A stretch of 64,000 nt of DNA. Origin: Vicinamibacterales bacterium (GTDB lineage Bacteria; Acidobacteriota; Vicinamibacteria; Vicinamibacterales; CAVVIG01). Both the position numbers and the translations under genes were made by a program. The notes below the pieces were generated by a model that had not been told where the DNA came from, did not search any database, and saw only the letters and a program-made list of their open reading frames with translations. How positions within the stretch are numbered: position 1 is the first letter of the stretch; every line of letters begins with the position of its first letter. The stretch is taken from NCBI GenBank assembly GCA_035693505.1, contig DASSGK010000574.1, positions 62 through 64,061 of the forward strand, written 5' to 3'. Shown here in pieces: positions 1 through 64,000 of this stretch.

Positions 1-1
1 C

Positions 2-2368
2 GACGCGTCCAGGATTCAAACGGGATTCGACGCGCAGTGGCGAATTATCGAGCCGGACAATTTTGCGGCGGTGATCGGCCACGCCAGGGTGGGGCGCTAT
101 CCCTTCGGCGTCGCGCTCTCGCGTGACGACAACACGCTGTTCGTCACGCACGTTGGCGTGTTCGAATACACGCATCTGCGGCCGGCGAATCCGACCGGCG
201 ACGCCAACCTTGACTATCCGCTGTGCTATCCGGGCGCGGGCTATCCCGACGAGACGGCGCACGATCGCGTCATTGAAATCAACAAGGTCGATCCGCGCAA
301 TCTTCCAGACGGCCTGCGAGATGCCGGCGGCATCCGGTGCGGATACGTGCCGAACGATCGGCTCTACACGGTGCCGGGCCTCGGCAGCCCCAATGCGCCG
401 CAGTCATCGTCGGTGTACGTGCTGGATGTCAGCAACCCGCGCCTGCCGCAGCGGCGGGAGATCGTCAAGACAGGTCCCCTGGTCGGTCAGCGTGAAGACG
501 GCCTCGACGCGTACAGCGGGAGTCATCCGAACGCCGTCGCGGCCGGACCTGATGCGATCTACGTCGCGAACGGCAACAACGACAGCATTTCCGTGCTCGA
601 CCCGCGCACCTACCAGGAGCGCGATCGCATCGGCCTGTCGCTGCTCCGGGGGCAGGATCGCGCGTTGAGAGGCGTGCAGCCGGTGGGGCTCGCGCTGAGC
701 CCGGACGCCGAGTATCTGTATGTCGCGGAGGCGGGCATCAACGCCATCGGCGTGATCAAGCTCGATGACAGGCGCGGCGAGATCGTCGGTCACATTCCCG
801 TCGGCTGGTGGCCGAGCAGCGTGCGGGTCAGCGCCGACGGCCGATCGTTGTATGTGGCCAATGCCCGCGGCCGCGGCGCCGGGCCCAACCCCGTCGGCGA
901 AAGCCAGTCGCCGAAATTCAGCGTCCTCGGGACCGTGAACATGATTCCGACGCCGACGCAGCGGCAGCTGGATGCGTATACCACCCGCGTCTACGCCAAC
1001 AACGGCTTTGCCGCAGCCCGGCGCGAGGGCGACGACGATCGCGACGCTGACTTCGCGCGCCGCAAAGAAACCGGGAATCCGATCCCGAGCGAGGCGGGAC
1101 GGCCGAGCGCCCAGATCAAGCACGTCGTGTTCATCAACAAGGAAAACGCGACGCACGATCTGCTGCTCGGCGACATCACGCAGACGCGCCGGGGTGTGCC
1201 AGTCAACGGTCAGCCCTCGTTCTCGCTGGGGATCGAGGCGAGCCCGAACCATCACGAGCTCGCCTTGCGGTTTGCTTTCAGCGACAACTTCTTTCTCGAG
1301 CCGTCCGTCTCCTCAGACGGCCATCGCTGGTTGACGGGGCAGTACACCACCGAGTCGGAAGAGACCCACTGGCCGGCTTCTTACGGCGGGCGGCGCAACG
1401 ACTCCGGCGACGACCCCGAGGTGATCAAGAACTATCCGGGACGGATCGGGTTCACCGATGCGAACGCATCGCCCGAGCCGAACGACTACAACGAGCACGG
1501 CGGCATCTACCTTCATCTGAACCGTCACAACAGGAGCTTCGTCAACTTCGGCAACGGCTTCGAGTTCGCCGTGATTGACGAGCCAGGCGGCGCCGATCCG
1601 ACCGGCGCGCGCGAGCACGTCAACGTGCCGATGGAGAAGGTCGTCCGCGACAACAGCGACCATCTGTTTCCCACCTTCAACACGCACATTCCCGACGCAC
1701 CGCTGCCTGAAGATCCGTCGCGGTTCAACCGCTTCGATCGCTTCAAGCAGGTCTTCGAGTCCCGGTTCGTCGACCGTCGCCGCGGCGTCTGCAAGCTGCC
1801 GCAATACGTGGATCTGTACTACCCGAACGATCACGGCGGTGGCGCCCGCGACATCAACCCGGCTGGACCGGACTGGTCGTTCAAGCGATTCGTGCAGGAC
1901 AACGACGCCGCGCTCGGCTTGACCGTGGATCTGCTGTCGAACAGCCCGTGCTGGAAGGACACCGTGATCTTCGTGGTCGAGGACGACACCCAGAACGGCG
2001 CCGATCACGTGGATGGGCACCGCTCGATCTTCCTGGCCGTCAGTCCGTGGGTGAAGAAGCAGTACGTCAGCAAGACGCACACGAGCCTCGCCAGCATCTT
2101 CAAGACCGTGAATCTGATTCTCGGATTGCCGCCGCTGAATCAGTACGATGCGGCGGCGACGGATCTGCGAGACATGTTTACGAGCAGCCCGGACTTCAGC
2201 ACTTTCAGCGTCCAGCCGGTTCAGTTTGCGCAGCGGGTCAATCCGCTCTGGCTGGCGTTGACGCGCAACATCGACTTCAGCCGGCCCGACACGGATGAAC
2301 GAAAGCTTCAAGCGGCCATCATGAAGTCCGAGGGATTGCCGCGTCATCCGGAAGCCGCGGCGAAGTAG
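2..2368 (+). CDS. Beta-propeller (YncE/YVTN-like) + phosphoesterase-family (phospholipase C / acid phosphatase type) protein; 5' end runs off the window
   Basis: The reading frame is open from base 2, with no stop before the listed start at 71. Repeated blade-like strings are present: 'LFVTHVG', 'IYVANGNNDSISVLD', 'LYVAEAGINAIGVI', 'LYVANARGRG'. The C-terminal half has 'VVFINKENATHD' and 'VIFVVEDDTQNGADHVDGHRS', typical of the phosphoesterase family. Confidence 0.8.
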   Translation, partial: DASRIQTGFDAQWRIIEPDNFAAVIGHARVGRYPFGVALSRDDNTLFVTHVGVFEYTHLRPANPTGDANLDYPLCYPGAGYPDETAHDRVIEINKVDPRNLPDGLRDAGGIRCGYVPNDRLYTVPGLGSPNAPQSSSVYVLDVSNPRLPQRREIVKTGPLVGQREDGLDAYSGSHPNAVAAGPDAIYVANGNNDSISVLDPRTYQERDRIGLSLLRGQDRALRGVQPVGLALSPDAEYLYVAEAGINAIGVIKLDDRRGEIVGHIPVGWWPSSVRVSADGRSLYVANARGRGAGPNPVGESQSPKFSVLGTVNMIPTPTQRQLDAYTTRVYANNGFAAARREGDDDRDADFARRKETGNPIPSEAGRPSAQIKHVVFINKENATHDLLLGDITQTRRGVPVNGQPSFSLGIEASPNHHELALRFAFSDNFFLEPSVSSDGHRWLTGQYTTESEETHWPASYGGRRNDSGDDPEVIKNYPGRIGFTDANASPEPNDYNEHGGIYLHLNRHNRSFVNFGNGFEFAVIDEPGGADPTGAREHVNVPMEKVVRDNSDHLFPTFNTHIPDAPLPEDPSRFNRFDRFKQVFESRFVDRRRGVCKLPQYVDLYYPNDHGGGARDINPAGPDWSFKRFVQDNDAALGLTVDLLSNSPCWKDTVIFVVEDDTQNGADHVDGHRSIFLAVSPWVKKQYVSKTHTSLASIFKTVNLILGLPPLNQYDAAATDLRDMFTSSPDFSTFSVQPVQFAQRVNPLWLALTRNIDFSRPDTDERKLQAAIMKSEGLPRHPEAAAK

Positions 2369-2494
2369 GACCGCGCCTGGAACCTCAGCCAAGTTTCTCT
2401 GAGGTCGGCCGCACTGTCGTGTTCCCCTACCCGAGCGCCCGCCGTATGCTTGAAGGTGTTGAGCGCCGAGGGCGTCTTTCAGGGAGGCGACGTG

Positions 2495-3544
2495 ATGCGG
2501 ACACTGATGGTCTCGTTCGGTCTCGCGGCGCCGTTCGCGCTGACAGTCTTCGCTCAGCCGGTCGCGCGCCAGTCGCTGGACGTGTTCGCGCAGGTCGGGC
2601 TGACGCCGGGCCAGATTGCGTCCATTGACGAAGGCCGTCCCGTCGCGAAGGTCCTCTCGTGGGGAGAGTCCTCCGAGATCTATGTGTTTGGTGCCGTGCA
2701 CGTGAACGGCGCGCCTGCCGCGTACATGCAAAGGTCGCGCGATATCAAACGGCTCGCCGGCACTCCTGGGTACCTCGGGATCGGCGAGATTCCAGCGGCC
2801 GCGACCGCGGCCGATCTCGCTGGCGTCACGCTGGACGCCGACGATGTGAAGGCCCTGAAGAAATGCCGCGAAGGGTCGTGCGACGTCCAGCTGCCGACGA
2901 CGGCGATTCGAGCGTTTCAGAATGCGGTGGACTGGTCCCAGCCGGATCCGTCCACCCAGGTCAACGCCCTCGCTCGCGACATGCTGCTCGGCCTGGTCCG
3001 TGAGTATCGACGGGGCGGCAACACTGCACTCGGCGTGTACCGGGACAAAGAGCATCCGGCGCGCGTCGCCGCGCAGTTCGAGACGATGGTCGGCCGCGCC
3101 GCCGCGATCCCTGACGTCATACCGGAACTGCGACGGTACCTCCTTCAGTACCCCAATCAGGATTTGCCGGGCGCCGACAGCTACTTCTACTGGGAGAAGG
3201 TGGACTTCGGCATGAAGCCGACCATTCGCGTGAATCACGCCGTCGTCTACCACACGCGTGCAGGTGAACGGGACATCAGCGCCGTCGCGATCAAGCAGCT
3301 GTACGCCAGCCACTATTTCCACACGGCCCTCGACGTCTCGGCCTGCATCTCCGACACCACGAAATCAGAGTCGCGCGGGTTCTACCTGCTCACACTCAAA
3401 GGATCGGAGCAGGAAGGACTGACCGGCTTCAAAGGCTCCGTGGTGCGAAGAGTTGTGGTCGACAAGACCCGCTCGTCGCTCGAAACCGCGCTCGCGTCGA
3501 TCAAGCAGGCGATCGAGCAGACCCCGGCGTCCGCCCAGCGCTGA
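2495..3544 (+). CDS. Hypothetical exported protein
   Basis: Start moved to ATG 2495, preceded by AGGGAGG with a 7-nt spacer. 'MRTLMVSFGLAAPFALTVFAQP' looks like a signal peptide. No family recognised. Confidence 0.6.
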   Translation: MRTLMVSFGLAAPFALTVFAQPVARQSLDVFAQVGLTPGQIASIDEGRPVAKVLSWGESSEIYVFGAVHVNGAPAAYMQRSRDIKRLAGTPGYLGIGEIPAAATAADLAGVTLDADDVKALKKCREGSCDVQLPTTAIRAFQNAVDWSQPDPSTQVNALARDMLLGLVREYRRGGNTALGVYRDKEHPARVAAQFETMVGRAAAIPDVIPELRRYLLQYPNQDLPGADSYFYWEKVDFGMKPTIRVNHAVVYHTRAGERDISAVAIKQLYASHYFHTALDVSACISDTTKSESRGFYLLTLKGSEQEGLTGFKGSVVRRVVVDKTRSSLETALASIKQAIEQTPASAQR

Positions 3545-3724
3545 CCGCCGGCAGCCGCCGGTTTCATCAGTGCAGACAAGCCCCTCCATCAACAAAGGCT
3601 GAGTTCCAGGTCGGCCTCAACCGCAGGAAACGGCGCGCAACGGGCCGTCACTAGAGTCGAGAGGTTCGCATTGACGACGCGAGGTTGTGAACGAACCTGT
3701 TCGCGTTAACCAATGGAGGCGGCG

Positions 3725-4819
3725 ATGCCCTTGCACTCGAGGCTCTTCCGCGGCGATCCCAGGCTCGAAGCCTGCCTGATCCAGGATTCGGCGCACATTA
3801 CTCAGGGCGCGGCCGGTGAACACGTCGCCAAGATCCAGTTCGCCCTCGCGACGATCGACAATTTCGGGATTGCTCCACGCGACCTGTCGACCGGGACGTA
3901 CGGTGCCTCGACGGCAGACGCGGTCCTTGCGTACAAGACCAGGCGCCAGATCATCAACCGAAGCTACCAGACGAAGGCCGACAACATTGTCGGCAAGATG
4001 ACCATCGCCTCGCTCGATAAGGAGATGTTCGTCCACGAGCATCAGTCGACCATCGGCGGGACGTGCGTGATGAACAGGGGAGGCGGCACGATCGAGCCGG
4101 CCGGTCTCGGCACAGGCGAAAGCCGCGCCATTGTCGGCTTTGCGATCCCGGGGCAACTGCAGGTCGGACAGCCTGTTCTGACTCCCAGCGCGATGGCGCT
4201 GACATCCGTGCCGCTCGCTCTTTCCTGGGTCAGGCTCGGCGCCATCTCGGAGATCGAGACGCTGCAGGCTCTGAAGTTCATCGCCGACCTGGAAAAGAAT
4301 CCCAAGCTCGCCTTCCCAGGTGTCTTCGACACCATCAACACGCACTTCCATCTCGACCGCGATCCAACCCGCCTGCGCAGAAACCTCCGGCGGCTGCACC
4401 AGGTGTTTGGTCTCATTCGAACCGTGCTCGACAAGGCCGCGACATTCTTCAAGAGCGGGCCCAATCTGCCCAAGTCGAAGTTCGCCGACGCGCCGATGGG
4501 CGGCTTTCAGTTCGGCCCGCCGTCCAATCGCATCACCTTCCGTCCGGGCTATCTCACCTGCGGACCCAACTGCCGGGCGGCGATGATCGTCCACGAATGC
4601 GCGCACTTCGTCGGCGGCCTCAGCGTCATCAACCATTTCGCCACTGAATTTCCGATACCGCAGGGAGCGCCGCAGGACCTGGGAAAGAAGGCCGGACGGA
4701 ACTACCAGCAGCTCCTCACGGGTGAGGCCCTGCGCAATGCGTCGAGCTACGCCGCGTACGCGATTCACGCAGCGACCGGAACGGACTCCCGCTTCGGCGC
4801 CAACAACATCTCCGTCTGA
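3725..4819 (+). CDS. PG-binding-like N-terminal domain + HExxH (aspzincin/M35-like) putative metallopeptidase, no signal peptide
   Basis: ATG 3725 is preceded by GGAGG with a 5-nt spacer. The N-terminus 'GAAGEHVAKIQFALATIDNFGIAP...GTYGASTADAVLAYKTRRQI...IVGKMTIASLDKEM' fits the PG_binding_1 pattern. The C-terminus has 'MIVHECAHFVGG' (HExxH) and later 'ALRNASSYAAYAIHA', resembling the NADSY-type helix of M35/aspzincins. Confidence 0.7.
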   Translation: MPLHSRLFRGDPRLEACLIQDSAHITQGAAGEHVAKIQFALATIDNFGIAPRDLSTGTYGASTADAVLAYKTRRQIINRSYQTKADNIVGKMTIASLDKEMFVHEHQSTIGGTCVMNRGGGTIEPAGLGTGESRAIVGFAIPGQLQVGQPVLTPSAMALTSVPLALSWVRLGAISEIETLQALKFIADLEKNPKLAFPGVFDTINTHFHLDRDPTRLRRNLRRLHQVFGLIRTVLDKAATFFKSGPNLPKSKFADAPMGGFQFGPPSNRITFRPGYLTCGPNCRAAMIVHECAHFVGGLSVINHFATEFPIPQGAPQDLGKKAGRNYQQLLTGEALRNASSYAAYAIHAATGTDSRFGANNISV

Positions 4820-4943
4820 TCTCGCTCTCTATGCCGGACGAAGATAGGTCGACTCGTCGGGAATGACCGACGCTGCTGCTGGCCGGCGGACGATGACGTC
4901 CTGGCCGTCGGCCATGGCCACGAAGACCTCCCAGTGCCTACCG

Positions 4944-5649
4944 TCAGCGCCGGCCGGCGTCCGCCAGGAACGCGAACACGTCGGATTCCCAAATGGCGGG
5001 TTGCAGCGGCAGGTCGTGTCCGTCATCGGGCGTGGTTCCGATGGGTGCGTATATCTTCAGCCGATGTGGTTTGCCGAGTTGGGCGAGTCGCTGGTCCAGC
5101 GCCGTTCCAGGGGTGGTCGAATAGTCGTTCGCCGCATGCATCAGGAACACCGGAGCGGTGATGTGCGGCACCGCACCAAGCAGCAGCTCCCGCAGCTCCG
5201 GCGATCGATCCCAACTGTAACCCGCCGTTGAGAAGAGGACGATCGCGCGGACATCGGGCTCGCGCGCGGCGAGCAGCAGCGTCAGCGACGCTCCAAACGA
5301 ATGTCCCACCAGCGACACGCGGCGCGCGTCGACGTCCGGCCTCGCGCGTGGTGCCGCCAACGCGGCGGCCGCGTCGTCCAGCTCACGGTGCTCGAGCAGT
5401 TGCAGTTGCATCGCATTGCGCGCCTCCTGGCCCTCACGTGCGAACGCGTCCTCCATCAAGTCGATCGCGCTCTTGCTGATGTCCGAGGACGGTCCCGGGG
5501 CGCCACAGCAAGGCGTGAAGCGCTGCATCCTTGCTCCGAATGGTCAACGACTCTGGCGGCTGGATGCACGCGGCTCCGCCTATTGACACGACCACAAGGA
5601 GGAGCAGCCGCCACAGAGCTCGTACGAGCATCACTGACACTTCCTCCAT
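4944..5649 (-). pseudogene. Alpha/beta hydrolase (dienelactone-hydrolase-like), apparently frameshifted and internally deleted
   Basis: ORF 4944..5528 carries the nucleophile elbow 'LVGHSFGASL' and the C-terminal 'DDGHD'. A signal peptide plus family-typical N-terminus ('MLVRALWRLLLLVVVSIGGAAC...LTIRSKDAALHALLWRP') sits in a different frame (5434..5649). The two frames overlap near 5480..5530, and the expected HG/oxyanion segment is missing. Confidence 0.45.
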
Positions 5650-5843
5650 GCATCAGCTGCCGCCAGCAATGTGCAGTCGATGTGACTGCACGGCGCCACC
5701 GCGTGCTCACAGCAGACGATGAGCTCGAAACGCTCGCTGGCTAATCACTGACGGAAGGAGTAGGCTCAAAGGTGCTTTACTGAGCGCCTCACCCCGTCGT
5801 CATGGGTCCGCGCCCTCACCGAAGCGGCGAGGAACCGGGATTC

Positions 5844-6032
5844 ATGACCAACCGCGCGTTCAGGATCACCAACGAACAAGTCGGCGTCGTAATCTCGTGG
5901 CTGGGATACATCGAGCAGACCCGCGTCGCGTTGGCATTGGAAGCCGGACCCGGCCACGAGGCGTTCTGCCAGACGCTGGAGAAGGCCGCCGATGCCATCT
6001 ACCGCGTCGTCAGCGACCTGCCGCCGGCGTAA
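5844..6032 (+). CDS. Small hypothetical protein (62 aa)
   Basis: ATG 5844 lies 9 nt after GAGGAA. There is no recognisable motif. The region is otherwise unexplained, so this could be non-coding. Confidence 0.25.
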   Translation: MTNRAFRITNEQVGVVISWLGYIEQTRVALALEAGPGHEAFCQTLEKAADAIYRVVSDLPPA

Positions 6033-6063
6033 CGATTTACCAGCCGTACTCTCGAAGCGGCAG

Positions 6064-7659
6064 CTACTGCCGATCGCGCGCTGACGGAGCGCGCATCGAC
6101 GCCGTCGAGATGAACCCCGCAGGAAGCGCCGGTGCAATCGGCATGATCCCCTCGGGCACGAGCAGGTTCGGCATCGGCGCGCCGAGAAACAGCCGCCGGC
6201 AGGCGATGCCGAGCCATTTCGCCCATCGCGTCGACCGGATGACGCGCGCGCTGTCGGTCGCGATGCCCGTGTTCGCGTACATCTGCCGGTACAGTTTGGA
6301 GACCAGCACGAACGCCAGCCGCGCACGCAGCGATTCGACCACGCCGGAGCGGCGCCAGACGTTGGGCCAGCTGTAGAACCGATCCCAGGCGCCCTGCGTG
6401 TGCACGCGGATATCTTCCGGCGACAACGTCGGATGCGGCGTGTACACCTTCGGCCGCCGCCCCTCGGGAATCAGCCAGTGGCGCGTAATCGACACGCCGT
6501 CGACGGTCGTCGCCTCGCGTCCTTCGGCCGCCGCCCAGTTCTCGAAATCGATTGTGCCCGGAAACGGCGTCAGCAGGACGAACTGCGCGAACGTGATGCC
6601 CGCGCGCTCGGCGAGATCTACCGTCGCGTCGAACGTGTCGCGGTCGTCGCTCGGCAGCCCGAAGATGAACGATCCGAGCACGTGGACGCCGTGGCTGCGA
6701 AACGCGCGCAGCCGTTCGACGAGTGCGTCGCCCGACAGGTTGAATCCCTTGTAGACGTCCTTGAGTCCCGCGGCGGTCACCGATTCGACGCCGACCAGCG
6801 CACCGCGAATATGCGCGGCGCTCATGGCCTTCAGGAACTCCGGATCCTCGGCCGCTTCCATGGTGATCTGCGTGTAGAACACGAGGTCGTCAGGCAGCCG
6901 GGCGAGCTGCGCCATCAGGTCGAAGCGCTCCTGCCGCAGCGCCTCGAGCTCGTGCAGCCGCGACGGATCCGAACGGCGCCTGGCCGCTGCAAGATCCTCG
7001 AAGGTCACCGGATAGAAATTGTCGTCGGCGAGCGCGATGAACTTGAAGCCGAGCCGCCGCAGTTCGACGATCTCGTGGATGACGGCGTCGACGTGCCGCT
7101 GGCGCGGCGCCTGGCCGTCGGTGCGCCACACCGAGCAGAACGAGCAATGCTTCGGGCAGCCGCGCACCGTCTGAACCGACGCCCACATGTAGGCGTTCTT
7201 CGGCAGCAAATCCCAGCGCGCCGAGACGAACTGCTCGCCGGCGATGCGTCCTGCGTCGTAAACCGGCTCGGGATGTCCGTCGACACAGTCCTGCACGACC
7301 CTGGCCCACGCGACGTCGCCGTCGCCCTTGACCACGCTGTGGGCGCCACCGAGCTCCGGCGGCTCTTCCGGAAAAAGCGTCGCATGAATACCGCCGAACA
7401 CGACCCACGCGCCCCGCTCGCGCGCGAGGCGTCCGACCTCGTAGCCACGCAGTGCGTTGCCCGTGTGGATTCCGATGCCGACGACGTCGCCCGGCGCGAT
7501 CGATTCGGGGTCGACGTGCGCGATCGTTTCGTCGACGATCAATGGGTCGCCCCATGTTGTGCCCGTGGCCGCGCCCAGCACGTAGAGCCACCGGGGCGTA
7601 ATGACCGCGACGCCAAACGACACGTGGCTGGGGTTGATCAGATGAACACGCATGACCAT
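6064..7659 (-). CDS. B12-binding-domain radical SAM protein
   Basis: N-terminal cobalamin-binding-like domain ('VVGIGIHTGNA...VVFGGIHATLFPEE...VVKGDGD'). Radical SAM cluster motif 'GCPKHCSFCSV' (CxxxCxxC). Long C-terminal extension. Confidence 0.9.
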   Translation of the reverse strand: MVMRVHLINPSHVSFGVAVITPRWLYVLGAATGTTWGDPLIVDETIAHVDPESIAPGDVVGIGIHTGNALRGYEVGRLARERGAWVVFGGIHATLFPEEPPELGGAHSVVKGDGDVAWARVVQDCVDGHPEPVYDAGRIAGEQFVSARWDLLPKNAYMWASVQTVRGCPKHCSFCSVWRTDGQAPRQRHVDAVIHEIVELRRLGFKFIALADDNFYPVTFEDLAAARRRSDPSRLHELEALRQERFDLMAQLARLPDDLVFYTQITMEAAEDPEFLKAMSAAHIRGALVGVESVTAAGLKDVYKGFNLSGDALVERLRAFRSHGVHVLGSFIFGLPSDDRDTFDATVDLAERAGITFAQFVLLTPFPGTIDFENWAAAEGREATTVDGVSITRHWLIPEGRRPKVYTPHPTLSPEDIRVHTQGAWDRFYSWPNVWRRSGVVESLRARLAFVLVSKLYRQMYANTGIATDSARVIRSTRWAKWLGIACRRLFLGAPMPNLLVPEGIMPIAPALPAGFISTASMRAPSARDRQ

Positions 7660-7669
7660 GTCCCTCGTC

Positions 7670-7689
7670 GGAAACGTCTGGAAACGTCC
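7670..7689 (-). promoter_or_regulatory. Tandem 10-mer (ggaaacgtcY x2) in the 5' leader of the radical SAM gene
   Basis: The repeats 'ggaaacgtct' and 'ggaaacgtcc' sit directly adjacent, 11 nt upstream of the start codon at 7659 and next to the GAGGGA RBS-like tract. Function unknown. Confidence 0.3.
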
Positions 7690-8093
7690 TCGAAGGCTTG
7701 GGCTCAGGCGCGCCGGCGGGTGAGCAGTCTTTAAGGAAGAACGTGCCTACTATAGCACTCGGGGCCGGCCGGGAAGTCAGCGAACGATCAGACGAGTTGG
7801 CGTCGAAGGAGCCACGGCTGCGCCAAAAAAAACCGGCTTGGTGTTCAGGTGGAGCGAAGCGGGAAGCGTCTGCTGAGTCACCTTCTCCCAATGGACTGAA
7901 TTGGTGAGGTAGTTGTAGGTTCCGCCGCGGATGAGCGTCCTCACTGCCCATTCTCACCGTGGGCGCGATGCGGATGACGCTCCACGCCAGGTCGACGCTT
8001 GATTCTCGTGAATCCAGCCTGCCCGCTATGATGGGATCTCAATCGAGGTCCGTGCAGACTCGAGGACCATATTCGCACGGCCGCGGGGGCACG

Positions 8094-8867
8094 ATGTTTC
8101 TCACCTTCAACGAGAGACCTTCGGATTCACCATTCGTTGAACGGATCTGGCGCAGCCGGAGCCATTCAGCGGGTGTGTTTCTATCCGTCGCGGCGAGTCA
8201 TTTTGAGATCGCCGTGACGCGGCACAATGGGAAGTCGTTCCTCACCGTCCGAGGACCGGAGACAAGCGCGACTCAGGCGGATTGCCCGGCCGGGGGTGAG
8301 TGGCTGGGCATCCGTTTCAAGCTCGGTACCTTCATGCCGGCATTCCTGCCGGGCCATCTCAAGGATCGACACGATGTCACTCTGCCGGTCGCCACGAGTC
8401 AGTCGTTCTGGCTCAATGGCTCCGCGTGGGAATATCCGGACTTCGAGAATGTCGATACGTTCGTGGCCAGGCTGGTGCGGAAGGGGATTATCGTACGTGA
8501 TGCCGGCGTGGAAGCCGCGCTGCAGGGCCAGGCTGGACGCCTTCCGATTCGATCCATCCAGCGTCACTTTCTGCGTGCCACGGGAATCAGCCATCGCGCC
8601 GCCCGTCAAATCGAACGCGCCAGGTATGCGACAACGCTGCTGAAGCGGGGCGTCTCGATCCTCGACACCGTTCATGAGGCGGGCTATTTCGATCAGGCGC
8701 ACCTGAACCGGGCAGTGAAGATCTTGATCGGTCAGACCCCCCTGGAGATTAGAAACGGCCAACAACAGCTGTCGTTTCTATACAAAACAACGCCACTGCC
8801 GCCCATCTACGATGCGCATCGGAGGTTTGCTCATGATCGCATCGGAACGAATCACGGTCCCGGTTGA
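8094..8867 (+). CDS. AraC-family transcriptional regulator
   Basis: Start at 'MFLTFNERPSDSPFVERIW'. C-terminal HTH region 'IRSIQRHFLRATGISHRAARQIERARYATTLLKRGVSILDTVHEAGYFDQAHLNRAVKILIGQTP'. Confidence 0.8.
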   Translation: MFLTFNERPSDSPFVERIWRSRSHSAGVFLSVAASHFEIAVTRHNGKSFLTVRGPETSATQADCPAGGEWLGIRFKLGTFMPAFLPGHLKDRHDVTLPVATSQSFWLNGSAWEYPDFENVDTFVARLVRKGIIVRDAGVEAALQGQAGRLPIRSIQRHFLRATGISHRAARQIERARYATTLLKRGVSILDTVHEAGYFDQAHLNRAVKILIGQTPLEIRNGQQQLSFLYKTTPLPPIYDAHRRFAHDRIGTNHGPG

Positions 8868-9279
8868 AGCTGTCCACCGGAGCGCGAGGATCGCGGAGAA
8901 TGTCGGGCTTGTTTGCTCGGGACTCGCGGTGCTCTTCCTCGTGTTCGACACAGTGCTCAAGGTTCTGAAACTCGCGCCCGCCATCGAGGGAACGATGGCG
9001 CTGGGCTTCCCGGCCGACAGCGTCCAGTGGATCGGGATCGTCGAACTCGCATGCGTGGTGCTCTATGTCGTACCGCGCACGTCTGTATTCGGCGGGCTAC
9101 TGTTGACCGGGTACCTGGGGGGCGCGGTTGCCGCTCATGTTCGAATCTCTAATCCACTGCTGACCCACACGCTCTTCCCCGTGTACGTCGCCCTTTTTCT
9201 CTGGGGAGGGTTGTATTTACGCGAGAAACGGCTGCGGGATCTCGTGCCGCTCCGCCGTCGTACGCCGCCACCGGTCTGA
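8833..9279 (+). CDS. DoxX-like small membrane protein
   Basis: ATG 8833 follows GGAGG with a 7-nt spacer. Four hydrophobic segments, with 'LLLTGYLGGAVAAHVRI' typical of DoxX-like proteins. Overlaps the end of the AraC gene. Confidence 0.75.
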   Translation: MIASERITVPVEAVHRSARIAENVGLVCSGLAVLFLVFDTVLKVLKLAPAIEGTMALGFPADSVQWIGIVELACVVLYVVPRTSVFGGLLLTGYLGGAVAAHVRISNPLLTHTLFPVYVALFLWGGLYLREKRLRDLVPLRRRTPPPV

Positions 9280-9286
9280 CGCCCCT

Positions 9287-10069
9287 TCACCGCGGTGCCA
9301 TGCGGATCGCGCCATCCAGTCGCACGCACTCGCCGTTCAAGTAACCAGTCGTGATCATGAACTCGGCGAGCGCAGCGTACTCATCGGGGTGACCCAGCCG
9401 CTTGGGGAATGGCACCGACGCGGCCAGCCCGCTCTTCACATGCTCGGGCAGCCGGGCCAGCAGCGGCGTGTCGAAGATGCCTGGCAGGATCGTATTGACG
9501 CGAATGCCCTCGGTCATCAGATCACGCGCAATCGGCAGCGTCATGCCGACGATCCCGGCCTTCGAAGCCGAGTACGATGCCTGACCGATCTGGCCGTCCT
9601 GCGCCGCCACGGACGCGGTGTTGACGATCGCGCCGCGTTCGCCATCGTCCAGGGCGGGCAGCGTCATCATGCCGGCCGCGGATTTTGCCGTGCAACGGAA
9701 AGTCCCCACGAGGTTGATCTGAACCACGCGGTTGAATTCGGCGCTGGGGAACGACATGATCGCGCCAGTGGCCTTGTCGCGGCTGGCGGTTTTGATTGCC
9801 TGGCCGGTGCCGGCACAGTTGACGAGGATGCGCTCTTGACCGATCGCCGCGCGCGCTTTGGCGAACCCGGCGTCCACCTGCTCTTCGCTGGTGACGTCCA
9901 CGTTGCAGAACACGCCGCCCAGTTCAGCGGCGAGCGCCTCGCCGAAGGCCGCGTTCATGTCGAACAGCGCGACCTTGACGCCATGAGCCGCGAGGCGGCG
10001 CGCGGTGGCCGCGCCCAGGCCGGAGGCGCCGCCGGTGATGATGGCCGAGATGCTGGAGGAGAGTTTCAT
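9287..10069 (-). CDS. SDR-family oxidoreductase, 3-hydroxyacyl-CoA dehydrogenase (type II)-like
   Basis: 'AIITGGASGLG' cofactor motif, 'NCAG', and 'YSASKAGIVGMT' (YxxxK). Confidence 0.9.
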   Translation of the reverse strand: MKLSSSISAIITGGASGLGAATARRLAAHGVKVALFDMNAAFGEALAAELGGVFCNVDVTSEEQVDAGFAKARAAIGQERILVNCAGTGQAIKTASRDKATGAIMSFPSAEFNRVVQINLVGTFRCTAKSAAGMMTLPALDDGERGAIVNTASVAAQDGQIGQASYSASKAGIVGMTLPIARDLMTEGIRVNTILPGIFDTPLLARLPEHVKSGLAASVPFPKRLGHPDEYAALAEFMITTGYLNGECVRLDGAIRMAPR

Positions 10070-11273
10070 GGCTGAAGCTTATATCGTCGCTGCCGTCCGC
10101 ACGGCAGGAGGCAGGCGCGGCGGCCGGCTTTCGGGCTGGCATCCTGCGGACCTGGCTGCACAGGTCATCGACGCGCTGGTCGATCGCACCAACGCCGACC
10201 CGGCGCTGGTGGACGACGTGATCATGGGCTGCGTGCTGCAGGCCGGCGAACAGAGCGGCTGCATCGGCCGCATGGCGGTGCTCGCTTCGAAGCTGCCGAA
10301 ATCGGTTCCGGGAGTCACCATCGATCGGCAATGCGGTTCGTCGCAGCAGGCGCTGCATTTCGCCGCTCAAGCGGTGATGTCCGGCGCGATGGACTGCGTC
10401 ATCGCCGCGGGCGTGGAGAGCATGTCGCGGATTCCGATGTCGGCGTTGTCGAAAATCTACAAGGACGCCGGCCTCGGGCACTACATGAGTCCGACGATCC
10501 GCGCGCGCTACCCGGGTCCCGAGTTCAGCCAGTTCATGGGCGCGGAGATGATGGCGGAGAAATACCAGATCTCCAGGGACGCGCTCGATTGCTATTCGCT
10601 GCAAAGCCATCAGCGCGCGACGCAGGCCACGCGAGAGGGGAGTTTCACGGCCGAGATCGTGCCGGTGGCGGTGCGCGTCGCCGGACCAGGCGGCGATGCG
10701 GTCACCGACGTGATTCACGACGAGATGCATGTCGCAGACGAAGGCATCCGCATGGACGCGACGCTGGAAGGCATCCGCGGCGTGAAGCTGCTGCGCGAAG
10801 GCGGTCGCATCACGGCCGCCAGCGCCAGTCAGATCTGCGACGGCGCGAGCGGCGTTGTCGTAGTCAACGATCGCGGCCTGAAGGCGATGGGCGTGCCGCC
10901 ACTCGCGCGCATTCACCATATGACCGTGATCGGCGGCGATCCGGTGATCATGCTCGAGGCGCCCCTGCCGGCCACGCACCACGCGCTGAAGAAGGCCGGC
11001 ATGACCATCGACGACATCGATCTCTTCGAGGTGAACGAGGCGTTCGCCTCGGTCCCGCTGGCCTGGCTGCAGGACACCGGCGCCGACCCGGCGCGATTGA
11101 ACGTCAACGGCGGCGCGATCGCGATGGGTCACCCGCTCGGTGCCTCGGGCACGAGGCTGATGGCCACGCTGGTCCATGCGCTGCAGGCACGGGGCAAGCG
11201 CTACGGTCTGCAGACGATGTGCGAAGGCGGCGGCCAGGCGAACGTGACGATCGTCGAGCGGCTCAAGACCTGA
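10068..11273 (+). CDS. Acetyl-CoA C-acyltransferase (thiolase)
   Basis: 'MAEAYIVAAVRTAGGRRGG', active-site region 'DRQCGSSQQALHFAAQAV', and C-terminal 'NVNGGAIAMGHPLGASG' and 'CEGGGQA'. Confidence 0.92.
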   Translation: MAEAYIVAAVRTAGGRRGGRLSGWHPADLAAQVIDALVDRTNADPALVDDVIMGCVLQAGEQSGCIGRMAVLASKLPKSVPGVTIDRQCGSSQQALHFAAQAVMSGAMDCVIAAGVESMSRIPMSALSKIYKDAGLGHYMSPTIRARYPGPEFSQFMGAEMMAEKYQISRDALDCYSLQSHQRATQATREGSFTAEIVPVAVRVAGPGGDAVTDVIHDEMHVADEGIRMDATLEGIRGVKLLREGGRITAASASQICDGASGVVVVNDRGLKAMGVPPLARIHHMTVIGGDPVIMLEAPLPATHHALKKAGMTIDDIDLFEVNEAFASVPLAWLQDTGADPARLNVNGGAIAMGHPLGASGTRLMATLVHALQARGKRYGLQTMCEGGGQANVTIVERLKT

Positions 11274-11293
11274 CGTCTGGCCGATCGGAACAT

Positions 11294-11938
11294 TCAGCCG
11301 GGTAGCAGCGCGGCGATCATCGCGTCAGCGATGAATCGTCCGTATCGTTCGACGGCCCAGCCTCGCCTGATCACGAGCATGTCGTAGAGTTCGGGCGAAC
11401 TGTAGGTCCACAACACATCCGTCGCTTCAGCGAGTGTGATGCCGCGCCGCAGATGTCCGGCCTCGAGCAGCGTGCGTGCGTTGTGCGTCATGCGCGTCAG
11501 CCTGGCGGCATCCATCTCCGCCTGCAGGCCGGCCAGTTCCGGGTCGCTGGCGGCCGCATCACGCACCAGCAGCAGCACAGGTGCCACGCGTGGCGCCACC
11601 TCCATGGTCAGCACACCCCATCCCTGAATGATCTGACGCGGGTCTTTCTCGCTCGCCTGCATCCGGTCCGATCGGCGCTCGGCGTGCACCGGTCCCGCGC
11701 CGGCGAGCGCCTGGTCCCGGATCGCACGCACCAGCGCGATCTTGTTGCCGAAGGCCTTGTAGACCGTCTCTTCCGAGACGCCGGCGTCCTCGGCGATTCT
11801 CGCGATCGTGGTGCCGGAGAACCCCTCGCGCAGGAAGAGACGGCGCGCCGCCTCGACGACCGCGGCACGTCGCCGTTGCGCCGCGTGCTGACGTCGCGCG
11901 GAGTCGTACCGCCGTGTGCGCTTGACTTTCGCCGCCAT
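11294..11938 (-). CDS. TetR-family transcriptional regulator
   Basis: HTH region 'AARRLFLREGFSGTTIARIAEDAGVSEETVYKAFGNKIALV'. Confidence 0.9.
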   Translation of the reverse strand: MAAKVKRTRRYDSARRQHAAQRRRAAVVEAARRLFLREGFSGTTIARIAEDAGVSEETVYKAFGNKIALVRAIRDQALAGAGPVHAERRSDRMQASEKDPRQIIQGWGVLTMEVAPRVAPVLLLVRDAAASDPELAGLQAEMDAARLTRMTHNARTLLEAGHLRRGITLAEATDVLWTYSSPELYDMLVIRRGWAVERYGRFIADAMIAALLPG

Positions 11939-11992
11939 GAAGCAGAGTATAATTTAATTACAGTTTAACAGTATCTAATATGAGGTCACCTG
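11939..11992. promoter_or_regulatory. AT-rich divergent promoter/operator region between the TetR gene and the NTF2-like gene
   Basis: This is the only strongly A/T-rich island nearby. A perfect TATAAT lies at 11948..11953 (+). TTGACT lies 20 nt upstream, which is longer than the optimal spacing. A direct ACAGT-TTA-ACAGT repeat sits at about 11960..11972. GAGG lies 7 nt before ATG 11993. Confidence 0.4.
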
Positions 11993-12457
11993 ATGATGCA
12001 CGACGACACGATCGATGGCACGGCCGGCGTGCTCACGCGACTCGAGCGGGCCACGAATGCGCGGGACATCAACACACTGGTGGCGTGCTTCGCACCGGAC
12101 TACCGGAACGAGACGCCCGCTCACCCTGCGCGCAGCTTTGTCGGCCGCGACCAGGTCCGGCGGAACTGGGAGCAAATCTTCGCCGGTATCCCTGACCTCA
12201 CGGCAAAGGTGCTGCGCTCGGCTGTCAACGGGAACGAGGCATGGACCGAGTGGGAACACCGCGGCACGCGCCGCGATGGGTCGATGCACCTGATGCGCGG
12301 AGTGGTCATTTTCGGCGTGTCCGATGGACTCTTGACCTGGGCGCGCTTCTATCTCGAGCCGGTTCAGGAAGCCAGCGAGAATGTCGATGCGGCGGTTCGC
12401 CAGCAGATTGCTCCCGGAGGCGCGTCTCCTGCCGCGTCAACGACGGAGCGACGGTGA
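11993..12457 (+). CDS. NTF2-like / SnoaL-like domain protein
   Basis: 'LERATNARDINTLVACFAPDYRNE...GRDQVRRNWEQIF...' fits the SnoaL-like pattern. Small alpha+beta size. Confidence 0.7.
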   Translation: MMHDDTIDGTAGVLTRLERATNARDINTLVACFAPDYRNETPAHPARSFVGRDQVRRNWEQIFAGIPDLTAKVLRSAVNGNEAWTEWEHRGTRRDGSMHLMRGVVIFGVSDGLLTWARFYLEPVQEASENVDAAVRQQIAPGGASPAASTTERR

Positions 12458-13335
12458 TCCTCGTCGCCGGCGGAAGCGGGCGCCTGGGAACTCTGATCGT
12501 GCGGCGGTTGGCGGCGCGAGGTCTGCGCGTTCGGGTGCTGACGCGCGATCGGAACCGGGCCGCGCACATCGAGGGCAGCGCGGTCGAAGTCATGGAAGGC
12601 GACGTGCGCGACAACCGCTGCCTCGGCCTCGCGATGGTGGGCGTGGAGACGGTTGTGTCCGCGATTCATGGATTCGGCGACATCGGCAACGTGTCGCCGG
12701 CCTCTGTCGATCGCGACGGCAATCGCCATCTCGTCGATGCGGCGGTCGCTGCGAACGCCGCTGTCGTGCTCATATCGATCGTGGGGGCGTCGGCCGAGCA
12801 TCCGATCGAGCTCTTTCGGATGAAGCACGCGGCCGAGGAGCACTTGCGAGCGAGCGGCGCAGAGTGGACCATCGTGCGCGCGACGGCCTTCGCCGAGTTC
12901 TGGCTCGACCTGCTCGACAAGACATCTGGCCCCTCCGGCCGGCCCGTCGTATTCGGTCGAGGCACCAATCGCATCAACTTTGTGTCGGTGTCCGACGTCG
13001 CGGCGCTGGCCGAACGAGCCGTCATTGATCCGTCAGCGCGTGGTGCCGTGTTTGAGATTGGCGGCCCGGAGGATGTGTCGTTCAACGAACTTGCGACGCG
13101 CCTCCAACGAGCGGCCGGGCGCACGTCGCCCCCCAGGCACGTGCCTCGGGCGATGCTGCGCCTTCTCGCCGCGGGCCTCGGACGGATCAGGCCGAACCGT
13201 GCGCGCCAGATGCGTGCGGCCATTGTGATGGACACCATCGATCTGACGTTTGTGCCGGGCGATCTCCATGCCCGGTTCCCGGAATCTCCGGTGACATCGC
13301 TGGCGGACATCCTTGCGGCTCGCTCGACTGTGTGA
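12454..13335 (+). CDS. NmrA-like / atypical SDR NAD(P)-binding protein
   Basis: GTG 12454 overlaps the upstream stop (GTGA). 'VILVAGGSGRLGTLIVRRLAARGLRVRVLTRD' is a Rossmann motif. Confidence 0.8.
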   Translation: MILVAGGSGRLGTLIVRRLAARGLRVRVLTRDRNRAAHIEGSAVEVMEGDVRDNRCLGLAMVGVETVVSAIHGFGDIGNVSPASVDRDGNRHLVDAAVAANAAVVLISIVGASAEHPIELFRMKHAAEEHLRASGAEWTIVRATAFAEFWLDLLDKTSGPSGRPVVFGRGTNRINFVSVSDVAALAERAVIDPSARGAVFEIGGPEDVSFNELATRLQRAAGRTSPPRHVPRAMLRLLAAGLGRIRPNRARQMRAAIVMDTIDLTFVPGDLHARFPESPVTSLADILAARSTV

Positions 13336-13392
13336 ACACTCGTACGAATCGTCTCCACGACCGACAGACGTGTATGAGTCGCATCGACGAGC

Positions 13393-13524
13393 TCACGCGA
13401 TTCGCTGCGTGGGCAGGCCTGCCTCCTGCCATGCCTGAAAACCCCCGTGGAGGGCCCGCACACGTGTGAAGCCGCGGTCCAGCAGTACGCGCGCCAAACT
13501 GGCGCTCGAGGCCTCGCTCGGTCA
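13393..13524 (-). other. In-frame continuation of the rhodanese domain after TGA (possible Sec recoding, or remnant after a nonsense mutation)
   Basis: Reading through the TGA gives 'PSEASSASLARVLLDRGFTRVRALHGGFQAWQEAGLPTQRIA', then TGA at 13393..13395. This is the expected rhodanese C-terminus ('L.GG..AW...G.P'). An mRNA hairpin GCGCCA-GUU-UGGCGC begins about 17 nt after the UGA. Confidence 0.6.
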
Positions 13525-14322
13525 CGTGCAGTAGAGAATGATCTCCTTGTTGATGGGGATGGTGTTGATGTGTCTCTCGAATTCACCGGGCGGGATGCGC
13601 CTCGCCCCCGGGACCATTTGCGCAGAGCCGGCGAATGCCTGCTCGCTTCGCAAATCGATCACCAGGACCTCAGGCGGCTCCATGGCGAGAAGTCGTTGCA
13701 GCTCGTCGATGCCGACGCGGGCGACGGCATAGTGGCGCACGAGCCAACGCCTCTCGTACAGCTTCCACGCGACGAAGACCAGCACGGCGACGACGCCCAG
13801 CATTTCGAGAGCTCGCTGCGTGCGCATCACGTGCGGAAGCACACGCCTCCCGTACACGACTCCCGAGACGACGGCTGCCGCCGACCACGCCATCGACGCG
13901 GCGCCGTCGATGGCCGCGAATTGCAGGGGAGACATGCCGAGAATCCCGGCGAGCGGCGCCACCATCAGGCTGAAACCAGGAATGAATTTGGCAGCGGCGA
14001 CCGTCATGGCTGGACGGCGGCGGAACCGGCGTTCCGCTCGTCCCACGCACGCGTCGGGGTTGAGCGACAGCCGGCAGAGCAGTCCCAGCACCCGCCGGCC
14101 CTGGACCCGTCCGAAGGCAAACCAGATCAGATCCCCCATCCAGAAGCCGCACGCGCTCGCAAACACGAGCGGCATCGCGGAAAGCCGGTACTCGGCGGCG
14201 ATGCTCCCCGCGAGCAACAGCAATGGGAACGCCGGCAGCGGCGCGCCGAGGCTCTCGAGGAACGAAGCGGCGCAAACAACGGCGAGTCCGTGAGCGAGCA
14301 GTAGAGTCAGCACTCTCCCCAA
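13522..14322 (-). CDS. DedA-family membrane domain fused to a rhodanese domain; the ORF ends at an in-frame TGA inside the rhodanese active-site loop
   Basis: DedA-like region 'FLESLGAPLPAFPLLLLAG...FGRVQGRRVL...AAKFIPGFS'. Rhodanese beginning 'VLVIDLRSEQAF...IPPGEFERHINTIPINKEIILYCT' followed by TGA at 13522..13524. Confidence 0.85.
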   Translation of the reverse strand: MGRVLTLLLAHGLAVVCAASFLESLGAPLPAFPLLLLAGSIAAEYRLSAMPLVFASACGFWMGDLIWFAFGRVQGRRVLGLLCRLSLNPDACVGRAERRFRRRPAMTVAAAKFIPGFSLMVAPLAGILGMSPLQFAAIDGAASMAWSAAAVVSGVVYGRRVLPHVMRTQRALEMLGVVAVLVFVAWKLYERRWLVRHYAVARVGIDELQRLLAMEPPEVLVIDLRSEQAFAGSAQMVPGARRIPPGEFERHINTIPINKEIILYCT

Positions 14323-14367
14323 TTGTCTTTCAATTCGTGAGATCCTGATCGAACGAGGCGCTTCCAG

Positions 14368-16026
14368 ATGATTGATGTCAGTCCGCTTGCCGGCAAGGCT
14401 CCCGATCCCTCATCGCTGATCAATACGGCACGGCTGGTCGCGGCGTACTACACGGAACGGCCTGACGCATCGGTACCCGGACAGCGTGTGAGCTTTGGCA
14501 CGTCGGGCCACCGCGGATCCTCGTTGACCGTCACGTTCAACGAATGGCACGTTCTCGCCATCGCGCAGGCGATTTGCCGCTACCGGAAGGAACGCGGCAT
14601 CGACGGCCCGTTGTTCCTGGGCATTGATACCCACGCGCTATCCGAGCCGGCATTTCGCAGCGCCGTGGAGGTGTTGGCAGCCAACGATGTGGCCGTCCAC
14701 ATCTCCGCGAATGACGAGTACACGCCGACGCCCTCGGTATCGCTCGCGATCCTCACGCACAATCGGGGACGGTCGAGCGGCCTTGCCGACGGCATCGTGA
14801 TCACGCCGTCGCACAACCCGCCCGACGACGGCGGCTTCAAATACAACCCGCCGCACGGCGGGCCGGCCGGTTCCGACGTCACGGCGTTGATCGAAACGCT
14901 GGCGAACGAGATGCTCACCGGCAACCTGGCGGCAGTGAAGCGCATATCGTTCGAGCGCGCGCTGCGCGCGCCGACCACGCGTCGCCACGATTTCCTCCAG
15001 GCGTACGTCGCCGACCTGGCCAGCGTGATTGATCTCGAGCTGATTCGAGCGTCCCGGCTCGCGTTGGGCGTCGACCCGCTCGGCGGTGCCGGCGTTCACT
15101 ATTGGCCGGCGATCGCAGAGCGCTATGGCCTGAACCTCACCGTCACGAATACGCAGGTCGATCCGACATTTCGTTTCATGGACGTGGACTGGGACGGACG
15201 TATTCGCATGGATCCTTCTTCACGCTACGCGATGCAGTCGCTCATCGGACTGCGCGATCGGTTCGATGTCGCCGTTGCCTGCGATACCGACCACGATCGC
15301 CATGGCGTGGTCACCAGGAGCGCCGGGTTGCTGCCGCCCAATCAATATCTCGTGGCGTGCACCCAGTATCTGTTCTCCAACCGGAGCCAGTGGGGCGTTT
15401 CGTCTGGCGTGGGCAAGACCGTGGTATCGAGCGCGATGATCGACCGCGTGACCTCCAGGCTGGGGCGATCGTTGTATGAGGTGCCGGTCGGCTTCAAGTG
15501 GTTCGTGGACGGCCTGCTTGGCGGCCGCCTTGGTTTCGTCGGAGAAGAAAGCGCGGGCGCTTCGTTCCTGCGAAGGGACGGCACGGTGTGGACGACCGAC
15601 AAGGACGGGATCATTGCCGCGCTCCTGGCGGCGGAGATGACCGCGAAGACCAGCCGCGATCCCGGTGAGATCTACGCCGACATCGCGCGCGACTCAGGCG
15701 ATCCCGTTTACGAACGAATCGATGCACCGGCATCGCACGCGCAGAAGACTGCGCTTGCGCAGTTGTCCCCGAAGGACGTGCATTCCGAGCGCCTCGCCGG
15801 CGATCCCATCCGGCAAATCCTGACGAGCGCGCCGGGCAACCACGAGCCGATCGGCGGGCTGAAGGTGAGCTCGGACATCGGGTGGTTCGCCGCGAGACCC
15901 TCCGGCACCGAGGAGATCTACAAGATCTATGCAGAGAGCTTCAGCGGCCCCGATCATCTGCGACGCATTCAAGACGACGCCCGCGCCATTGTTGCAGAGG
16001 CACTGAACAGCGCGCCTGCACAATAG
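14368..16026 (+). CDS. pgm: Phosphoglucomutase (alpha-D-glucose phosphate-specific)
   Basis: 'FGTSGHRGSS' and 'ITPSHNPPDDGGFKYN' (phosphoserine loop), 'DTDHDRHG' metal loop, and 'GEESAGASF'. Confidence 0.93.
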   Translation: MIDVSPLAGKAPDPSSLINTARLVAAYYTERPDASVPGQRVSFGTSGHRGSSLTVTFNEWHVLAIAQAICRYRKERGIDGPLFLGIDTHALSEPAFRSAVEVLAANDVAVHISANDEYTPTPSVSLAILTHNRGRSSGLADGIVITPSHNPPDDGGFKYNPPHGGPAGSDVTALIETLANEMLTGNLAAVKRISFERALRAPTTRRHDFLQAYVADLASVIDLELIRASRLALGVDPLGGAGVHYWPAIAERYGLNLTVTNTQVDPTFRFMDVDWDGRIRMDPSSRYAMQSLIGLRDRFDVAVACDTDHDRHGVVTRSAGLLPPNQYLVACTQYLFSNRSQWGVSSGVGKTVVSSAMIDRVTSRLGRSLYEVPVGFKWFVDGLLGGRLGFVGEESAGASFLRRDGTVWTTDKDGIIAALLAAEMTAKTSRDPGEIYADIARDSGDPVYERIDAPASHAQKTALAQLSPKDVHSERLAGDPIRQILTSAPGNHEPIGGLKVSSDIGWFAARPSGTEEIYKIYAESFSGPDHLRRIQDDARAIVAEALNSAPAQ

Positions 16027-16129
16027 CGGCAGCTCCTGCAGCTCATCCTCAACGGACAGACTTACAAACTCTCTACGGTTGCGCCGCGGAGGTCTCGTGT
16101 CATCGTGCGAATAGCGGAGGATCTTCACG

Positions 16130-17704
16130 ATGGCGATCGAACGATTCCAACTTCCAGGCAGCGAGCGTGAGATTCGCGCCGATGCGCGAGCGGCCGGACG
16201 CGCCGACCCTTTCGAGGTGATTGAAATCAGCGTGCTTCTGCGGAGACGAAGGTCCCTGGATCTTTCCGAGCACCCGGAGCCGATCGGCCGCGAGGAATTC
16301 GAGTCGCGTTACGGCGCCGATCCTGCCGACGTCGAGCGTCTCGAGGCCTTCGCACAAACCTTCGATCTGACCGTCGTCGACATCAGCCTGCCGCGACGGA
16401 CCGTCGTGCTTTCCGGCACGGTCGCGTCGATGAACGAAGCGTTCGGTACCAGACTCGACGTCTACCACTGCGCCGAAGGGACATTCCGCGGGCGGAGTGG
16501 TCCGCTGTATCTGCCCGCCGATCTCGAGCCGGCAGTGGTCGGCGTCTTCGGACTGGACAACCGGCCGCAGGCCCAGATGCGCTGCCGCCGCCACCTGCCG
16601 ATCGCGGGCGCCGCGGCCGCCGCGCCGCAGACGTCTTTCACCCCGCCGCAGGTCGCCGCGCTCTATCACTTTCCGAACGGCGTGACCGGCGCGGGACAGG
16701 CGATCGGGATCATCGAGCTGGGTGGCGGCTACAGGACCGCCGATCTCAAGACGTACTTCACCGGGCTCGGCGTGACGCTGCCGTCGATTACCGCGGTGTC
16801 GGTGGACCGCGCGCGCAATGCGCCCGTCGGCGATCCCGGCAGCGCTGACGGAGAAGTGCTGCTCGACATCGAGATCGCCGGGGCGATCGCACCCGGAGCC
16901 CGGATCGCGGTGTACTTCGCGCCAAACACCGATCAAGGATTCCTGGACGCGATCACGACCGCCGTTCACGACACCGTGCGGAAGACCACGGTGATCTCGA
17001 TCAGCTGGGGAGGACCAGAGTCCACGTGGACAGGGCAGGCGCTCACGGCGATGGATCAGGCCTTTCAGGACGCCGCCGCGCTCGGCGTCACGGTCTGCTG
17101 TTCGTCGGGTGACGACGGATCGAGCGACGGCGTCAGCGACGGCCGGGCTCACGTCGATTTTCCGGCGTCGAGTCCTCACGTGCTTGCGTGCGGCGGCACT
17201 CACATCGTCGATACGAACGGCGCGCTCTCGAGCGAGACGGCCTGGAACGGCGGCGCCGGCGGTGGGGCGACCGGCGGAGGCGTCAGCGAGATCTTCGCGC
17301 TGCCGTCCTTTCAGCAGTCGGCGCACGTGCCGGTGTCGGTGAACCCGTCCCATTTCAAAGGCCGCGGCGTGCCGGACGTCGCCGGGAACGCCGATCCGGC
17401 GACCGGGTTCAAGGTGCACGTGGATGGGCAGGACGTGGTGTTCGGTGGCACGAGCGCCGTGTCGCCGCTGTGGGCGGCACTCGTCGCGCTGCTCAATCAA
17501 CGCCGCGGCGCGCCGCTCGGCTACCTCAATCCGGTGATCTATCCGGTCGGGTCGAAGGTGTGCCGGGACGTCACCTCCGGGACCAACGGGGCGTATAAGG
17601 CGTCGGCCGGCTGGGATCCGTGCACCGGATTTGGTTCGCCGAACGGTTCCGGATTGATCACGTCGCTCGGCTCGAAGAGGTCCGCCGCGACGCAAACCGG
17701 GTAG
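16130..17704 (+). CDS. S53 (sedolisin/kumamolisin-like) serine peptidase with pro-domain
   Basis: Activation-domain-like N-terminus. 'ADGEVLLDIE', 'CCSSGDDGS' and 'FGGTSAVSPLWAALVALLNQ' match the S53 catalytic E/D/S motifs. Confidence 0.88.
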   Translation: MAIERFQLPGSEREIRADARAAGRADPFEVIEISVLLRRRRSLDLSEHPEPIGREEFESRYGADPADVERLEAFAQTFDLTVVDISLPRRTVVLSGTVASMNEAFGTRLDVYHCAEGTFRGRSGPLYLPADLEPAVVGVFGLDNRPQAQMRCRRHLPIAGAAAAAPQTSFTPPQVAALYHFPNGVTGAGQAIGIIELGGGYRTADLKTYFTGLGVTLPSITAVSVDRARNAPVGDPGSADGEVLLDIEIAGAIAPGARIAVYFAPNTDQGFLDAITTAVHDTVRKTTVISISWGGPESTWTGQALTAMDQAFQDAAALGVTVCCSSGDDGSSDGVSDGRAHVDFPASSPHVLACGGTHIVDTNGALSSETAWNGGAGGGATGGGVSEIFALPSFQQSAHVPVSVNPSHFKGRGVPDVAGNADPATGFKVHVDGQDVVFGGTSAVSPLWAALVALLNQRRGAPLGYLNPVIYPVGSKVCRDVTSGTNGAYKASAGWDPCTGFGSPNGSGLITSLGSKRSAATQTG

Positions 17705-17764
17705 GTCCCGGGCGTATACTTCCCTCGACCGAGAACGATCCAGACTCATCCGCGGGAGGGACTC

Positions 17765-19012
17765 ATGGGCGCGAAACGATCTGCTCGTCGAGAATTCCTG
17801 AGAACCGGCGCCGCGTTGGCGGGCGGGTTCACCCTGGGCGGCGCAGCGCCCGCGCTCGGGCAGGCGCCGGCCCAGCCGCCGATGATCAAAGGCGAGAGGG
17901 AAGGCGAGATTGCCTATGGCGCTCGCTCGAAGTTCGTCACCTCGGCCCGCATCCCGCACGGCGGCAGGCCCTCGCCCGATACCTTCGGCCTGACGTTTCA
18001 CGTCGCGAGCCCGCTCCAGGACTCGGTCGGGGTCATCACGCCGTCCTCGCTGCACTACTTCGCGACGACGCGTGGCGCGTACCTTCCGGATATCGATCCC
18101 AGACAACACACGCTGATGATCCACGGGCTGGTGGATCGTCCGCTGACGTTCACCATGGACGACTTGAAGCGCTTCCCGTCCGTGACGCGCCTGCACTTCA
18201 TCGAGTGCGCCGGGAACCGTTCGTCGCGTCGCGCGAAGACGGTGCAGGAAACGCACGGCATGACGAGCAACGCGGAGTGGACCGGCGTGCTCCTGTCGAC
18301 GCTGTTGAAAGAATGCGGTCTGAAAAACAGCGCGAAATGGTTCGTCGCCGAGGGCTCGGAAGAAGTCAAAGGCGCGTCGAGCATGCCGATCGCCAAGGCG
18401 ATGGACGACTGCATCGTGGCGTACGGCATGAACGGCGAGGCGGTGCGCCCGCAGAACGGATTCCCGCTGCGGCTGATGGTCCCGGGCTTCGAGGGGATCC
18501 TTCACACCAAGTGGCTGCAGCGCATCAAGCTCGTCGATCGCTACTACATGAACTACAACGACTTCGGACATCTCGATCAGGACGACAGAGTCGCGGCGCT
18601 CGCCTATCAGATCGGACCCAAGTCGGTCATCACGTTTCCGTCCGGCGACCAGCGGCTGCCCGGCAAGGGCTTCTATGAGATCAGCGGCCTGGCCTGGTCC
18701 GGCGGCGGCGCCATCAAGCAAGTGGAGGTGTCGGTCGACGGCGGCAAGAAATGGAACAAGGCCGAATTCCGCGGCACTCCACAGCGGATGGCGCATTGCC
18801 GTTTCGCCTACCCGTGGAACTGGGACGGCAACGAGACCGAGATCCTGTCGCGGTGCGTCGACGAGATCGGACAGGCGCAGCCGACGCGCGAGCAGATCGC
18901 CAAGTACTGGAACAAACCCTACGATCAGACGTTCAGCGTGCCGGGGCTGGACAACAGCATCCAACCCTGGAAAATCGCCAGTGACGGGAGCGTGACCAAT
19001 GGGTTCGCGTAG
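17765..19012 (+). CDS. sorA: Sulfite-oxidase-family molybdopterin oxidoreductase (SorA-like), Tat-exported
   Basis: Tat-like 'RREFLRTGAALAGG'. 'FIECAGN' contains the Mo-ligand Cys region. The C-terminal dimerisation domain is 'ISGLAWSGGGAIKQVEVSVDGGKKW'. Confidence 0.85.
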   Translation: MGAKRSARREFLRTGAALAGGFTLGGAAPALGQAPAQPPMIKGEREGEIAYGARSKFVTSARIPHGGRPSPDTFGLTFHVASPLQDSVGVITPSSLHYFATTRGAYLPDIDPRQHTLMIHGLVDRPLTFTMDDLKRFPSVTRLHFIECAGNRSSRRAKTVQETHGMTSNAEWTGVLLSTLLKECGLKNSAKWFVAEGSEEVKGASSMPIAKAMDDCIVAYGMNGEAVRPQNGFPLRLMVPGFEGILHTKWLQRIKLVDRYYMNYNDFGHLDQDDRVAALAYQIGPKSVITFPSGDQRLPGKGFYEISGLAWSGGGAIKQVEVSVDGGKKWNKAEFRGTPQRMAHCRFAYPWNWDGNETEILSRCVDEIGQAQPTREQIAKYWNKPYDQTFSVPGLDNSIQPWKIASDGSVTNGFA

Positions 19013-19565
19013 AGTGCTCCCGATCGCGTTCGCGTCGCTGATGTGCGTCCCGGCGCTGGCGCAAGGGCCCACGTACGGCATCGGACGCCCGCCAACCGCC
19101 GAGGAGATCCGCGCGCGCGACATCTCCATCGGTCCGACCGGCGAGGAGCTGCCGCCGGGAAAGGGCAGCGCCAGGGAAGGCGCGCTTGTTTATCGCGCGA
19201 AGGGATGCGCCGGATGCCACGGCGCCAACGGCATCGGCGGCTCTGCGCCGATTCTGAAGAGCAGAGATCCCTCGAATCCCGACGTCTGGGCGCGGGGGCG
19301 AATCCTGCCGCTGCGCGCGCCGTTCGCGACGACGGTCTGGGACTACATCAATCGCGGCATGCCGCTCAATCGCGAGGGAACACTGACGCCGGACGAGGTC
19401 TACGCGCTGACGGCGTATCTTTTGTCCATCAACGGCGTCGTCCCCGAAGACCAGGTTCTCGATCAGCAGAATCTCGCGCAGGTGAAGATGCCGCTGGGCG
19501 ACCACTACGCGTCACTCCCTGATTGGAAGCCGCGGACGCAACGGTTGAAAGGCTATCCCTACTGA
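18999..19565 (+). CDS. sorB: Mono-haem cytochrome c (SorB-like partner)
   Basis: Signal peptide and 'CAGCHG' haem motif. The start overlaps the sorA-like stop by 14 nt. Confidence 0.75.
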   Translation: MGSRRVLPIAFASLMCVPALAQGPTYGIGRPPTAEEIRARDISIGPTGEELPPGKGSAREGALVYRAKGCAGCHGANGIGGSAPILKSRDPSNPDVWARGRILPLRAPFATTVWDYINRGMPLNREGTLTPDEVYALTAYLLSINGVVPEDQVLDQQNLAQVKMPLGDHYASLPDWKPRTQRLKGYPY

Positions 19566-19589
19566 AGTTGTTGGATATCAGGCAGCCGG

Positions 19590-19958
19590 ATGAGCGTGAA
19601 AAGGATCGTACCCGACATCACATCGAAGGACCTCGATGCCAGCCGACGGTTTTACGTCGACGTCCTGGGCCTGGAGGTCGCGATGGACATGGGCTTCATC
19701 GTGACACTGGTGTCGCCGACCAATCCGACTGCTCAGGTCAGTCTCATGACGGACGATGGTTCCTCAACGATTCTTCCTCAGATGAGCGTAGAAGTCGCTG
19801 ATGTCGATGACGTCCATTCGCGTGCGGTGTCGCATGGCCTGAACATCGTGTATCCGCTCACGAACGAACCGTGGGGTGTCCGACGATTCTTCGTGACCGA
19901 TCCCAACGGCATCGTCATCAACGTGATGTGCCATCTTGGGCGAGCTCCATCAGACTAA
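19590..19958 (+). CDS. VOC / glyoxalase-bleomycin-resistance family protein
   Basis: 'ASRRFYVDVLGLEV' and 'EPWGVRRFFVTDPNGIVINV' are typical VOC strings. Confidence 0.8.
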   Translation: MSVKRIVPDITSKDLDASRRFYVDVLGLEVAMDMGFIVTLVSPTNPTAQVSLMTDDGSSTILPQMSVEVADVDDVHSRAVSHGLNIVYPLTNEPWGVRRFFVTDPNGIVINVMCHLGRAPSD

Positions 19959-20094
19959 GCGATCCGATCCGCCACCACATTTCATTGCTTACCCAGGCGC
20001 AGTGAAAGCGATGGGTGGTTCAACTCCTATGTAGGCATCGACAGGCCTGCGAATCGCGCAGCGCTCCAGTCGTACTGTCCACCTAGGAGATCCG

Positions 20095-22071
20095 ATGAAG
20101 ATTTTCGCTTCGACCGGTCGATTTCGCCGCTTCCGGCTGTTCGCCGTCGGCGTGCTGTGCGCCTCTCTTGTCGCGCCGACTCTGGCCAGCCAGCCGCCAA
20201 ATATCCTCGACGACAATCGGGACGACACCGCTCTCTCGCTTCTGGAGTCGGGCCTCTTCACCGCGGCCATCGGACTCCTCGGCTTCTCCGTCAACCCGCT
20301 CATCGGCACCTACCTGCCCGTCGACATCAGCGGCCGGGTGCTCGCTCATCCCAAGATTCACAACCTCTATCTCGACGACGACTGGGACTCGCACAATCCG
20401 GACGCTCCGACCAGCGCACAGATCGACGCGTTTACACGCCAGCTCGCGTCCAGTCACTACCTGGACGCGGCCAGCCAGTACGGCGTTCACGCCGCTGAGT
20501 TCACGGGTTCGCACGGCCGGAGCCTCCTGTGCTCACCGCTCCAGCCGCGAGTGGACCGCGCGGAATTCGTGGAGCTCCTCGCCTGGGTCTCGTGCGAGGT
20601 CAGCTTCAGCCCTCCGGTGCCGGGCCTGATTCCGCCGCTCACGGGCGTACCGCAGACCAACGACGACACGCTCTACGTGATCTACCTTCCGCGCTCGATG
20701 GACATCGTCGACGGCGGCTGCGATTCGCTGAGCGGAGTCCATTTCTTCGGCGCCGCTCCGAACTTCAAGTTCCTGGACGTCTTCGGTATCCCGCTTCCCA
20801 TCCCCGTCCCCTATGCACAGACGTTCGCGTACGCGGTGATTCCAACAAAGTGCGCAGCCGGCGACGCTCAGGCGATCAGGGACCACATCACCGAGGCGGC
20901 GAGCCATGAAATCATCGAATCGGCGACCGACCCGCTGGTCGGCACCGGATGGATCAACAACATCGTCACCGGCAGCGATGGCAACATCCTGTCGCTGACG
21001 ATCGATCAGCTCAGCAACGTCGGTCTCGACCTGCGGGCTGGAGAGGTGGCGGATATCTGTGAATTGGGAGGGACGCCCGGGCCGCCGGCCTTCCAGCACC
21101 CGACCGACGCCGTGGCGATTCCGGTCAACGACCCGTCGTTGGACAACCGGATCAAGGTCGCGCCGTACTGGTCGAACGCTGACGCGCGGGCGCACGCGAG
21201 CGACCCGAATTTCAACGCGTGCGTACCGTTCCTGCCGACGAGCACGGTGACGTTCGGGTCGCCGACCTTTGCGGGAGCCGGCGGAAAGTACGTCACGTCC
21301 GCCACGACCATCACGATCGATGCGACTGATGGCGGCAGCAATACGCCCGCGGCGTCCGTCTCGTACCGTTCCTACCTGCGCGGGACCACGCCGCCCGACT
21401 TCACGACGCAGCCGCCGCCGGTGCAATTAACCCTCGTCGGGGCTGACGGCGCCTACATCGTCGAAGCCTTCGCCACGGGAAACAACGGGCTCGTCGAGGT
21501 GGCGCATTCAGTGACGGCGATTCTCGACAACACCGCGCCCATCACTACGATCGTCGAGCCCGCGGCAATCGCCTACCCCCACAGCCAGACGCTGACGCTC
21601 GACTATTCGACAAGTGACGGCACCGGATCCGGAGTGGCATCCGCGATCACCAGCCTCGACGGATCCACGACGTTGAACGGCCATGGCCTGGCGAGTGGGC
21701 AGGCCATCAACCTGCTGACGGAGCTGTCGCTCGGGCCGCACTCGTTTTCGGTCGCGGGAATGGACAACCTCGCGAATGCCGGCGTGTCCACCATTTCGTT
21801 CACGATTGTGGTGACTCCCGACAGCATCAAACAGGACGTGAACCTGTTCCTGGCGGCAGGGCTCATCAAGAACGTCGGGATGGCCAACTCTCTTCTTGCG
21901 AAGCTCTCATCGGCGGAGGAGGCGCGCGCTCGCGGGAATTGCTCAACAGCGGCCCACGAGTACGACGCTTTCATCCGCGAGTTGCAGGCGCAAGGCGGCC
22001 AGGGCGTCGACGCCTCAGCGGCGACGATCATGATTGGCGACGCGCAATACCTGGTGAGTCATTGCCCGTAA
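20095..22071 (+). CDS. Large exported hypothetical protein (unknown N-domain with 'SHEIIESATDP', Ig-like middle, helical C-terminal module)
   Basis: AGGAG lies 5 nt before ATG 20095. Signal peptide 'FRLFAVGVLCASLVAPTLASQ'. 'DNTAPITTI' is Ig-like. The C-terminal helix pair is 'GLIKNVGMANSLLAKL...EYDAFIRELQAQGG'. Confidence 0.7.
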   Translation: MKIFASTGRFRRFRLFAVGVLCASLVAPTLASQPPNILDDNRDDTALSLLESGLFTAAIGLLGFSVNPLIGTYLPVDISGRVLAHPKIHNLYLDDDWDSHNPDAPTSAQIDAFTRQLASSHYLDAASQYGVHAAEFTGSHGRSLLCSPLQPRVDRAEFVELLAWVSCEVSFSPPVPGLIPPLTGVPQTNDDTLYVIYLPRSMDIVDGGCDSLSGVHFFGAAPNFKFLDVFGIPLPIPVPYAQTFAYAVIPTKCAAGDAQAIRDHITEAASHEIIESATDPLVGTGWINNIVTGSDGNILSLTIDQLSNVGLDLRAGEVADICELGGTPGPPAFQHPTDAVAIPVNDPSLDNRIKVAPYWSNADARAHASDPNFNACVPFLPTSTVTFGSPTFAGAGGKYVTSATTITIDATDGGSNTPAASVSYRSYLRGTTPPDFTTQPPPVQLTLVGADGAYIVEAFATGNNGLVEVAHSVTAILDNTAPITTIVEPAAIAYPHSQTLTLDYSTSDGTGSGVASAITSLDGSTTLNGHGLASGQAINLLTELSLGPHSFSVAGMDNLANAGVSTISFTIVVTPDSIKQDVNLFLAAGLIKNVGMANSLLAKLSSAEEARARGNCSTAAHEYDAFIRELQAQGGQGVDASAATIMIGDAQYLVSHCP

Positions 22072-22125
22072 TACGACGTCAATTGACTGTCAGCTCCAGA
22101 ACACACTGATCGGCAAGCCTCCTTC

Positions 22126-22154
22126 AGCGCCGCGATCGTATCGATCGCGGCGCT
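22126..22154 (+). terminator. 13-bp perfect hairpin downstream of the 20095..22071 gene
   Basis: aGCGCCGCGATCG-tat-CGATCGCGGCGCt, followed by 'cttcgtg', a weak U-tract. Located 55 nt after the stop codon. Confidence 0.45.
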
Positions 22155-22280
22155 CTTCGTGCGCGCCCGCCCCAGGCCCCACAGACTCTTCGACACCCGC
22201 GCATAAACCTTGACCCGTCCCGTCTCCGGGTATATAGCCACAGTGACGTTTGTCGCTTGCGGCGAAGAAGAGAGGCGCTC

Positions 22281-23114
22281 ATGAGCCGGACGGGACAAAG
22301 GCTCGCGGTTTTCCTGGCGTTCGCGCTTGGCTGCGTCTGCGCGCACGCGGCGGCCGCACAGGATCGATCGGCCCCGCGTCCCGAGCCGCGGGCGGCTACC
22401 AATCCATTGGAAGGTAACGCGCTGGCCATCAGCAACGGCGCCGCCATGTTCCGCAACCGCTGCGCGGGCTGCCACGGACCCGATGCGCACGGCTACCTCG
22501 GTCCCGATCTCACGTCGTACTGGTCCGCCGGCGGCACCGACGCTCGCATGTTCGACATCGTCCGGAAAGGCGTCCCCGGCACAGAGATGATTGGCGCGGA
22601 TCCGCTGCGCGTGCTCGACAAGGACATCTGGCAGACGCTCGCCTACATCCGCACGCTGAGTGCAGTCCCTGCCGCGGCGCCGACCGGGGACGCCGTGAGT
22701 GGCGAACGCGTCTTCAGGACGAACTGCGCGAGCTGTCACCGGGTCAACGGACGCGGCGGGCAACTCGGTCCCGATCTCTCGCGCATCGGATCGGCGCGGC
22801 CCCGCGCCGGACTCGCGAGCAAGATTCGCGGATCGAGCGATGTCATCCGGCCGGGATACGAGCCGGTGACGCTGGTGACCCGCGACGGCGAGCGCATTCG
22901 CGGCGTCAGGAAGAACGAAGACGAGTTCTCGATTCAGATCATGGACGCGCGCGAGCGCCTCCAGGGATACGTCAAGGCCAACCTGACCGCGATCACGTTC
23001 GACAAGCAATCGCTGATGCCGGTGTACGGTCCCGATCGGTTGAACGATCGCGACTTCGACGATCTCCTGCGGTACCTGACGTCGCTCCGCGGGGCGACCG
23101 AGACGGCACGATGA
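22281..23114 (+). CDS. Di-haem c-type cytochrome (cassette 1)
   Basis: GAGAGG lies 5 nt before ATG 22281. Signal peptide. Two CxxCH motifs ('CAGCHG', 'CASCHR'). Paralogous to 59758..60624 along its full length. Confidence 0.85.
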   Translation: MSRTGQRLAVFLAFALGCVCAHAAAAQDRSAPRPEPRAATNPLEGNALAISNGAAMFRNRCAGCHGPDAHGYLGPDLTSYWSAGGTDARMFDIVRKGVPGTEMIGADPLRVLDKDIWQTLAYIRTLSAVPAAAPTGDAVSGERVFRTNCASCHRVNGRGGQLGPDLSRIGSARPRAGLASKIRGSSDVIRPGYEPVTLVTRDGERIRGVRKNEDEFSIQIMDARERLQGYVKANLTAITFDKQSLMPVYGPDRLNDRDFDDLLRYLTSLRGATETAR

Positions 23115-24799
23115 GGAGGAGCATGCGCAAGCAGACGAGAGGGCTGGATGGGCGGGACGGGCAGGATGGGCAGGACACGAATCGGATCGTACCTGCGGTG
23201 CTGGTGATTCTCGCGTGCGCGCTCTCGTGGACGCTCGTCTCCGCCCAGCAGCCGACCGCGTCGGTCACCTCGCAGGATCTTCGCGAGGGCCTGAAGAATC
23301 CGACGCGCTGGCTCACCTACGGCGGCGACTACGGCAACCTTCGCCACAGCCCGCTCACCCAGATTACGCCGGCGAACGTGAATCGGCTGGTGCCGCAGTG
23401 GCAGTTCCAGACCGACACGCTCGGCAAGTTCGAGGCGGCGCCGCTGGTCTTCGACGGCGTCGTTTACGTGACTGGACCGCTCGACACCGGATGGGCGCTC
23501 GACGCCCGCACCGGCCGGCAGATCTGGCGCTACCGGCGTGAACTCCCCAGCGGCCTCATCGCCTGCTGCGGCCTCGTGAACCGCGGCTTTGGCGTCCTGG
23601 GCGATCTCCTCTTCAAGACGACGCTCGATGCGCACATCGTGGCGATCAGCCGCAAGACGGGCGCGATCGAGTGGGACACAGCGATGGAGGATTTCCGTCG
23701 CGGCTACAGCGGGACGACCGCGCCGCTCGTCGTGAAAGATAAAGTGATCGTCGGCATTGCCGGCGCCGAGTACGGCATTCGCGGTTTCATCGATGCGTAC
23801 GATGCGCAAACGGGAAAACAAGTCTGGCGGTTCTACACGACCGCGGGCCCCCAGGATCCCGGCCACGGCACATGGCGCGGGACCGATGCGAAGGCATGGG
23901 AGCACGGCGGCGGATCAATCTGGGTGCCCGGCGCCTACGATCCCGAGCTCAATCTCACCTACTGGGGCACGGGGAACGCGGGGCCTGACTACAACGGCCT
24001 CGAGCGCGAGGGCGACAATTTGTACACCGCATCGGTGGTTGCGCTCGACGCCGACACGGGCAAGCTGCGCTGGCACTATCAATTCACACCGCACGACATC
24101 TGGGACTACGACTCGACGCAAATGCCGGTGCTGGCTGACGTCACGCTCGGCGGAGAGCTGCGAAAAGTGGTCCTCTTCGCGAATCGCAACGGGTTCTTCT
24201 ACGTGCTCGATCGCGCGACAGGCAATCTGATTCGCGGCAAGCCGTTCATCCAGACGACGTGGGCGAAGGAAATCCGGGCGGATGGCCGGCCGATGCTCCT
24301 GCCCAACTCCGTGCCGAGCGAGCAGGGCACGAGAGTCTGTCCCGATCAGTCCGGGGGGACCAACTGGATGCCGCCGTCGTTCGATCCGTCGCTCGGCCTC
24401 TTCTTCGTGACCGCGCGCGAGTCGTGCGGCATCTTCTTCACGTGGAAAGACGATTACACGCCCGGCGAGGCCTTTCGCGGCGGGGCGGTCCAGCGGCTCG
24501 GCGACACGCAGTCGAGCATGCTGCGCGCGATCGACGTCACGACCGGCGAGCGGCGCTGGGAGTTTCCATACACCACGCAGTCATGGGCCGGCGTGCTGTC
24601 CACGGCGTCCGGCCTGGTCTTCGCCGGCGGATCGGGAAACGTGATGGCGTTCGACGCGAAGAGCGGAAAAAACCTCTGGCATTTCCAGACCGGCTCGTCG
24701 CTCTACGCGGGCGCGATGACCTACATGGTCGACGGCCGCCAGTACGTCCTCTTGCCTGCCGGTACGACGTTGACCGCGTTCGCGCTCGCAGAATTTTAA
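23111..24799 (+). CDS. PQQ-dependent alcohol dehydrogenase, methanol/ethanol family (cassette 1)
   Basis: ATGA overlap with the cytochrome gene. 'LTYGGDYGNLRHSPL', vicinal 'ACCG', 'GAEYGIRG', 'YWGTGNAGP' and 'HDIWDYD' (Asp codons at 24104 and 24110). Confidence 0.92.
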   Translation: MRRSMRKQTRGLDGRDGQDGQDTNRIVPAVLVILACALSWTLVSAQQPTASVTSQDLREGLKNPTRWLTYGGDYGNLRHSPLTQITPANVNRLVPQWQFQTDTLGKFEAAPLVFDGVVYVTGPLDTGWALDARTGRQIWRYRRELPSGLIACCGLVNRGFGVLGDLLFKTTLDAHIVAISRKTGAIEWDTAMEDFRRGYSGTTAPLVVKDKVIVGIAGAEYGIRGFIDAYDAQTGKQVWRFYTTAGPQDPGHGTWRGTDAKAWEHGGGSIWVPGAYDPELNLTYWGTGNAGPDYNGLEREGDNLYTASVVALDADTGKLRWHYQFTPHDIWDYDSTQMPVLADVTLGGELRKVVLFANRNGFFYVLDRATGNLIRGKPFIQTTWAKEIRADGRPMLLPNSVPSEQGTRVCPDQSGGTNWMPPSFDPSLGLFFVTARESCGIFFTWKDDYTPGEAFRGGAVQRLGDTQSSMLRAIDVTTGERRWEFPYTTQSWAGVLSTASGLVFAGGSGNVMAFDAKSGKNLWHFQTGSSLYAGAMTYMVDGRQYVLLPAGTTLTAFALAEF

Positions 24800-24805
24800 G
24801 TTGCT

Positions 24806-25807
24806 ATGACGAGTCAGCGAACGCGCGTGGTGTTTGGGATTGTTCTGGTGTTGAGCGCATCGGCACTCGTGCCGTCCCGGATCGTGTCGGCTCCGGTCGC
24901 CGGTTATCAGGAAGTGAAGGATTGGCCCAGGCTCCCCTCGAGCGTCCAGCTCGGGGAAGCCGCAGGCGTGGCCGTCGACATGAACGGCCATGTGTTCATC
25001 TTCCACCGGCCGGGCCGAGGGTTCGACACAGCGGCAACCGAAAAGCTCGCAGAGCCGCCGGTACTCGAGGTCGACGCCGATACGGGAATGTTGATTCACT
25101 CGTGGGGCGCCAACACGTTTCTTGTGCCTCACGGAATCACGATCGATCGCGACAACAACGTCTTTCTCACCGACGTCGGGCTGCAGCAGGTCTTCAAGTT
25201 CACGCACGACGGAAAGCCGCTCATCACGCTGGGCGAACCCCGCGTGGGGGCGTGGGATGCCACTCATTTCAATGAACCCACCGACATCCAGATTCGGCCC
25301 GACGGGTCGTTCTACGTGTCGGACGGCTACGTGAACAGCCGCGTCGCAATGTTCGACAGGAACGGCAAATGGACCGGGGAGTGGGGCAGGAAGGGCGCCG
25401 GCCCCGGCGAGTTCAGCAATCCCCACGGGATCACGTTCGTGCCAGGCAATGACGATATCCTCGTCGCCGACCGTGAAAACTCGCGGCTCCAGCTCTTCGA
25501 CCGGACTGGCGTGTTCAAGAGGCAGTGGACCGGTGTCAAGGATGCTCAGACGACCGGCCGTGTGTTCAGCGTGGCCGCCGATCCCGCCGGATTTTATTAC
25601 GTCGGCATCCGGCGAGCCGATTACGACAGCGAGCACACCGGCGTGCTGAAGCTCGATCGCGACTGGAACATTGTCACGTCGATTGGCTTCGGGCGGCCGG
25701 GCGACCCGGTGTTCAATGCCGTGCACGATCTCGCCGTGGGCCGCGACGGGTCGATCTATGTTGCCGAAACGCGCACGAAGCGGGTCGTCAAGCTTCGTCC
25801 ACGGTGA
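24806..25807 (+). CDS. NHL-repeat beta-propeller protein (peptidyl-alpha-hydroxyglycine lyase-like)
   Basis: Signal peptide. Repeated 'PHGITIDRDNNVFLTD', 'PTDIQIRPDGSFYVSDGY', 'PHGITFVPGNDDILVADRENSRLQLFD' and 'VHDLAVGRDGSIYVAE' blades. Confidence 0.8.
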   Translation: MTSQRTRVVFGIVLVLSASALVPSRIVSAPVAGYQEVKDWPRLPSSVQLGEAAGVAVDMNGHVFIFHRPGRGFDTAATEKLAEPPVLEVDADTGMLIHSWGANTFLVPHGITIDRDNNVFLTDVGLQQVFKFTHDGKPLITLGEPRVGAWDATHFNEPTDIQIRPDGSFYVSDGYVNSRVAMFDRNGKWTGEWGRKGAGPGEFSNPHGITFVPGNDDILVADRENSRLQLFDRTGVFKRQWTGVKDAQTTGRVFSVAADPAGFYYVGIRRADYDSEHTGVLKLDRDWNIVTSIGFGRPGDPVFNAVHDLAVGRDGSIYVAETRTKRVVKLRPR

Positions 25808-25871
25808 TTGAGGCGCCCTTGAAGGTTCCTTTGATTGTGCTTCGCCTATCAGGCAGAATTGGGCCAAGCCA

Positions 25872-28394
25872 ATGCGGTTGGGGCGCCAGACGCGGCGGAT
25901 GTTGACGCGGCGCGCGGGTCGCATCTGGATCGTTGCGCTCGCTCTCATCGGTTCGATCGCAGTGGCCCTGTCGGGGACGCGGATCGCCGCCAAGGGTCGA
26001 CGGGCGCCAACTCCGCTTCCTGCTCCTGTGCCCGCCGTCCGGGCGGTCCTCGACACCTACTGCATCACCTGCCACAACCAGCGACTGCGTACCGGCGGGC
26101 TTGCGCTCGATCGCCTGGACCTGACGAACCCGGTTGCCAACGCTGAGGAGTGGGAAAAGGTGATCGCGAAACTTCGGGCCGGCTCGATGCCACCGGCCGG
26201 GAGACCGCGGCCTGACGCGGCCACCTATCGAGCTGTGGCGAGCGCCCTGGAGAACGACATCGACCGGGCGTCGGCGGCCGGTCCGAATCCCGGCAGGATC
26301 AACGCGGTCCACCGGCTCAATCGCACGGAATACCAGCACGCGATCCGCGACCTGTTCGCCCTCGACATCGATGTGAGGTCGCTCCTGCCCGGCGACGAGA
26401 CGGCGGACGGCAGCTTCGACAATTTTGCGACATCGCTCTCGATTTCGACGGCCCATCTGGAACGGTACATGTCGGTGGCCCGTCAAATCACGCGCCTCGC
26501 GACCGGCCTTCCTCCCGCACGGCCGACGCTGGAGACGTTCGAGATACCGTTGCACGTCGTGCAGGACGATCGGCAGAGCGAAGATCTGCCGTTCGGATCT
26601 CGCGGCGGCATCGCGATCCACCACGACTTTCCGGTCGACGGCGAGTACCTCATCAAAGTTCGTCTCCAGCGGCAGTACCAGGACTATCTCAAGGGCATGG
26701 GATGGCCGCAGCGGCTCGACGTCCGCCTCGACGCGCGGCTGCTCAAACGGTTCACCGTTGGAGGCGGCGCGCAAGGCAGGCCCGCCGCGACCAGCTATGC
26801 CGGCGACGGCGAGCCGAACTTCGCCGGCGATCCCGAGTGGGAAAAGTACATGCAGCTCGACGGAGACGCTGGGCTGGAGCTCCGCGTCCAGGTGCCGGCA
26901 GGGCCGCACCTGATCGGCGTGTCGTTCGTGAGGGAACTGTGGGAGCCGGAAGGCCTCCCGCAGCCGCTGCAACGCGGCAGGGTCATCACGGACGACAACG
27001 TGTACATGAATCCTGCGAGCGTCGGCTCGGTCCTGATCGGTGGGCCGTACACGAAAGCCGGACCGGCGAAGGACACGCCAAGCCGTCGCGCGATTTTCGT
27101 CTGTCAGCCATCGCGTGCTGCTGAAGAGCGGGCGTGTGCGACGAAGATTCTTTCACGGGTTGCCCGGCTCGCGTATCGGCGGCCGGTGACGAGCGGCGAT
27201 GTGCAAACGCTCGTCGAGTTCTTCGACGACGGCCGACGCGACGGTACGTTTGATGACGGGATTCAGTTCGCGCTCGAGCGCATGCTCGTCGACCCGGACT
27301 TCCTTCTGCGCATTCACAGGGAGTCCCCCCTTCAAGCGTCGCAGACTGCGTATCGTCTCGACGGCATCGAACTCGCCTCGCGCCTGTCGTTCTTTCTCTG
27401 GAGCAGCATCCCCGACGATCGCCTGCTTGCGCTGGGCGAACGCGGACAGCTGACGAACCCGTCGATCCTTGTGGCTGAAGTGCGGCGAATGCTGGCGGAC
27501 CCGCGCGCCACCGATACGCTCGTCAACGATTTCGCCGCGCAATGGCTGAATCTGCGCCGCGTCGAGGAAGTCGTGGTCGATCAGGATCGGTATCCCAACT
27601 ACGACCTCAGCCTGTTGCAGGCCTTCCAGCGGGAAACGGAACTGTTTGTCGGCAGCACGATCCGCGAGGATCGCAGCGTCGCGGAGCTCCTCAACGCCGA
27701 CTACACGTTCGTCAACGAACGCCTGGCGCGGCACTACGGCATTCCCCGCGTCTACGGCAGCCGCTTCCGTCGCGTGACGCTTCCGAACCTCGACCAGCGC
27801 GGCGGGTTGCTCGGCCAGGGCGCGCTGCTCGCGACCACGTCGTACCCGGATCGGACGTCCCCCGTCCTGCGCGGCAAATGGCTGCTGAACAACATTCTTG
27901 GTTTGCCGGTCCCGCCGCCTCCACCCGGCGTGGACACCAACCTCGCGGAGATCAAGCCCGGCGCGCCGCCGCCTTCCATACGCGAGCGCCTGGCCGAACA
28001 TCGGCAGAATCCCTCGTGCAACAGTTGTCATTCCGTCATCGATCCGCTCGGCTTCGCGCTCGAGAATTTCGATGTCATCGGGGGATGGCGGACCGTCGAC
28101 GAATCGCGCAGGCCCGTCGACGCGAGCGGCACGACGGCGAGCGGTGCACAGGTCGAGGGGCTGAGGGGACTGCGAGCGATGCTGCTCGACGAGCCCCAGC
28201 AGTTTCCCCGCACGGTCACCGAAAAGCTCCTGGCCTACGCTCTGGGCCGGAGGCTCGAGTACTACGATCGACCGACGGTACGAAAGATCGTCAGGGACGC
28301 GGCGGCCCACGACTACCGCTGGTCGGCGCTCATTCAGGGGGTTGTGGAAAGCCCCGCATTTTTGATGCGGGCATCACAGGCCGCATCGCACTGA
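25872..28394 (+). CDS. DUF1587/DUF1592/DUF1595/DUF1588/DUF1585-type protein (Planctomycete-cytochrome-like)
   Basis: 'CITCHNQRLRTGGLALD', 'KLRAGSMPP' and C-terminal 'SCNSCHSVIDPLGFALENFD' are hallmark strings of this family. Confidence 0.88.
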   Translation: MRLGRQTRRMLTRRAGRIWIVALALIGSIAVALSGTRIAAKGRRAPTPLPAPVPAVRAVLDTYCITCHNQRLRTGGLALDRLDLTNPVANAEEWEKVIAKLRAGSMPPAGRPRPDAATYRAVASALENDIDRASAAGPNPGRINAVHRLNRTEYQHAIRDLFALDIDVRSLLPGDETADGSFDNFATSLSISTAHLERYMSVARQITRLATGLPPARPTLETFEIPLHVVQDDRQSEDLPFGSRGGIAIHHDFPVDGEYLIKVRLQRQYQDYLKGMGWPQRLDVRLDARLLKRFTVGGGAQGRPAATSYAGDGEPNFAGDPEWEKYMQLDGDAGLELRVQVPAGPHLIGVSFVRELWEPEGLPQPLQRGRVITDDNVYMNPASVGSVLIGGPYTKAGPAKDTPSRRAIFVCQPSRAAEERACATKILSRVARLAYRRPVTSGDVQTLVEFFDDGRRDGTFDDGIQFALERMLVDPDFLLRIHRESPLQASQTAYRLDGIELASRLSFFLWSSIPDDRLLALGERGQLTNPSILVAEVRRMLADPRATDTLVNDFAAQWLNLRRVEEVVVDQDRYPNYDLSLLQAFQRETELFVGSTIREDRSVAELLNADYTFVNERLARHYGIPRVYGSRFRRVTLPNLDQRGGLLGQGALLATTSYPDRTSPVLRGKWLLNNILGLPVPPPPPGVDTNLAEIKPGAPPPSIRERLAEHRQNPSCNSCHSVIDPLGFALENFDVIGGWRTVDESRRPVDASGTTASGAQVEGLRGLRAMLLDEPQQFPRTVTEKLLAYALGRRLEYYDRPTVRKIVRDAAAHDYRWSALIQGVVESPAFLMRASQAASH

Positions 28395-28404
28395 ATTCCG
28401 TCTG

Positions 28405-28422
28405 GTCCGGCTGAAGCCGGAC
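28405..28422. repeat. GGCTGAAGCC-core hairpin (GTCCGGC-TGAA-GCCGGAC)
   Basis: A 7-bp stem with a TGAA loop, 11 nt after the DUF1592 stop. It has the same core and loop as one arm of the element at 29816..29865. Confidence 0.6.
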
Positions 28423-28446
28423 ACTACATGTGAGGAGACGACAGGT

Positions 28447-29784
28447 ATGGCGTTCCTTTCAAAATCGTTGCCGCGGCGAACCGTCCTGCGGGGGCTGGGT
28501 GCGACCATGGCGCTGCCATTCCTCGACGCAATGCTCCCCGCGTTTTCGATGCGCGGGCTGGCCGCCGCCAAGCCGGCGCACCGGTTCCAGACGTTCTACG
28601 TGCCAAACGGCATGGCGATGGAGTACTGGCTGCCGAAAGGCGAGGGGACCGCGTTCGAGCTCTCACCGATTCTGGAGCCGCTGGCGCCGTTCCGCGAGCA
28701 GATGCTCGTCCTGTCGGGCCTCAAGGCGAACTGGAACTACATCCACGCCGGCGCCTCCGGATCGTTTCTGACGGGGACTGCGCACGGCGGACGGAACGAA
28801 ATCGAAATCATCGCCGACGTGTCGGTGGATCAATTGCTGGCACGGCACTTCGCCGGCGAGACGCAGGTCGCATCGCTCGAACTCTCGATGGACGCCCCGG
28901 CCAACGCCGGCGCATGCACGGGCATCCTGAGCTGCGTCTACACGCACACGCTGTCGTGGCGCAGCCCGACGCAGCCGTTGCCCATGGAGTGGAATCCGCG
29001 AGCGGTGTTCGAGCGGCTGTTCGGCGACAGCGGCAGCACGAACCGGGCCGCGCGCGAGGCGAGGCTGCGACAGCACAAGAGCATTCTCGACTCGGTGACG
29101 GAGAAGCTGGCGAGCCTCAAGAAAGAGCTCGGACCGCAGGATCAGACCAAGGTCGATCAGTATGCCGACGCGGTTCGTGACGTCGAGCGGCGCATCGAGA
29201 AGGCCGAGCAGCAGAGCGGCCTCGAACTGCCGGCGCTGGAGCAGCCTCAGGGCGCACCTCCTGTCTTCGAAGATCACCTGGCTTTGATGCTCGACTTGCA
29301 GCTTCTCGCGTTTCAGTCCGATCTCACGCGCGTCATCTCGTTCATGCTCGGCAAGGAACAGAGCGCGCGACCGTATCCCCAGATTGGCGTGCCCGAAGCT
29401 CACCATCCGCTGTCGCACCACAACGACGTGCCCGAGCTGATCGCGCACATGTCGAAGATCAACCGTTATCACACGCAGCTGTTCGCGAAGTACCTGGAGA
29501 GGCTGCGCGCGACGCCCGACGGTGACGGCTCGCTCCTCGATCACACCACGATCCTGTACGGCTCGGGTATCTCGAACAGCACGCGGCACTCGGGCGACAA
29601 TCTGCCGCTCCTGGTGATGGGCGGCGGGGCAGGGACGCTCAAGGGCGGCCGGCATCTCACGTACTCCGGCAAGCCGACGATGGCCAACCTGCTGGTGACG
29701 CTGATGGACAAGATGGACGTGCCGGTCGAGCGCGTCGGCGGCAGCACCGGCAAGCTTCCGCTCGATACGCTCTCCGGAATGTAG
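28447..29784 (+). CDS. DUF1552-domain protein (Tat-signal-like N-terminus)
   Basis: GAGGAG lies 9 nt upstream. 'LPRRTVLRGLGATMALPFLDAM' and the overall pattern are typical of DUF1552 partners of DUF1592 proteins. Confidence 0.88.
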   Translation: MAFLSKSLPRRTVLRGLGATMALPFLDAMLPAFSMRGLAAAKPAHRFQTFYVPNGMAMEYWLPKGEGTAFELSPILEPLAPFREQMLVLSGLKANWNYIHAGASGSFLTGTAHGGRNEIEIIADVSVDQLLARHFAGETQVASLELSMDAPANAGACTGILSCVYTHTLSWRSPTQPLPMEWNPRAVFERLFGDSGSTNRAAREARLRQHKSILDSVTEKLASLKKELGPQDQTKVDQYADAVRDVERRIEKAEQQSGLELPALEQPQGAPPVFEDHLALMLDLQLLAFQSDLTRVISFMLGKEQSARPYPQIGVPEAHHPLSHHNDVPELIAHMSKINRYHTQLFAKYLERLRATPDGDGSLLDHTTILYGSGISNSTRHSGDNLPLLVMGGGAGTLKGGRHLTYSGKPTMANLLVTLMDKMDVPVERVGGSTGKLPLDTLSGM

Positions 29785-29815
29785 GGTGGCAAGGTTGAAA
29801 CGGTGCCGACCTCTT

Positions 29816-29865
29816 GTGGCGCAGCCCTTCAGGGCTGCAAGCGCAGGGCTGAAGCCCTGCGCCAC
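29816..29865. repeat. Y-shaped double-hairpin (REP-like) element
   Basis: Outer stem GTGGC/GCCAC encloses two hairpins: GCAGCCC-TTCA-GGGCTGC (29821..29838) and GCAGGGC-TGAA-GCCCTGC (29843..29860). Confidence 0.6.
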
Positions 29866-29866
29866 G

Positions 29867-31237
29867 TTGAAAAGTGCCCTTGAGATCGTTGCGGTCTTCG
29901 TGCTCCTCGTAGCGAGTGCCGCCGCCGCGCAACGGCCGCCGCTCGTCGACGCGGCCCGGAACGCCGACAAGGATCAGGTGCGCGCGCTCGTTCAGCAAGG
30001 CGCGAACGTCAACGCCGCGGACGCCGATGGCACGACGGCCCTTCACTGGGCGAGTTATCGGGATGACCTGGAAATCGCCGAACTCTTGATTCGCGCCGGC
30101 GCCAGGGTGAACGCCGCGAACGATCTTGGCGCTACGCCGCTGTGGACGGCCAGCCAGAACGGCAGCGCAACGATGGTCCGCCGGCTGTTGGAGGCCGGCG
30201 CCAATCCGGACGCCCCGCTCCTGTCGGGAGAGACGCCGCTGATGGTTGCCGCCCGCTCGGGCAGTCCCGCGTGCGTCGAACAGCTGCTCGCGAAGGGCGC
30301 GCAGGTGAACGCGCATGCGACGCGAGGCCAGACGGCGCTGATGTGGGCCGTGGCCCAGAAGCACGCCGACGTCGTCAAGGTTTTGCTCGCGCACGGCGTC
30401 GACGTCCACGCCCGCTCGGACGCATGGAGCGAGGTGATGGCGGTGCCGCCGCACGGCCATCTCGAATACAACCGTGCGATCCCGCACGGCCGCGATACCG
30501 CGCTGATGTTCGCCGCACGGGTGGGCGATGTCGCTTCGGCGACGCTCCTCGTGTCCGCCGGCGCCAACGTCAACGACGCGGACGCCTGGGGCGTCAGCGC
30601 CACGGCCATGGCGGCGCACGCCGGGTACGGCGAATTGGTCGCGTTGCTGCTCGATCACGGTGCGGACCCCAACGCCTCTGCCGCAGGCTTTGCGCCGCTG
30701 CACGCGGCCATCCTGCGGCGGGACGAGCGCATGGTCGGCGCGCTCCTCGCTCACGGCGCAGATGCGAACGCGCCACTGCGTACCTGGACACCGACACGCC
30801 GCTCGTCACATGACTTCAACTTCAGTCCCGAGCTGGTTGGGGCGACGCCGTTCTGGCTGGCCGCGCGTTTCAGCGAGCCCGGCGTCATGCGTCTTCTGAT
30901 CAAGCACGGCGCTGATCCGCTGTTCGTCCACCATGGCGACCATGTAGTGGAGGCCCGGGGCGGTGAAGCATACGAGCATCGTGTCGAGGTGACGAACGCG
31001 CTGATGGCTGCGACGGGAATGGGTGGCGGGACGGCCTGGGTTCAGCCTGGCCGGGCCGAGCGCGAAACGCTCACGCTCGAGGCGGTCACACTGGCCGCGG
31101 AACTCGGTGTCGACGTCAACGCCGCCAACACCGATGGCCGCACCGCGCTCGATGCCGCCAGGGCCCTGAAGTACGACGCGGTCGGGAAGTTCCTCGTCGA
31201 GAAGGGCGCCAAACCTGGAACCCGCAGGAAGAACTAG
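29867..31237 (+). CDS. Exported ankyrin-repeat protein
   Basis: Start re-placed at TTG 29867, just past the hairpin element, giving the signal peptide 'KSALEIVAVFVLLVASAAAAQ'. The ATG at 29786 is the alternative. Multiple 'DADGTTALHWA...LLIRAGARVNA' and 'GATPLW...LLEAGANPD' ankyrin repeats. Confidence 0.8.
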   Translation: MKSALEIVAVFVLLVASAAAAQRPPLVDAARNADKDQVRALVQQGANVNAADADGTTALHWASYRDDLEIAELLIRAGARVNAANDLGATPLWTASQNGSATMVRRLLEAGANPDAPLLSGETPLMVAARSGSPACVEQLLAKGAQVNAHATRGQTALMWAVAQKHADVVKVLLAHGVDVHARSDAWSEVMAVPPHGHLEYNRAIPHGRDTALMFAARVGDVASATLLVSAGANVNDADAWGVSATAMAAHAGYGELVALLLDHGADPNASAAGFAPLHAAILRRDERMVGALLAHGADANAPLRTWTPTRRSSHDFNFSPELVGATPFWLAARFSEPGVMRLLIKHGADPLFVHHGDHVVEARGGEAYEHRVEVTNALMAATGMGGGTAWVQPGRAERETLTLEAVTLAAELGVDVNAANTDGRTALDAARALKYDAVGKFLVEKGAKPGTRRKN

Positions 31238-31252
31238 CTAACTGCCCGTCGC

Positions 31253-32902
31253 TCAGAACAGGCGACGGTAATCCGCGTAGGCGACGGGGACACCGATGAC
31301 GAGGCTGCGGCGGAGCGCGAATGCGGCTTTGGCCGCGGACGTGAGCTCGCCCGGATCCGTCGTGCGCAGGCCTTCGACGCCGCAGGACTCGGCCATCTTC
31401 ACGGTGTCGATCGGCGAGAAGTCGGTCCTGTACGACGGCAGCTGCTTGCCTTCCTGCGACAGTTTGATCAGCGAATAGTTCCCGTCTTCGAGGACCACCG
31501 TCACCAGCGGAGCGCCCACGCGCTCGGCCGTCTCGAGTTCCTGCGCGTTCATCGAGAAGCCGCCATCGCCCACCGCGGCCAGCACCGGGGCATCGGGCCG
31601 CGCCAGCTTCGCGCCGATTGCGGCGCTCAGCCCATAGGCCATGCCGGACAGACCGTTCGACATCCAGAACGTCTCGGCATCGCGGCTCGGCCAGAACTGA
31701 CCGAACAGGTACTTGTGTGAGCCGACATCGGTGGTGACGATCGTCTCCCGCGGGCACGCGGCAGCCAGCGCGTTCACGATGTCGCCGGGCCACATCGTGT
31801 TGCCCTCGCCACCGGCGTGCGAAGAGTGATTGCCGGGCAGTGAAGGCCGATTCAACAGATCGCGCCGCTTCTGCTGGAAGGCGTGGAACGAATCGGCCCA
31901 GACGGCAGGTGCCTTCGAGCCAATCAAGCAATCGAGCAGCGGCGCGTGGTCGACGAGCGTCACGCCGTCCGGGACATTGCCGCCGACGTTCGGCGCCTCG
32001 AGAATCCAGTGGATCGGCAGGTCGGCGTGCCACGTCTTGTCGACTTCGACCGGATCGAACCCGAAGCCGACGCGCACATCGGCCGCTTCGATCGCCTCGC
32101 ACATCAGGCCGTCGGCGGCCATGCCTCCGACGACGCCGACGAAGGTCGGGCTGGTCTCGTCGACGACACCTTTTACCTTCGGTGTGACGGCGACCGGCAG
32201 TCCCCAGCCGCCGATCCATCTGCGGATCCGATCTGTGTTGACCGGATCGATGCCGAGTCCCAGCAGCACCAGTGGCCTCCTGGCGTTCGCGAGGAGTGAC
32301 GTCAACTGCCGCGCGGCCTCGCCGGCGTCACCGCGCGGCAGGGCGTGCAGATTCGGCGGCCGCGATCCATCATCGCCAGCCGCACCTGGTTCGGCGCCGT
32401 CTCGCCGCTTGAGGGCTTCTCGCGCCGACAAGGTCAGGTACGCCGTCCCGAAGGGCCGCGTCATGCACGCGGCCAGCGCGCGCGAGACGACATCGGACGC
32501 GTTTGCTGCCGTGATCTTCGCCGTGAGTCGCGTCACCGGTCGATAGACGTCATGAAGTGGCAGCAGTTGATGCGTGTGGCTGGACGGATAGTCGTCCGGA
32601 ATCTGCGCCGAGATCGCCAGCAGCGGCTCCTGATCGAGGCAGGCGTTCGCGAGCGGCAGCATCAGGTTCGCAGCGCCCGGACCGAGCGTCGTCAACACGA
32701 CGCCCGGCTGCCGCCGCAGCTTGCCGTAGACCGCGGCGGCGATCCCCGCGTTCGCCTCGTGCCGCATCAGAACGAAATCGACACCGGCGCGCCGCAGTTC
32801 ATCCATCAGGACGAGGATTTCGCCGCCGGGCAACCCGAACACACGCTCGATTCCCGCTCGGGCCAGCGCCCTCGCAGTGGCTGCGGCGGTCGTCTCATCC
32901 AT
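31253..32902 (-). CDS. Thiamine-diphosphate-dependent enzyme (acetolactate-synthase-large-subunit-like)
   Basis: 'GIERVFGLPGGEILVLMDEL...MRHEANAGIAAAVYGKL' is the N-terminal Pyr domain. 'GDGGFSMNAQELETAER' is the TPP motif. Start taken at 'MDETTAAA'; the ATG at 32935 is an alternative. Confidence 0.88.
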   Translation of the reverse strand: MDETTAAATARALARAGIERVFGLPGGEILVLMDELRRAGVDFVLMRHEANAGIAAAVYGKLRRQPGVVLTTLGPGAANLMLPLANACLDQEPLLAISAQIPDDYPSSHTHQLLPLHDVYRPVTRLTAKITAANASDVVSRALAACMTRPFGTAYLTLSAREALKRRDGAEPGAAGDDGSRPPNLHALPRGDAGEAARQLTSLLANARRPLVLLGLGIDPVNTDRIRRWIGGWGLPVAVTPKVKGVVDETSPTFVGVVGGMAADGLMCEAIEAADVRVGFGFDPVEVDKTWHADLPIHWILEAPNVGGNVPDGVTLVDHAPLLDCLIGSKAPAVWADSFHAFQQKRRDLLNRPSLPGNHSSHAGGEGNTMWPGDIVNALAAACPRETIVTTDVGSHKYLFGQFWPSRDAETFWMSNGLSGMAYGLSAAIGAKLARPDAPVLAAVGDGGFSMNAQELETAERVGAPLVTVVLEDGNYSLIKLSQEGKQLPSYRTDFSPIDTVKMAESCGVEGLRTTDPGELTSAAKAAFALRRSLVIGVPVAYADYRRLF

Positions 32903-32933
32903 CGCGTGTATTATGCGCGAGGATACGCAGGCC

Positions 32934-34247
32934 ATGAGTCAGGTCTCGATCGGCGCCGATTCGCTCCGCCCGGCTGACGTCCGCCGTCGCCTGAAAGCGA
33001 TCTTCATCGGATCGATCGGCAATCTGGTCGAGTGGTACGACTTCTATGCCTACACGGCATTTGCGCTGTATTTCGCGCCTTCGTTCTTCCCCGGCAAGGA
33101 TCCCGTCCTGCAGCAGCTGAACGCCGCGGTCTTGTTTGCGATCGGCTTCGTCGTGCGGCCGATCGGCGGCTGGCTGTTCGGACACCTCGCCGACCATCAC
33201 GGCCGACGAAATGCGCTGATGCTCTCGGTCTTCCTCATGTGTCTTGGTTCCCTGGTCATCGCGGTGATCCCCACGTATGCCTCGATTGGCGCCGCCGCGC
33301 CGGTGATGCTCGGCCTGGCGAGGATGGTCCAGGGCCTGAGTCTCGGCGGGGAGTATGGCACCAGCGCGACCTACCTGACCGAGGTTGCCGACGAGAAGCA
33401 CCGCGGCTTCTATGTGAGCTTTCACTATGTGACGCTCATCGGCGGTCAGCTCTGCGCGATCCTCGTCTTGCTGGTGCTCCAGCAGCTGTTCCTCACCGCC
33501 GAACAGATGCGGGCGTGGGGCTGGCGCATCCCGTTCGTCATCGGCGGCATGCTGGCCCTCGTCGCCGTGATGATGCGGAGCAGCCTGCACGAGACCGAGG
33601 CATTCATCGAAGCCAGCACGCCTCACAAGCGCGAAAGCTCGATCCGGGCGCTCCTTAGATATCCCCGCCAGGTGCTGATCGTCGTTGGACTCACGGCAGG
33701 GGGCACGACGGCGTTCTACACCTACACCACCTATATGCAGAAATTTCTGAAGCTGTCGGTGGGGCTCAGCGACAACCAGACGACGATGGTCAGCGCCGCA
33801 TCGCTCATCTTTGCGATTGGCCTGCAGCCGATCTACGGAGCGCTTTCAGACAAGATCGGGCGAAAGCCACTGCTGATTTGGTTCGGCCTGATGGGAACGG
33901 TGTGCACGATTCCGCTGCTTCGCGCTCTGCAATCCGCGAGGAGCGCCGCCGGGGCGTTCGTGCTGATCGCGGCGGCGTGGCTGATCGTCGCCGGTTACAC
34001 CTCGATCAATTCAGTGGTGAAAGCCGAGCTGTTTCCCACCAGCGTTCGAGCCACCGGCGTCGGTCTGCCTTTTGCGATCACGACGGCGATATTCGGCGGC
34101 CCTGCCGAGTCCATCGCGCTGTGGTTCAAGTCGATCGGCCACGAGGTGTGGTTTTCCTACTACCTCTCGTCGGTGATCGCCGTGTCGCTCCTCGTCTCGA
34201 TCTCGATGCGCGACACCAAGCGATACTCCGCCCTCCGGACGCCTTGA
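32934..34247 (+). CDS. MFS transporter, metabolite:H+ symporter (KgtP/ProP-like)
   Basis: 'GSIGNLVEWYDFYAYTAFALYFAPSFFP', 'GHLADHHGRRNAL', and about 12 hydrophobic segments. Confidence 0.88.
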   Translation: MSQVSIGADSLRPADVRRRLKAIFIGSIGNLVEWYDFYAYTAFALYFAPSFFPGKDPVLQQLNAAVLFAIGFVVRPIGGWLFGHLADHHGRRNALMLSVFLMCLGSLVIAVIPTYASIGAAAPVMLGLARMVQGLSLGGEYGTSATYLTEVADEKHRGFYVSFHYVTLIGGQLCAILVLLVLQQLFLTAEQMRAWGWRIPFVIGGMLALVAVMMRSSLHETEAFIEASTPHKRESSIRALLRYPRQVLIVVGLTAGGTTAFYTYTTYMQKFLKLSVGLSDNQTTMVSAASLIFAIGLQPIYGALSDKIGRKPLLIWFGLMGTVCTIPLLRALQSARSAAGAFVLIAAAWLIVAGYTSINSVVKAELFPTSVRATGVGLPFAITTAIFGGPAESIALWFKSIGHEVWFSYYLSSVIAVSLLVSISMRDTKRYSALRTP

Positions 34248-34349
34248 TGAGCCTTATTCTCGATAGCCGGCGGTCTGCCAGTCAGGTGTATACTTTCGCG
34301 TTTAGACGCGATCCGATTCCGTAAAATTCACGTTGCGGGGAGGCCCGAG

Positions 34350-36836
34350 ATGGCTGAACAGAAGCTGGTTGGCCAGAACTACTCAACCCCCGATCTTCAC
34401 GCCAAGGTCACTGGTCGAGCGCGGTACTCCGAAGATTTCCGCGCGCCGGGGATGCTGTTCGCGCGGCTCCTTCTGAGCCGTTATCCTCACGCGCGTGTGA
34501 AGAGCATCGACACCAGCGCCGCGCTGGCCATGCCTGGCGTAAAAGCGATTCTGACGGCTGACGAAGTGCCTGGTCCCAAAGATCAGGTCAATGACGCGGG
34601 TCAGGTCATCAAAGCCAACCCGAAGAGCGAGAAGGCGCTGACCAACGAACCGCTCTATCAGGGCGAACCGATTCTGGCTGTCGCGGCCGTCGACGAGCTG
34701 ACGGCTGTCGAAGCGATCGACAAGATCCAGGTTGAATGGGAACCGCTGCCGTTCAATGTGGACCCGGTCGCGTCGCTGCTGCCCGGTGCGATGAATCCCC
34801 GCGTGGAAGGCAATGTCTGGATACGTCCGGCCGCGGCGCCGGGGCAGCCGCCTCCGCTTCCGGAGGTTCACGACCTGAAATGGACAGAAGCCGAGGCCGA
34901 GGAGTACCGGGCAGGTCGTTTGCCACTGGGCAAGGACACCGACGCGCCCTGGTCGTATGGCGACCTCGAGGCCGGCTTCAAGAAAGCGGCGCTCGTCCTC
35001 GACGAAACGTTCGTGACGCCGAACACCAGCCATCAGTGCCTCGAGAGCCGCACGTCGATGGCGTACTGGCAGAACGGCAAGCTGTTCATTCACCTGTCGA
35101 CCCAAAGTGTCACGCAGACCGTCATGTCGGTCGTACGCTGGTTGAGCCTCGAGCCCGAAAACGTCGTGGTCATCAGCGAGTACTGCGGCGGCGGCTACGG
35201 GAGCAAGGGGACCGGTTCGGTCACCGATATCATTCCCGCGCTCCTGGCGAAGAAGACGGGCACGCCGGTACAGATGCGGATCAGTCGTGAGGAAGAGCAC
35301 GGCCTTGGCGGCGCGCGTCCCGCCGTGCACGGCCGGATGAAGGTCGGGTTTACCAAGGAAGGCCGTGTCACGGCGCTCGACATGTACACCGTCGTCGACG
35401 GCGGGCCGTACGGCCCGGGCGGCGACGGCAACACCGCCGGCCGCTTCGCGTCGCTGATGTTTCAACCCGAGGCGATGCGCTGGCGCGGCGTGACCGCGAT
35501 TTCCAACACGCCGCCTCGCCGCGCGCAGAGTCAGCCCGGTGGCATGCAGGGCATCGTGCTGATGGAGCCGGTGATCGCCAAGGCGGCGCGCCAGCTCGGG
35601 ATCGATCAAGTCGCGATCCGGAAGATCAATGCGCCTGCGGGCAAAGCCAGGTTCGGCCCGGCGAATGCGCGGGGCGATCGGGCGTACTCGACGAGTTGCT
35701 TCGTCAAAGAGGCGCTCGATCGGGGAGCAGAGCTCTTCAAGTGGGATGAACGCAAAACCCGGAGCGGGCAGCGGCAGGGCTCGAAGGTGCGCGGCACGGG
35801 CGTGGCGATCAGCTCGTACAGCGCCGGCTCAATCGGCTTCGACGGTCTCTTCGTCATCAAGCCGGATGGCCGGATGGCCATCCAGACGGGCATCGGCAAT
35901 CTGGGCACCGAATCGTGGTCCGACTGCCAGCGGGTGTCGGCGGAAATGATGGGCGTGCCGTGGGAAAAAGTCGACATCGCGTGGGGTGATACATCCAGGA
36001 ACCTGCCGTGGAGCTGCGTCTCCGGCGGCAGCCAGACGACGCACGCGATGACGCGCGCCGCGCATGCCGCGGCGAGCGATGCGATCAAGAAGGTGCAGCA
36101 GATCGCCGCGAAGGATCTCGGCGGCCGGCCTGAAGACTACGTCGTGGCCAACGAGCGCGTGTCGCGCAAAGGCGGCGGTGCCGGCATGACGCTCGCGCAC
36201 GCCGCGCAGCGGGCGATCGAGCTCGGAGGCATCTACGACGGCCACGAGCTGCCCAAAGAGATCAATGCCTATACCAAGCGGTCGGCCGAAGCGTTGGCGG
36301 GGCAGGGGCTGATGGGCGTGGCGCGCGACGCGTATCCCCACGACGGGAGCTCGCTGTCGTTCGTCGCGTCGTTCGCTGAAGTCGAAGTCGACGTCGAAAC
36401 TGGCGCGTACCGCATCGTCGATTTCCTCGCCGTTGCCGACGTCGGGACCGTCATCCATCCCGCGGCGCTGGGCGGCCAGATTCTCGGACGTTCGATGCTG
36501 GGTATCTCGCATGCCATCGGCCAGAAGTGGGTGTACGACCAGCACTACGGCGTCGCGCTCGCCAAACGGTTCCACTACAACAAGCCTCCGACGATTCTCG
36601 ATGCACCGGCGCACATGGCCTGGGCGGCGGTCGAACTTCCGGATCCGGAGACGCCGGTGGGCGCGCGCGGCATCGGAGAGCCTCCGGTTGCGTCCGGTTG
36701 CGCGGCGGTTCTGAACGCGATTTCTGCCGCTCTGGGAGACGAAGTTTTCCGCCGGGCGCCCGTGAATCTCGACGGGATTCTCACCGCGCTGGAGGCCGGA
36801 AGACCGATGATGGAGCCGCTTACCGCCAACGTGTGA
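34350..36836 (+). CDS. Xanthine-dehydrogenase/aldehyde-oxidase-family molybdopterin-binding subunit
   Basis: GGGGAGG lies 6 nt upstream. The a/b-hammerhead start is 'GQNYSTPDLHAKVTGRARYSEDFRAPGMLFARLL'. 'GGGYGSKG', 'IGEPPV'. Confidence 0.9.
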   Translation: MAEQKLVGQNYSTPDLHAKVTGRARYSEDFRAPGMLFARLLLSRYPHARVKSIDTSAALAMPGVKAILTADEVPGPKDQVNDAGQVIKANPKSEKALTNEPLYQGEPILAVAAVDELTAVEAIDKIQVEWEPLPFNVDPVASLLPGAMNPRVEGNVWIRPAAAPGQPPPLPEVHDLKWTEAEAEEYRAGRLPLGKDTDAPWSYGDLEAGFKKAALVLDETFVTPNTSHQCLESRTSMAYWQNGKLFIHLSTQSVTQTVMSVVRWLSLEPENVVVISEYCGGGYGSKGTGSVTDIIPALLAKKTGTPVQMRISREEEHGLGGARPAVHGRMKVGFTKEGRVTALDMYTVVDGGPYGPGGDGNTAGRFASLMFQPEAMRWRGVTAISNTPPRRAQSQPGGMQGIVLMEPVIAKAARQLGIDQVAIRKINAPAGKARFGPANARGDRAYSTSCFVKEALDRGAELFKWDERKTRSGQRQGSKVRGTGVAISSYSAGSIGFDGLFVIKPDGRMAIQTGIGNLGTESWSDCQRVSAEMMGVPWEKVDIAWGDTSRNLPWSCVSGGSQTTHAMTRAAHAAASDAIKKVQQIAAKDLGGRPEDYVVANERVSRKGGGAGMTLAHAAQRAIELGGIYDGHELPKEINAYTKRSAEALAGQGLMGVARDAYPHDGSSLSFVASFAEVEVDVETGAYRIVDFLAVADVGTVIHPAALGGQILGRSMLGISHAIGQKWVYDQHYGVALAKRFHYNKPPTILDAPAHMAWAAVELPDPETPVGARGIGEPPVASGCAAVLNAISAALGDEVFRRAPVNLDGILTALEAGRPMMEPLTANV

Positions 36837-36895
36837 GCGGGGAGTCTCCCTGTCGAACGCCGTCCGTCCGCGATGAGTCGCGGTGGCGTGGTGCG

Positions 36896-37999
36896 TCAGC
36901 TCCACACGTCGTGTGCGACTTCGACAATCTCACGGAGCTTCGCCCACTGCGCCTCCTCCGTGAGGACGTTGCCCTCCTCGGTTGACGCAAAGCCGCACTG
37001 GGGCGATAGCGCGAACTGCTCCAGCGGCGCGAATCGCGCCGCTTCGTCGATGCGGCGCTTGATGTCGTCCTTCTTTTCGAGCGTGCCGTCTTTCGACGTG
37101 ACGAGGCCGAGGACCACGATCTTCGGACCCTTCGGCAGGAATCGCAGCGGCTCGAAGCCGCCGGCGCGATCCGTGTCGTACTCGAGGAAGTAGCCATCCA
37201 GGTTGAGCGTCTGCAGGAGCGTTTCAGCCACCGGCTCGTAGCCCCCTGACGAAATCCAGGTCGAGCGGAAGTTTCCGCGGCAGACGTGCATGGTCATCGT
37301 CATGTCCGCGGGCCTGGCTTCGAGCGCCTTGTTGATCGTGCGCGCGTAGCGCTCCTGCAGCCGACTCACATCGTCGCCGCGGTCGCGCGCGCCGGCGCGC
37401 TGCTCCTCCGAGCACAGGTACGCCCAGACGGTGTCGTCGAGCTGCAGGTACCGGCAGCCGGCGTTGTAGAAGGCGCGGATGGCCTTCTGATAGGCGTGCG
37501 CGAGGTCATCGAAATACGCGTCGATGTCGGGATACACGTGCTTGATGGCGTTGTACCCCTGGCGGAAGTGCAGCACGCTGGGGCTCGGTATGGTCATCTT
37601 CGGTGTGGCGCGCGCGATGCTTTTCAGAAACGCAAAGTGCGCGAGCATCGGATGGTCGGACGGGAAATCGATCTTTCCGGTCACGGCGATCGTCTGGGCT
37701 TTCGTCTGAATCCCGTGGAACTGAATGCCATGCTCGGCTTCGCGGAGCTCGCAACCGTCGAGGGCACGATAGAAGTCGAAATGCCACCACGATCGGCGGA
37801 ACTCGCCGTCAGTCACGCCCTGCAGGCCGATCTCCTCCTGTTTGCGCACGATCGCCCTGATCTCCCGGTCTTCGACCTCCCTCAACCCGGCGTCGTCGAG
37901 GCGCTGTTCTCCGTGTGCGGCGCGCGCGGATTTGATCGCGGAGGGCCTGAGAAGGCTGCCGACCATGTCGGCACGAAACGGCGGCTTTGTTCGTGGCAT
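36896..37999 (-). CDS. Cobalamin-independent methionine-synthase-like (MetE C-terminal-domain family) methyltransferase
   Basis: 'FRADMVGSLLRP...EIGLQGVTDGEFRRSWWHFDF', 'HVCRGN' and 'LSPQCGFAS' are zinc-ligand-type motifs. Confidence 0.85.
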   Translation of the reverse strand: MPRTKPPFRADMVGSLLRPSAIKSARAAHGEQRLDDAGLREVEDREIRAIVRKQEEIGLQGVTDGEFRRSWWHFDFYRALDGCELREAEHGIQFHGIQTKAQTIAVTGKIDFPSDHPMLAHFAFLKSIARATPKMTIPSPSVLHFRQGYNAIKHVYPDIDAYFDDLAHAYQKAIRAFYNAGCRYLQLDDTVWAYLCSEEQRAGARDRGDDVSRLQERYARTINKALEARPADMTMTMHVCRGNFRSTWISSGGYEPVAETLLQTLNLDGYFLEYDTDRAGGFEPLRFLPKGPKIVVLGLVTSKDGTLEKKDDIKRRIDEAARFAPLEQFALSPQCGFASTEEGNVLTEEAQWAKLREIVEVAHDVWS

Positions 38000-38094
38000 T
38001 TTTGACGGCTCCCATCCGCCATGCTACCCGTAAACCACGACGTTCAGTGCATTCGGATCGGCGATGATGATCGGCTTGTGGAGGGACGAACGCG

Positions 38095-38424
38095 ATGACC
38101 GAGGGCTCCATACTCATTCGGAAAGCCTTTCGCATGAAAGTCCATCCTGGATACGAAGCCGAGTACGAACACCGCCATCGTCCGATCTGGGCCGAGCTGG
38201 AGGAGGCGCTGCGATCGCACGGCGTGAGTCGCTACTCGATCTTCCTCGATGCGGCGACGAGCGACCTGTTTGCGTACGTCGAGATCGAAGACGAGCAGCG
38301 CTGGAACGCGATCGCCAACACCGATGTGTGCCGCCGTTGGTGGCGTTACATGCGTGAGATCATGCCGTCAGCCGCCGACGACTCACCGCTCTCGCGTGAG
38401 CTGAGGGAAGTATTCCGCCTGTGA
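38095..38424 (+). CDS. rhaM: L-rhamnose mutarotase
   Basis: '[45 protein letters not shown]...[13 protein letters not shown]' fits the RhaM family pattern and size. Confidence 0.8.
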
Positions 38425-38482
38425 TCGTGTCGGAACCGCCTGCTGCGCCCCGATTCGCAGGCTCGCGTATGATGACAACCCG

Positions 38483-40102
38483 ATGCGCGACTCTGAGCCG
38501 GGACACGCTGTCTGGACGGCTGTTCGTTGGCAACCGCTCGTTGTTTTCGCTGCTTTTGTCGGCGCGGCTCTCTATCATCTCCAGTCCAGCGATCAGGGAT
38601 TTCGGACTGCTGTTCGGGACAATGCGATCGCCGCTGTCGGTCGCGGTCTCTTGCGTATTCCGTTTGTCTATACCCGGTCGTTGCTCGCGACCCCGGACGC
38701 CATTCCGATCGTGGCGGCTGGCATGGCGATCGTCGCCGCAGCCTGGTGGGTAAGCCTCCGCCCTCGGCATCCGCCCATCGAACGATTGTTGGAAACTGTC
38801 GTGATCGTTTTCATGCTGGTCACGGTTGCCTGGTTGCTTCGTTTCGGAAAAGACGATTGGGCTTCGACGCAGGATCACCTCAAGGATTGGGGTTACTACT
38901 CCACGCTGCGCCAGGCAGTTGAGACCCACCAGTTGCCGCTGTATTCGAAACAAGCGTTTCATCTGCAAACCGAGCGGTACTTTGCAAATGCGGAGACACC
39001 GGTCGGACCGCACGCGATACTGCTGGCAATTCTGGACATCCGCACATTTTTTCTTCTGCACGCACTGTTCATGGCCGGTATCGGTGCCGCTGGCTTGCTG
39101 GCGCTCAGGCGCGAGCTGGGCCTCGGGCTGTTCGGCTGGACCATATTTGTGATCGCGTTCGTGCTGAACGCCTCTACAACGTGGCACTTCGCCGAAGGGG
39201 ACACGCCGTGGGTCAGCATGTGGCTGCTGCCATGGATCTTCTGGAGCACGATTCGAATGCGGCAGGGCGATCACAGTCACCGCACCGCCGCCATCACCTC
39301 GCTCTGTCTGGCACTGATGATTGTCAATGGCGCGTGGCACATCTTCATGTGGTCAGCGATGATCATCGGTGTAAGCGCGATCGGTCGACGCCTGAACCTC
39401 GTCTTTCTGACCAGGACGTTCGGCATGCTCCTGGCGCTGACTGCATTTAGAACTGTTCCAGCCTTCCTGACGGTCGGCGGCGGTCACAATGAGTTTGGGG
39501 CCGGCTTTGCCAGCGTCAGCGATCTTGTCAGAGCGTTGCTGACCGAAAGTTCTGTCACTCGATGGTCGTGGTTCGAGAACACGAACTTTTTCGTGGGTTG
39601 GTTTGGTTTCGCGCTGATCGCCAGCGCTCTCATCCCCTGGCCTGGATCGTCCAGTCGCGACGCTCTGTTAGTTCCCGCCGTCACGCTGTTTGTCCTGTCC
39701 ATCGGCAGTGTCTACGAGCACACACTGTTCAGGCTTCCGGTATTCGTCTCAGAGCGGTTCACGTTCAGGTTTGCCGAGCCTGCGGCGTTGGCGATGCTGT
39801 TGATCGGCTGCTGCCATGTTCAAGAGTGGCGCATGTGGCGAAGCCGTCGAGCGTGGCTGACGACCCTGCCGATTCTCGCGGCGGCGATGTCTTTGGTTGT
39901 GCAACTGGGACTGCTCGCGACGGCAATCCGCCCGCGCTTCGCCGAGCTCCCACCACCCGTCATCGATAACTTGAAGACGACCTTATCCGAACCGTCCTAC
40001 GTGTTCAGCGTGAGGTTCGGGCTTGTGCTCGGTGCTATCGCATTGTTGTGGGTTGCGAGACAGTTGCGGACGACCACAACCGCGGAATTCGCCACTCGAT
40101 GA
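38483..40102 (+). CDS. Polytopic integral membrane protein of unknown function
   Basis: At least 12 hydrophobic segments. Visibly lower G+C than its neighbours. No family motif recognised, though the topology resembles large GT-C-type or YfhO-type membrane proteins. Confidence 0.65.
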   Translation: MRDSEPGHAVWTAVRWQPLVVFAAFVGAALYHLQSSDQGFRTAVRDNAIAAVGRGLLRIPFVYTRSLLATPDAIPIVAAGMAIVAAAWWVSLRPRHPPIERLLETVVIVFMLVTVAWLLRFGKDDWASTQDHLKDWGYYSTLRQAVETHQLPLYSKQAFHLQTERYFANAETPVGPHAILLAILDIRTFFLLHALFMAGIGAAGLLALRRELGLGLFGWTIFVIAFVLNASTTWHFAEGDTPWVSMWLLPWIFWSTIRMRQGDHSHRTAAITSLCLALMIVNGAWHIFMWSAMIIGVSAIGRRLNLVFLTRTFGMLLALTAFRTVPAFLTVGGGHNEFGAGFASVSDLVRALLTESSVTRWSWFENTNFFVGWFGFALIASALIPWPGSSSRDALLVPAVTLFVLSIGSVYEHTLFRLPVFVSERFTFRFAEPAALAMLLIGCCHVQEWRMWRSRRAWLTTLPILAAAMSLVVQLGLLATAIRPRFAELPPPVIDNLKTTLSEPSYVFSVRFGLVLGAIALLWVARQLRTTTTAEFATR

Positions 40103-40162
40103 AATCGACGCGCGCTCCCGAACTGGCGCGATGAAGCGACTACCGGGGCCCGTCTCGATGTT

Positions 40163-41356
40163 CTACTGCGGCCAACCGTTCTGCGGCAGACCCTTCACGA
40201 TCCGTAGCGCGTTCTTGTAATACAGCTTCTTCAGCACGTCATCAGGAAGGCTCATTCCGTACAGCTTCCAGAAGGCGTGATAGTCACGGTAGTAGTCGAA
40301 GTACTCGTCCCCCGTCTCGAACACGCGCCAGTAGTACGGGTACTCGCTCGGTTCGAACGCATCCTTGCCGAACAGGATCCGGTCCTGGTACTTGATGAAG
40401 AAGTCGCGCGCGGCGCGCGGCTGCCGGCCCAGGTCGTACAGAATAGCGCCGACTTCCACGGTGACGTTGGGGAAGTCGTCCAGCATCTTCGCCGCCCGCG
40501 CAAGGTCGTTGGCGCGCCAGCCGAAATGTGCCGCGATGAACTGTGTTTTGGGATGCTTGCGGAAGACAGCGTCGCGTTCCGTCAGCAGCTCTTCGAACGT
40601 CACACCGCCAGGCTGGTTGTTGCGGCGATCGGCAAACAAGGCGAGCTCCAGCCACCGCTCGTTGTGCACATCGAGTGGCTGAAAGAATTCCTGCGGCTCA
40701 GCGGTGTGGATGAAGACGGGAACGCCCAAACGAGCGAATGCCGCCCAGATCGGATCGAGCTCGGGATCGTCGATGCGCAGCCGCGAGCCATCGGGCTTCC
40801 GGTTGCGAAGGCCGAACGACTTCGGTACTTCCCCGACGCCCACGGCGCCGGTCTTGATGTCGGCCTCGAGCTGCGCCACCGCCTTCGCGCCCCAGTCGGG
40901 TCCCACGTTGTTGAAATTGATGCCGCCCAGCACACGAAATCGATCCTTGTGCGGGCTCGCGTTGATGGCGGCGAGCGCGCGCGTCAGCCGATCGCCCGAC
41001 GAATTGTCGGCGCTCACCATCACGCGCAGGTTGAGCTTGTCCATCTCCGCGACAACGCGGTTGATCGATTCGGTGCTGGTGAGCGAGGGGGGATGCCCGT
41101 GGATGTCGATCGACGGAAACTTCGATTTCGGCACGGGATGCTCCGCCGTGACGAGGGTCGACCGCGGATGGTAGTCGACGATGCTCGGGGGAGGGAACTC
41201 GGGCGCCTGGCATGAGCCGGGCCGCGTTTCAGTCGTACCCGATGGACATTCCTGTCCCGCCCCGAGCCGAACACGATTCCCGCCGCGCTGCGCACCCATC
41301 ACCGCGCCGAGCGCAGCGATGGCGACGGCCAGACCACCAACCAGATAACGATTCAT
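40163..41356 (-). CDS. Exported amidohydrolase-family (PF04909-like TIM-barrel metal hydrolase) protein
   Basis: Signal peptide 'LVGGLAVAIAALGAVMGAQ'. 'SIDIHGHPP', 'VFIHTAEP' and 'IAAHFGW' are metal-ligand-type strings. Confidence 0.8.
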   Translation of the reverse strand: MNRYLVGGLAVAIAALGAVMGAQRGGNRVRLGAGQECPSGTTETRPGSCQAPEFPPPSIVDYHPRSTLVTAEHPVPKSKFPSIDIHGHPPSLTSTESINRVVAEMDKLNLRVMVSADNSSGDRLTRALAAINASPHKDRFRVLGGINFNNVGPDWGAKAVAQLEADIKTGAVGVGEVPKSFGLRNRKPDGSRLRIDDPELDPIWAAFARLGVPVFIHTAEPQEFFQPLDVHNERWLELALFADRRNNQPGGVTFEELLTERDAVFRKHPKTQFIAAHFGWRANDLARAAKMLDDFPNVTVEVGAILYDLGRQPRAARDFFIKYQDRILFGKDAFEPSEYPYYWRVFETGDEYFDYYRDYHAFWKLYGMSLPDDVLKKLYYKNALRIVKGLPQNGWPQ

Positions 41357-41376
41357 GCGAAACCTCGACCCTCGAC

Positions 41377-41928
41377 CTACCGCGACAGGTATTTTGCGGG
41401 AATCGGCTTATCGGCCGTTTCTGCGTCCCAGAAGATTGTAACAATCCACCAGCGCGTTCCATCGCTGTACAGCTGAAAGCTGTTGATGCCGCGCGCGAAC
41501 GGCGCGCCGTCCAGACTGCGCTTCGAATCGTACGTGCTGAAGGCGTGCAGCACGGCGCCGAATGCCTCAGTGGTGCGGTGAATCTCGCGTTCGAAGAAAC
41601 CCTGCCTCTCCAGGCCAGCGCCGGCTGCGGCGATGTATTCCTCGGCGCTCCACACCACCGGGGTCGTGGTGCCCGGCGTGCGCCGCGAAGACGGGATCAG
41701 GCGCGCGCCGGGGATCAGCAGCGAGCGGAATCGAGCCCAGTCGCGCGGCTGACCCGCTGGTCCGGAAATCGAGGCGTAGACCGCGTCGATGATGGCGTCA
41801 GGCGTCGCGACATCGGCCGGCTTTGCGGCCGCCGTTCCGGGTGCCGTTTGGGCCCATGCTGCGAACGACATGGAAAGCAGCGCTGCCGTTAGTCCCAGTG
41901 TTCTCAGCAGATCCTGCGTGCGCCTCAT
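41377..41928 (-). CDS. Exported hypothetical protein (NTF2-like size and pattern)
   Basis: ATG 41928 is preceded by GGGGGA with a 5-nt spacer. Signal peptide 'LTAALLSMSFAAWAQ'. C-terminal 'FQLYSDGTRWWIVTIFWD'. Confidence 0.6.
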   Translation of the reverse strand: MRRTQDLLRTLGLTAALLSMSFAAWAQTAPGTAAAKPADVATPDAIIDAVYASISGPAGQPRDWARFRSLLIPGARLIPSSRRTPGTTTPVVWSAEEYIAAAGAGLERQGFFEREIHRTTEAFGAVLHAFSTYDSKRSLDGAPFARGINSFQLYSDGTRWWIVTIFWDAETADKPIPAKYLSR

Positions 41929-42334
41929 CGTTGTCCCCCGGGAACGCAGCCAGCTGGAAAAATCTGGCGGCATCTGGCTTCGTCGAATGACAACTTAACA
42001 CGCCGGGGAGAGGGGCGCGGAATTGTTCCGGGAGTGAACCGACGATGTTGAGGAACGCCTCGTCGCGATCAGCCGGGTCCGTGGACCCGTCTGTCGTCGT
42101 GCTGCGACGTCTCAATCGCGCCGGTGCGAGCGGCCGTCGTGATCGTCGTCGGAGTCGCCATCGTCGTCGTGGTCGCCATGCTTTGCGCGGCGAAGATTTC
42201 TCCTCAAAACAGAGAGGTCCCCGGCGCCGCAATTTCCGCTTCGGCAGGTCGCTTCGTCCACGGAAGTGACGGTGGAGCCGAAACGGGCACGCGCGAAGCC
42301 CGGCTGGAATGGCAGTAGTTGAGTTGGGGTTCGC

Positions 42335-44074
42335 CTACTTTCCGCCAGCCGCCTTGGGTTTCGGCGGCACTGTCGTAAGCTGCGCGTACTGATAGATCGC
42401 GGCTGCCGCGTTCTTCTCGGCGTTGGCGAGACCACCGGCCTTGCCGACCGATTCGATGGTGTAGAACTCGTTGGCGGCATGCGCACGTCCACCACCGCCT
42501 CCGCCGCCACGGCCGCCCATCGGGATCGACACGCTGCCAATCTTCTGTCCCGTCTCGCCGTCGGCGAACAGATACGCCGGCCAATAGCCGCCGGCCGGAT
42601 CCGCCGCGGTGTCGGACAGCAACGCGTTCGGATCGGTCAGCCGCGCCGACGTCGGCAGCAGAGGGGCACCCGCGCGGCCGCCGCCCAGGCCGATCGACGC
42701 CATGAGCTCGCCGGCCTTCTGATGCGCGTGCGCGATGTCGGTGTCCGCCGAGGAGCCTCGTGACCATGGCACGTCGCCGATCAGCTTCACCTCGACGTCC
42801 TTGTAGCCATTCGCGTCGAGCTGTGCGCGCAGTTTCTTCACGAGGTCAGGACCATTCATCCGCGGCACGTACCGGAAGTTGTGCTTCGTCGTGAACTTGT
42901 TGGGCAGGATGGCTCCGGCGCCGCCGGCGTACATGTTGCCGCCCCAGCCGCCGTCCAGGTTGAACGACACGCCGAAGCGGCCGTCCTTCAGCACCTGGAA
43001 CGGATCGTCGGACATGAACCGCGCCACGCCGGCGTTCCTGGCCATCGTGGCCAGGTCCGTGCGCGCCGCCTGCGCTTTCATCTGCTCGACTTCCGCCTTG
43101 GTCGGCGGGTCCATGTTCTCGAAGAATCCCTTGATGAGCGGCGTGTTGCCGTCCTTGGACGTCAGCGACGCCAGCATCTGAATATGCCGCCACGCCGGGC
43201 TGTCAGTCGTCCGCTTCATGACGCCATGAACGTCGGACTGCACCGGTCCGCGGCCCCAGCTCTTGCCGCTGGTCGTCAACTCGACGTAGACGCAGCCCTC
43301 CGACGGTCCGCCGACGAACAGCGCGTCCGCTTCCGCAAACAGATCCGAGTGCTCGCCGATGAACTTGCGCAGCCCGATGTCCATCCGCTCTTCATCGCCC
43401 TCGGCGATGAAGATGAGATTCACCGGCAGCTTGCCCATCACCGCCTTCATCGACGTGATGGCGTTCAACACCGCCATCTCGGGGCCCTTGGAGTTGGTGG
43501 CGCCGCGCCCGATGATCACGCGCGACGCGCCGTCGACGTTCGCCGTCGGACCGTCCACGATCTTTCCTTCGAAGGGCGGAGCGATCCAGACGTCCGGCTG
43601 CGTCACCGGCATCGTGTCGTACTGCCAATAGATGGCGAGCGTTTTCGGCGCGCCTTCGTCGCACTTGGCGAAGACGACGGGATTGCCCTGGCTTCCGTAT
43701 TCGGTGAGCCCCGTGTCGTACACGCGGGCGTACTGACAGCCCAGTTTTTCGTAGAACCCCTTCACCATCTCGGCGCTCTCGGGAATGCCCTCCCCGCTGT
43801 TCGAGATGCTGGGCTGCTTGATCCATTTCTGGATGTTCTCCGCGTGCGTATCGATGTTCGTGTCGATGTAGGTGAAGACCTTCTGGAGGTCGGCAGGCAG
43901 CTTGGAGTAATCCGGCTTGAAGTCCGGCTCGCCGGTGCCGAAGGGATGAATCCCGATCTTCGGCGCTGTCGAGGCCGGCGCCGCCGCCGACACGGTGGCG
44001 GCCTTCTGGCTGCAACCAGGCAGCGCGATCAACGCACCCACAAAACACAGCGACATCACTTTTGTCACGATCAT
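42335..44074 (-). CDS. M20-family metallopeptidase, lipoprotein
   Basis: Lipobox 'LIALPGCS'. 'IQKWIKQPSISNSGEGI...' and 'LIFIAEGDEE' are M20-type strings. The start is near 44074, or GTG 44068 lying 6 nt after GAGGAG. The track ORF's 133-aa N-terminal extension overlaps the TBDR gene. Confidence 0.85.
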   Translation of the reverse strand: MIVTKVMSLCFVGALIALPGCSQKAATVSAAAPASTAPKIGIHPFGTGEPDFKPDYSKLPADLQKVFTYIDTNIDTHAENIQKWIKQPSISNSGEGIPESAEMVKGFYEKLGCQYARVYDTGLTEYGSQGNPVVFAKCDEGAPKTLAIYWQYDTMPVTQPDVWIAPPFEGKIVDGPTANVDGASRVIIGRGATNSKGPEMAVLNAITSMKAVMGKLPVNLIFIAEGDEERMDIGLRKFIGEHSDLFAEADALFVGGPSEGCVYVELTTSGKSWGRGPVQSDVHGVMKRTTDSPAWRHIQMLASLTSKDGNTPLIKGFFENMDPPTKAEVEQMKAQAARTDLATMARNAGVARFMSDDPFQVLKDGRFGVSFNLDGGWGGNMYAGGAGAILPNKFTTKHNFRYVPRMNGPDLVKKLRAQLDANGYKDVEVKLIGDVPWSRGSSADTDIAHAHQKAGELMASIGLGGGRAGAPLLPTSARLTDPNALLSDTAADPAGGYWPAYLFADGETGQKIGSVSIPMGGRGGGGGGGRAHAANEFYTIESVGKAGGLANAEKNAAAAIYQYAQLTTVPPKPKAAGGK

Positions 44075-44124
44075 CTCCTCGAATACGCCACGCTTCTTAT
44101 ACACGATCGGCCCGGCGCCCGGAG

Positions 44125-54179: not shown

Positions 54180-55526
54180 CTACTCGGGCAACTCTTCGCC
54201 GCCCGGTTCCGGCAGCCACGCGCTGGCGGCGAGTGCGACGACGAGAACACTCACCCCCACTGCGCCGGCCGCCGATGCGAGTTGCGTTGTTGCGGAGACG
54301 CCGGGCATCACGCCGGCAAGTTCCGCGGTGACCAGCGCGCCGCCGGTCCCGATCATCCGTCCACCGATGTTCGCGGCGAAGCTCTCCCCCGTGCCGCGCA
54401 AGTACGTCGGGTACATTCGCGGAAGATAATTTCCCCAGAAACTGAACTGCGCGACCGTCACGAATCCGGCGGCGAATGTGCCGAGCTCGAGCAGGCTGAG
54501 GCCGCGTGCAGGGGCGAAGAAAAACACGAGCGGCACGACGATGACGCTGGGCAGGAGGAACAGCTGAATCAGCCGGCGGCGGCTCACGATGCGGACCGCG
54601 AGCATCGCGAGAGCTATGCGGCCGGCCAGCCCGCCGAACTCCTGAAGCAGCTGCACGGCACCGACGGTCTGTTCCCGCGCTGTCCTGGACATCGCCTGCA
54701 CTTCGGCGAGGCCCGGCACGATTCGAGGCACCTGAAGGTTCGCACCGAACGACGCGGCATACCCGCAGGCGACCATCAAGGTGGCCACGATGGTGGTGCG
54801 CCGGAACCGCGGGTGAAACAACTGGACGACGCTCGGGCGCCGCAGCGTGCCGGCGTTGCGCTTCTCGATCCACATCGGAGATTCGGGCAGGAACGGCCGC
54901 GCGAGCATCAGCGGAATGGCCGGAACGATGCCGGAGATGAGCATGTAGCGCCACGGCTCATGGCCGCCTCGGACCTCCGGTAGAGAGGCAGCGAACGTCA
55001 CGATCCCGTAGTACGCGGCGCTGACCATCAAGCCGCCGAGCGACGCACACGCCTGGGTGTAGCCGAGCACGCGTTCCCGATCGACGGGATCAGGAAAGAG
55101 CTCGGCCAGCCAGGCGACCGCCGCGACGAACTCGACGCACACGCCGACGAAGGTCGCGCATCGGCAGATCAGCCACACGCCGGCTGAGGACGCGTACGCC
55201 GCCCCGCAGGCGGAGACGCCGTACAGCAGGATGCTCCACACGAGTACGCGCCGGCGGCCGAGCCGATCGGTCAGGTACCCGCCGAGCATCCCGAAGATGC
55301 CGCCGGCGATGGCGGGCACGTAGAACATGACGCCGACCCAGGTGTTGAACTCGGGGCTGTCGGGCCGCGCCGCAATCAACTGCGTCAGCGCCGGCCGGAC
55401 GATGAGCGGCAGCATCAGGAGCTCGTAGGTGTCGAACGCGAATCCGATCGCGGCGATGACGCAGATCGCCCACTGCACTGTCGTCAGTCGCGTCGTTCGC
55501 GCAGCCGGCGCGGACACGGTCTTCAC
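54180..55526 (-). CDS. MFS transporter
   Basis: 'GGYLTDRLGRRRVL' is the MFS loop 2-3 motif. About 12 hydrophobic segments. Confidence 0.88.
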   Translation of the reverse strand: MKTVSAPAARTTRLTTVQWAICVIAAIGFAFDTYELLMLPLIVRPALTQLIAARPDSPEFNTWVGVMFYVPAIAGGIFGMLGGYLTDRLGRRRVLVWSILLYGVSACGAAYASSAGVWLICRCATFVGVCVEFVAAVAWLAELFPDPVDRERVLGYTQACASLGGLMVSAAYYGIVTFAASLPEVRGGHEPWRYMLISGIVPAIPLMLARPFLPESPMWIEKRNAGTLRRPSVVQLFHPRFRRTTIVATLMVACGYAASFGANLQVPRIVPGLAEVQAMSRTAREQTVGAVQLLQEFGGLAGRIALAMLAVRIVSRRRLIQLFLLPSVIVVPLVFFFAPARGLSLLELGTFAAGFVTVAQFSFWGNYLPRMYPTYLRGTGESFAANIGGRMIGTGGALVTAELAGVMPGVSATTQLASAAGAVGVSVLVVALAASAWLPEPGGEELPE

Positions 55527-55625
55527 GGCAGCCTGCTCATGACGCGCGGATTATTGCACGGTGTCGCTCGCGACGCCGGGTGACCGGGTAACATAGCGGC
55601 GCGATTCACCAGGAGGAGCATCTGC

Positions 55626-56636
55626 ATGCGCAAGCTGGACGTGTTCAATCACTTCTTTCCGGAGCGGTATTTCGAAAAAATGATCGAGATTGCCCCGAAG
55701 CACAAGGACATGGGGAAGCGGATCAGGAATATCGCGGCACTCCACGATCTCGATGCGCGCTTCAGGGTGATGGATCGGTTCGACGACTATCAGCAGATTC
55801 TGTCGATGCCTTCTCCTCCCGTCGAAGGATTCGCCGGTCCGCGTGAAGCGTCTGATCTGACGCGGATCGGCAACGACGGATTCGCAGACCTCGTCCGTCG
55901 ATACCCCGACCGCTTTCCGGGCTTCGTGGCGTCGATCGCTCTCAACGATCCCGACGCAGCGTTCGCGGAGGCGCGCCGGGCGATCTCGGAGCTCGGCGCA
56001 TGCGGCGTGCAGGTGTTCACCAACGTGAACGGCGCGCCGCTCACCTCGCCGGAGTTCCTGCCCCTGTTCGACCTGATGGCCGAGTACGACCGGCCGATAT
56101 GGCTGCATCCGGCGCGCGGTTCGGACTTCGCGGACTACCGGACAGAGACGTCTTCGCAGTTCGAGATCTGGTGGACGCTCGGATGGCAGTACGAAACGAG
56201 CGTGACGATGGCTCGCATCGTTTTCGCGGGGTTGTTCGACAGGCATCCCGGTCTGAAAATCATCACGCACCACATGGGCGGCATGATTCCATACTTCGAA
56301 GGCCGGGTCGGCCATGGGTGGGACCAGTTGGGAACCCGCACGTCGGATGTCGACTACACGACCGTGCTCAAGACGCTACAGCGGCGGCCACTCGATTACT
56401 TCCGGCTGTTCTACGCCGACACAGCGCTCTTCGGCGCCGAAGCCGCGACCACGTGCGGGTTGAGCTTCTTCAAAGCGGGCCACGTGCTCTTTTCGTCCGA
56501 CACGCCGTTCGAACCAGAGCCGGGCGTGTATATCCGCGAGACGATCGACATCATCGATCGGCTGGAGATAACGGACGAAGTGCGTGCGCAAATTTATGCG
56601 GACAACGCCCTGGCGCTGCTGAAGCTGCCACGCTGA
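55626..56636 (+). CDS. Amidohydrolase-2 (ACMSD-like decarboxylase/hydrolase) family protein
   Basis: 'KLDVFNHFFPERYF', 'IWLHPARG' and 'IITHHMGGMIPY...FSSDTPF' fit the PF04909 pattern. Confidence 0.85.
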   Translation: MRKLDVFNHFFPERYFEKMIEIAPKHKDMGKRIRNIAALHDLDARFRVMDRFDDYQQILSMPSPPVEGFAGPREASDLTRIGNDGFADLVRRYPDRFPGFVASIALNDPDAAFAEARRAISELGACGVQVFTNVNGAPLTSPEFLPLFDLMAEYDRPIWLHPARGSDFADYRTETSSQFEIWWTLGWQYETSVTMARIVFAGLFDRHPGLKIITHHMGGMIPYFEGRVGHGWDQLGTRTSDVDYTTVLKTLQRRPLDYFRLFYADTALFGAEAATTCGLSFFKAGHVLFSSDTPFEPEPGVYIRETIDIIDRLEITDEVRAQIYADNALALLKLPR

Positions 56637-56668
56637 GGCCAACCTGGCTTCGAGGCCGCGAGATCGGC

Positions 56669-58108
56669 CTACCGATTGTGCAAGTCCCGAAGGAATGGCT
56701 TCGGGATCGGTTGACCGGTGAGCGTTTTCAGGAACTCTTTCAGCTGCGCCTTTTCGTGAGCTGAAAGGTGCAATGGCCGGATCTCCTTCGGTCCGCCGAG
56801 AAACGAGCCAACAGGATCCCCGCCCCGATCGTAGAACTCGAGGACATCATCGAGCGTCGCGGCCTGGCCGTCGCGGAAATAGGGAGCGGTCTCCGCGACC
56901 TGCCGAAGACCCTTCGTGCGCCACAAACCCGGTGGAATGGTCTGGCTGCAGAAATCGCCGTCTCGCTTCGTGCCGGGGTCGTCGCTGAAGTGACCGTTGA
57001 CGTTGAAGTCGCCGTCGGCGATCGTCGGATCGCAGATCAGCGCTTGATTGGCGGCGCGTCCCTTTTCGGTGGGATCGGCGTGGGGTGAGAGGTTCTGATT
57101 GATCTGCAGGCCGATGACATGGAAGTCGTCGTCCGACAACAGCGGCGTATTGTGGCAGCCGACGCAGCCCGCCTTGCCGACGAAAAGCTTGAGCCCCTGT
57201 TTCGCTTCATGGTTGATGGCGTCCCGATCGCCCGCCACAAAACGATCGAACGGAGCATCGCGGCTCACCAGCTTGCGGAGATAGGCTTCGATCGCCTTGC
57301 CGTAGTTCACGAGGACGCGATTGACGATTTCTTTGTCGGCGGCACTGACACTGGTCCAGTTCGCGACGTCGGTGTAAGGCGAGCCCGTCGCTGGAAATCG
57401 GCTGTGGTCCGCCAGCGCGGGATCGAGCGGCCAGTCAGGAAACGCGTTGTTGTAGTCGGCTCGATAGTGCTCGAAGATCACGTGCGCGAGCTGCAGCCGG
57501 CTGCCATTCTGGACGGGCGGCCCCTCCGGTTCGCTCTGGGCATCGAACCACTCCGAGTCCGAGAAGCCGTCGTTCTCCCGCCAATGCGCTCGTGATCCAG
57601 GGTGGACATAGAAGACCGTGTTGACGATGCTGCTGACGTTGCGCGTCATCCACAGCGACCCCAGCGCCGTCGCATTCGGTATGGCGCCTCCATTGTTCGA
57701 CCGTATGTCGAACAGCCACTTCGACTCCGGCATATGACAATTGCGGCAGGCGATCTTCTGCGTCTCTCCGATCGCGCCCAACTGGCCTTCCTCGGGCGTA
57801 CCCGTTTGAATCGGACCCGACAACCGCGGTTCGAAAAAGAGCTTTTGTCCAAGGAGCGCCGCGGCGGCGGAGTCCCGATACTTGTTCGTCGGATCGGCAG
57901 GCAGCGCCGGCAAGGGTGAAAGGGTCTTGATGATCGCCCATTCCTGGCTGGTCAAGCCGTCGGGATCGGCGTGCGAGGATCGGTCCGTCTGCGAGCGGGA
58001 GGCGCCAGCCACCTTGACGTAACTAAGCGATCCCACCGTGATCGATAGAAGCCCGACCAATACGGCGGCATAGAATCTTGCGTTCCTCGTCACCAAATCC
58101 TTCGCCAC
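56669..58108 (-). CDS. Di-haem cytochrome c peroxidase / MauG-family protein
   Basis: Two CxxCH motifs ('CRNCHM', 'CVGCHN'). 'APYFRDGQAATLDDVLEFY' is typical of the CCP/MauG C-terminus. Confidence 0.88.
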   Translation of the reverse strand: MAKDLVTRNARFYAAVLVGLLSITVGSLSYVKVAGASRSQTDRSSHADPDGLTSQEWAIIKTLSPLPALPADPTNKYRDSAAAALLGQKLFFEPRLSGPIQTGTPEEGQLGAIGETQKIACRNCHMPESKWLFDIRSNNGGAIPNATALGSLWMTRNVSSIVNTVFYVHPGSRAHWRENDGFSDSEWFDAQSEPEGPPVQNGSRLQLAHVIFEHYRADYNNAFPDWPLDPALADHSRFPATGSPYTDVANWTSVSAADKEIVNRVLVNYGKAIEAYLRKLVSRDAPFDRFVAGDRDAINHEAKQGLKLFVGKAGCVGCHNTPLLSDDDFHVIGLQINQNLSPHADPTEKGRAANQALICDPTIADGDFNVNGHFSDDPGTKRDGDFCSQTIPPGLWRTKGLRQVAETAPYFRDGQAATLDDVLEFYDRGGDPVGSFLGGPKEIRPLHLSAHEKAQLKEFLKTLTGQPIPKPFLRDLHNR

Positions 58109-58153
58109 GGTTCACCTCTCGAGATCCGGTCTTTGTCGACCGACCACATGATG

Positions 58154-59761
58154 CTACGGCTCCTTCGGCAACGCGAACGCGAAGAGCGCATCGCCCGCTG
58201 CGATGGCGACATACTGGCGGCGGTCCACCGAGAAGCTCACCGCGGCGGTGTTGATCGACGCGCCGAGCTGGATGTGCCAGAGATCTTTCCCGGTCTCGGC
58301 GTCCAGTGCGATGAAGTTCCCCTGTCCGTCGCCGGAGAACACGAGGCCGCCGGCCGTCGAGAAGACACCCGCCCAGGCGTCGGCGTGCTCGCGGAACTCC
58401 CACCGCACGTTCCCGGTCTTCGGATCCACGGCACGGATCGCGCTCTCCTGTCGCTCTTCGGGCAGCGGGAAGAACGCGCTGCCGATGAACAGCCGCCCCG
58501 GCTGGTACGGCGGCTCGAGCTTCTCGTCCGACATGAACGAGTCGCACTGCTCGTAGCTGAAGAAGTAGACGAGGTGCGTGCGCGGACTGTAGGACGGTGA
58601 GTGCCAGTTGGTGCCGCCGGTGCCGCTCGGACATACGCGATTGCCTTCCGCGGTCGGCTCGGTGTTGGGCAGGACCACGGGCCGGCCGTTGCCGTCGATC
58701 TCCTTCGCCCAGGTGACTTGCGTGTACGGCCTGCCGAGCAGGAAGGCGCCCGTGACGCGATCGAGCACGTAGAAGAATCCGTTCCGGTTGGCGACGGCGA
58801 CGAGCTTGCGCGGCTGGCCGGCAATCGTGTCGTCGAACAGGATCGGCGTGTGCGTCGAATCCCAGTCGTGGACGTCGTGCGGCGTGAACTGGAAATGCCA
58901 CTTCATCGTGCCGGTGTCGGGATCGATCGCGAGCAGTGAGTCCGAGTAGAGGTTGTCGCCGAGACGATTCGCGCCGTACATCTGCGGTCCAGGGTTGCCG
59001 GTGCCCCAGTAGATCAGGTTGAGCGTCGGATCGTACGAGCCGGTGACCCAGGTCGGCGCGCCGCCGCGCTTCCACGAGTCACCCTTCCAGGTGTCGTTGC
59101 CTTTCTCGCCCTCGCCGGGAATCGTGTACAGCCGCCACGCGCGGGTTCCCGTGTCCGCCTCGTAGGCGTCGATGAAGCCGCGCACGCCGTACTCGCCGCC
59201 GGCGACGCCGACGATGATCCGGTTTTTCACGACGAGCGGCGCGCCGGTGAAGCTGTAGCCCTTGTCGGCGTCCGCCGCGGCGACGTCCCAGCGCACGCGC
59301 CCCGTCTTCGCGTCGAGGCTCACGACGTGCGCGTCGAGCGTGCCCATGAACAGGCGGTCGCCGAGCGCGGCGAAGCCGCGGTTCTGCGGGCCGCAGCAGA
59401 GCGACATCTCTTTCGGCAGCGTCCGCTGGTAGTGCCAAAGCGGACGGCCGGTGCGCGTGTCCACCGCATACGCGTGGTTCTGCGGCGTCGTCAGGTACAT
59501 GATGCCGTCGATCACCAGCGGCGTCGTCTCGTGGCGGCCGCGCACGCCGGTCTGAAACACCCACTGCAGCGAGAGACGCTGCACGTTCGTGCGGTTGATC
59601 TGATCGAGCGGCGAGAACCGGCTGCCGTCGTAGGCGCCCGAATACATCATCCACTGCTGCGGCTCGGACGCGGCGTTGGCCAGGCGCTCCGTCGTGATTT
59701 GCGCCGAGAGCGACGCCGTCGCGAGGCCGAGCACGAGAAGGACACCGATGTGTGTTCTCAT
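58154..59761 (-). CDS. PQQ-dependent alcohol dehydrogenase, methanol/ethanol family (cassette 2)
   Basis: Start at 'MRTHIGVLLVLGLATASLSAQ', with an ATGA overlap with the upstream cytochrome stop. 'LCCG', 'GGEYGVRG', 'YWGTGNPGP' and 'HDVHDWD' (Asp codons at 58865..58867 and 58859..58861). Confidence 0.92.
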   Translation of the reverse strand: MRTHIGVLLVLGLATASLSAQITTERLANAASEPQQWMMYSGAYDGSRFSPLDQINRTNVQRLSLQWVFQTGVRGRHETTPLVIDGIMYLTTPQNHAYAVDTRTGRPLWHYQRTLPKEMSLCCGPQNRGFAALGDRLFMGTLDAHVVSLDAKTGRVRWDVAAADADKGYSFTGAPLVVKNRIIVGVAGGEYGVRGFIDAYEADTGTRAWRLYTIPGEGEKGNDTWKGDSWKRGGAPTWVTGSYDPTLNLIYWGTGNPGPQMYGANRLGDNLYSDSLLAIDPDTGTMKWHFQFTPHDVHDWDSTHTPILFDDTIAGQPRKLVAVANRNGFFYVLDRVTGAFLLGRPYTQVTWAKEIDGNGRPVVLPNTEPTAEGNRVCPSGTGGTNWHSPSYSPRTHLVYFFSYEQCDSFMSDEKLEPPYQPGRLFIGSAFFPLPEERQESAIRAVDPKTGNVRWEFREHADAWAGVFSTAGGLVFSGDGQGNFIALDAETGKDLWHIQLGASINTAAVSFSVDRRQYVAIAAGDALFAFALPKEP

Positions 59762-60624
59762 TGTGAGCCATCCTTCCGGGCCGTTGCGGTGGATCGCAGC
59801 GTCTGCAGGTACGCGACAAGATTGTCGAGATCGGCATCGGGCAACCGGCTCGCGTCGTAGGCCGGCATCAGCGATCGGTTCTCGTGCTTGAAGCTTTTGA
59901 GCGTTTTCTTGTCGAGGCTGTGGACGCGCTCGCTCATGTCCATCAGTTGCACCGTAAAGGTGTCCTCGTTCATCGGCACGCCGACGATCGTCTGTCCGTC
60001 GCTCGTGACCGCGGTGACGGTGTCGTACTTCAAGGAGTCGCTGCCAAGCGAGCGAATCTCGGTGAGCTGCTTTGCCGGCTGACGGATCGAGTCGACCAGG
60101 TACGCGCGCGATCGCGCCGAGCCGACGGTCGTGAGCTCCGGTCCCAGCCGCCCGCCGCGGCCGCTGACGATGTGGCAGGTCGAGCAGCGGGCGGTGCTGA
60201 AGAACAGCGTCTCGCCGCGCGCCCGATCGCCAACCGGCGCCGCCGGCGGCTGCTGCACCGTGCGCAGATACGAGACGATCTGCCAGATTTCCTCGGTCTT
60301 GAGGTTGTTCGGCGGCATCGCCGTCCCGGCCACGCCGTCGGTGATCGTGCGCCTCAGATCGGCGTCGCTGCCGCCGTGATTCCACGTTCCGGTCGTGAGA
60401 TCGGGACCGCGCATTCCGCCGCGGCCGCCGACGCCGTGGCAGTAGACGCACTCCTGGCGGAACAGCACCGCGCCTTTCGTGATCGCCTGGGGATCACCGG
60501 AGAGCGGATTGCGCGATTGATCGGCCGGAGGCGGCGAGGGGACTTGTGCCGCCAGCTGAAGGGTGACGCCGCCGAGCAATGCGGCGGCCAGTGTGGCCCG
60601 CATCCAGAACACGCCCATGCGCAT
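59758..60624 (-). CDS. Di-haem c-type cytochrome (cassette 2)
   Basis: Start at 'MRMGVFWMRATLAAALLGG'. 'CVYCHG' and 'CSTCHI'. Collinear with 22281..23114 ('SLMPAYD...LVAYLQTLR' versus 'SLMPVYG...LLRYLTSLR'). Confidence 0.85.
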   Translation of the reverse strand: MRMGVFWMRATLAAALLGGVTLQLAAQVPSPPPADQSRNPLSGDPQAITKGAVLFRQECVYCHGVGGRGGMRGPDLTTGTWNHGGSDADLRRTITDGVAGTAMPPNNLKTEEIWQIVSYLRTVQQPPAAPVGDRARGETLFFSTARCSTCHIVSGRGGRLGPELTTVGSARSRAYLVDSIRQPAKQLTEIRSLGSDSLKYDTVTAVTSDGQTIVGVPMNEDTFTVQLMDMSERVHSLDKKTLKSFKHENRSLMPAYDASRLPDADLDNLVAYLQTLRSTATARKDGSQ

Positions 60625-60672
60625 GGCACACCTGCCTGAAAGTGTTGAGTCCGAGCAGCGACGACTCATTGT

Positions 60673-62727
60673 ATGGTATTCCCCGTGAAGCGCATCATCT
60701 TCGCGGCGGCATGCCTGGGCGTCTGTTTCATCGCGCGCCTTGCCGGACAGTCCGGCGCGCGCAACGGCGAGTGGCGCAATTACGGCGGTGACACCGGTCA
60801 CACGCGTTACGCGCCTCTCGATCAGATCAACGCCTCGAACTTCAACACGCTCGAGATCGCGTGGCGGTTCAAGACCGACAGCCTCGGGCCGCGTCCTGAA
60901 TTCCAGTTCGAGTCGACGCCGCTGATGGTCAAGGGCGTCGTCTATTCGACCGGCGGATCGCGGCGCGCCGTCGTGGCGCTCGACGCCGCGACCGGCGAGA
61001 TGCTGTGGATGCACAGCGAGAACGAAGGCGCGCGCGGCGCGGCGGCGCCGCGCCAGTTGTCCGGGCGCGGGCTCGCCTATTGGTCCGACGGCGCGTCCGA
61101 CGATCGCATCCTCTACGTGACGCCGGGGTACCGGTTGGTCGCGCTGAACGCGCGCACCGGCGTGCCGGTCGCCTCGTTTGGTGAGAAGGGCGTCGTCGAT
61201 CTCAAGAAAGACGACGATCAGGAGATGGATCTCGTCACCGGCGAGATCGGCCTGCACTCGACGCCCACCGTTGCGCGGAACGTCGTGATCATCGGCGCCG
61301 CGCACAAGACCGGCGGCAACCCGAAGAGCCGGCGCAACGAGAAGGGATACGTCCGCGGGTTCGATGTCCGCACCGGCAAGCGGCTCTGGATCTTCCACAC
61401 GATTCCGCTCGCCGGCGAGTTCGGGCGCGACACGTGGGAAAAGGATTCGGCCTCCTACACCGGCAACACCGGCGTGTGGGGGCAGATCTCGGCGGACGAA
61501 GAGCTCGGCCTCGTCTACCTGCCGGTCGAACTGCCGACCGGCGACTACTACGGCGGTCATCGTCCCGGCAACGGACTGTTCGGCGAGAGCCTCGTCGCCG
61601 TCGATCTGCAGACCGGCAAGCGCCGCTGGCACTATCAACTGGTGCATCACGGGATCTGGGACTTCGACATCCCGTGTGCGCCGATCCTCGTCGACATCAC
61701 GGTGAACGGCCGCACGGTGAAGGCGGTCGCCCAGCCGACGAAGCAGGCGTGGCTCTACGTGTTCAACCGTGAGACCGGCGAGCCGATCTGGCCGATCGAG
61801 GAGCGCCCGGTCGCGAAAGGCGATGTGCCGGGCGAGTGGTACGCGCCGACGCAGCCGTTTCCGACCAAACCGCCGGCGTACGATCGGCAGGGCGTGTCGA
61901 TCGACGATCTGATCGACTTCACGCCGGAACTTCGCGCCGAAGCGACGAAGACAGTGGAGCGCTACAAGATCGGGCCGATCTTCACGCCGCCGGTCGTCAG
62001 CCAGCTGCCTGGTCCGCTGGCGACGCTCACCTCCGGCTTTGCGACCAACTGGCCAGGCGGCTCGTACGATCCGGAGACGCACATCGCGTACATCTATTCG
62101 CAGAGCGGTGCGAGCCCGCTCGGACTGGTCGCGCCACCCGCCGATCTGTCGGACATGAATTTCATTCAGGGCAGCGCGCTCACGGGCGCGCGCCGAACGG
62201 GCGGATCCGGATCGGCGGCCGGCGGCGGCCGTACCGGCGAGGACGCCCCTGCGGCAGCGGCCCCGGCTGCGCCCGCCGGCGGCGAAGGCGGCGGTGGACT
62301 CACCGTTCGCGGACTGCCTTTACTGAAACCGCCCTACGCGCGCATCAGCGCTATCGATTTGAACAAGGGCGACATCCTCTGGCAGATCGCGCACGGCGAG
62401 ACCGCGGACAACGTCCGCAACAACCCGTCGCTGAAGGGGCTGACCATTCCGCGAACCGGCCGCCCGGGATTGATCGGTCCGCTCGTGACCAAGACGCTCC
62501 TCATCGCCGGCGAAGGCGGTGTGTTCACGACGCCGTCCGGTGCACGCGGCGCGATGCTCCGGGCGTACGACAAGCGTGACGGGAAGGACGCCGGCGCCGT
62601 GTACATGCCGGCGCCCGAAAGCGGATCGCCGATGACCTACATGCACAACGGCAAGCAGTACATCGTCATCGCGATCAGCGGCGGAAACTACAGCGGCGAG
62701 TTATTGGCGTTCCGTTTACCAGGCTGA
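60673..62727 (+). CDS. PQQ-dependent dehydrogenase, glucose/quinate-type soluble form
   Basis: Signal peptide. 'WRNYGGDTGHTRYAPLDQI' and 'HHGIWDFDIPCAPILVD'. No vicinal Cys pair. C-terminal 'YMHNGKQYIVIA'. Confidence 0.9.
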   Translation: MVFPVKRIIFAAACLGVCFIARLAGQSGARNGEWRNYGGDTGHTRYAPLDQINASNFNTLEIAWRFKTDSLGPRPEFQFESTPLMVKGVVYSTGGSRRAVVALDAATGEMLWMHSENEGARGAAAPRQLSGRGLAYWSDGASDDRILYVTPGYRLVALNARTGVPVASFGEKGVVDLKKDDDQEMDLVTGEIGLHSTPTVARNVVIIGAAHKTGGNPKSRRNEKGYVRGFDVRTGKRLWIFHTIPLAGEFGRDTWEKDSASYTGNTGVWGQISADEELGLVYLPVELPTGDYYGGHRPGNGLFGESLVAVDLQTGKRRWHYQLVHHGIWDFDIPCAPILVDITVNGRTVKAVAQPTKQAWLYVFNRETGEPIWPIEERPVAKGDVPGEWYAPTQPFPTKPPAYDRQGVSIDDLIDFTPELRAEATKTVERYKIGPIFTPPVVSQLPGPLATLTSGFATNWPGGSYDPETHIAYIYSQSGASPLGLVAPPADLSDMNFIQGSALTGARRTGGSGSAAGGGRTGEDAPAAAAPAAPAGGEGGGGLTVRGLPLLKPPYARISAIDLNKGDILWQIAHGETADNVRNNPSLKGLTIPRTGRPGLIGPLVTKTLLIAGEGGVFTTPSGARGAMLRAYDKRDGKDAGAVYMPAPESGSPMTYMHNGKQYIVIAISGGNYSGELLAFRLPG

Positions 62728-62959
62728 CGGAACTGCGCACCGCGCACTGGATCGCGTTCATCGGGAATGCGGCTGGTGTGCTCGGCGCGATGCTGGCCAC
62801 GCTACTCACGATCCAGGGCGCCCGCGCCGCCGTCAGAATCGCCTGGAGTCATCGCGTAAGGAATTCCTTCGGATTGGTCCGTCGAATCATCCAGGAGTGG
62901 GGGATGAGCATGCCGCTCGGCAGCTGAAAGGCGTCCGAGCGCGCGGAAGGAGGGCGGCT

Positions 62960-64000
62960 ATGTCCGCGGAATCGCACCAGTCGACCGGCAATGGATCCGT
63001 AACCTTCAGCGAGGTGAGAAATGCCGAACTGAAGGCGATTCAGGCCGCATTCCCCGATGCGGACGAGAACGAGCTCGTCGGGCTCGCCTTCTCGGGCGGG
63101 GGAATTCGCAGTGCGACGTTCGGCCTTGGCGTCCTCGAGGGTCTGAAGAAACTTGGCCTGCTGAACCGAATCCACTATCTCTCGACGGTGTCTGGCGGTG
63201 GCTACATCGGCAGCTGGTTCAGCGCGAACTGCCGCCGCGCCTGCGACCGAGGCGACAGGCGGGACTGGCGATCGTCGGAAGCCGACTGGTCGCGTTCCGT
63301 GCAGTACCTGCGCGACTACTCCAACTACCTGTCACCGGAAGTCGGTTTCTTCAGTGCCGACACCTGGTCGATGTTCACGATCTGGATCCGGAACGCGCTG
63401 CTGGTTCAGGTCACGATCGCACTGGCGGTCGCCTGTGTCCTGCTCGTCCCCAGATTGGCCGTCTGGGTCTTCGGCGTCTGGCCCGACGCCGGGAACTTCC
63501 GCTGGATCAGCGTCTTTCTGTTCATCACCAGCATCGCCGGCATCGCCGGGAACCTTCAGCAGGTGAGCACCGCGAAGCCGAACAGCTGGCGGCGGTGGCT
63601 CCTTCAGAAAGAGCGCGCGTGGGCCGGCCTCGCGCTGAGTATCGCGTGTGGCGCCTCGGCATGGATCATCAGCCGGGCAACGGGATTCGATCCATTCGGC
63701 CCCAGGCCTATCGATCCCTGGATCGCTTTTGTCGTCGCGGGACTCCTCGTGCTGGGCGGCTATTGCATCCTGCCCGTGGCGCTGGCCGTTTTCGACGCGC
63801 TCGTCGAGGGTGACTACACGCAGGTGAATTACGGTCAGACGCACGTGCAGTGGTTCATCGTCCTCCCGCTGCTCGTCTGCTCGTATCTGTTCGGGGCGAT
63901 TCTCTGGGATCTCAGTAACACCGTCCTCTCGACACCGCAAACGTATGGTGCGCTTTTCCTGCGTGCGTGGCGCGACTGGCCCTTCCCGCTGTCGGTCGTG
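62960..64000 (+). CDS. Patatin/cPLA2-like phospholipase N-terminal region fused to a multi-TM domain; 3' end runs off the window
   Basis: Not in the ORF track because no stop is reached. AGGAGG lies 6 nt before ATG 62960. My translation is open for 347 codons. It shows 'GLAFSGGGIRSATFGLGVLEGL' (oxyanion GGGxR), 'YLSTVSGGGYIG' (nucleophile elbow), then at least five hydrophobic helices. Confidence 0.8.
   Translation, partial: MSAESHQSTGNGSVTFSEVRNAELKAIQAAFPDADENELVGLAFSGGGIRSATFGLGVLEGLKKLGLLNRIHYLSTVSGGGYIGSWFSANCRRACDRGDRRDWRSSEADWSRSVQYLRDYSNYLSPEVGFFSADTWSMFTIWIRNALLVQVTIALAVACVLLVPRLAVWVFGVWPDAGNFRWISVFLFITSIAGIAGNLQQVSTAKPNSWRRWLLQKERAWAGLALSIACGASAWIISRATGFDPFGPRPIDPWIAFVVAGLLVLGGYCILPVALAVFDALVEGDYTQVNYGQTHVQWFIVLPLLVCSYLFGAILWDLSNTVLSTPQTYGALFLRAWRDWPFPLSVV

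What the first reader, a model, noticed from the sequence alone, without database searches (positions are those of the whole stretch)
13393..13560. Single in-frame TGA inside the rhodanese active-site loop of a DedA-rhodanese fusion: selenocysteine candidate or fresh nonsense mutation
**Seen in sequence**
- The minus-strand ORF ends '...KEIILYCT' at TGA 13522..13524.
- Reading on in the same frame gives 'PSEASSASLARVLLDRGFTRVRALHGGFQAWQEAGLPTQRIA' before a second TGA at 13393..13395.
- That stretch is the missing C-terminal half of a rhodanese domain (the 'L.GG..AW...G.P' ending). The domain is therefore complete except for one codon.
- The mRNA downstream of the UGA can form GCGCCA-GUU-UGGCGC. 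This is a 6-bp stem with a G/U-containing apical loop, starting about 17 nt after the UGA. Two more pairs are possible below a 1x1 mismatch.

**Established knowledge**
- Bacterial Sec insertion needs a hairpin shortly 3' of the UGA.
- Sec positions normally align with Cys in homologues.
- Rhodanese-related sulfurtransferases are among reported bacterial selenoprotein families.

**Inference and caveats**
- From memory, DedA-rhodanese homologues read 'YC(S/T)CPNEA' here, so the TGA would sit on a Cys column. I cannot verify this.
- In a high-G+C genome an open downstream frame is weak evidence on its own. The recognisable in-frame motif is the stronger argument.
Basis: partly seen in the sequence, partly recalled or inferred. 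Interest (0 to 1): 0.75.

Follow-up and report, generated by a model that had tools for sequence, protein, structure and literature searches.

The report
Selenocysteine codon in DedA-rhodanese gene
The in-frame TGA is not a mutation: it is a deeply conserved selenocysteine codon, with its own conserved RNA hairpin, in the active site of a membrane-anchored rhodanese enzyme family that public databases annotate as truncated proteins.

Summary
The minus-strand DedA(VTT)-rhodanese ORF stops at TGA 13522-13524 and continues in frame for 42 codons that complete the rhodanese domain.

It is not a fresh nonsense mutation or a sequencing error. In 86 independent loci (30-98% protein identity, different gene neighbourhoods, 50-65% GC) the codon is TGA in 62 and TGC/TGT in 24. 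It is never TAA, TAG or another residue. The downstream frame is always open and evolves like coding sequence.

A 5-bp G/C hairpin with a G-containing loop (+17 to +31 after UGA; window 13491-13505) has invariant wobble positions in 59/59 distinct TGA forms. It is absent from 0/24 Cys forms (p = 2e-21). That is the signature of a bacterial SECIS.

The rhodanese domain's best match is NCBIfam NF041203, "rhodanese_LYCAU (seleno)protein", which has the same C-x-U motif. It scores below that model's cutoff (94 vs 115 bits), and that family is stand-alone.

I conclude, at about 90% confidence, that this is a genuine selenoprotein. It is a DedA-fused, unannotated sister clade of a known rhodanese selenoprotein family, common in soil Acidobacteriota.

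Sec machinery (selA/B/C/D) could not be tested: none lies in the 64-kb window. The biochemical function is unknown.

The parts
13393..14322 (-). Full selenoprotein gene, DedA(VTT)-rhodanese fusion. It is 309 codons counted from TTG 14322, or 306 from GTG 14313, which is where the homologues are called. The true terminator is TGA 13393-13395.
13861..14235 (-). VTT/DedA membrane domain (residues 30-154). It includes the near-invariant Cys pair C83 (14074-14076) and C92 (14047-14049) in the motif 'LCRLSLNPDACV'.
   Evidence: Pfam PF09335, 36.4 bits against a 33.9 cutoff.
13753..13809 (-). Hydrophobic linker helix (about residues 172-190, 'LEMLGVVAVLVFVAWKLY'), followed by the basic stretch 'ERRWLVRHY'. 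By the positive-inside rule (inference) this places the rhodanese domain in the cytoplasm.
   Evidence: The sequence. In the model of homologue P0199 a long helix spans residues 165-203.
13420..13704 (-). Rhodanese domain (residues 207-301), which spans the TGA.
   Evidence: Pfam PF00581, 46.5 bits, full-length profile match. PDB sequence hits. Foldseek on the homologue model: 3tp9 at rmsd 1.5 A.
13528..13530 (-). Codon for Cys265, the first residue of the C-x-U motif. It is invariant in the family.
   Evidence: C265 invariant.
13522..13524 (-). UGA = selenocysteine codon (residue 267) in the rhodanese active-site connector 'LYC-T-U-PSEAS'.
   Evidence: TGA in 62 loci and TGC/TGT in 24 loci at this column, nothing else. 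Three more divergent TGA forms. Aligns to the catalytic Cys of 6mxv and 3iwh.
13491..13505 (-). SECIS core hairpin. The 5' arm is GCGCC (13501-13505, +17..+21), the loop is AGUUU (13496-13500, with G at +23), and the 3' arm is GGCGC (13491-13495, +27..+31). In this clade A22-U26 can also pair, giving a GUU triloop.
   Evidence: Core present in 59/59 TGA forms and 0/24 Cys forms, Fisher p = 2e-21. Wobble-site entropy is 0 in TGA forms against 0.94-1.68 bits in Cys forms. RNAalifold returns this stem. Local fold z = -2.39.
13488..13508 (-). Possible two-pair extension of the stem (C14-G34, G15-C33) below the A16/G32 mismatch. Only weakly supported.
   Evidence: +15/+33 pairs in 47/59 TGA forms with both G-C and C-G, but the split follows clades. 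Covariation score 0.082 against 0.044 shuffled, reached by 2 of 500 shuffles.

Best explanation
The gene encodes one polypeptide of about 306-309 residues: an N-terminal DedA/VTT membrane domain, a linker helix, and a C-terminal (probably cytoplasmic) rhodanese domain. UGA 13522-13524 is decoded as selenocysteine.

Proposed decoding mechanism (inferred from the known bacterial pathway):
- While the ribosome is on the UGA, the mRNA 17-31 nt downstream forms a short G/C hairpin, GCGCC-NGKNY-GGCGC.
- The loop of this hairpin, with its invariant G at +23, is bound by SelB.GTP.Sec-tRNASec.
- SelB delivers Sec to the A site instead of release factor 2.

The result is a C-x-U motif (Cys265-Thr-Sec267) at the junction of the central beta-strand and the active-site helix of the rhodanese fold.

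Likely chemistry (inferred): the selenolate is the nucleophile that accepts or transfers a sulfane-sulfur or selenium atom, or cycles through a Cys265-Sec267 selenenylsulfide. This would happen at the membrane surface next to the DedA domain, which carries its own conserved Cys pair.

Shown here:
- Conservation of the UGA.
- Sec/Cys alternation at the column.
- Coding constraint downstream of the UGA.
- An RNA constraint specific to the UGA forms.
- Rhodanese fold and motif.

Inferred, not shown:
- SelB dependence.
- Actual selenium incorporation.
- Membrane topology.
- The substrate.
For: 1. All 120 best database homologues (77-98% identity) end at '...LYCT'. At least 51 of 150 representatives of 50%-identity clusters stop right after 'C-x', and 57 of 58 full-length ones have Cys there.

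2. DNA of 86 loci shows TGA in 62, TGC in 21 and TGT in 3. There is no TAA or TAG and no other residue. Three further divergent forms from contigs at 50-58% GC also have TGA.

3. Gene neighbourhoods differ between loci, so the locus is not a single inherited pseudogene region.

4. Downstream of the TGA, 0 of 58 sequences have a stop in frame 0 within 37 codons, against 26 and 15 in the other two frames. Mean entropy at codon positions 1/2/3 is 0.85/0.57/1.54, like the upstream coding part at 0.93/0.74/1.51.

5. Wobble positions +18, +21, +27 and +30 are invariant in the TGA forms and vary by 0.94-1.68 bits in the Cys forms, while flanking wobble sites are saturated in both. The core stem is present in 59/59 TGA forms and 0/24 Cys forms, p = 2e-21. 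It is also absent from 0/18 Cys forms that have identical Ser-Ala...Ala residues.

6. The best NCBIfam hit for the window and for 10 other family members is NF041203, 'rhodanese_LYCAU rhodanese-related (seleno)protein'. Reviews list a rhodanese CxU selenoprotein form (PMC9312934, PMC13188914).

7. TGA terminates 21 of the 41 other predicted genes in the window, so UGA is not reassigned genome-wide.

8. Acidobacteria are recorded Sec decoders (PMC1794560 Table 2).
Against: - No selA, selB, selD or tRNA-Sec was seen in the 64-kb window or in about 420 kb of fetched related loci. That amount of sequence is far too little to count as absence.
- The stem shows no compensatory changes in its five core pairs because they never vary. 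The structural reading therefore rests on conservation, not covariation.
- The hairpin is shorter than the classical E. coli fdhF SECIS. No curated RNA model matched it (Rfam).
- No protein-level evidence of selenium exists.
Confidence: 0.9

Rival explanations
1. UGA is read through by a mechanism that does not insert selenium. Candidates are a Cys-charged opal-suppressor tRNA (a selC*-type tRNA-Cys(UCA) delivered by a SelB-like factor) or an acidobacterial allo-tRNA suppressor. The product would then carry Cys or Ser at residue 267.
For: Mukai et al. (PMC5389517) describe tRNASec-like allo-tRNAs in Acidobacteria that may act as nonsense suppressors. They also describe selC* tRNA-Cys(UCA) that decodes UGA as Cys in some deltaproteobacteria. 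A conserved hairpin is also compatible with a SelB-paralogue-dependent route. The Sec machinery was not observed here.
Against: - selC* genes were not reported in Acidobacteria.
- If Cys were the product, TGC would do the same job. There would be no reason to keep a costly UGA plus hairpin over this depth of divergence while other lineages simply use TGC.
- The nearest curated family is annotated as a selenoprotein.
Confidence: 0.05
2. The TGA is a genuine terminator. The functional product is the 263-266-aa DedA protein with half a rhodanese domain, and the downstream frame is a decaying or separately used remnant.
For: This is how every public record annotates it. UGA is a normal stop in this genome.
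Against: - Half a rhodanese fold cut in the active-site loop is not a stable domain (inference).
- The downstream 38-42 codons are open in 58/58 sequences and show the 1/2/3 codon-position pattern of translated sequence.
- Cys-form homologues translate exactly this stretch.
- There is no start codon or ribosome-binding context for a separate ORF.
Confidence: 0.03
3. The TGA is a fresh nonsense mutation, a pseudogene or a sequencing or assembly error, specific to this genome.
For: A single TGA inside a domain, seen in one window, is what such an event would look like.
Against: The identical codon at the identical column occurs in 62 independently assembled contigs from many samples and sequencing centres, down to about 30% protein identity. 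It is accompanied by a TGA-specific frozen RNA element.
Confidence: 0.01

Closest known systems
NCBIfam NF041203 'rhodanese_LYCAU, rhodanese-related (seleno)protein'. [quoted passage not shown]
   Same: It has a rhodanese fold and the same L-Y-C-x-U motif, with Sec two residues after a conserved Cys. It is the best-scoring curated model for the window's domain (93.9 bits, profile 16-124 of 126) and for ten other members of this family (69-97 bits). Its function is equally unknown, since it was predicted by bioinformatics.
   Different: That family is a stand-alone protein of about 126 residues. The window's protein is fused to a DedA/VTT membrane domain of about 200 residues. All fusion members tested fall below the curated 115-bit cutoff, so they form a separate clade that the NCBI pipeline neither names nor recodes. 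Whether the two families share the same SECIS was not tested.
Cys-containing DedA-rhodanese fusion proteins (motifs 'YC[STAND]CP[ND]E'), annotated as DedA/VTT family proteins
   Same: They are orthologous or paralogous full-length proteins with the same architecture, the same conserved Cys pair in the membrane domain, and the same first Cys. They align without gaps around the active site.
   Different: They carry TGC or TGT instead of TGA and lack the frozen GCGCC/GGCGC hairpin. On a rough NJ tree they interleave with TGA forms, with at least 7 switches and the root inferred as Sec.
Bacterial SECIS element as defined on E. coli fdhF (from general knowledge: a minimal upper stem-loop of about 17 nt placed 11 nt after the UGA, with loop G23/U24 contacted by SelB)
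   Same: It is a hairpin immediately 3' of the UGA inside the coding sequence. The apical loop has an invariant G followed by U or G. The position is fixed relative to the UGA in all 59 forms.
   Different: The spacer is longer: the stem starts at +17 and the loop G is at +23 counted after the UGA, which is +26 in fdhF numbering. The conserved stem has only 5 pairs and no conserved bulged U. SelB binding was not tested.
TsoB, rhodanese/DsbD fusion-like selenoprotein (NF045694)
   Same: It is another membrane-protein-fused rhodanese selenoprotein. It gives a weak hit to the window's domain (24.3 bits) and is listed as rhodanese form 5 in PMC13188914.
   Different: It has a different fusion partner (DsbD-like rather than DedA), a different motif (UxxxxU, two Sec residues), and scores far below its cutoff (805 bits).
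E. coli YgaP (PDB 5hbo), a membrane-anchored single-domain rhodanese
   Same: It is a rhodanese domain tethered to the inner membrane. It is a structural match to the homologue model (Foldseek rank 49).
   Different: It has Cys rather than Sec, a C-terminal two-helix anchor rather than an N-terminal DedA domain, and the canonical active-site loop.

Membership tests
Bacterial selenoprotein gene (Sec-UGA with SECIS) | The in-frame UGA is conserved across diverged orthologues, and the stop is specifically UGA. | tested here: met
   TGA in 62 of 86 loci plus 3 further divergent ones. TAA or TAG in none.
Bacterial selenoprotein gene (Sec-UGA with SECIS) | Homologues without UGA carry Cys at the same column. 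| tested here: met
   TGC/TGT in 24 of 24 non-TGA loci. Cys in 57 of 58 full-length representatives.
Bacterial selenoprotein gene (Sec-UGA with SECIS) | The sequence downstream of the UGA is translated in the same frame. | tested here: met
   0 of 58 sequences have in-frame stops within 37 codons, against 26 and 15 in the other frames. Codon-position entropy is 0.85/0.57/1.54. The stretch completes the Pfam rhodanese profile.
Bacterial selenoprotein gene (Sec-UGA with SECIS) | A stem-loop lies shortly 3' of the UGA with a conserved G in the apical loop, and it is under selection at the RNA level. | tested here: met
   The core hairpin is present in 59/59 TGA forms and 0/24 Cys forms, with invariant wobble sites. 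Consensus fold. There is no compensatory covariation in the core because it never varies.
Bacterial selenoprotein gene (Sec-UGA with SECIS) | selA, selB, selD and tRNA-Sec (selC) are present in the same genome. | not testable with these tools
   None in the 64-kb window or in 420 kb of related loci.
Bacterial selenoprotein gene (Sec-UGA with SECIS) | Selenium is physically present at the residue. | not testable with these tools
   Needs 75Se labelling or mass spectrometry.
NCBIfam NF041203 rhodanese_LYCAU (seleno)protein | The whole-protein score is at or above the curated cutoff of 115 bits. | tested here: not met
   93.9 bits for the window. 69-97 bits for ten other fusion-family members. 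It is the best hit in every case.
NCBIfam NF041203 rhodanese_LYCAU (seleno)protein | The L-Y-C-x-U motif is present (Sec two residues after Cys). | tested here: met
   The window reads I-L-Y-C-T-U. The family-wide motif is [LFMV]-[YF]-C-[TSA]-U.
NCBIfam NF041203 rhodanese_LYCAU (seleno)protein | Stand-alone single-domain architecture of about 126 residues. | tested here: not met
   The profile is 126 positions long. The window's protein is 306-309 residues with an N-terminal VTT domain.
Rhodanese homology domain (Pfam PF00581) | The score is above the gathering threshold over the full profile, and the fold is rhodanese. | tested here: met
   46.5 bits against a 22.2 cutoff, profile 4-102 of 102, but only when the TGA is read through. 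The model of Cys homologue P0199 has pLDDT 91.8 and matches 3tp9 at 1.5 A.
Rhodanese homology domain (Pfam PF00581) | The Sec occupies the canonical catalytic Cys position of the active-site loop. | tested here: inconclusive
   Gapless alignments to 6mxv (both domains) and 3iwh put the Sec on the catalytic Cys. Alignments to 3tp9 and 6pfz put Cys265 there, with a 2-residue insertion. The model puts Cys265 right after the strand and the Sec column at the helix N-cap.
DedA / VTT domain family (Pfam PF09335) | The score is above the gathering threshold. | tested here: met
   36.4 bits against a 33.9 cutoff, residues 30-154. Weak hits to NCBIfam DedA and UptA models are all below their cutoffs.

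The most novel reading that the evidence does not exclude
The DedA-rhodanese selenoprotein is a membrane chalcogen-trafficking module. The DedA domain would bring a selenium or sulfur species to the inner face of the membrane. DedA has been genetically linked to selenite uptake in Ralstonia metallidurans (cited in PMC11422209).

The tethered rhodanese would then capture that species on its Cys-x-Sec site as a perselenide, persulfide or selenotrisulfide for hand-off to cytoplasmic acceptors such as SelD. Rhodanese is known to carry selenium in bioavailable form (PMC9369223). The conserved Cys83/Cys92 pair of the membrane domain would act as relay partners.

That would make this a selenoprotein that serves selenium acquisition itself, and it would give the enigmatic DedA family a defined redox-coupled transport role. 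Nothing here tests this. It rests on domain fusion, four conserved redox residues and the literature on the separate domains.
Probability: 0.1. Interest if true: 0.75.

Novelty: new variant of a known kind. Interest (0 to 1): 0.5.

Why it matters
Annotation. Every public record I could see for this widespread soil (Acidobacteriota, Vicinamibacterales and others) protein family is truncated at the UGA and named only 'DedA/VTT'. This hides both the rhodanese domain and the selenocysteine. The 15-nt frozen motif AGCGCC-NGKNY-GGCG at +16..+30 gives a simple rule for re-annotating these genes.

Biology. The family adds a membrane-fused architecture to the rhodanese selenoproteins. It places a Sec-based active site next to a DedA domain, a family whose biochemical roles are still being worked out. 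That makes a redox or chalcogen-transfer function of this DedA subgroup experimentally approachable.

Evolution. The interleaving of TGA and TGC forms, with at least 7 switches, is a clean natural series for studying Sec-to-Cys replacement and SECIS decay.

Tried and rejected
- **Wider fold.** Folding 73 nt downstream of the UGA gave z = +0.8, no better than shuffles. The long-range pairs in that MFE are not conserved, so I rejected them and kept only the local hairpin.
- **RNA and tRNA scans.** Rfam at gathering thresholds found nothing in the window. ARAGORN found no tRNA in the window. In related loci it found only tRNA-Cys(GCA), no tRNA-Sec.
- **Sec machinery in the window.** Pfam scans of 40 predicted window proteins found no SelA, SelB or SelD domains.
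- **Stem extension.** Extending the stem by +15/+33 and +16/+32 gets only weak support. One pair has two-sided changes, a third of its cells are unpaired, and the split follows clades. I do not count it as part of the core element.
- **Other TGA candidates.** The candidate at 19563 is just the next gene (glyoxalase-like) starting in the same frame. The one at 30806 is antisense to the ankyrin gene.
- **Metagenome scan.** A 38-sequence alignment was too diverse for the metagenome scan. A 9-sequence alignment worked.
- **Structure prediction.** I modelled a natural Cys homologue, P0199, instead. Coordinates are not exposed, so I could not decide by superposition whether Cys265 or Sec267 is at the canonical catalytic position.
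- **Genome-wide reassignment of UGA** was rejected. TGA ends 21 of the 41 other predicted genes.
- **Operon context** was rejected as a functional clue. The neighbours differ between loci.
Full report
**1. The observation**

The minus-strand ORF 13522..14322 ends '...KEIILYCT' at TGA 13522-13524. The same frame runs on for 42 codons ('PSEASSASLARVLLDRGFTRVRALHGGFQAWQEAGLPTQRIA') to TGA 13393-13395.

With the TGA read through, Pfam finds a VTT/DedA domain (residues 30-154) and a complete rhodanese domain (residues 207-301, profile positions 4-102 of 102). The domain is therefore whole except for this one codon.

The hairpin GCGCCA-GUU-UGGCGC lies at 13491-13505 and begins 17 nt after the UGA. 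Folded locally it gives -11.9 kcal/mol, z = -2.39, matched by 4 of 200 shuffles. A 73-nt fold of the wider region is no better than chance (z = +0.8), so thermodynamics alone would not have settled anything.

**2. Not a mutation or an error**

- The 120 best database homologues (77-98% identity, from Vicinamibacterales and other Acidobacteriota MAGs and soil metagenomes) are all about 263 aa, and every one inspected ends '...LYCT'.
- An exhaustive profile-free search of 1.8 billion cluster representatives shows the same pattern down to about 30% identity. At least 51 of the 150 best representatives stop right after 'C-x' (YCT, YCS, FCT and similar). Of 58 full-length ones, 57 have Cys at the next column ('CSCPNE', 'CACPNE', 'CTCPNE').
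- I fetched DNA for these relatives from genome and metagenome collections. Across 86 loci the codon is TGA in 62, TGC in 21 and TGT in 3. It is never TAA, TAG or any other codon, and the frame downstream always encodes the rest of a rhodanese domain.
- Three more very divergent forms, from contigs of only 50-58% GC, behave the same way. One of them has different residues immediately after the codon ('U-M-R-E-L').
- Gene neighbourhoods differ from locus to locus.
- In the TGA forms, 0 of 58 sequences have a stop in frame within 37 codons downstream, against 26 and 15 in the other two frames. Variation is concentrated at codon position 3 (entropy 0.85/0.57/1.54) just as in the upstream coding part (0.93/0.74/1.51). 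The stretch is therefore translated.
- TGA is an ordinary terminator for 21 of the 41 other predicted genes in the window, so the genetic code is not globally altered.

**3. The RNA element**

The region after the codon aligns without gaps, so nucleotides can be compared codon by codon.

- In 56 distinct TGA forms, positions +16 to +30 read AGC GCC nGn nUG GCG. The four wobble positions +18, +21, +27 and +30 have zero entropy.
- In 24 Cys forms the same positions vary by 0.94, 1.68, 1.60 and 1.68 bits.
- Wobble positions on either side (+3, +9, +12, +15, +33, +36 and onward) are saturated at 1-1.9 bits in both sets.
- Including the three extra forms, the core C18-C21/G27-G30 is present in 59 of 59 TGA forms and 0 of 24 Cys forms (Fisher p = 2e-21). 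It is also absent from 0 of 18 Cys forms that encode the very same Ser-Ala...Ala residues. Protein constraint therefore cannot explain it.
- The element folds as a 5-bp stem (G17-C31, C18-G30, G19-C29, C20-G28, C21-G27) with a 5-nt loop N22-G23-K24-N25-Y26, in which G23 is invariant. The commonest loops are CGUGU (27), AGUUU (11, the window's type), CGGGU (9) and AGUCU (8).
- RNAalifold recovers exactly this stem and nothing else.
- Because the core never varies there is no compensatory covariation in it. A two-pair extension (+15/+33, +16/+32) shows G-C/C-G exchange but is only weakly supported.
- A hairpin at a fixed short distance 3' of a UGA, with a conserved G in the loop, maintained only where the codon is UGA, is what a bacterial SECIS looks like. 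The comparison with E. coli fdhF is from general knowledge. Here the loop G lies 3 nt further from the UGA and no bulged U is conserved.

**4. Where the Sec sits**

- Sequence alignments to solved rhodaneses place the TGA column on the catalytic Cys in the gapless cases (6mxv domains 1 and 2, 3iwh). They place the preceding Cys265 there, with a two-residue insertion, in others (3tp9, 6pfz).
- An AlphaFold model of a natural Cys homologue with the same C-T-C-P-S-E loop (P0199; pLDDT 91.8) ends the central strand at the Tyr. It has C-T-C as the connector and starts the active-site helix at the Pro.
- Its best structural matches are single-domain rhodaneses: 3tp9 at 1.5 A over 106 columns, Alr3790, and the persulfide dioxygenase-rhodanese fusion. 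Nothing in the PDB matches the DedA half.
Whether it is the canonical nucleophile position or two residues after it remains open.
- Both residues of the C-x-U motif are conserved (C265 invariant). So is a Cys pair (C83, C92) in the membrane domain.

**5. Comparison with what is known**

- NCBIfam contains NF041203, 'rhodanese_LYCAU, rhodanese-related (seleno)protein'. It is the best hit for the window's domain (93.9 bits, profile 16-124 of 126) and for ten other members of the fusion family (69-97 bits). All are below the curated cutoff of 115 bits, and the model describes a stand-alone protein of about 126 residues.
- Two reviews list this rhodanese 'CxU' form among predicted prokaryotic selenoproteins (PMC9312934, PMC13188914).
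- Neither review mentions DedA, VTT or a membrane fusion. No paper in the searchable library holds 'selenoprotein', 'DedA' and 'rhodanese' together.
- No public protein record I retrieved contains U or reads through the codon. They are named 'VTT domain-containing protein' or 'membrane protein DedA'.
- I therefore classify the gene as a selenoprotein of the known rhodanese C-x-U kind, in a new, unannotated DedA-fused variant that forms a sister clade to the curated family.
- A rough NJ tree interleaves TGA and Cys forms, with at least 7 switches and the root inferred as Sec. TGA forms that keep the hairpin are nested among Cys forms, which suggests repeated Sec-to-Cys replacement. The tree has no support values.

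**6. What could not be shown**

- The window has no tRNA gene, no Rfam hit, and no SelA, SelB or SelD domain among 40 scanned proteins. The 420 kb of related loci hold only tRNA-Cys.
Acidobacteria as a phylum are recorded Sec decoders (PMC1794560).
- A non-selenium read-through is the only rival I keep above a few per cent. Examples are allo-tRNA suppressors described in Acidobacteria, or selC*-type Cys insertion (PMC5389517).
- The biochemical function is unknown. The mechanism proposed is inference from the domains, from the reported DedA-selenite link, and from rhodanese selenium carriage. It has a selenolate nucleophile cycling with Cys265, acting on a sulfane-sulfur or selenium species at the membrane next to the DedA domain.

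**7. Verdict**

- The Sec interpretation is supported at about 0.9.
- The nonsense-mutation and error interpretation is refuted.
- Novelty is modest: a new architectural variant of a known selenoprotein kind. There is practical value for annotation, and the finding gives a testable lead on DedA function.

Noticed in passing
window 14047-14049 and 14074-14076 (minus strand; residues C92 and C83): The DedA/VTT domain carries a near-invariant Cys pair in the motif 'LCRxSL[EN]PDxCV'. It is conserved across both Sec and Cys forms. Together with C265/U267 it gives four conserved redox-capable residues, which hints at a thiol/selenol relay between the membrane domain and the rhodanese domain.
   Followed up: partly
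L030 3527-3603, L033 3486-3562, L034 3529-3605, L036 3500-3576, L065 3509-3585: A tRNA-Cys(GCA) gene lies about 1.2 kb downstream of the homologous selenoprotein gene in five related metagenomic loci. These loci are closely related to one another, so this may be simple synteny.
   Followed up: no
window 17765-19565 (+): A sulfite-oxidase-like molybdoenzyme (Oxidored_molyb + Mo-co_dimer) is followed by a cytochrome c, a SorAB-like pair, 3.4 kb from the focal gene. It relates to sulfur chemistry, but homologues of the focal gene sit in unrelated neighbourhoods, so I infer no functional link.
   Followed up: partly
window 19563-19565 (+): The stop of the cytochrome c gene is followed by 130 open in-frame codons. 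This is just the next gene (glyoxalase/VOC-like, starting 'MSVKRIV...') lying in the same frame, not a second Sec candidate.
   Followed up: yes
window 14313-14322 (minus strand): The start codon of the focal gene is ambiguous. The longest ORF starts at TTG 14322, but homologues are called from the Val/Met equivalent to GTG 14313 (263 aa to the UGA).
   Followed up: partly
window 71-2368, 2450-3544, 3713-4819 (+) and 52621-54954 (-): These are large ORFs with coding-like GC3 and no Pfam match at E <= 1e-5.
   Followed up: no
window 22257-24799, 58154-62727: The window holds three PQQ-dependent dehydrogenase genes with associated cytochrome c genes. It also holds a DUF1592/DUF1588/DUF1585 (PSD) plus DUF1552 pair at 25872-29784. 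This content is typical of soil Acidobacteriota or Planctomycetota.
   Followed up: no
L027, L094, L075 (TGA forms) versus L047, L090, L091 (Cys forms): Some TGA forms that keep the intact hairpin nest inside an otherwise Cys-form clade on the NJ tree. L027 and L094 have a G17-U31 wobble at the base of the stem. This suggests several recent, independent Sec-to-Cys replacements, but the tree has no support values.
   Followed up: partly

Follow-up and report, generated by a model that had tools for sequence, protein, structure and literature searches.

Paired di-haem cytochrome and PQQ dehydrogenase genes with a lanthanide-type aspartate in a Vicinamibacterales genome

The window, a 64,000-nucleotide stretch of DNA from a Vicinamibacterales (Acidobacteriota) MAG, carries two cassettes in which the gene for a di-haem cytochrome c leads directly into the gene for a PQQ dehydrogenase. 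We consider it fairly probable that each cassette is a two-gene periplasmic alcohol-oxidizing module that would employ a lanthanide, scavenged PQQ, and the co-encoded cytochrome as electron acceptor. The actual metal, the substrate, direct electron transfer to the co-encoded cytochrome, and PQQ uptake are the elements that we infer. The enzyme system is real, but it is of a kind already widely predicted; the variant lies in the cytochrome partner. Lanthanide-type PQQ enzymes in Acidobacteria have been predicted in the literature, and published surveys propose for these bacteria a turnover of alcohols and aldehydes on two externally supplied cofactors. The host MAG is 89% complete, and genome-wide absences are read at that completeness.

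The main features of the cassettes are as follows.

22210..22236, plus strand: putative, weak sigma-70-like promoter (TTGACC, 15 nt, TATATA), read from the sequence
22281..23114, plus strand: cassette 1 di-haem cytochrome c, 277 aa, from its ORF and profile matches
23111..23114, plus strand: ATGA stop/start overlap of cytochrome and dehydrogenase, cassette 1
23111..24799, plus strand: cassette 1 PQQ dehydrogenase (PQQ1), 562 aa, methanol/ethanol family
24104..24112, plus strand: D332-Y333-D334 codons of PQQ1, predicted catalytic Asp and lanthanide-type Asp
58154..59761, minus strand: cassette 2 PQQ dehydrogenase (PQQ2), 535 aa, methanol/ethanol family
58859..58867, minus strand: D299-W300-D301 codons of PQQ2, converted from residue positions
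59758..59761, minus strand: ATGA stop/start overlap, cassette 2
59758..60624, minus strand: cassette 2 di-haem cytochrome c, 288 aa

This layout bears out the first-pass annotation, which had described a CAGCH/CASCH cytochrome coupled through the ATGA at 23111..23114 to a PQQ dehydrogenase, and a recurrence of the two-gene unit, with the same junction, on the minus strand at 58154..60624. In cassette 1, GAGAGG precedes the cytochrome ATG at 22281, and the putative promoter falls in the 209-nt gap on the 5' side; a consensus promoter scan with spacers of 16-18 did not report it, the spacer there being 15 nt. Two downstream genes were considered as parts of the system and rejected, both being absent beside orthologs: an NHL propeller gene 7 nt beyond cassette 1 and a CCP/MauG gene 45 nt beyond cassette 2.

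Because the dehydrogenases are only 50% identical and the cytochromes 40%, the cassettes are best read as old paralogous pairs. They are two among at least 10 such units in the host genome, and no special pair. The PQQ dehydrogenases of the genome number about 16 of methanol/ethanol type and about 12 of glucose type; at least 10 of the 16 methanol/ethanol-family paralogs are immediately preceded, on the same strand, by a c-type cytochrome gene, with a 4-nt ATGA or GTGA overlap at 7 of 10 junctions. The same order holds in related acidobacterial loci (26 of 30 as separate genes, 1 fused, and 3 cut at the contig start) and in all 7 cassette-2 relatives with enough upstream DNA. Since the arrangement is shared by so many host paralogs and related acidobacterial loci, the adjacency is no chance pairing. 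The ATGA overlap itself is variable: it occurs at 7 of 27 related loci, mostly replaced by gaps of 3-135 nt. Other orders also exist: Binatia relatives (45% identity) have the dehydrogenase followed by a small cytochrome, and locus L075 runs dehydrogenase, binding protein, small cytochrome.

Both dehydrogenases are members of the methanol/ethanol family by the curated model TIGR03075 (554.9 bits for PQQ1 and 572.4 bits for PQQ2, against a cut-off of 480.05). PQQ1 consists of a signal peptide and an eight-bladed propeller. Its AlphaFold2 model, made for cassette 1 only (pLDDT 85.8, pTM 0.86), matches the eight-bladed beta-propellers of at least 25 solved family members at TM 0.84-0.87; the best structural match in the PDB is PedH 6ZCW. 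The motifs previously reported for PQQ1 are all in place: C152-C153, GAEYG at 218, WGTGN at 285, and WDYD at 331, with Asp codons at 24104..24106 and 24110..24112. PQQ2 has CC at 122-123, GGEYG, WGTGN, and D299-W-D301. In PQQ1 numbering, both enzymes keep E108, C152-C153, R158, T202, E220, W271, N289, D332, D334, R359, and N418, and the set of PQQ and metal ligands is complete in each; 116 homologs (62-96% identity) are uniform at E220, W271, N289, D332, D334, R359, and N418. Neither protein contains CxxCH, and both end with the propeller. A different host paralog, C590, has a C-terminal CVVCH.

The second Asp of the D-x-D motif bears on the choice of metal. In gap-free stretches of phmmer alignments, D-Y-D of PQQ1 and D-W-D of PQQ2 fall on D-F-D of the lanthanide enzyme PedH (6ZCV, 6ZCW), and D-W-D of PQQ2 also falls on D-Y-D of XoxF 4MAE; the Ca-dependent 1KV9 has D-F-T at this position. 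By this alignment, the second Asp of both enzymes is the homolog of the residue that ligates the lanthanide in PedH and XoxF. The first-pass annotation had named non-homology of this residue as grounds for abandoning a lanthanide reading, and the gap-free match leaves that reading standing. It had also stated that the Ca-dependent MxaF and ExaA/PedE enzymes have Ala, Ser, or Thr at the position, which agrees with Good et al. 2020, where this holds for all Ca structures; 1KV9 has Thr and PedE has Ser. According to the same work, the second Asp is essential in XoxF1 and ExaF. The earlier suggestion that both enzymes may be lanthanide-dependent thus gains from the alignment and from the invariance of D334, and lanthanide dependence of both is, on sequence grounds, likely.

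The strongest rival reading is that the cytochrome-partnered PQQ alcohol dehydrogenases use Ca2+ or a promiscuous metal, and that D-x-D is an ancestral feature of the acidobacterial radiation instead of a lanthanide marker. Nearly all of the roughly 27 PQQ dehydrogenase paralogs in the host genome carry D-x-D whatever their subfamily, the glucose-type ones included, so within this genome the motif is non-discriminating. An ISME J paper reports that a characterized membrane glucose dehydrogenase with this motif works with Ca, Mg, and other metals; since glucose-type enzymes with the motif accept Ca and Mg, D-x-D is necessary rather than sufficient. XoxF1 can load Ca when lanthanide is lacking, and no known lanthanide-handling genes were identified in the 89% complete host MAG. 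Against this, all solved structures of the methanol/ethanol family pair Asp with lanthanide and Ala, Ser, or Thr with Ca; Ca-loaded XoxF1 is almost inactive (Good et al. 2020); and D334 does not vary across the 116 homologs. We therefore judge the Ca or promiscuous-metal reading unlikely, and continue with lanthanide dependence as the preferred one.

Comparison with characterized enzymes places the cassettes near, and apart from, known lanthanide systems. The first-pass annotation had proposed a phylogeny with XoxF1-5, ExaF/PedH, and the type 6-9 clades; the tree that was run took three PDB sequences as references, namely PedH, XoxF2-SolV (its one XoxF), and qhADH-IIB. Within that scope, PQQ1 and PQQ2 fall outside the clade with the characterized lanthanide enzymes: they belong to a 25-row Acidobacteriota clade (support 100/99), and PedH, XoxF2-SolV, and qhADH-IIB form a separate one (98/98). 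The PQQ1/PQQ2 clade is separate from every enzyme of known metal in the tree and is without a characterized member. Cultured strains that carry members of the clade include Acidobacteriaceae bacterium KBS 146 and Edaphobacter sp. HDX4. The supplementary tree of the ISME J 2025 paper labels Solibacter proteins 'PQQ_ADH_Type_8_Acidobacteria'; 'PQQ ADH Type 8' proteins include WP_011684813.1, WP_011687789.1, WP_011683826.1, and WP_011687035.1. PQQ1/PQQ2 orthologs of the Diamond gp6 MAGs were not among the tree entries listed, and a scan that started from a Bryobacteraceae homolog did not recover strain Ellin6076.

PedH/ExaF (type 2b; 6ZCW, 6ZCV) ranks first or second by sequence (361-385 bits) and first by structure (TM 0.86, rmsd 2.0 A, 36% identity). 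It shares the Cys-Cys pair, Glu, Asn, D-x-D, and PQQ ligands, and it is likewise periplasmic and cytochrome-linked. Unlike the cassette enzymes, it sits in the other tree clade and works with the mono-haem c550 PedF, in place of a 277-288 aa di-haem cytochrome encoded upstream; moreover, the cassette host is without PQQ biosynthesis. XoxF (4MAE, 6DAM, 6OC5), reported from Acidobacteria including Gp6, has the same family, fold, and aligned D-x-D, but its similarity is lower than that of PedH (288-354 bits). The XoxG cytochrome is mono-haem and encoded downstream, whereas the cassette cytochrome is di-haem and upstream. The 89% complete host genome gave no match to the XoxJ/MoxJ models TIGR03871 or TIGR03870, the latter of which matched no control genome. 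No formaldehyde-activating enzyme was found in the host, which thus gives no indication that the substrate is methanol. Type II quinohaemoprotein alcohol dehydrogenases (ADH-IIB 1KV9, ADH-IIG 1YIQ, 1KB0) include the top sequence match of PQQ1 (1KV9, 363 bits, 38% identity) and wire a haem c domain to the PQQ propeller, the same idea as in a fused host paralog described below. They differ in having one C-terminal haem domain, Ca dependence, and Thr at the diagnostic position; the cassettes have two haems, in a separate upstream gene or, in paralogs, in an N-terminal fusion.

The cofactor itself appears to come from outside the cell. The absence of pqq biosynthesis genes noted for the window extends to the genome and the genus: PqqB, PqqC, and PqqE were not found in the whole host genome, and none of the 13 genomes searched within the genus yielded PqqC. 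The PqqC search is valid because it gave positives in 5 of 48 other relatives. No PqqU importer was found in the host genome or the genus, and five relatives have clear orthologs. With PqqC absent across these 13 genomes, the host presumably takes up PQQ from the environment. On contig C484 a radical-SAM cluster lies close to a PQQ dehydrogenase of glucose type; as an alternative cofactor pathway it found no support. Its two radical-SAM/SPASM proteins match generic models alone, with scores far under the cut-offs, and the adjoining TonB receptor is haem/siderophore-like and not PqqU.

The same absences, of pqqB, pqqC, and pqqE in the genome and of PqqC and PqqU in the genus, could instead mean that PQQ1 and PQQ2 are 'empty' quinoprotein homologs that make no use of PQQ and have another cofactor or a non-catalytic role. 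The acido-empty-quinoprotein group A (TIGR04528) is a sister lineage in the same Acidobacteriota clade (100/99); its hosts are without PQQ synthesis, and di-haem cytochrome genes precede its members as well. Three host paralogs (C169, C390, and C501) pass the model at 719-778 bits, and in them the Cys-Cys pair is gone along with the metal Glu. PQQ1 and PQQ2 keep both. They score 544.8 and 554.5 bits, under the TIGR04528 cut-off of 650 and above that of TIGR03075, and every PQQ- and metal-contacting residue checked is kept and conserved. Scavenging of PQQ by non-producers is documented, Vicinamibacteria included, and for a periplasmic enzyme the outer membrane is the only barrier that PQQ must cross. 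A role without PQQ is thus, in our estimation, very improbable, and use of scavenged PQQ is the reading carried forward.

The cytochromes share one two-domain architecture. Both are predicted to be exported by the Sec pathway, cassette 1 with a Sec signal peptide and the haem motifs CAGCH and CASCH, cassette 2 with CVYCH and CSTCH. They exceed the TIGR02603 cut-off of 68.15 with 93.6 and 109 bits, respectively. In cassette 1 numbering, the haem ligands C61, C64, H65, and M103, and C149, C152, H153, and M246 are invariant in 25 cytochrome homologs; the His/Met ligands of both haems are among them and are shared by the two cassettes. The fold of the cassette 1 protein matches 7ZS0 and 2C8S. Its N-terminal class I domain resembles cytochrome cL, a likeness to the XoxF system, and superposes on cL structures 2C8S and 7C90 at 2.6-2.8 A; an Sm-like beta barrel is inserted into the C-terminal part, a TIGR02603 haem domain. 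The closest solved relative is Kustd1711 of Kuenenia stuttgartiensis (7ZS0), by whole-chain Foldseek (E 6e-11) and by sequence over the C-terminal haem domain (E 1e-14), and it too has two His/Met c haems. It is, however, 23-24% identical, differs in predicted domain arrangement (TM 0.37), and is an anammox protein with no link to a PQQ enzyme. PMC11791136 gives haem potentials of about +350 mV for the closest solved relative of the C-domain.

A natural fusion ties the two proteins together. One host paralog (G000 C35:21762-24155) is an in-frame fusion of di-haem cytochrome and dehydrogenase, and the fused form is common in metagenomes: a search returned 2611 hits at E<=1e-40, with over 100 database clusters, 750-805 aa in length, that combine cytochrome and PQQ Pfam domains. 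An Ala/Pro linker takes the place of the dehydrogenase signal peptide in these many independent in-frame cases. The proposal of a dedicated cytochrome acceptor, made in the first-pass annotation, is strengthened because conserved synteny, natural fusion, and a cL-like N-domain agree. That the upstream cytochrome is instead no direct acceptor, co-located as a general periplasmic carrier or for maturation, finds some footing in the variable ATGA overlap among orthologs and in an N-domain under the MoxG (TIGR03872, 51 bits against 147.8) and PedF (TIGR04494, 42 bits against 122) cut-offs, but adjacency across the phylum, the independent fusions, and the structural similarity to cytochrome cL make it scarcely credible.

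In the module that we propose, the eight-bladed propeller dehydrogenase would bind PQQ taken from the environment, in a cell predicted to be incapable of making it. A trivalent light lanthanide would be held by Glu220, Asn289, and Asp334 together with PQQ. Asp332 would act as the catalytic base, and some alcohol or aldehyde would reduce PQQ. Re-oxidation of the resulting PQQH2 would release one electron at a time, and each would travel by way of the Cys152-Cys153 region to haem 1, which would sit in the cL-like N-terminal domain of the co-encoded cytochrome. Haem 2, housed in the Kustd1711-related TIGR02603 domain at the C-terminus, would receive the electrons next and deliver them to the aerobic respiratory chain.

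A bolder interpretation, which we advance tentatively and hold to be doubtful, is that the Acidobacteriota clade, in its split and fused forms, constitutes a distinct, undescribed architecture of lanthanide-dependent quinohaemoprotein alcohol dehydrogenase that runs wholly on PQQ made by other organisms and acquired via a non-PqqU route. Its electron-transfer module, with the same tentative standing, would be a di-haem cytochrome, N-terminal or upstream, in which a cL-like domain is joined to a Kustd1711-like one that carries an Sm-fold insert.

Vicinamibacterales rank among the most abundant bacteria of soil. The cassettes leave the general picture unchanged; what the present case adds is a clear line of Rosetta-stone reasoning on which protein is the physiological electron acceptor, the di-haem cytochrome architecture, and genus-wide evidence of PQQ auxotrophy without PqqU. 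If the approximately 10 cytochrome-linked dehydrogenases per genome are lanthanide enzymes on scavenged PQQ, then alcohol and aldehyde turnover would need two external cofactors. Were the distinct architecture real, abundant soil bacteria would depend on community-supplied PQQ and on rare earths. Characterization of one member of the clade would provide a benchmark for a great many annotations in metagenomes.

Two copies of a cassette, each a di-haem cytochrome c gene followed by a PQQ dehydrogenase gene, are present in the window. Every feature that the first-pass annotation had listed for cassette 1 was found at its coordinate, and the two-gene unit with its ATGA junction repeats on the opposite strand as cassette 2 (60624-58154). 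The components of the two cassettes are as follows.

22281 to 23112-23114, + strand: cassette 1 cytochrome gene, from ATG to stop, with CAGCH and CASCH; GAGAGG precedes the ATG
23111-23114, + strand: cassette 1 ATGA junction, where the cytochrome stop overlaps the dehydrogenase ATG
23111-24799, + strand: cassette 1 PQQ dehydrogenase (PQQ1), 562 aa, with C152-C153, GAEYG, WGTGN, and W-D332-Y-D334
24104-24106 and 24110-24112, + strand: cassette 1 Asp codons, D332 and D334
60624-59758, - strand: cassette 2 cytochrome gene, with CVYCH and CSTCH
between the cytochrome and dehydrogenase genes, - strand: cassette 2 ATGA junction
59761-58154, - strand: cassette 2 PQQ dehydrogenase (PQQ2), with a CC pair, GGEYG, WGTGN, and D299-W-D301

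All four proteins carry signal peptides. The dehydrogenases are 50% identical and the cytochromes 40%; thus, the cassettes are old paralogs and not a recent duplication. The original observation is confirmed, and its hedged interpretation, lanthanide-dependent enzymes with dedicated cytochrome acceptors, is supported. A third PQQ dehydrogenase (60673-62727, + strand), of the soluble glucose/quinate type with D-F-D (TIGR03074, 368 bits, under the cut-off), is transcribed divergently from cassette 2, an arrangement kept in a 98%-identical locus (L125).

Both dehydrogenases belong to the methanol/ethanol family of PQQ-dependent dehydrogenases (TIGR03075; 555 and 572 bits for cassettes 1 and 2; curated cut-off 480). 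Both fall under the cut-off of 650 bits for TIGR04528, the "acido-empty-quinoprotein group A" (545 and 555 bits). Among their best solved relatives, the lanthanide-dependent PedH (6ZCV, 6ZCW) matches at 361-385 bits; the Ca-dependent quinohaemoprotein ADH-IIB (1KV9) matches at about 360 bits, XoxF (4MAE, 6DAM) at 308-354 bits, and ExaA and then the MxaF enzymes more weakly than XoxF. An AlphaFold2 model of the cassette 1 enzyme (pLDDT 85.8, pTM 0.86) superposes best on PedH 6ZCW (TM 0.86, rmsd 2.0 A). Equivalents of the PQQ and metal ligands are found in both enzymes (E108, C152-C153, R158, T202, E220, W271, N289, D332, D334, R359, and N418), and seven ligand residues, E220, N289, D332, and D334 among them, are invariant across 116 database homologs of 62-96% identity.

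The second aspartate of the D-x-D motif is the diagnostic residue. In phmmer alignments, the cassette 1 segment "tphdiwDyD" and the cassette 2 segment "tphdvhDwD" align gap-free to PedH "tphdgwDfD", the latter also to XoxF-SolV "tpwdswDyD", and both to 1KV9 "tpgdswDfT". This residue coordinates La in XoxF1 and is essential in XoxF1 and ExaF, whereas every Ca structure has Ala, Ser, or Thr at the position, Thr in 1KV9 (Good et al., bioRxiv 10.1101/2020.02.25.964783); it is Ser in PedE and Asp in PedH (Wehrmann et al.). These alignments and published data therefore do not bear out the refutation foreseen in the first-pass annotation, namely a second Asp without homology to the lanthanide-ligand position. 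The metal of the cassette enzymes is probably a lanthanide.

The cassettes belong to a large repertoire. The source genome, a 6.63-Mb MAG in 646 contigs (65% G+C, 89% completeness) of which the window is contig C574, encodes approximately 16 methanol/ethanol-type and 12 glucose/quinate-type PQQ-dehydrogenase paralogs. Nine paralogs pass the TIGR03075 cut-off, and only six combine Cys-Cys, Glu, Asn, and D-x-D. Nearly all paralogs, the glucose-type enzyme at 60673-62727 included, share D-x-D at the equivalent position, so within this genome the motif fails to distinguish the two cassettes. A c-type cytochrome gene in the same orientation immediately precedes at least 10 of the 16 methanol/ethanol-type paralogs, with an ATGA or GTGA overlap at seven of those junctions. 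Three paralogs on other contigs pass the TIGR04528 cut-off (719-778 bits):

C169:14087-15835: TIGR04528 paralog
C390:1135-2895: TIGR04528 paralog
C501:24980-26839: TIGR04528 paralog

Loss of the vicinal Cys-Cys pair and of the Glu metal ligand is common to the three, each of which keeps D-W-D and is preceded by a di-haem cytochrome gene.

The phylogeny proposed in the first-pass annotation was run with PedH and XoxF2-SolV as lanthanide-enzyme references, and the cassette enzymes fall outside their clade. The characterised references in this maximum-likelihood tree (46 rows, rooted on glucose-type paralogs) were PedH, ADH-IIB, and XoxF2-SolV; two very long rows (C536, C450), a frame-broken one (L049), and a glucose-type one (L066) were left out. 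PQQ1, PQQ2, and nine other paralogs from the genome sit in one 25-row clade (ultrafast bootstrap 100, SH-aLRT 99) that also contains the TIGR04528 trio and is otherwise acidobacterial, save one MAG labelled Acidimicrobiia. Because PedH, ADH-IIB, and XoxF2-SolV group separately (98/98), PQQ1 and PQQ2 lie outside any clade with a characterised enzyme. The label "PQQ ADH Type 8 (Acidobacteria)", which Voutsinos et al. 2025 use in a supplementary tree, may apply to the cassette clade. The exceptional locus (L060, VFZG01000004.1, an Actinomycetota MAG by its label) holds two acidobacterial-clade members with an upstream cytochrome, which reflects horizontal transfer or else a mistake in binning or labelling.

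Linkage to the cytochrome is a stable feature of these systems. Of the 30 acidobacterial relatives of the cassette 1 locus, 26 have a separate cytochrome gene immediately upstream, one is fused, and three are truncated at the contig start; cassette 2 orthologs (85-98% identity) also retain the upstream cytochrome. Conservation extends to the tight linkage but not to the 4-nt overlap, which just 7 of 27 related loci share. Binatia relatives (45% identity) instead carry a small cytochrome gene on the downstream side of the dehydrogenase. At the one Binatia locus where gene order was read in detail (L075:3641-8034), a D-Y-D dehydrogenase, a putative 301-aa periplasmic binding protein, a 151-aa cytochrome, and a YncE-like propeller occur in that order; the first three appear to follow the canonical xoxF-J-G arrangement. 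Other Binatia loci (L072-L119) resemble it, and many Binatia genomes hold several tandem copies.

Gene fusions connect the two proteins directly. The closest cassette 1 paralog, outside the window on another contig (C35:21762-24155, + strand), is an in-frame fusion of 798 aa comprising a signal peptide, a di-haem cytochrome, an Ala/Pro linker where the dehydrogenase would otherwise have its signal peptide, and then the propeller. Public data contain more than 100 clusters of 750-805 aa with cytochrome and PQQ Pfam domains, with 2611 matches at E<=1e-40. By Rosetta-stone reasoning, such abundant fusions are evidence for the cytochrome as the direct partner of the dehydrogenase. The earlier proposal of a dedicated cytochrome per enzyme is strengthened by fusions and related loci alike. 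Each cassette very likely encodes a functional PQQ enzyme paired with its own cytochrome. A further fusion occurs at L053 (789 aa), and the genome has other haem-propeller fusions (C121:4899-7061, C450:5585-8209, C590:84-2129); two of these three have an N-terminal mono-haem domain, and that on C590 has a C-terminal CVVCH domain, as in classical type II quinohaemoproteins. In the part of the literature that was covered, we found no paper on this di-haem partner or on a cytochrome fused to the N terminus of an eight-bladed enzyme.

The cytochrome is built from two domains. The first, a class I haem domain at residues ~40-130, scores under the MoxG and PedF model cut-offs; the structures nearest to it are two cytochromes cL, from Methylorubrum extorquens (2C8S; 31% identity, rmsd 2.6 A) and from Methylophaga (7C90). 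The second, at residues ~135-270, is a TIGR02603 haem domain (94 and 109 bits; cut-off 68) with an inserted five-stranded Sm/Hfq-like barrel. The entire chain resembles Kustd1711, a di-haem cytochrome of Kuenenia (7ZS0; E 6e-11), whose haem potentials are near +350 mV (PMC11791136). Both CxxCH motifs, M103, and M246 are invariant in 25 homologs, which indicates two His/Met haems.

Two neighbouring genes were rejected as system parts, as neither adjoins orthologs. One, separated from the cassette 1 stop by 7 nt, is a gene for an exported NHL-repeat six-bladed propeller (24806-25807, + strand); none of the 30 related loci has a homolog alongside, which suggests an addition specific to this lineage. 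The other, of the di-haem cytochrome c peroxidase/MauG family (56669-58108, - strand), follows the cassette 2 dehydrogenase gene at a distance of 45 nt and is missing from that position in cassette 2 orthologs, L125 included.

The lack of pqq biosynthesis genes, first noted for the window, extends to the genome, where searches found no PqqB, PqqC, or PqqE. Across the genus, none of 13 genomes yielded PqqC, although several are 92-97% complete; the search is able to detect the protein, since 5 of the other 48 relatives examined gave a match. All 12 sister genomes carry 4-12 PQQ-dehydrogenase family members. Given these absences, PQQ must be acquired from outside; scavenging by non-producers is documented, Vicinamibacteria among them. 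Five relatives encode full-length orthologs of E. coli PqqU; the genus yielded only generic TonB-receptor similarity (NCBIfam PqqU model, 63 bits vs a cut-off of 1200). One contig region (C484:5385-14847) encodes a glucose-type PQQ dehydrogenase followed by a TonB-dependent receptor, with a radical-SAM/SPASM gene pair a few kb on. The receptor is haem/siderophore-like and was rejected as PqqU; both radical-SAM/SPASM genes match generic models only, leaving an alternative cofactor pathway without support.

Neither XoxJ/MoxJ nor a formaldehyde-activating enzyme was found in the genome. Methanol is not specifically indicated as substrate; a range of alcohols or aldehydes is more likely, given 11 paralogs from the genome in the clade. 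The overall reading that we favour, as moderately likely, is that a periplasmic lanthanide- and PQQ-dependent alcohol dehydrogenase would oxidise an alcohol with PQQ that the cell scavenges from its surroundings, and would donate the electrons to the di-haem cytochrome encoded beside it.

Earlier studies describe XoxF-type enzymes with the extra Asp in Gp1, Gp5, and Gp6 Acidobacteria (Diamond 2019) and in weathered granite (Voutsinos 2024). For the ocean, acidobacterial genomes with as many as 70 predicted lanthanide PQQ dehydrogenases are reported, along with D-x-D in glucose and sorbose dehydrogenases. The kind of enzyme is known and already predicted; the cassettes vary on it modestly, in the cytochrome partner, in the absence of XoxJ, and in a PQQ auxotrophy that is not accompanied by PqqU.
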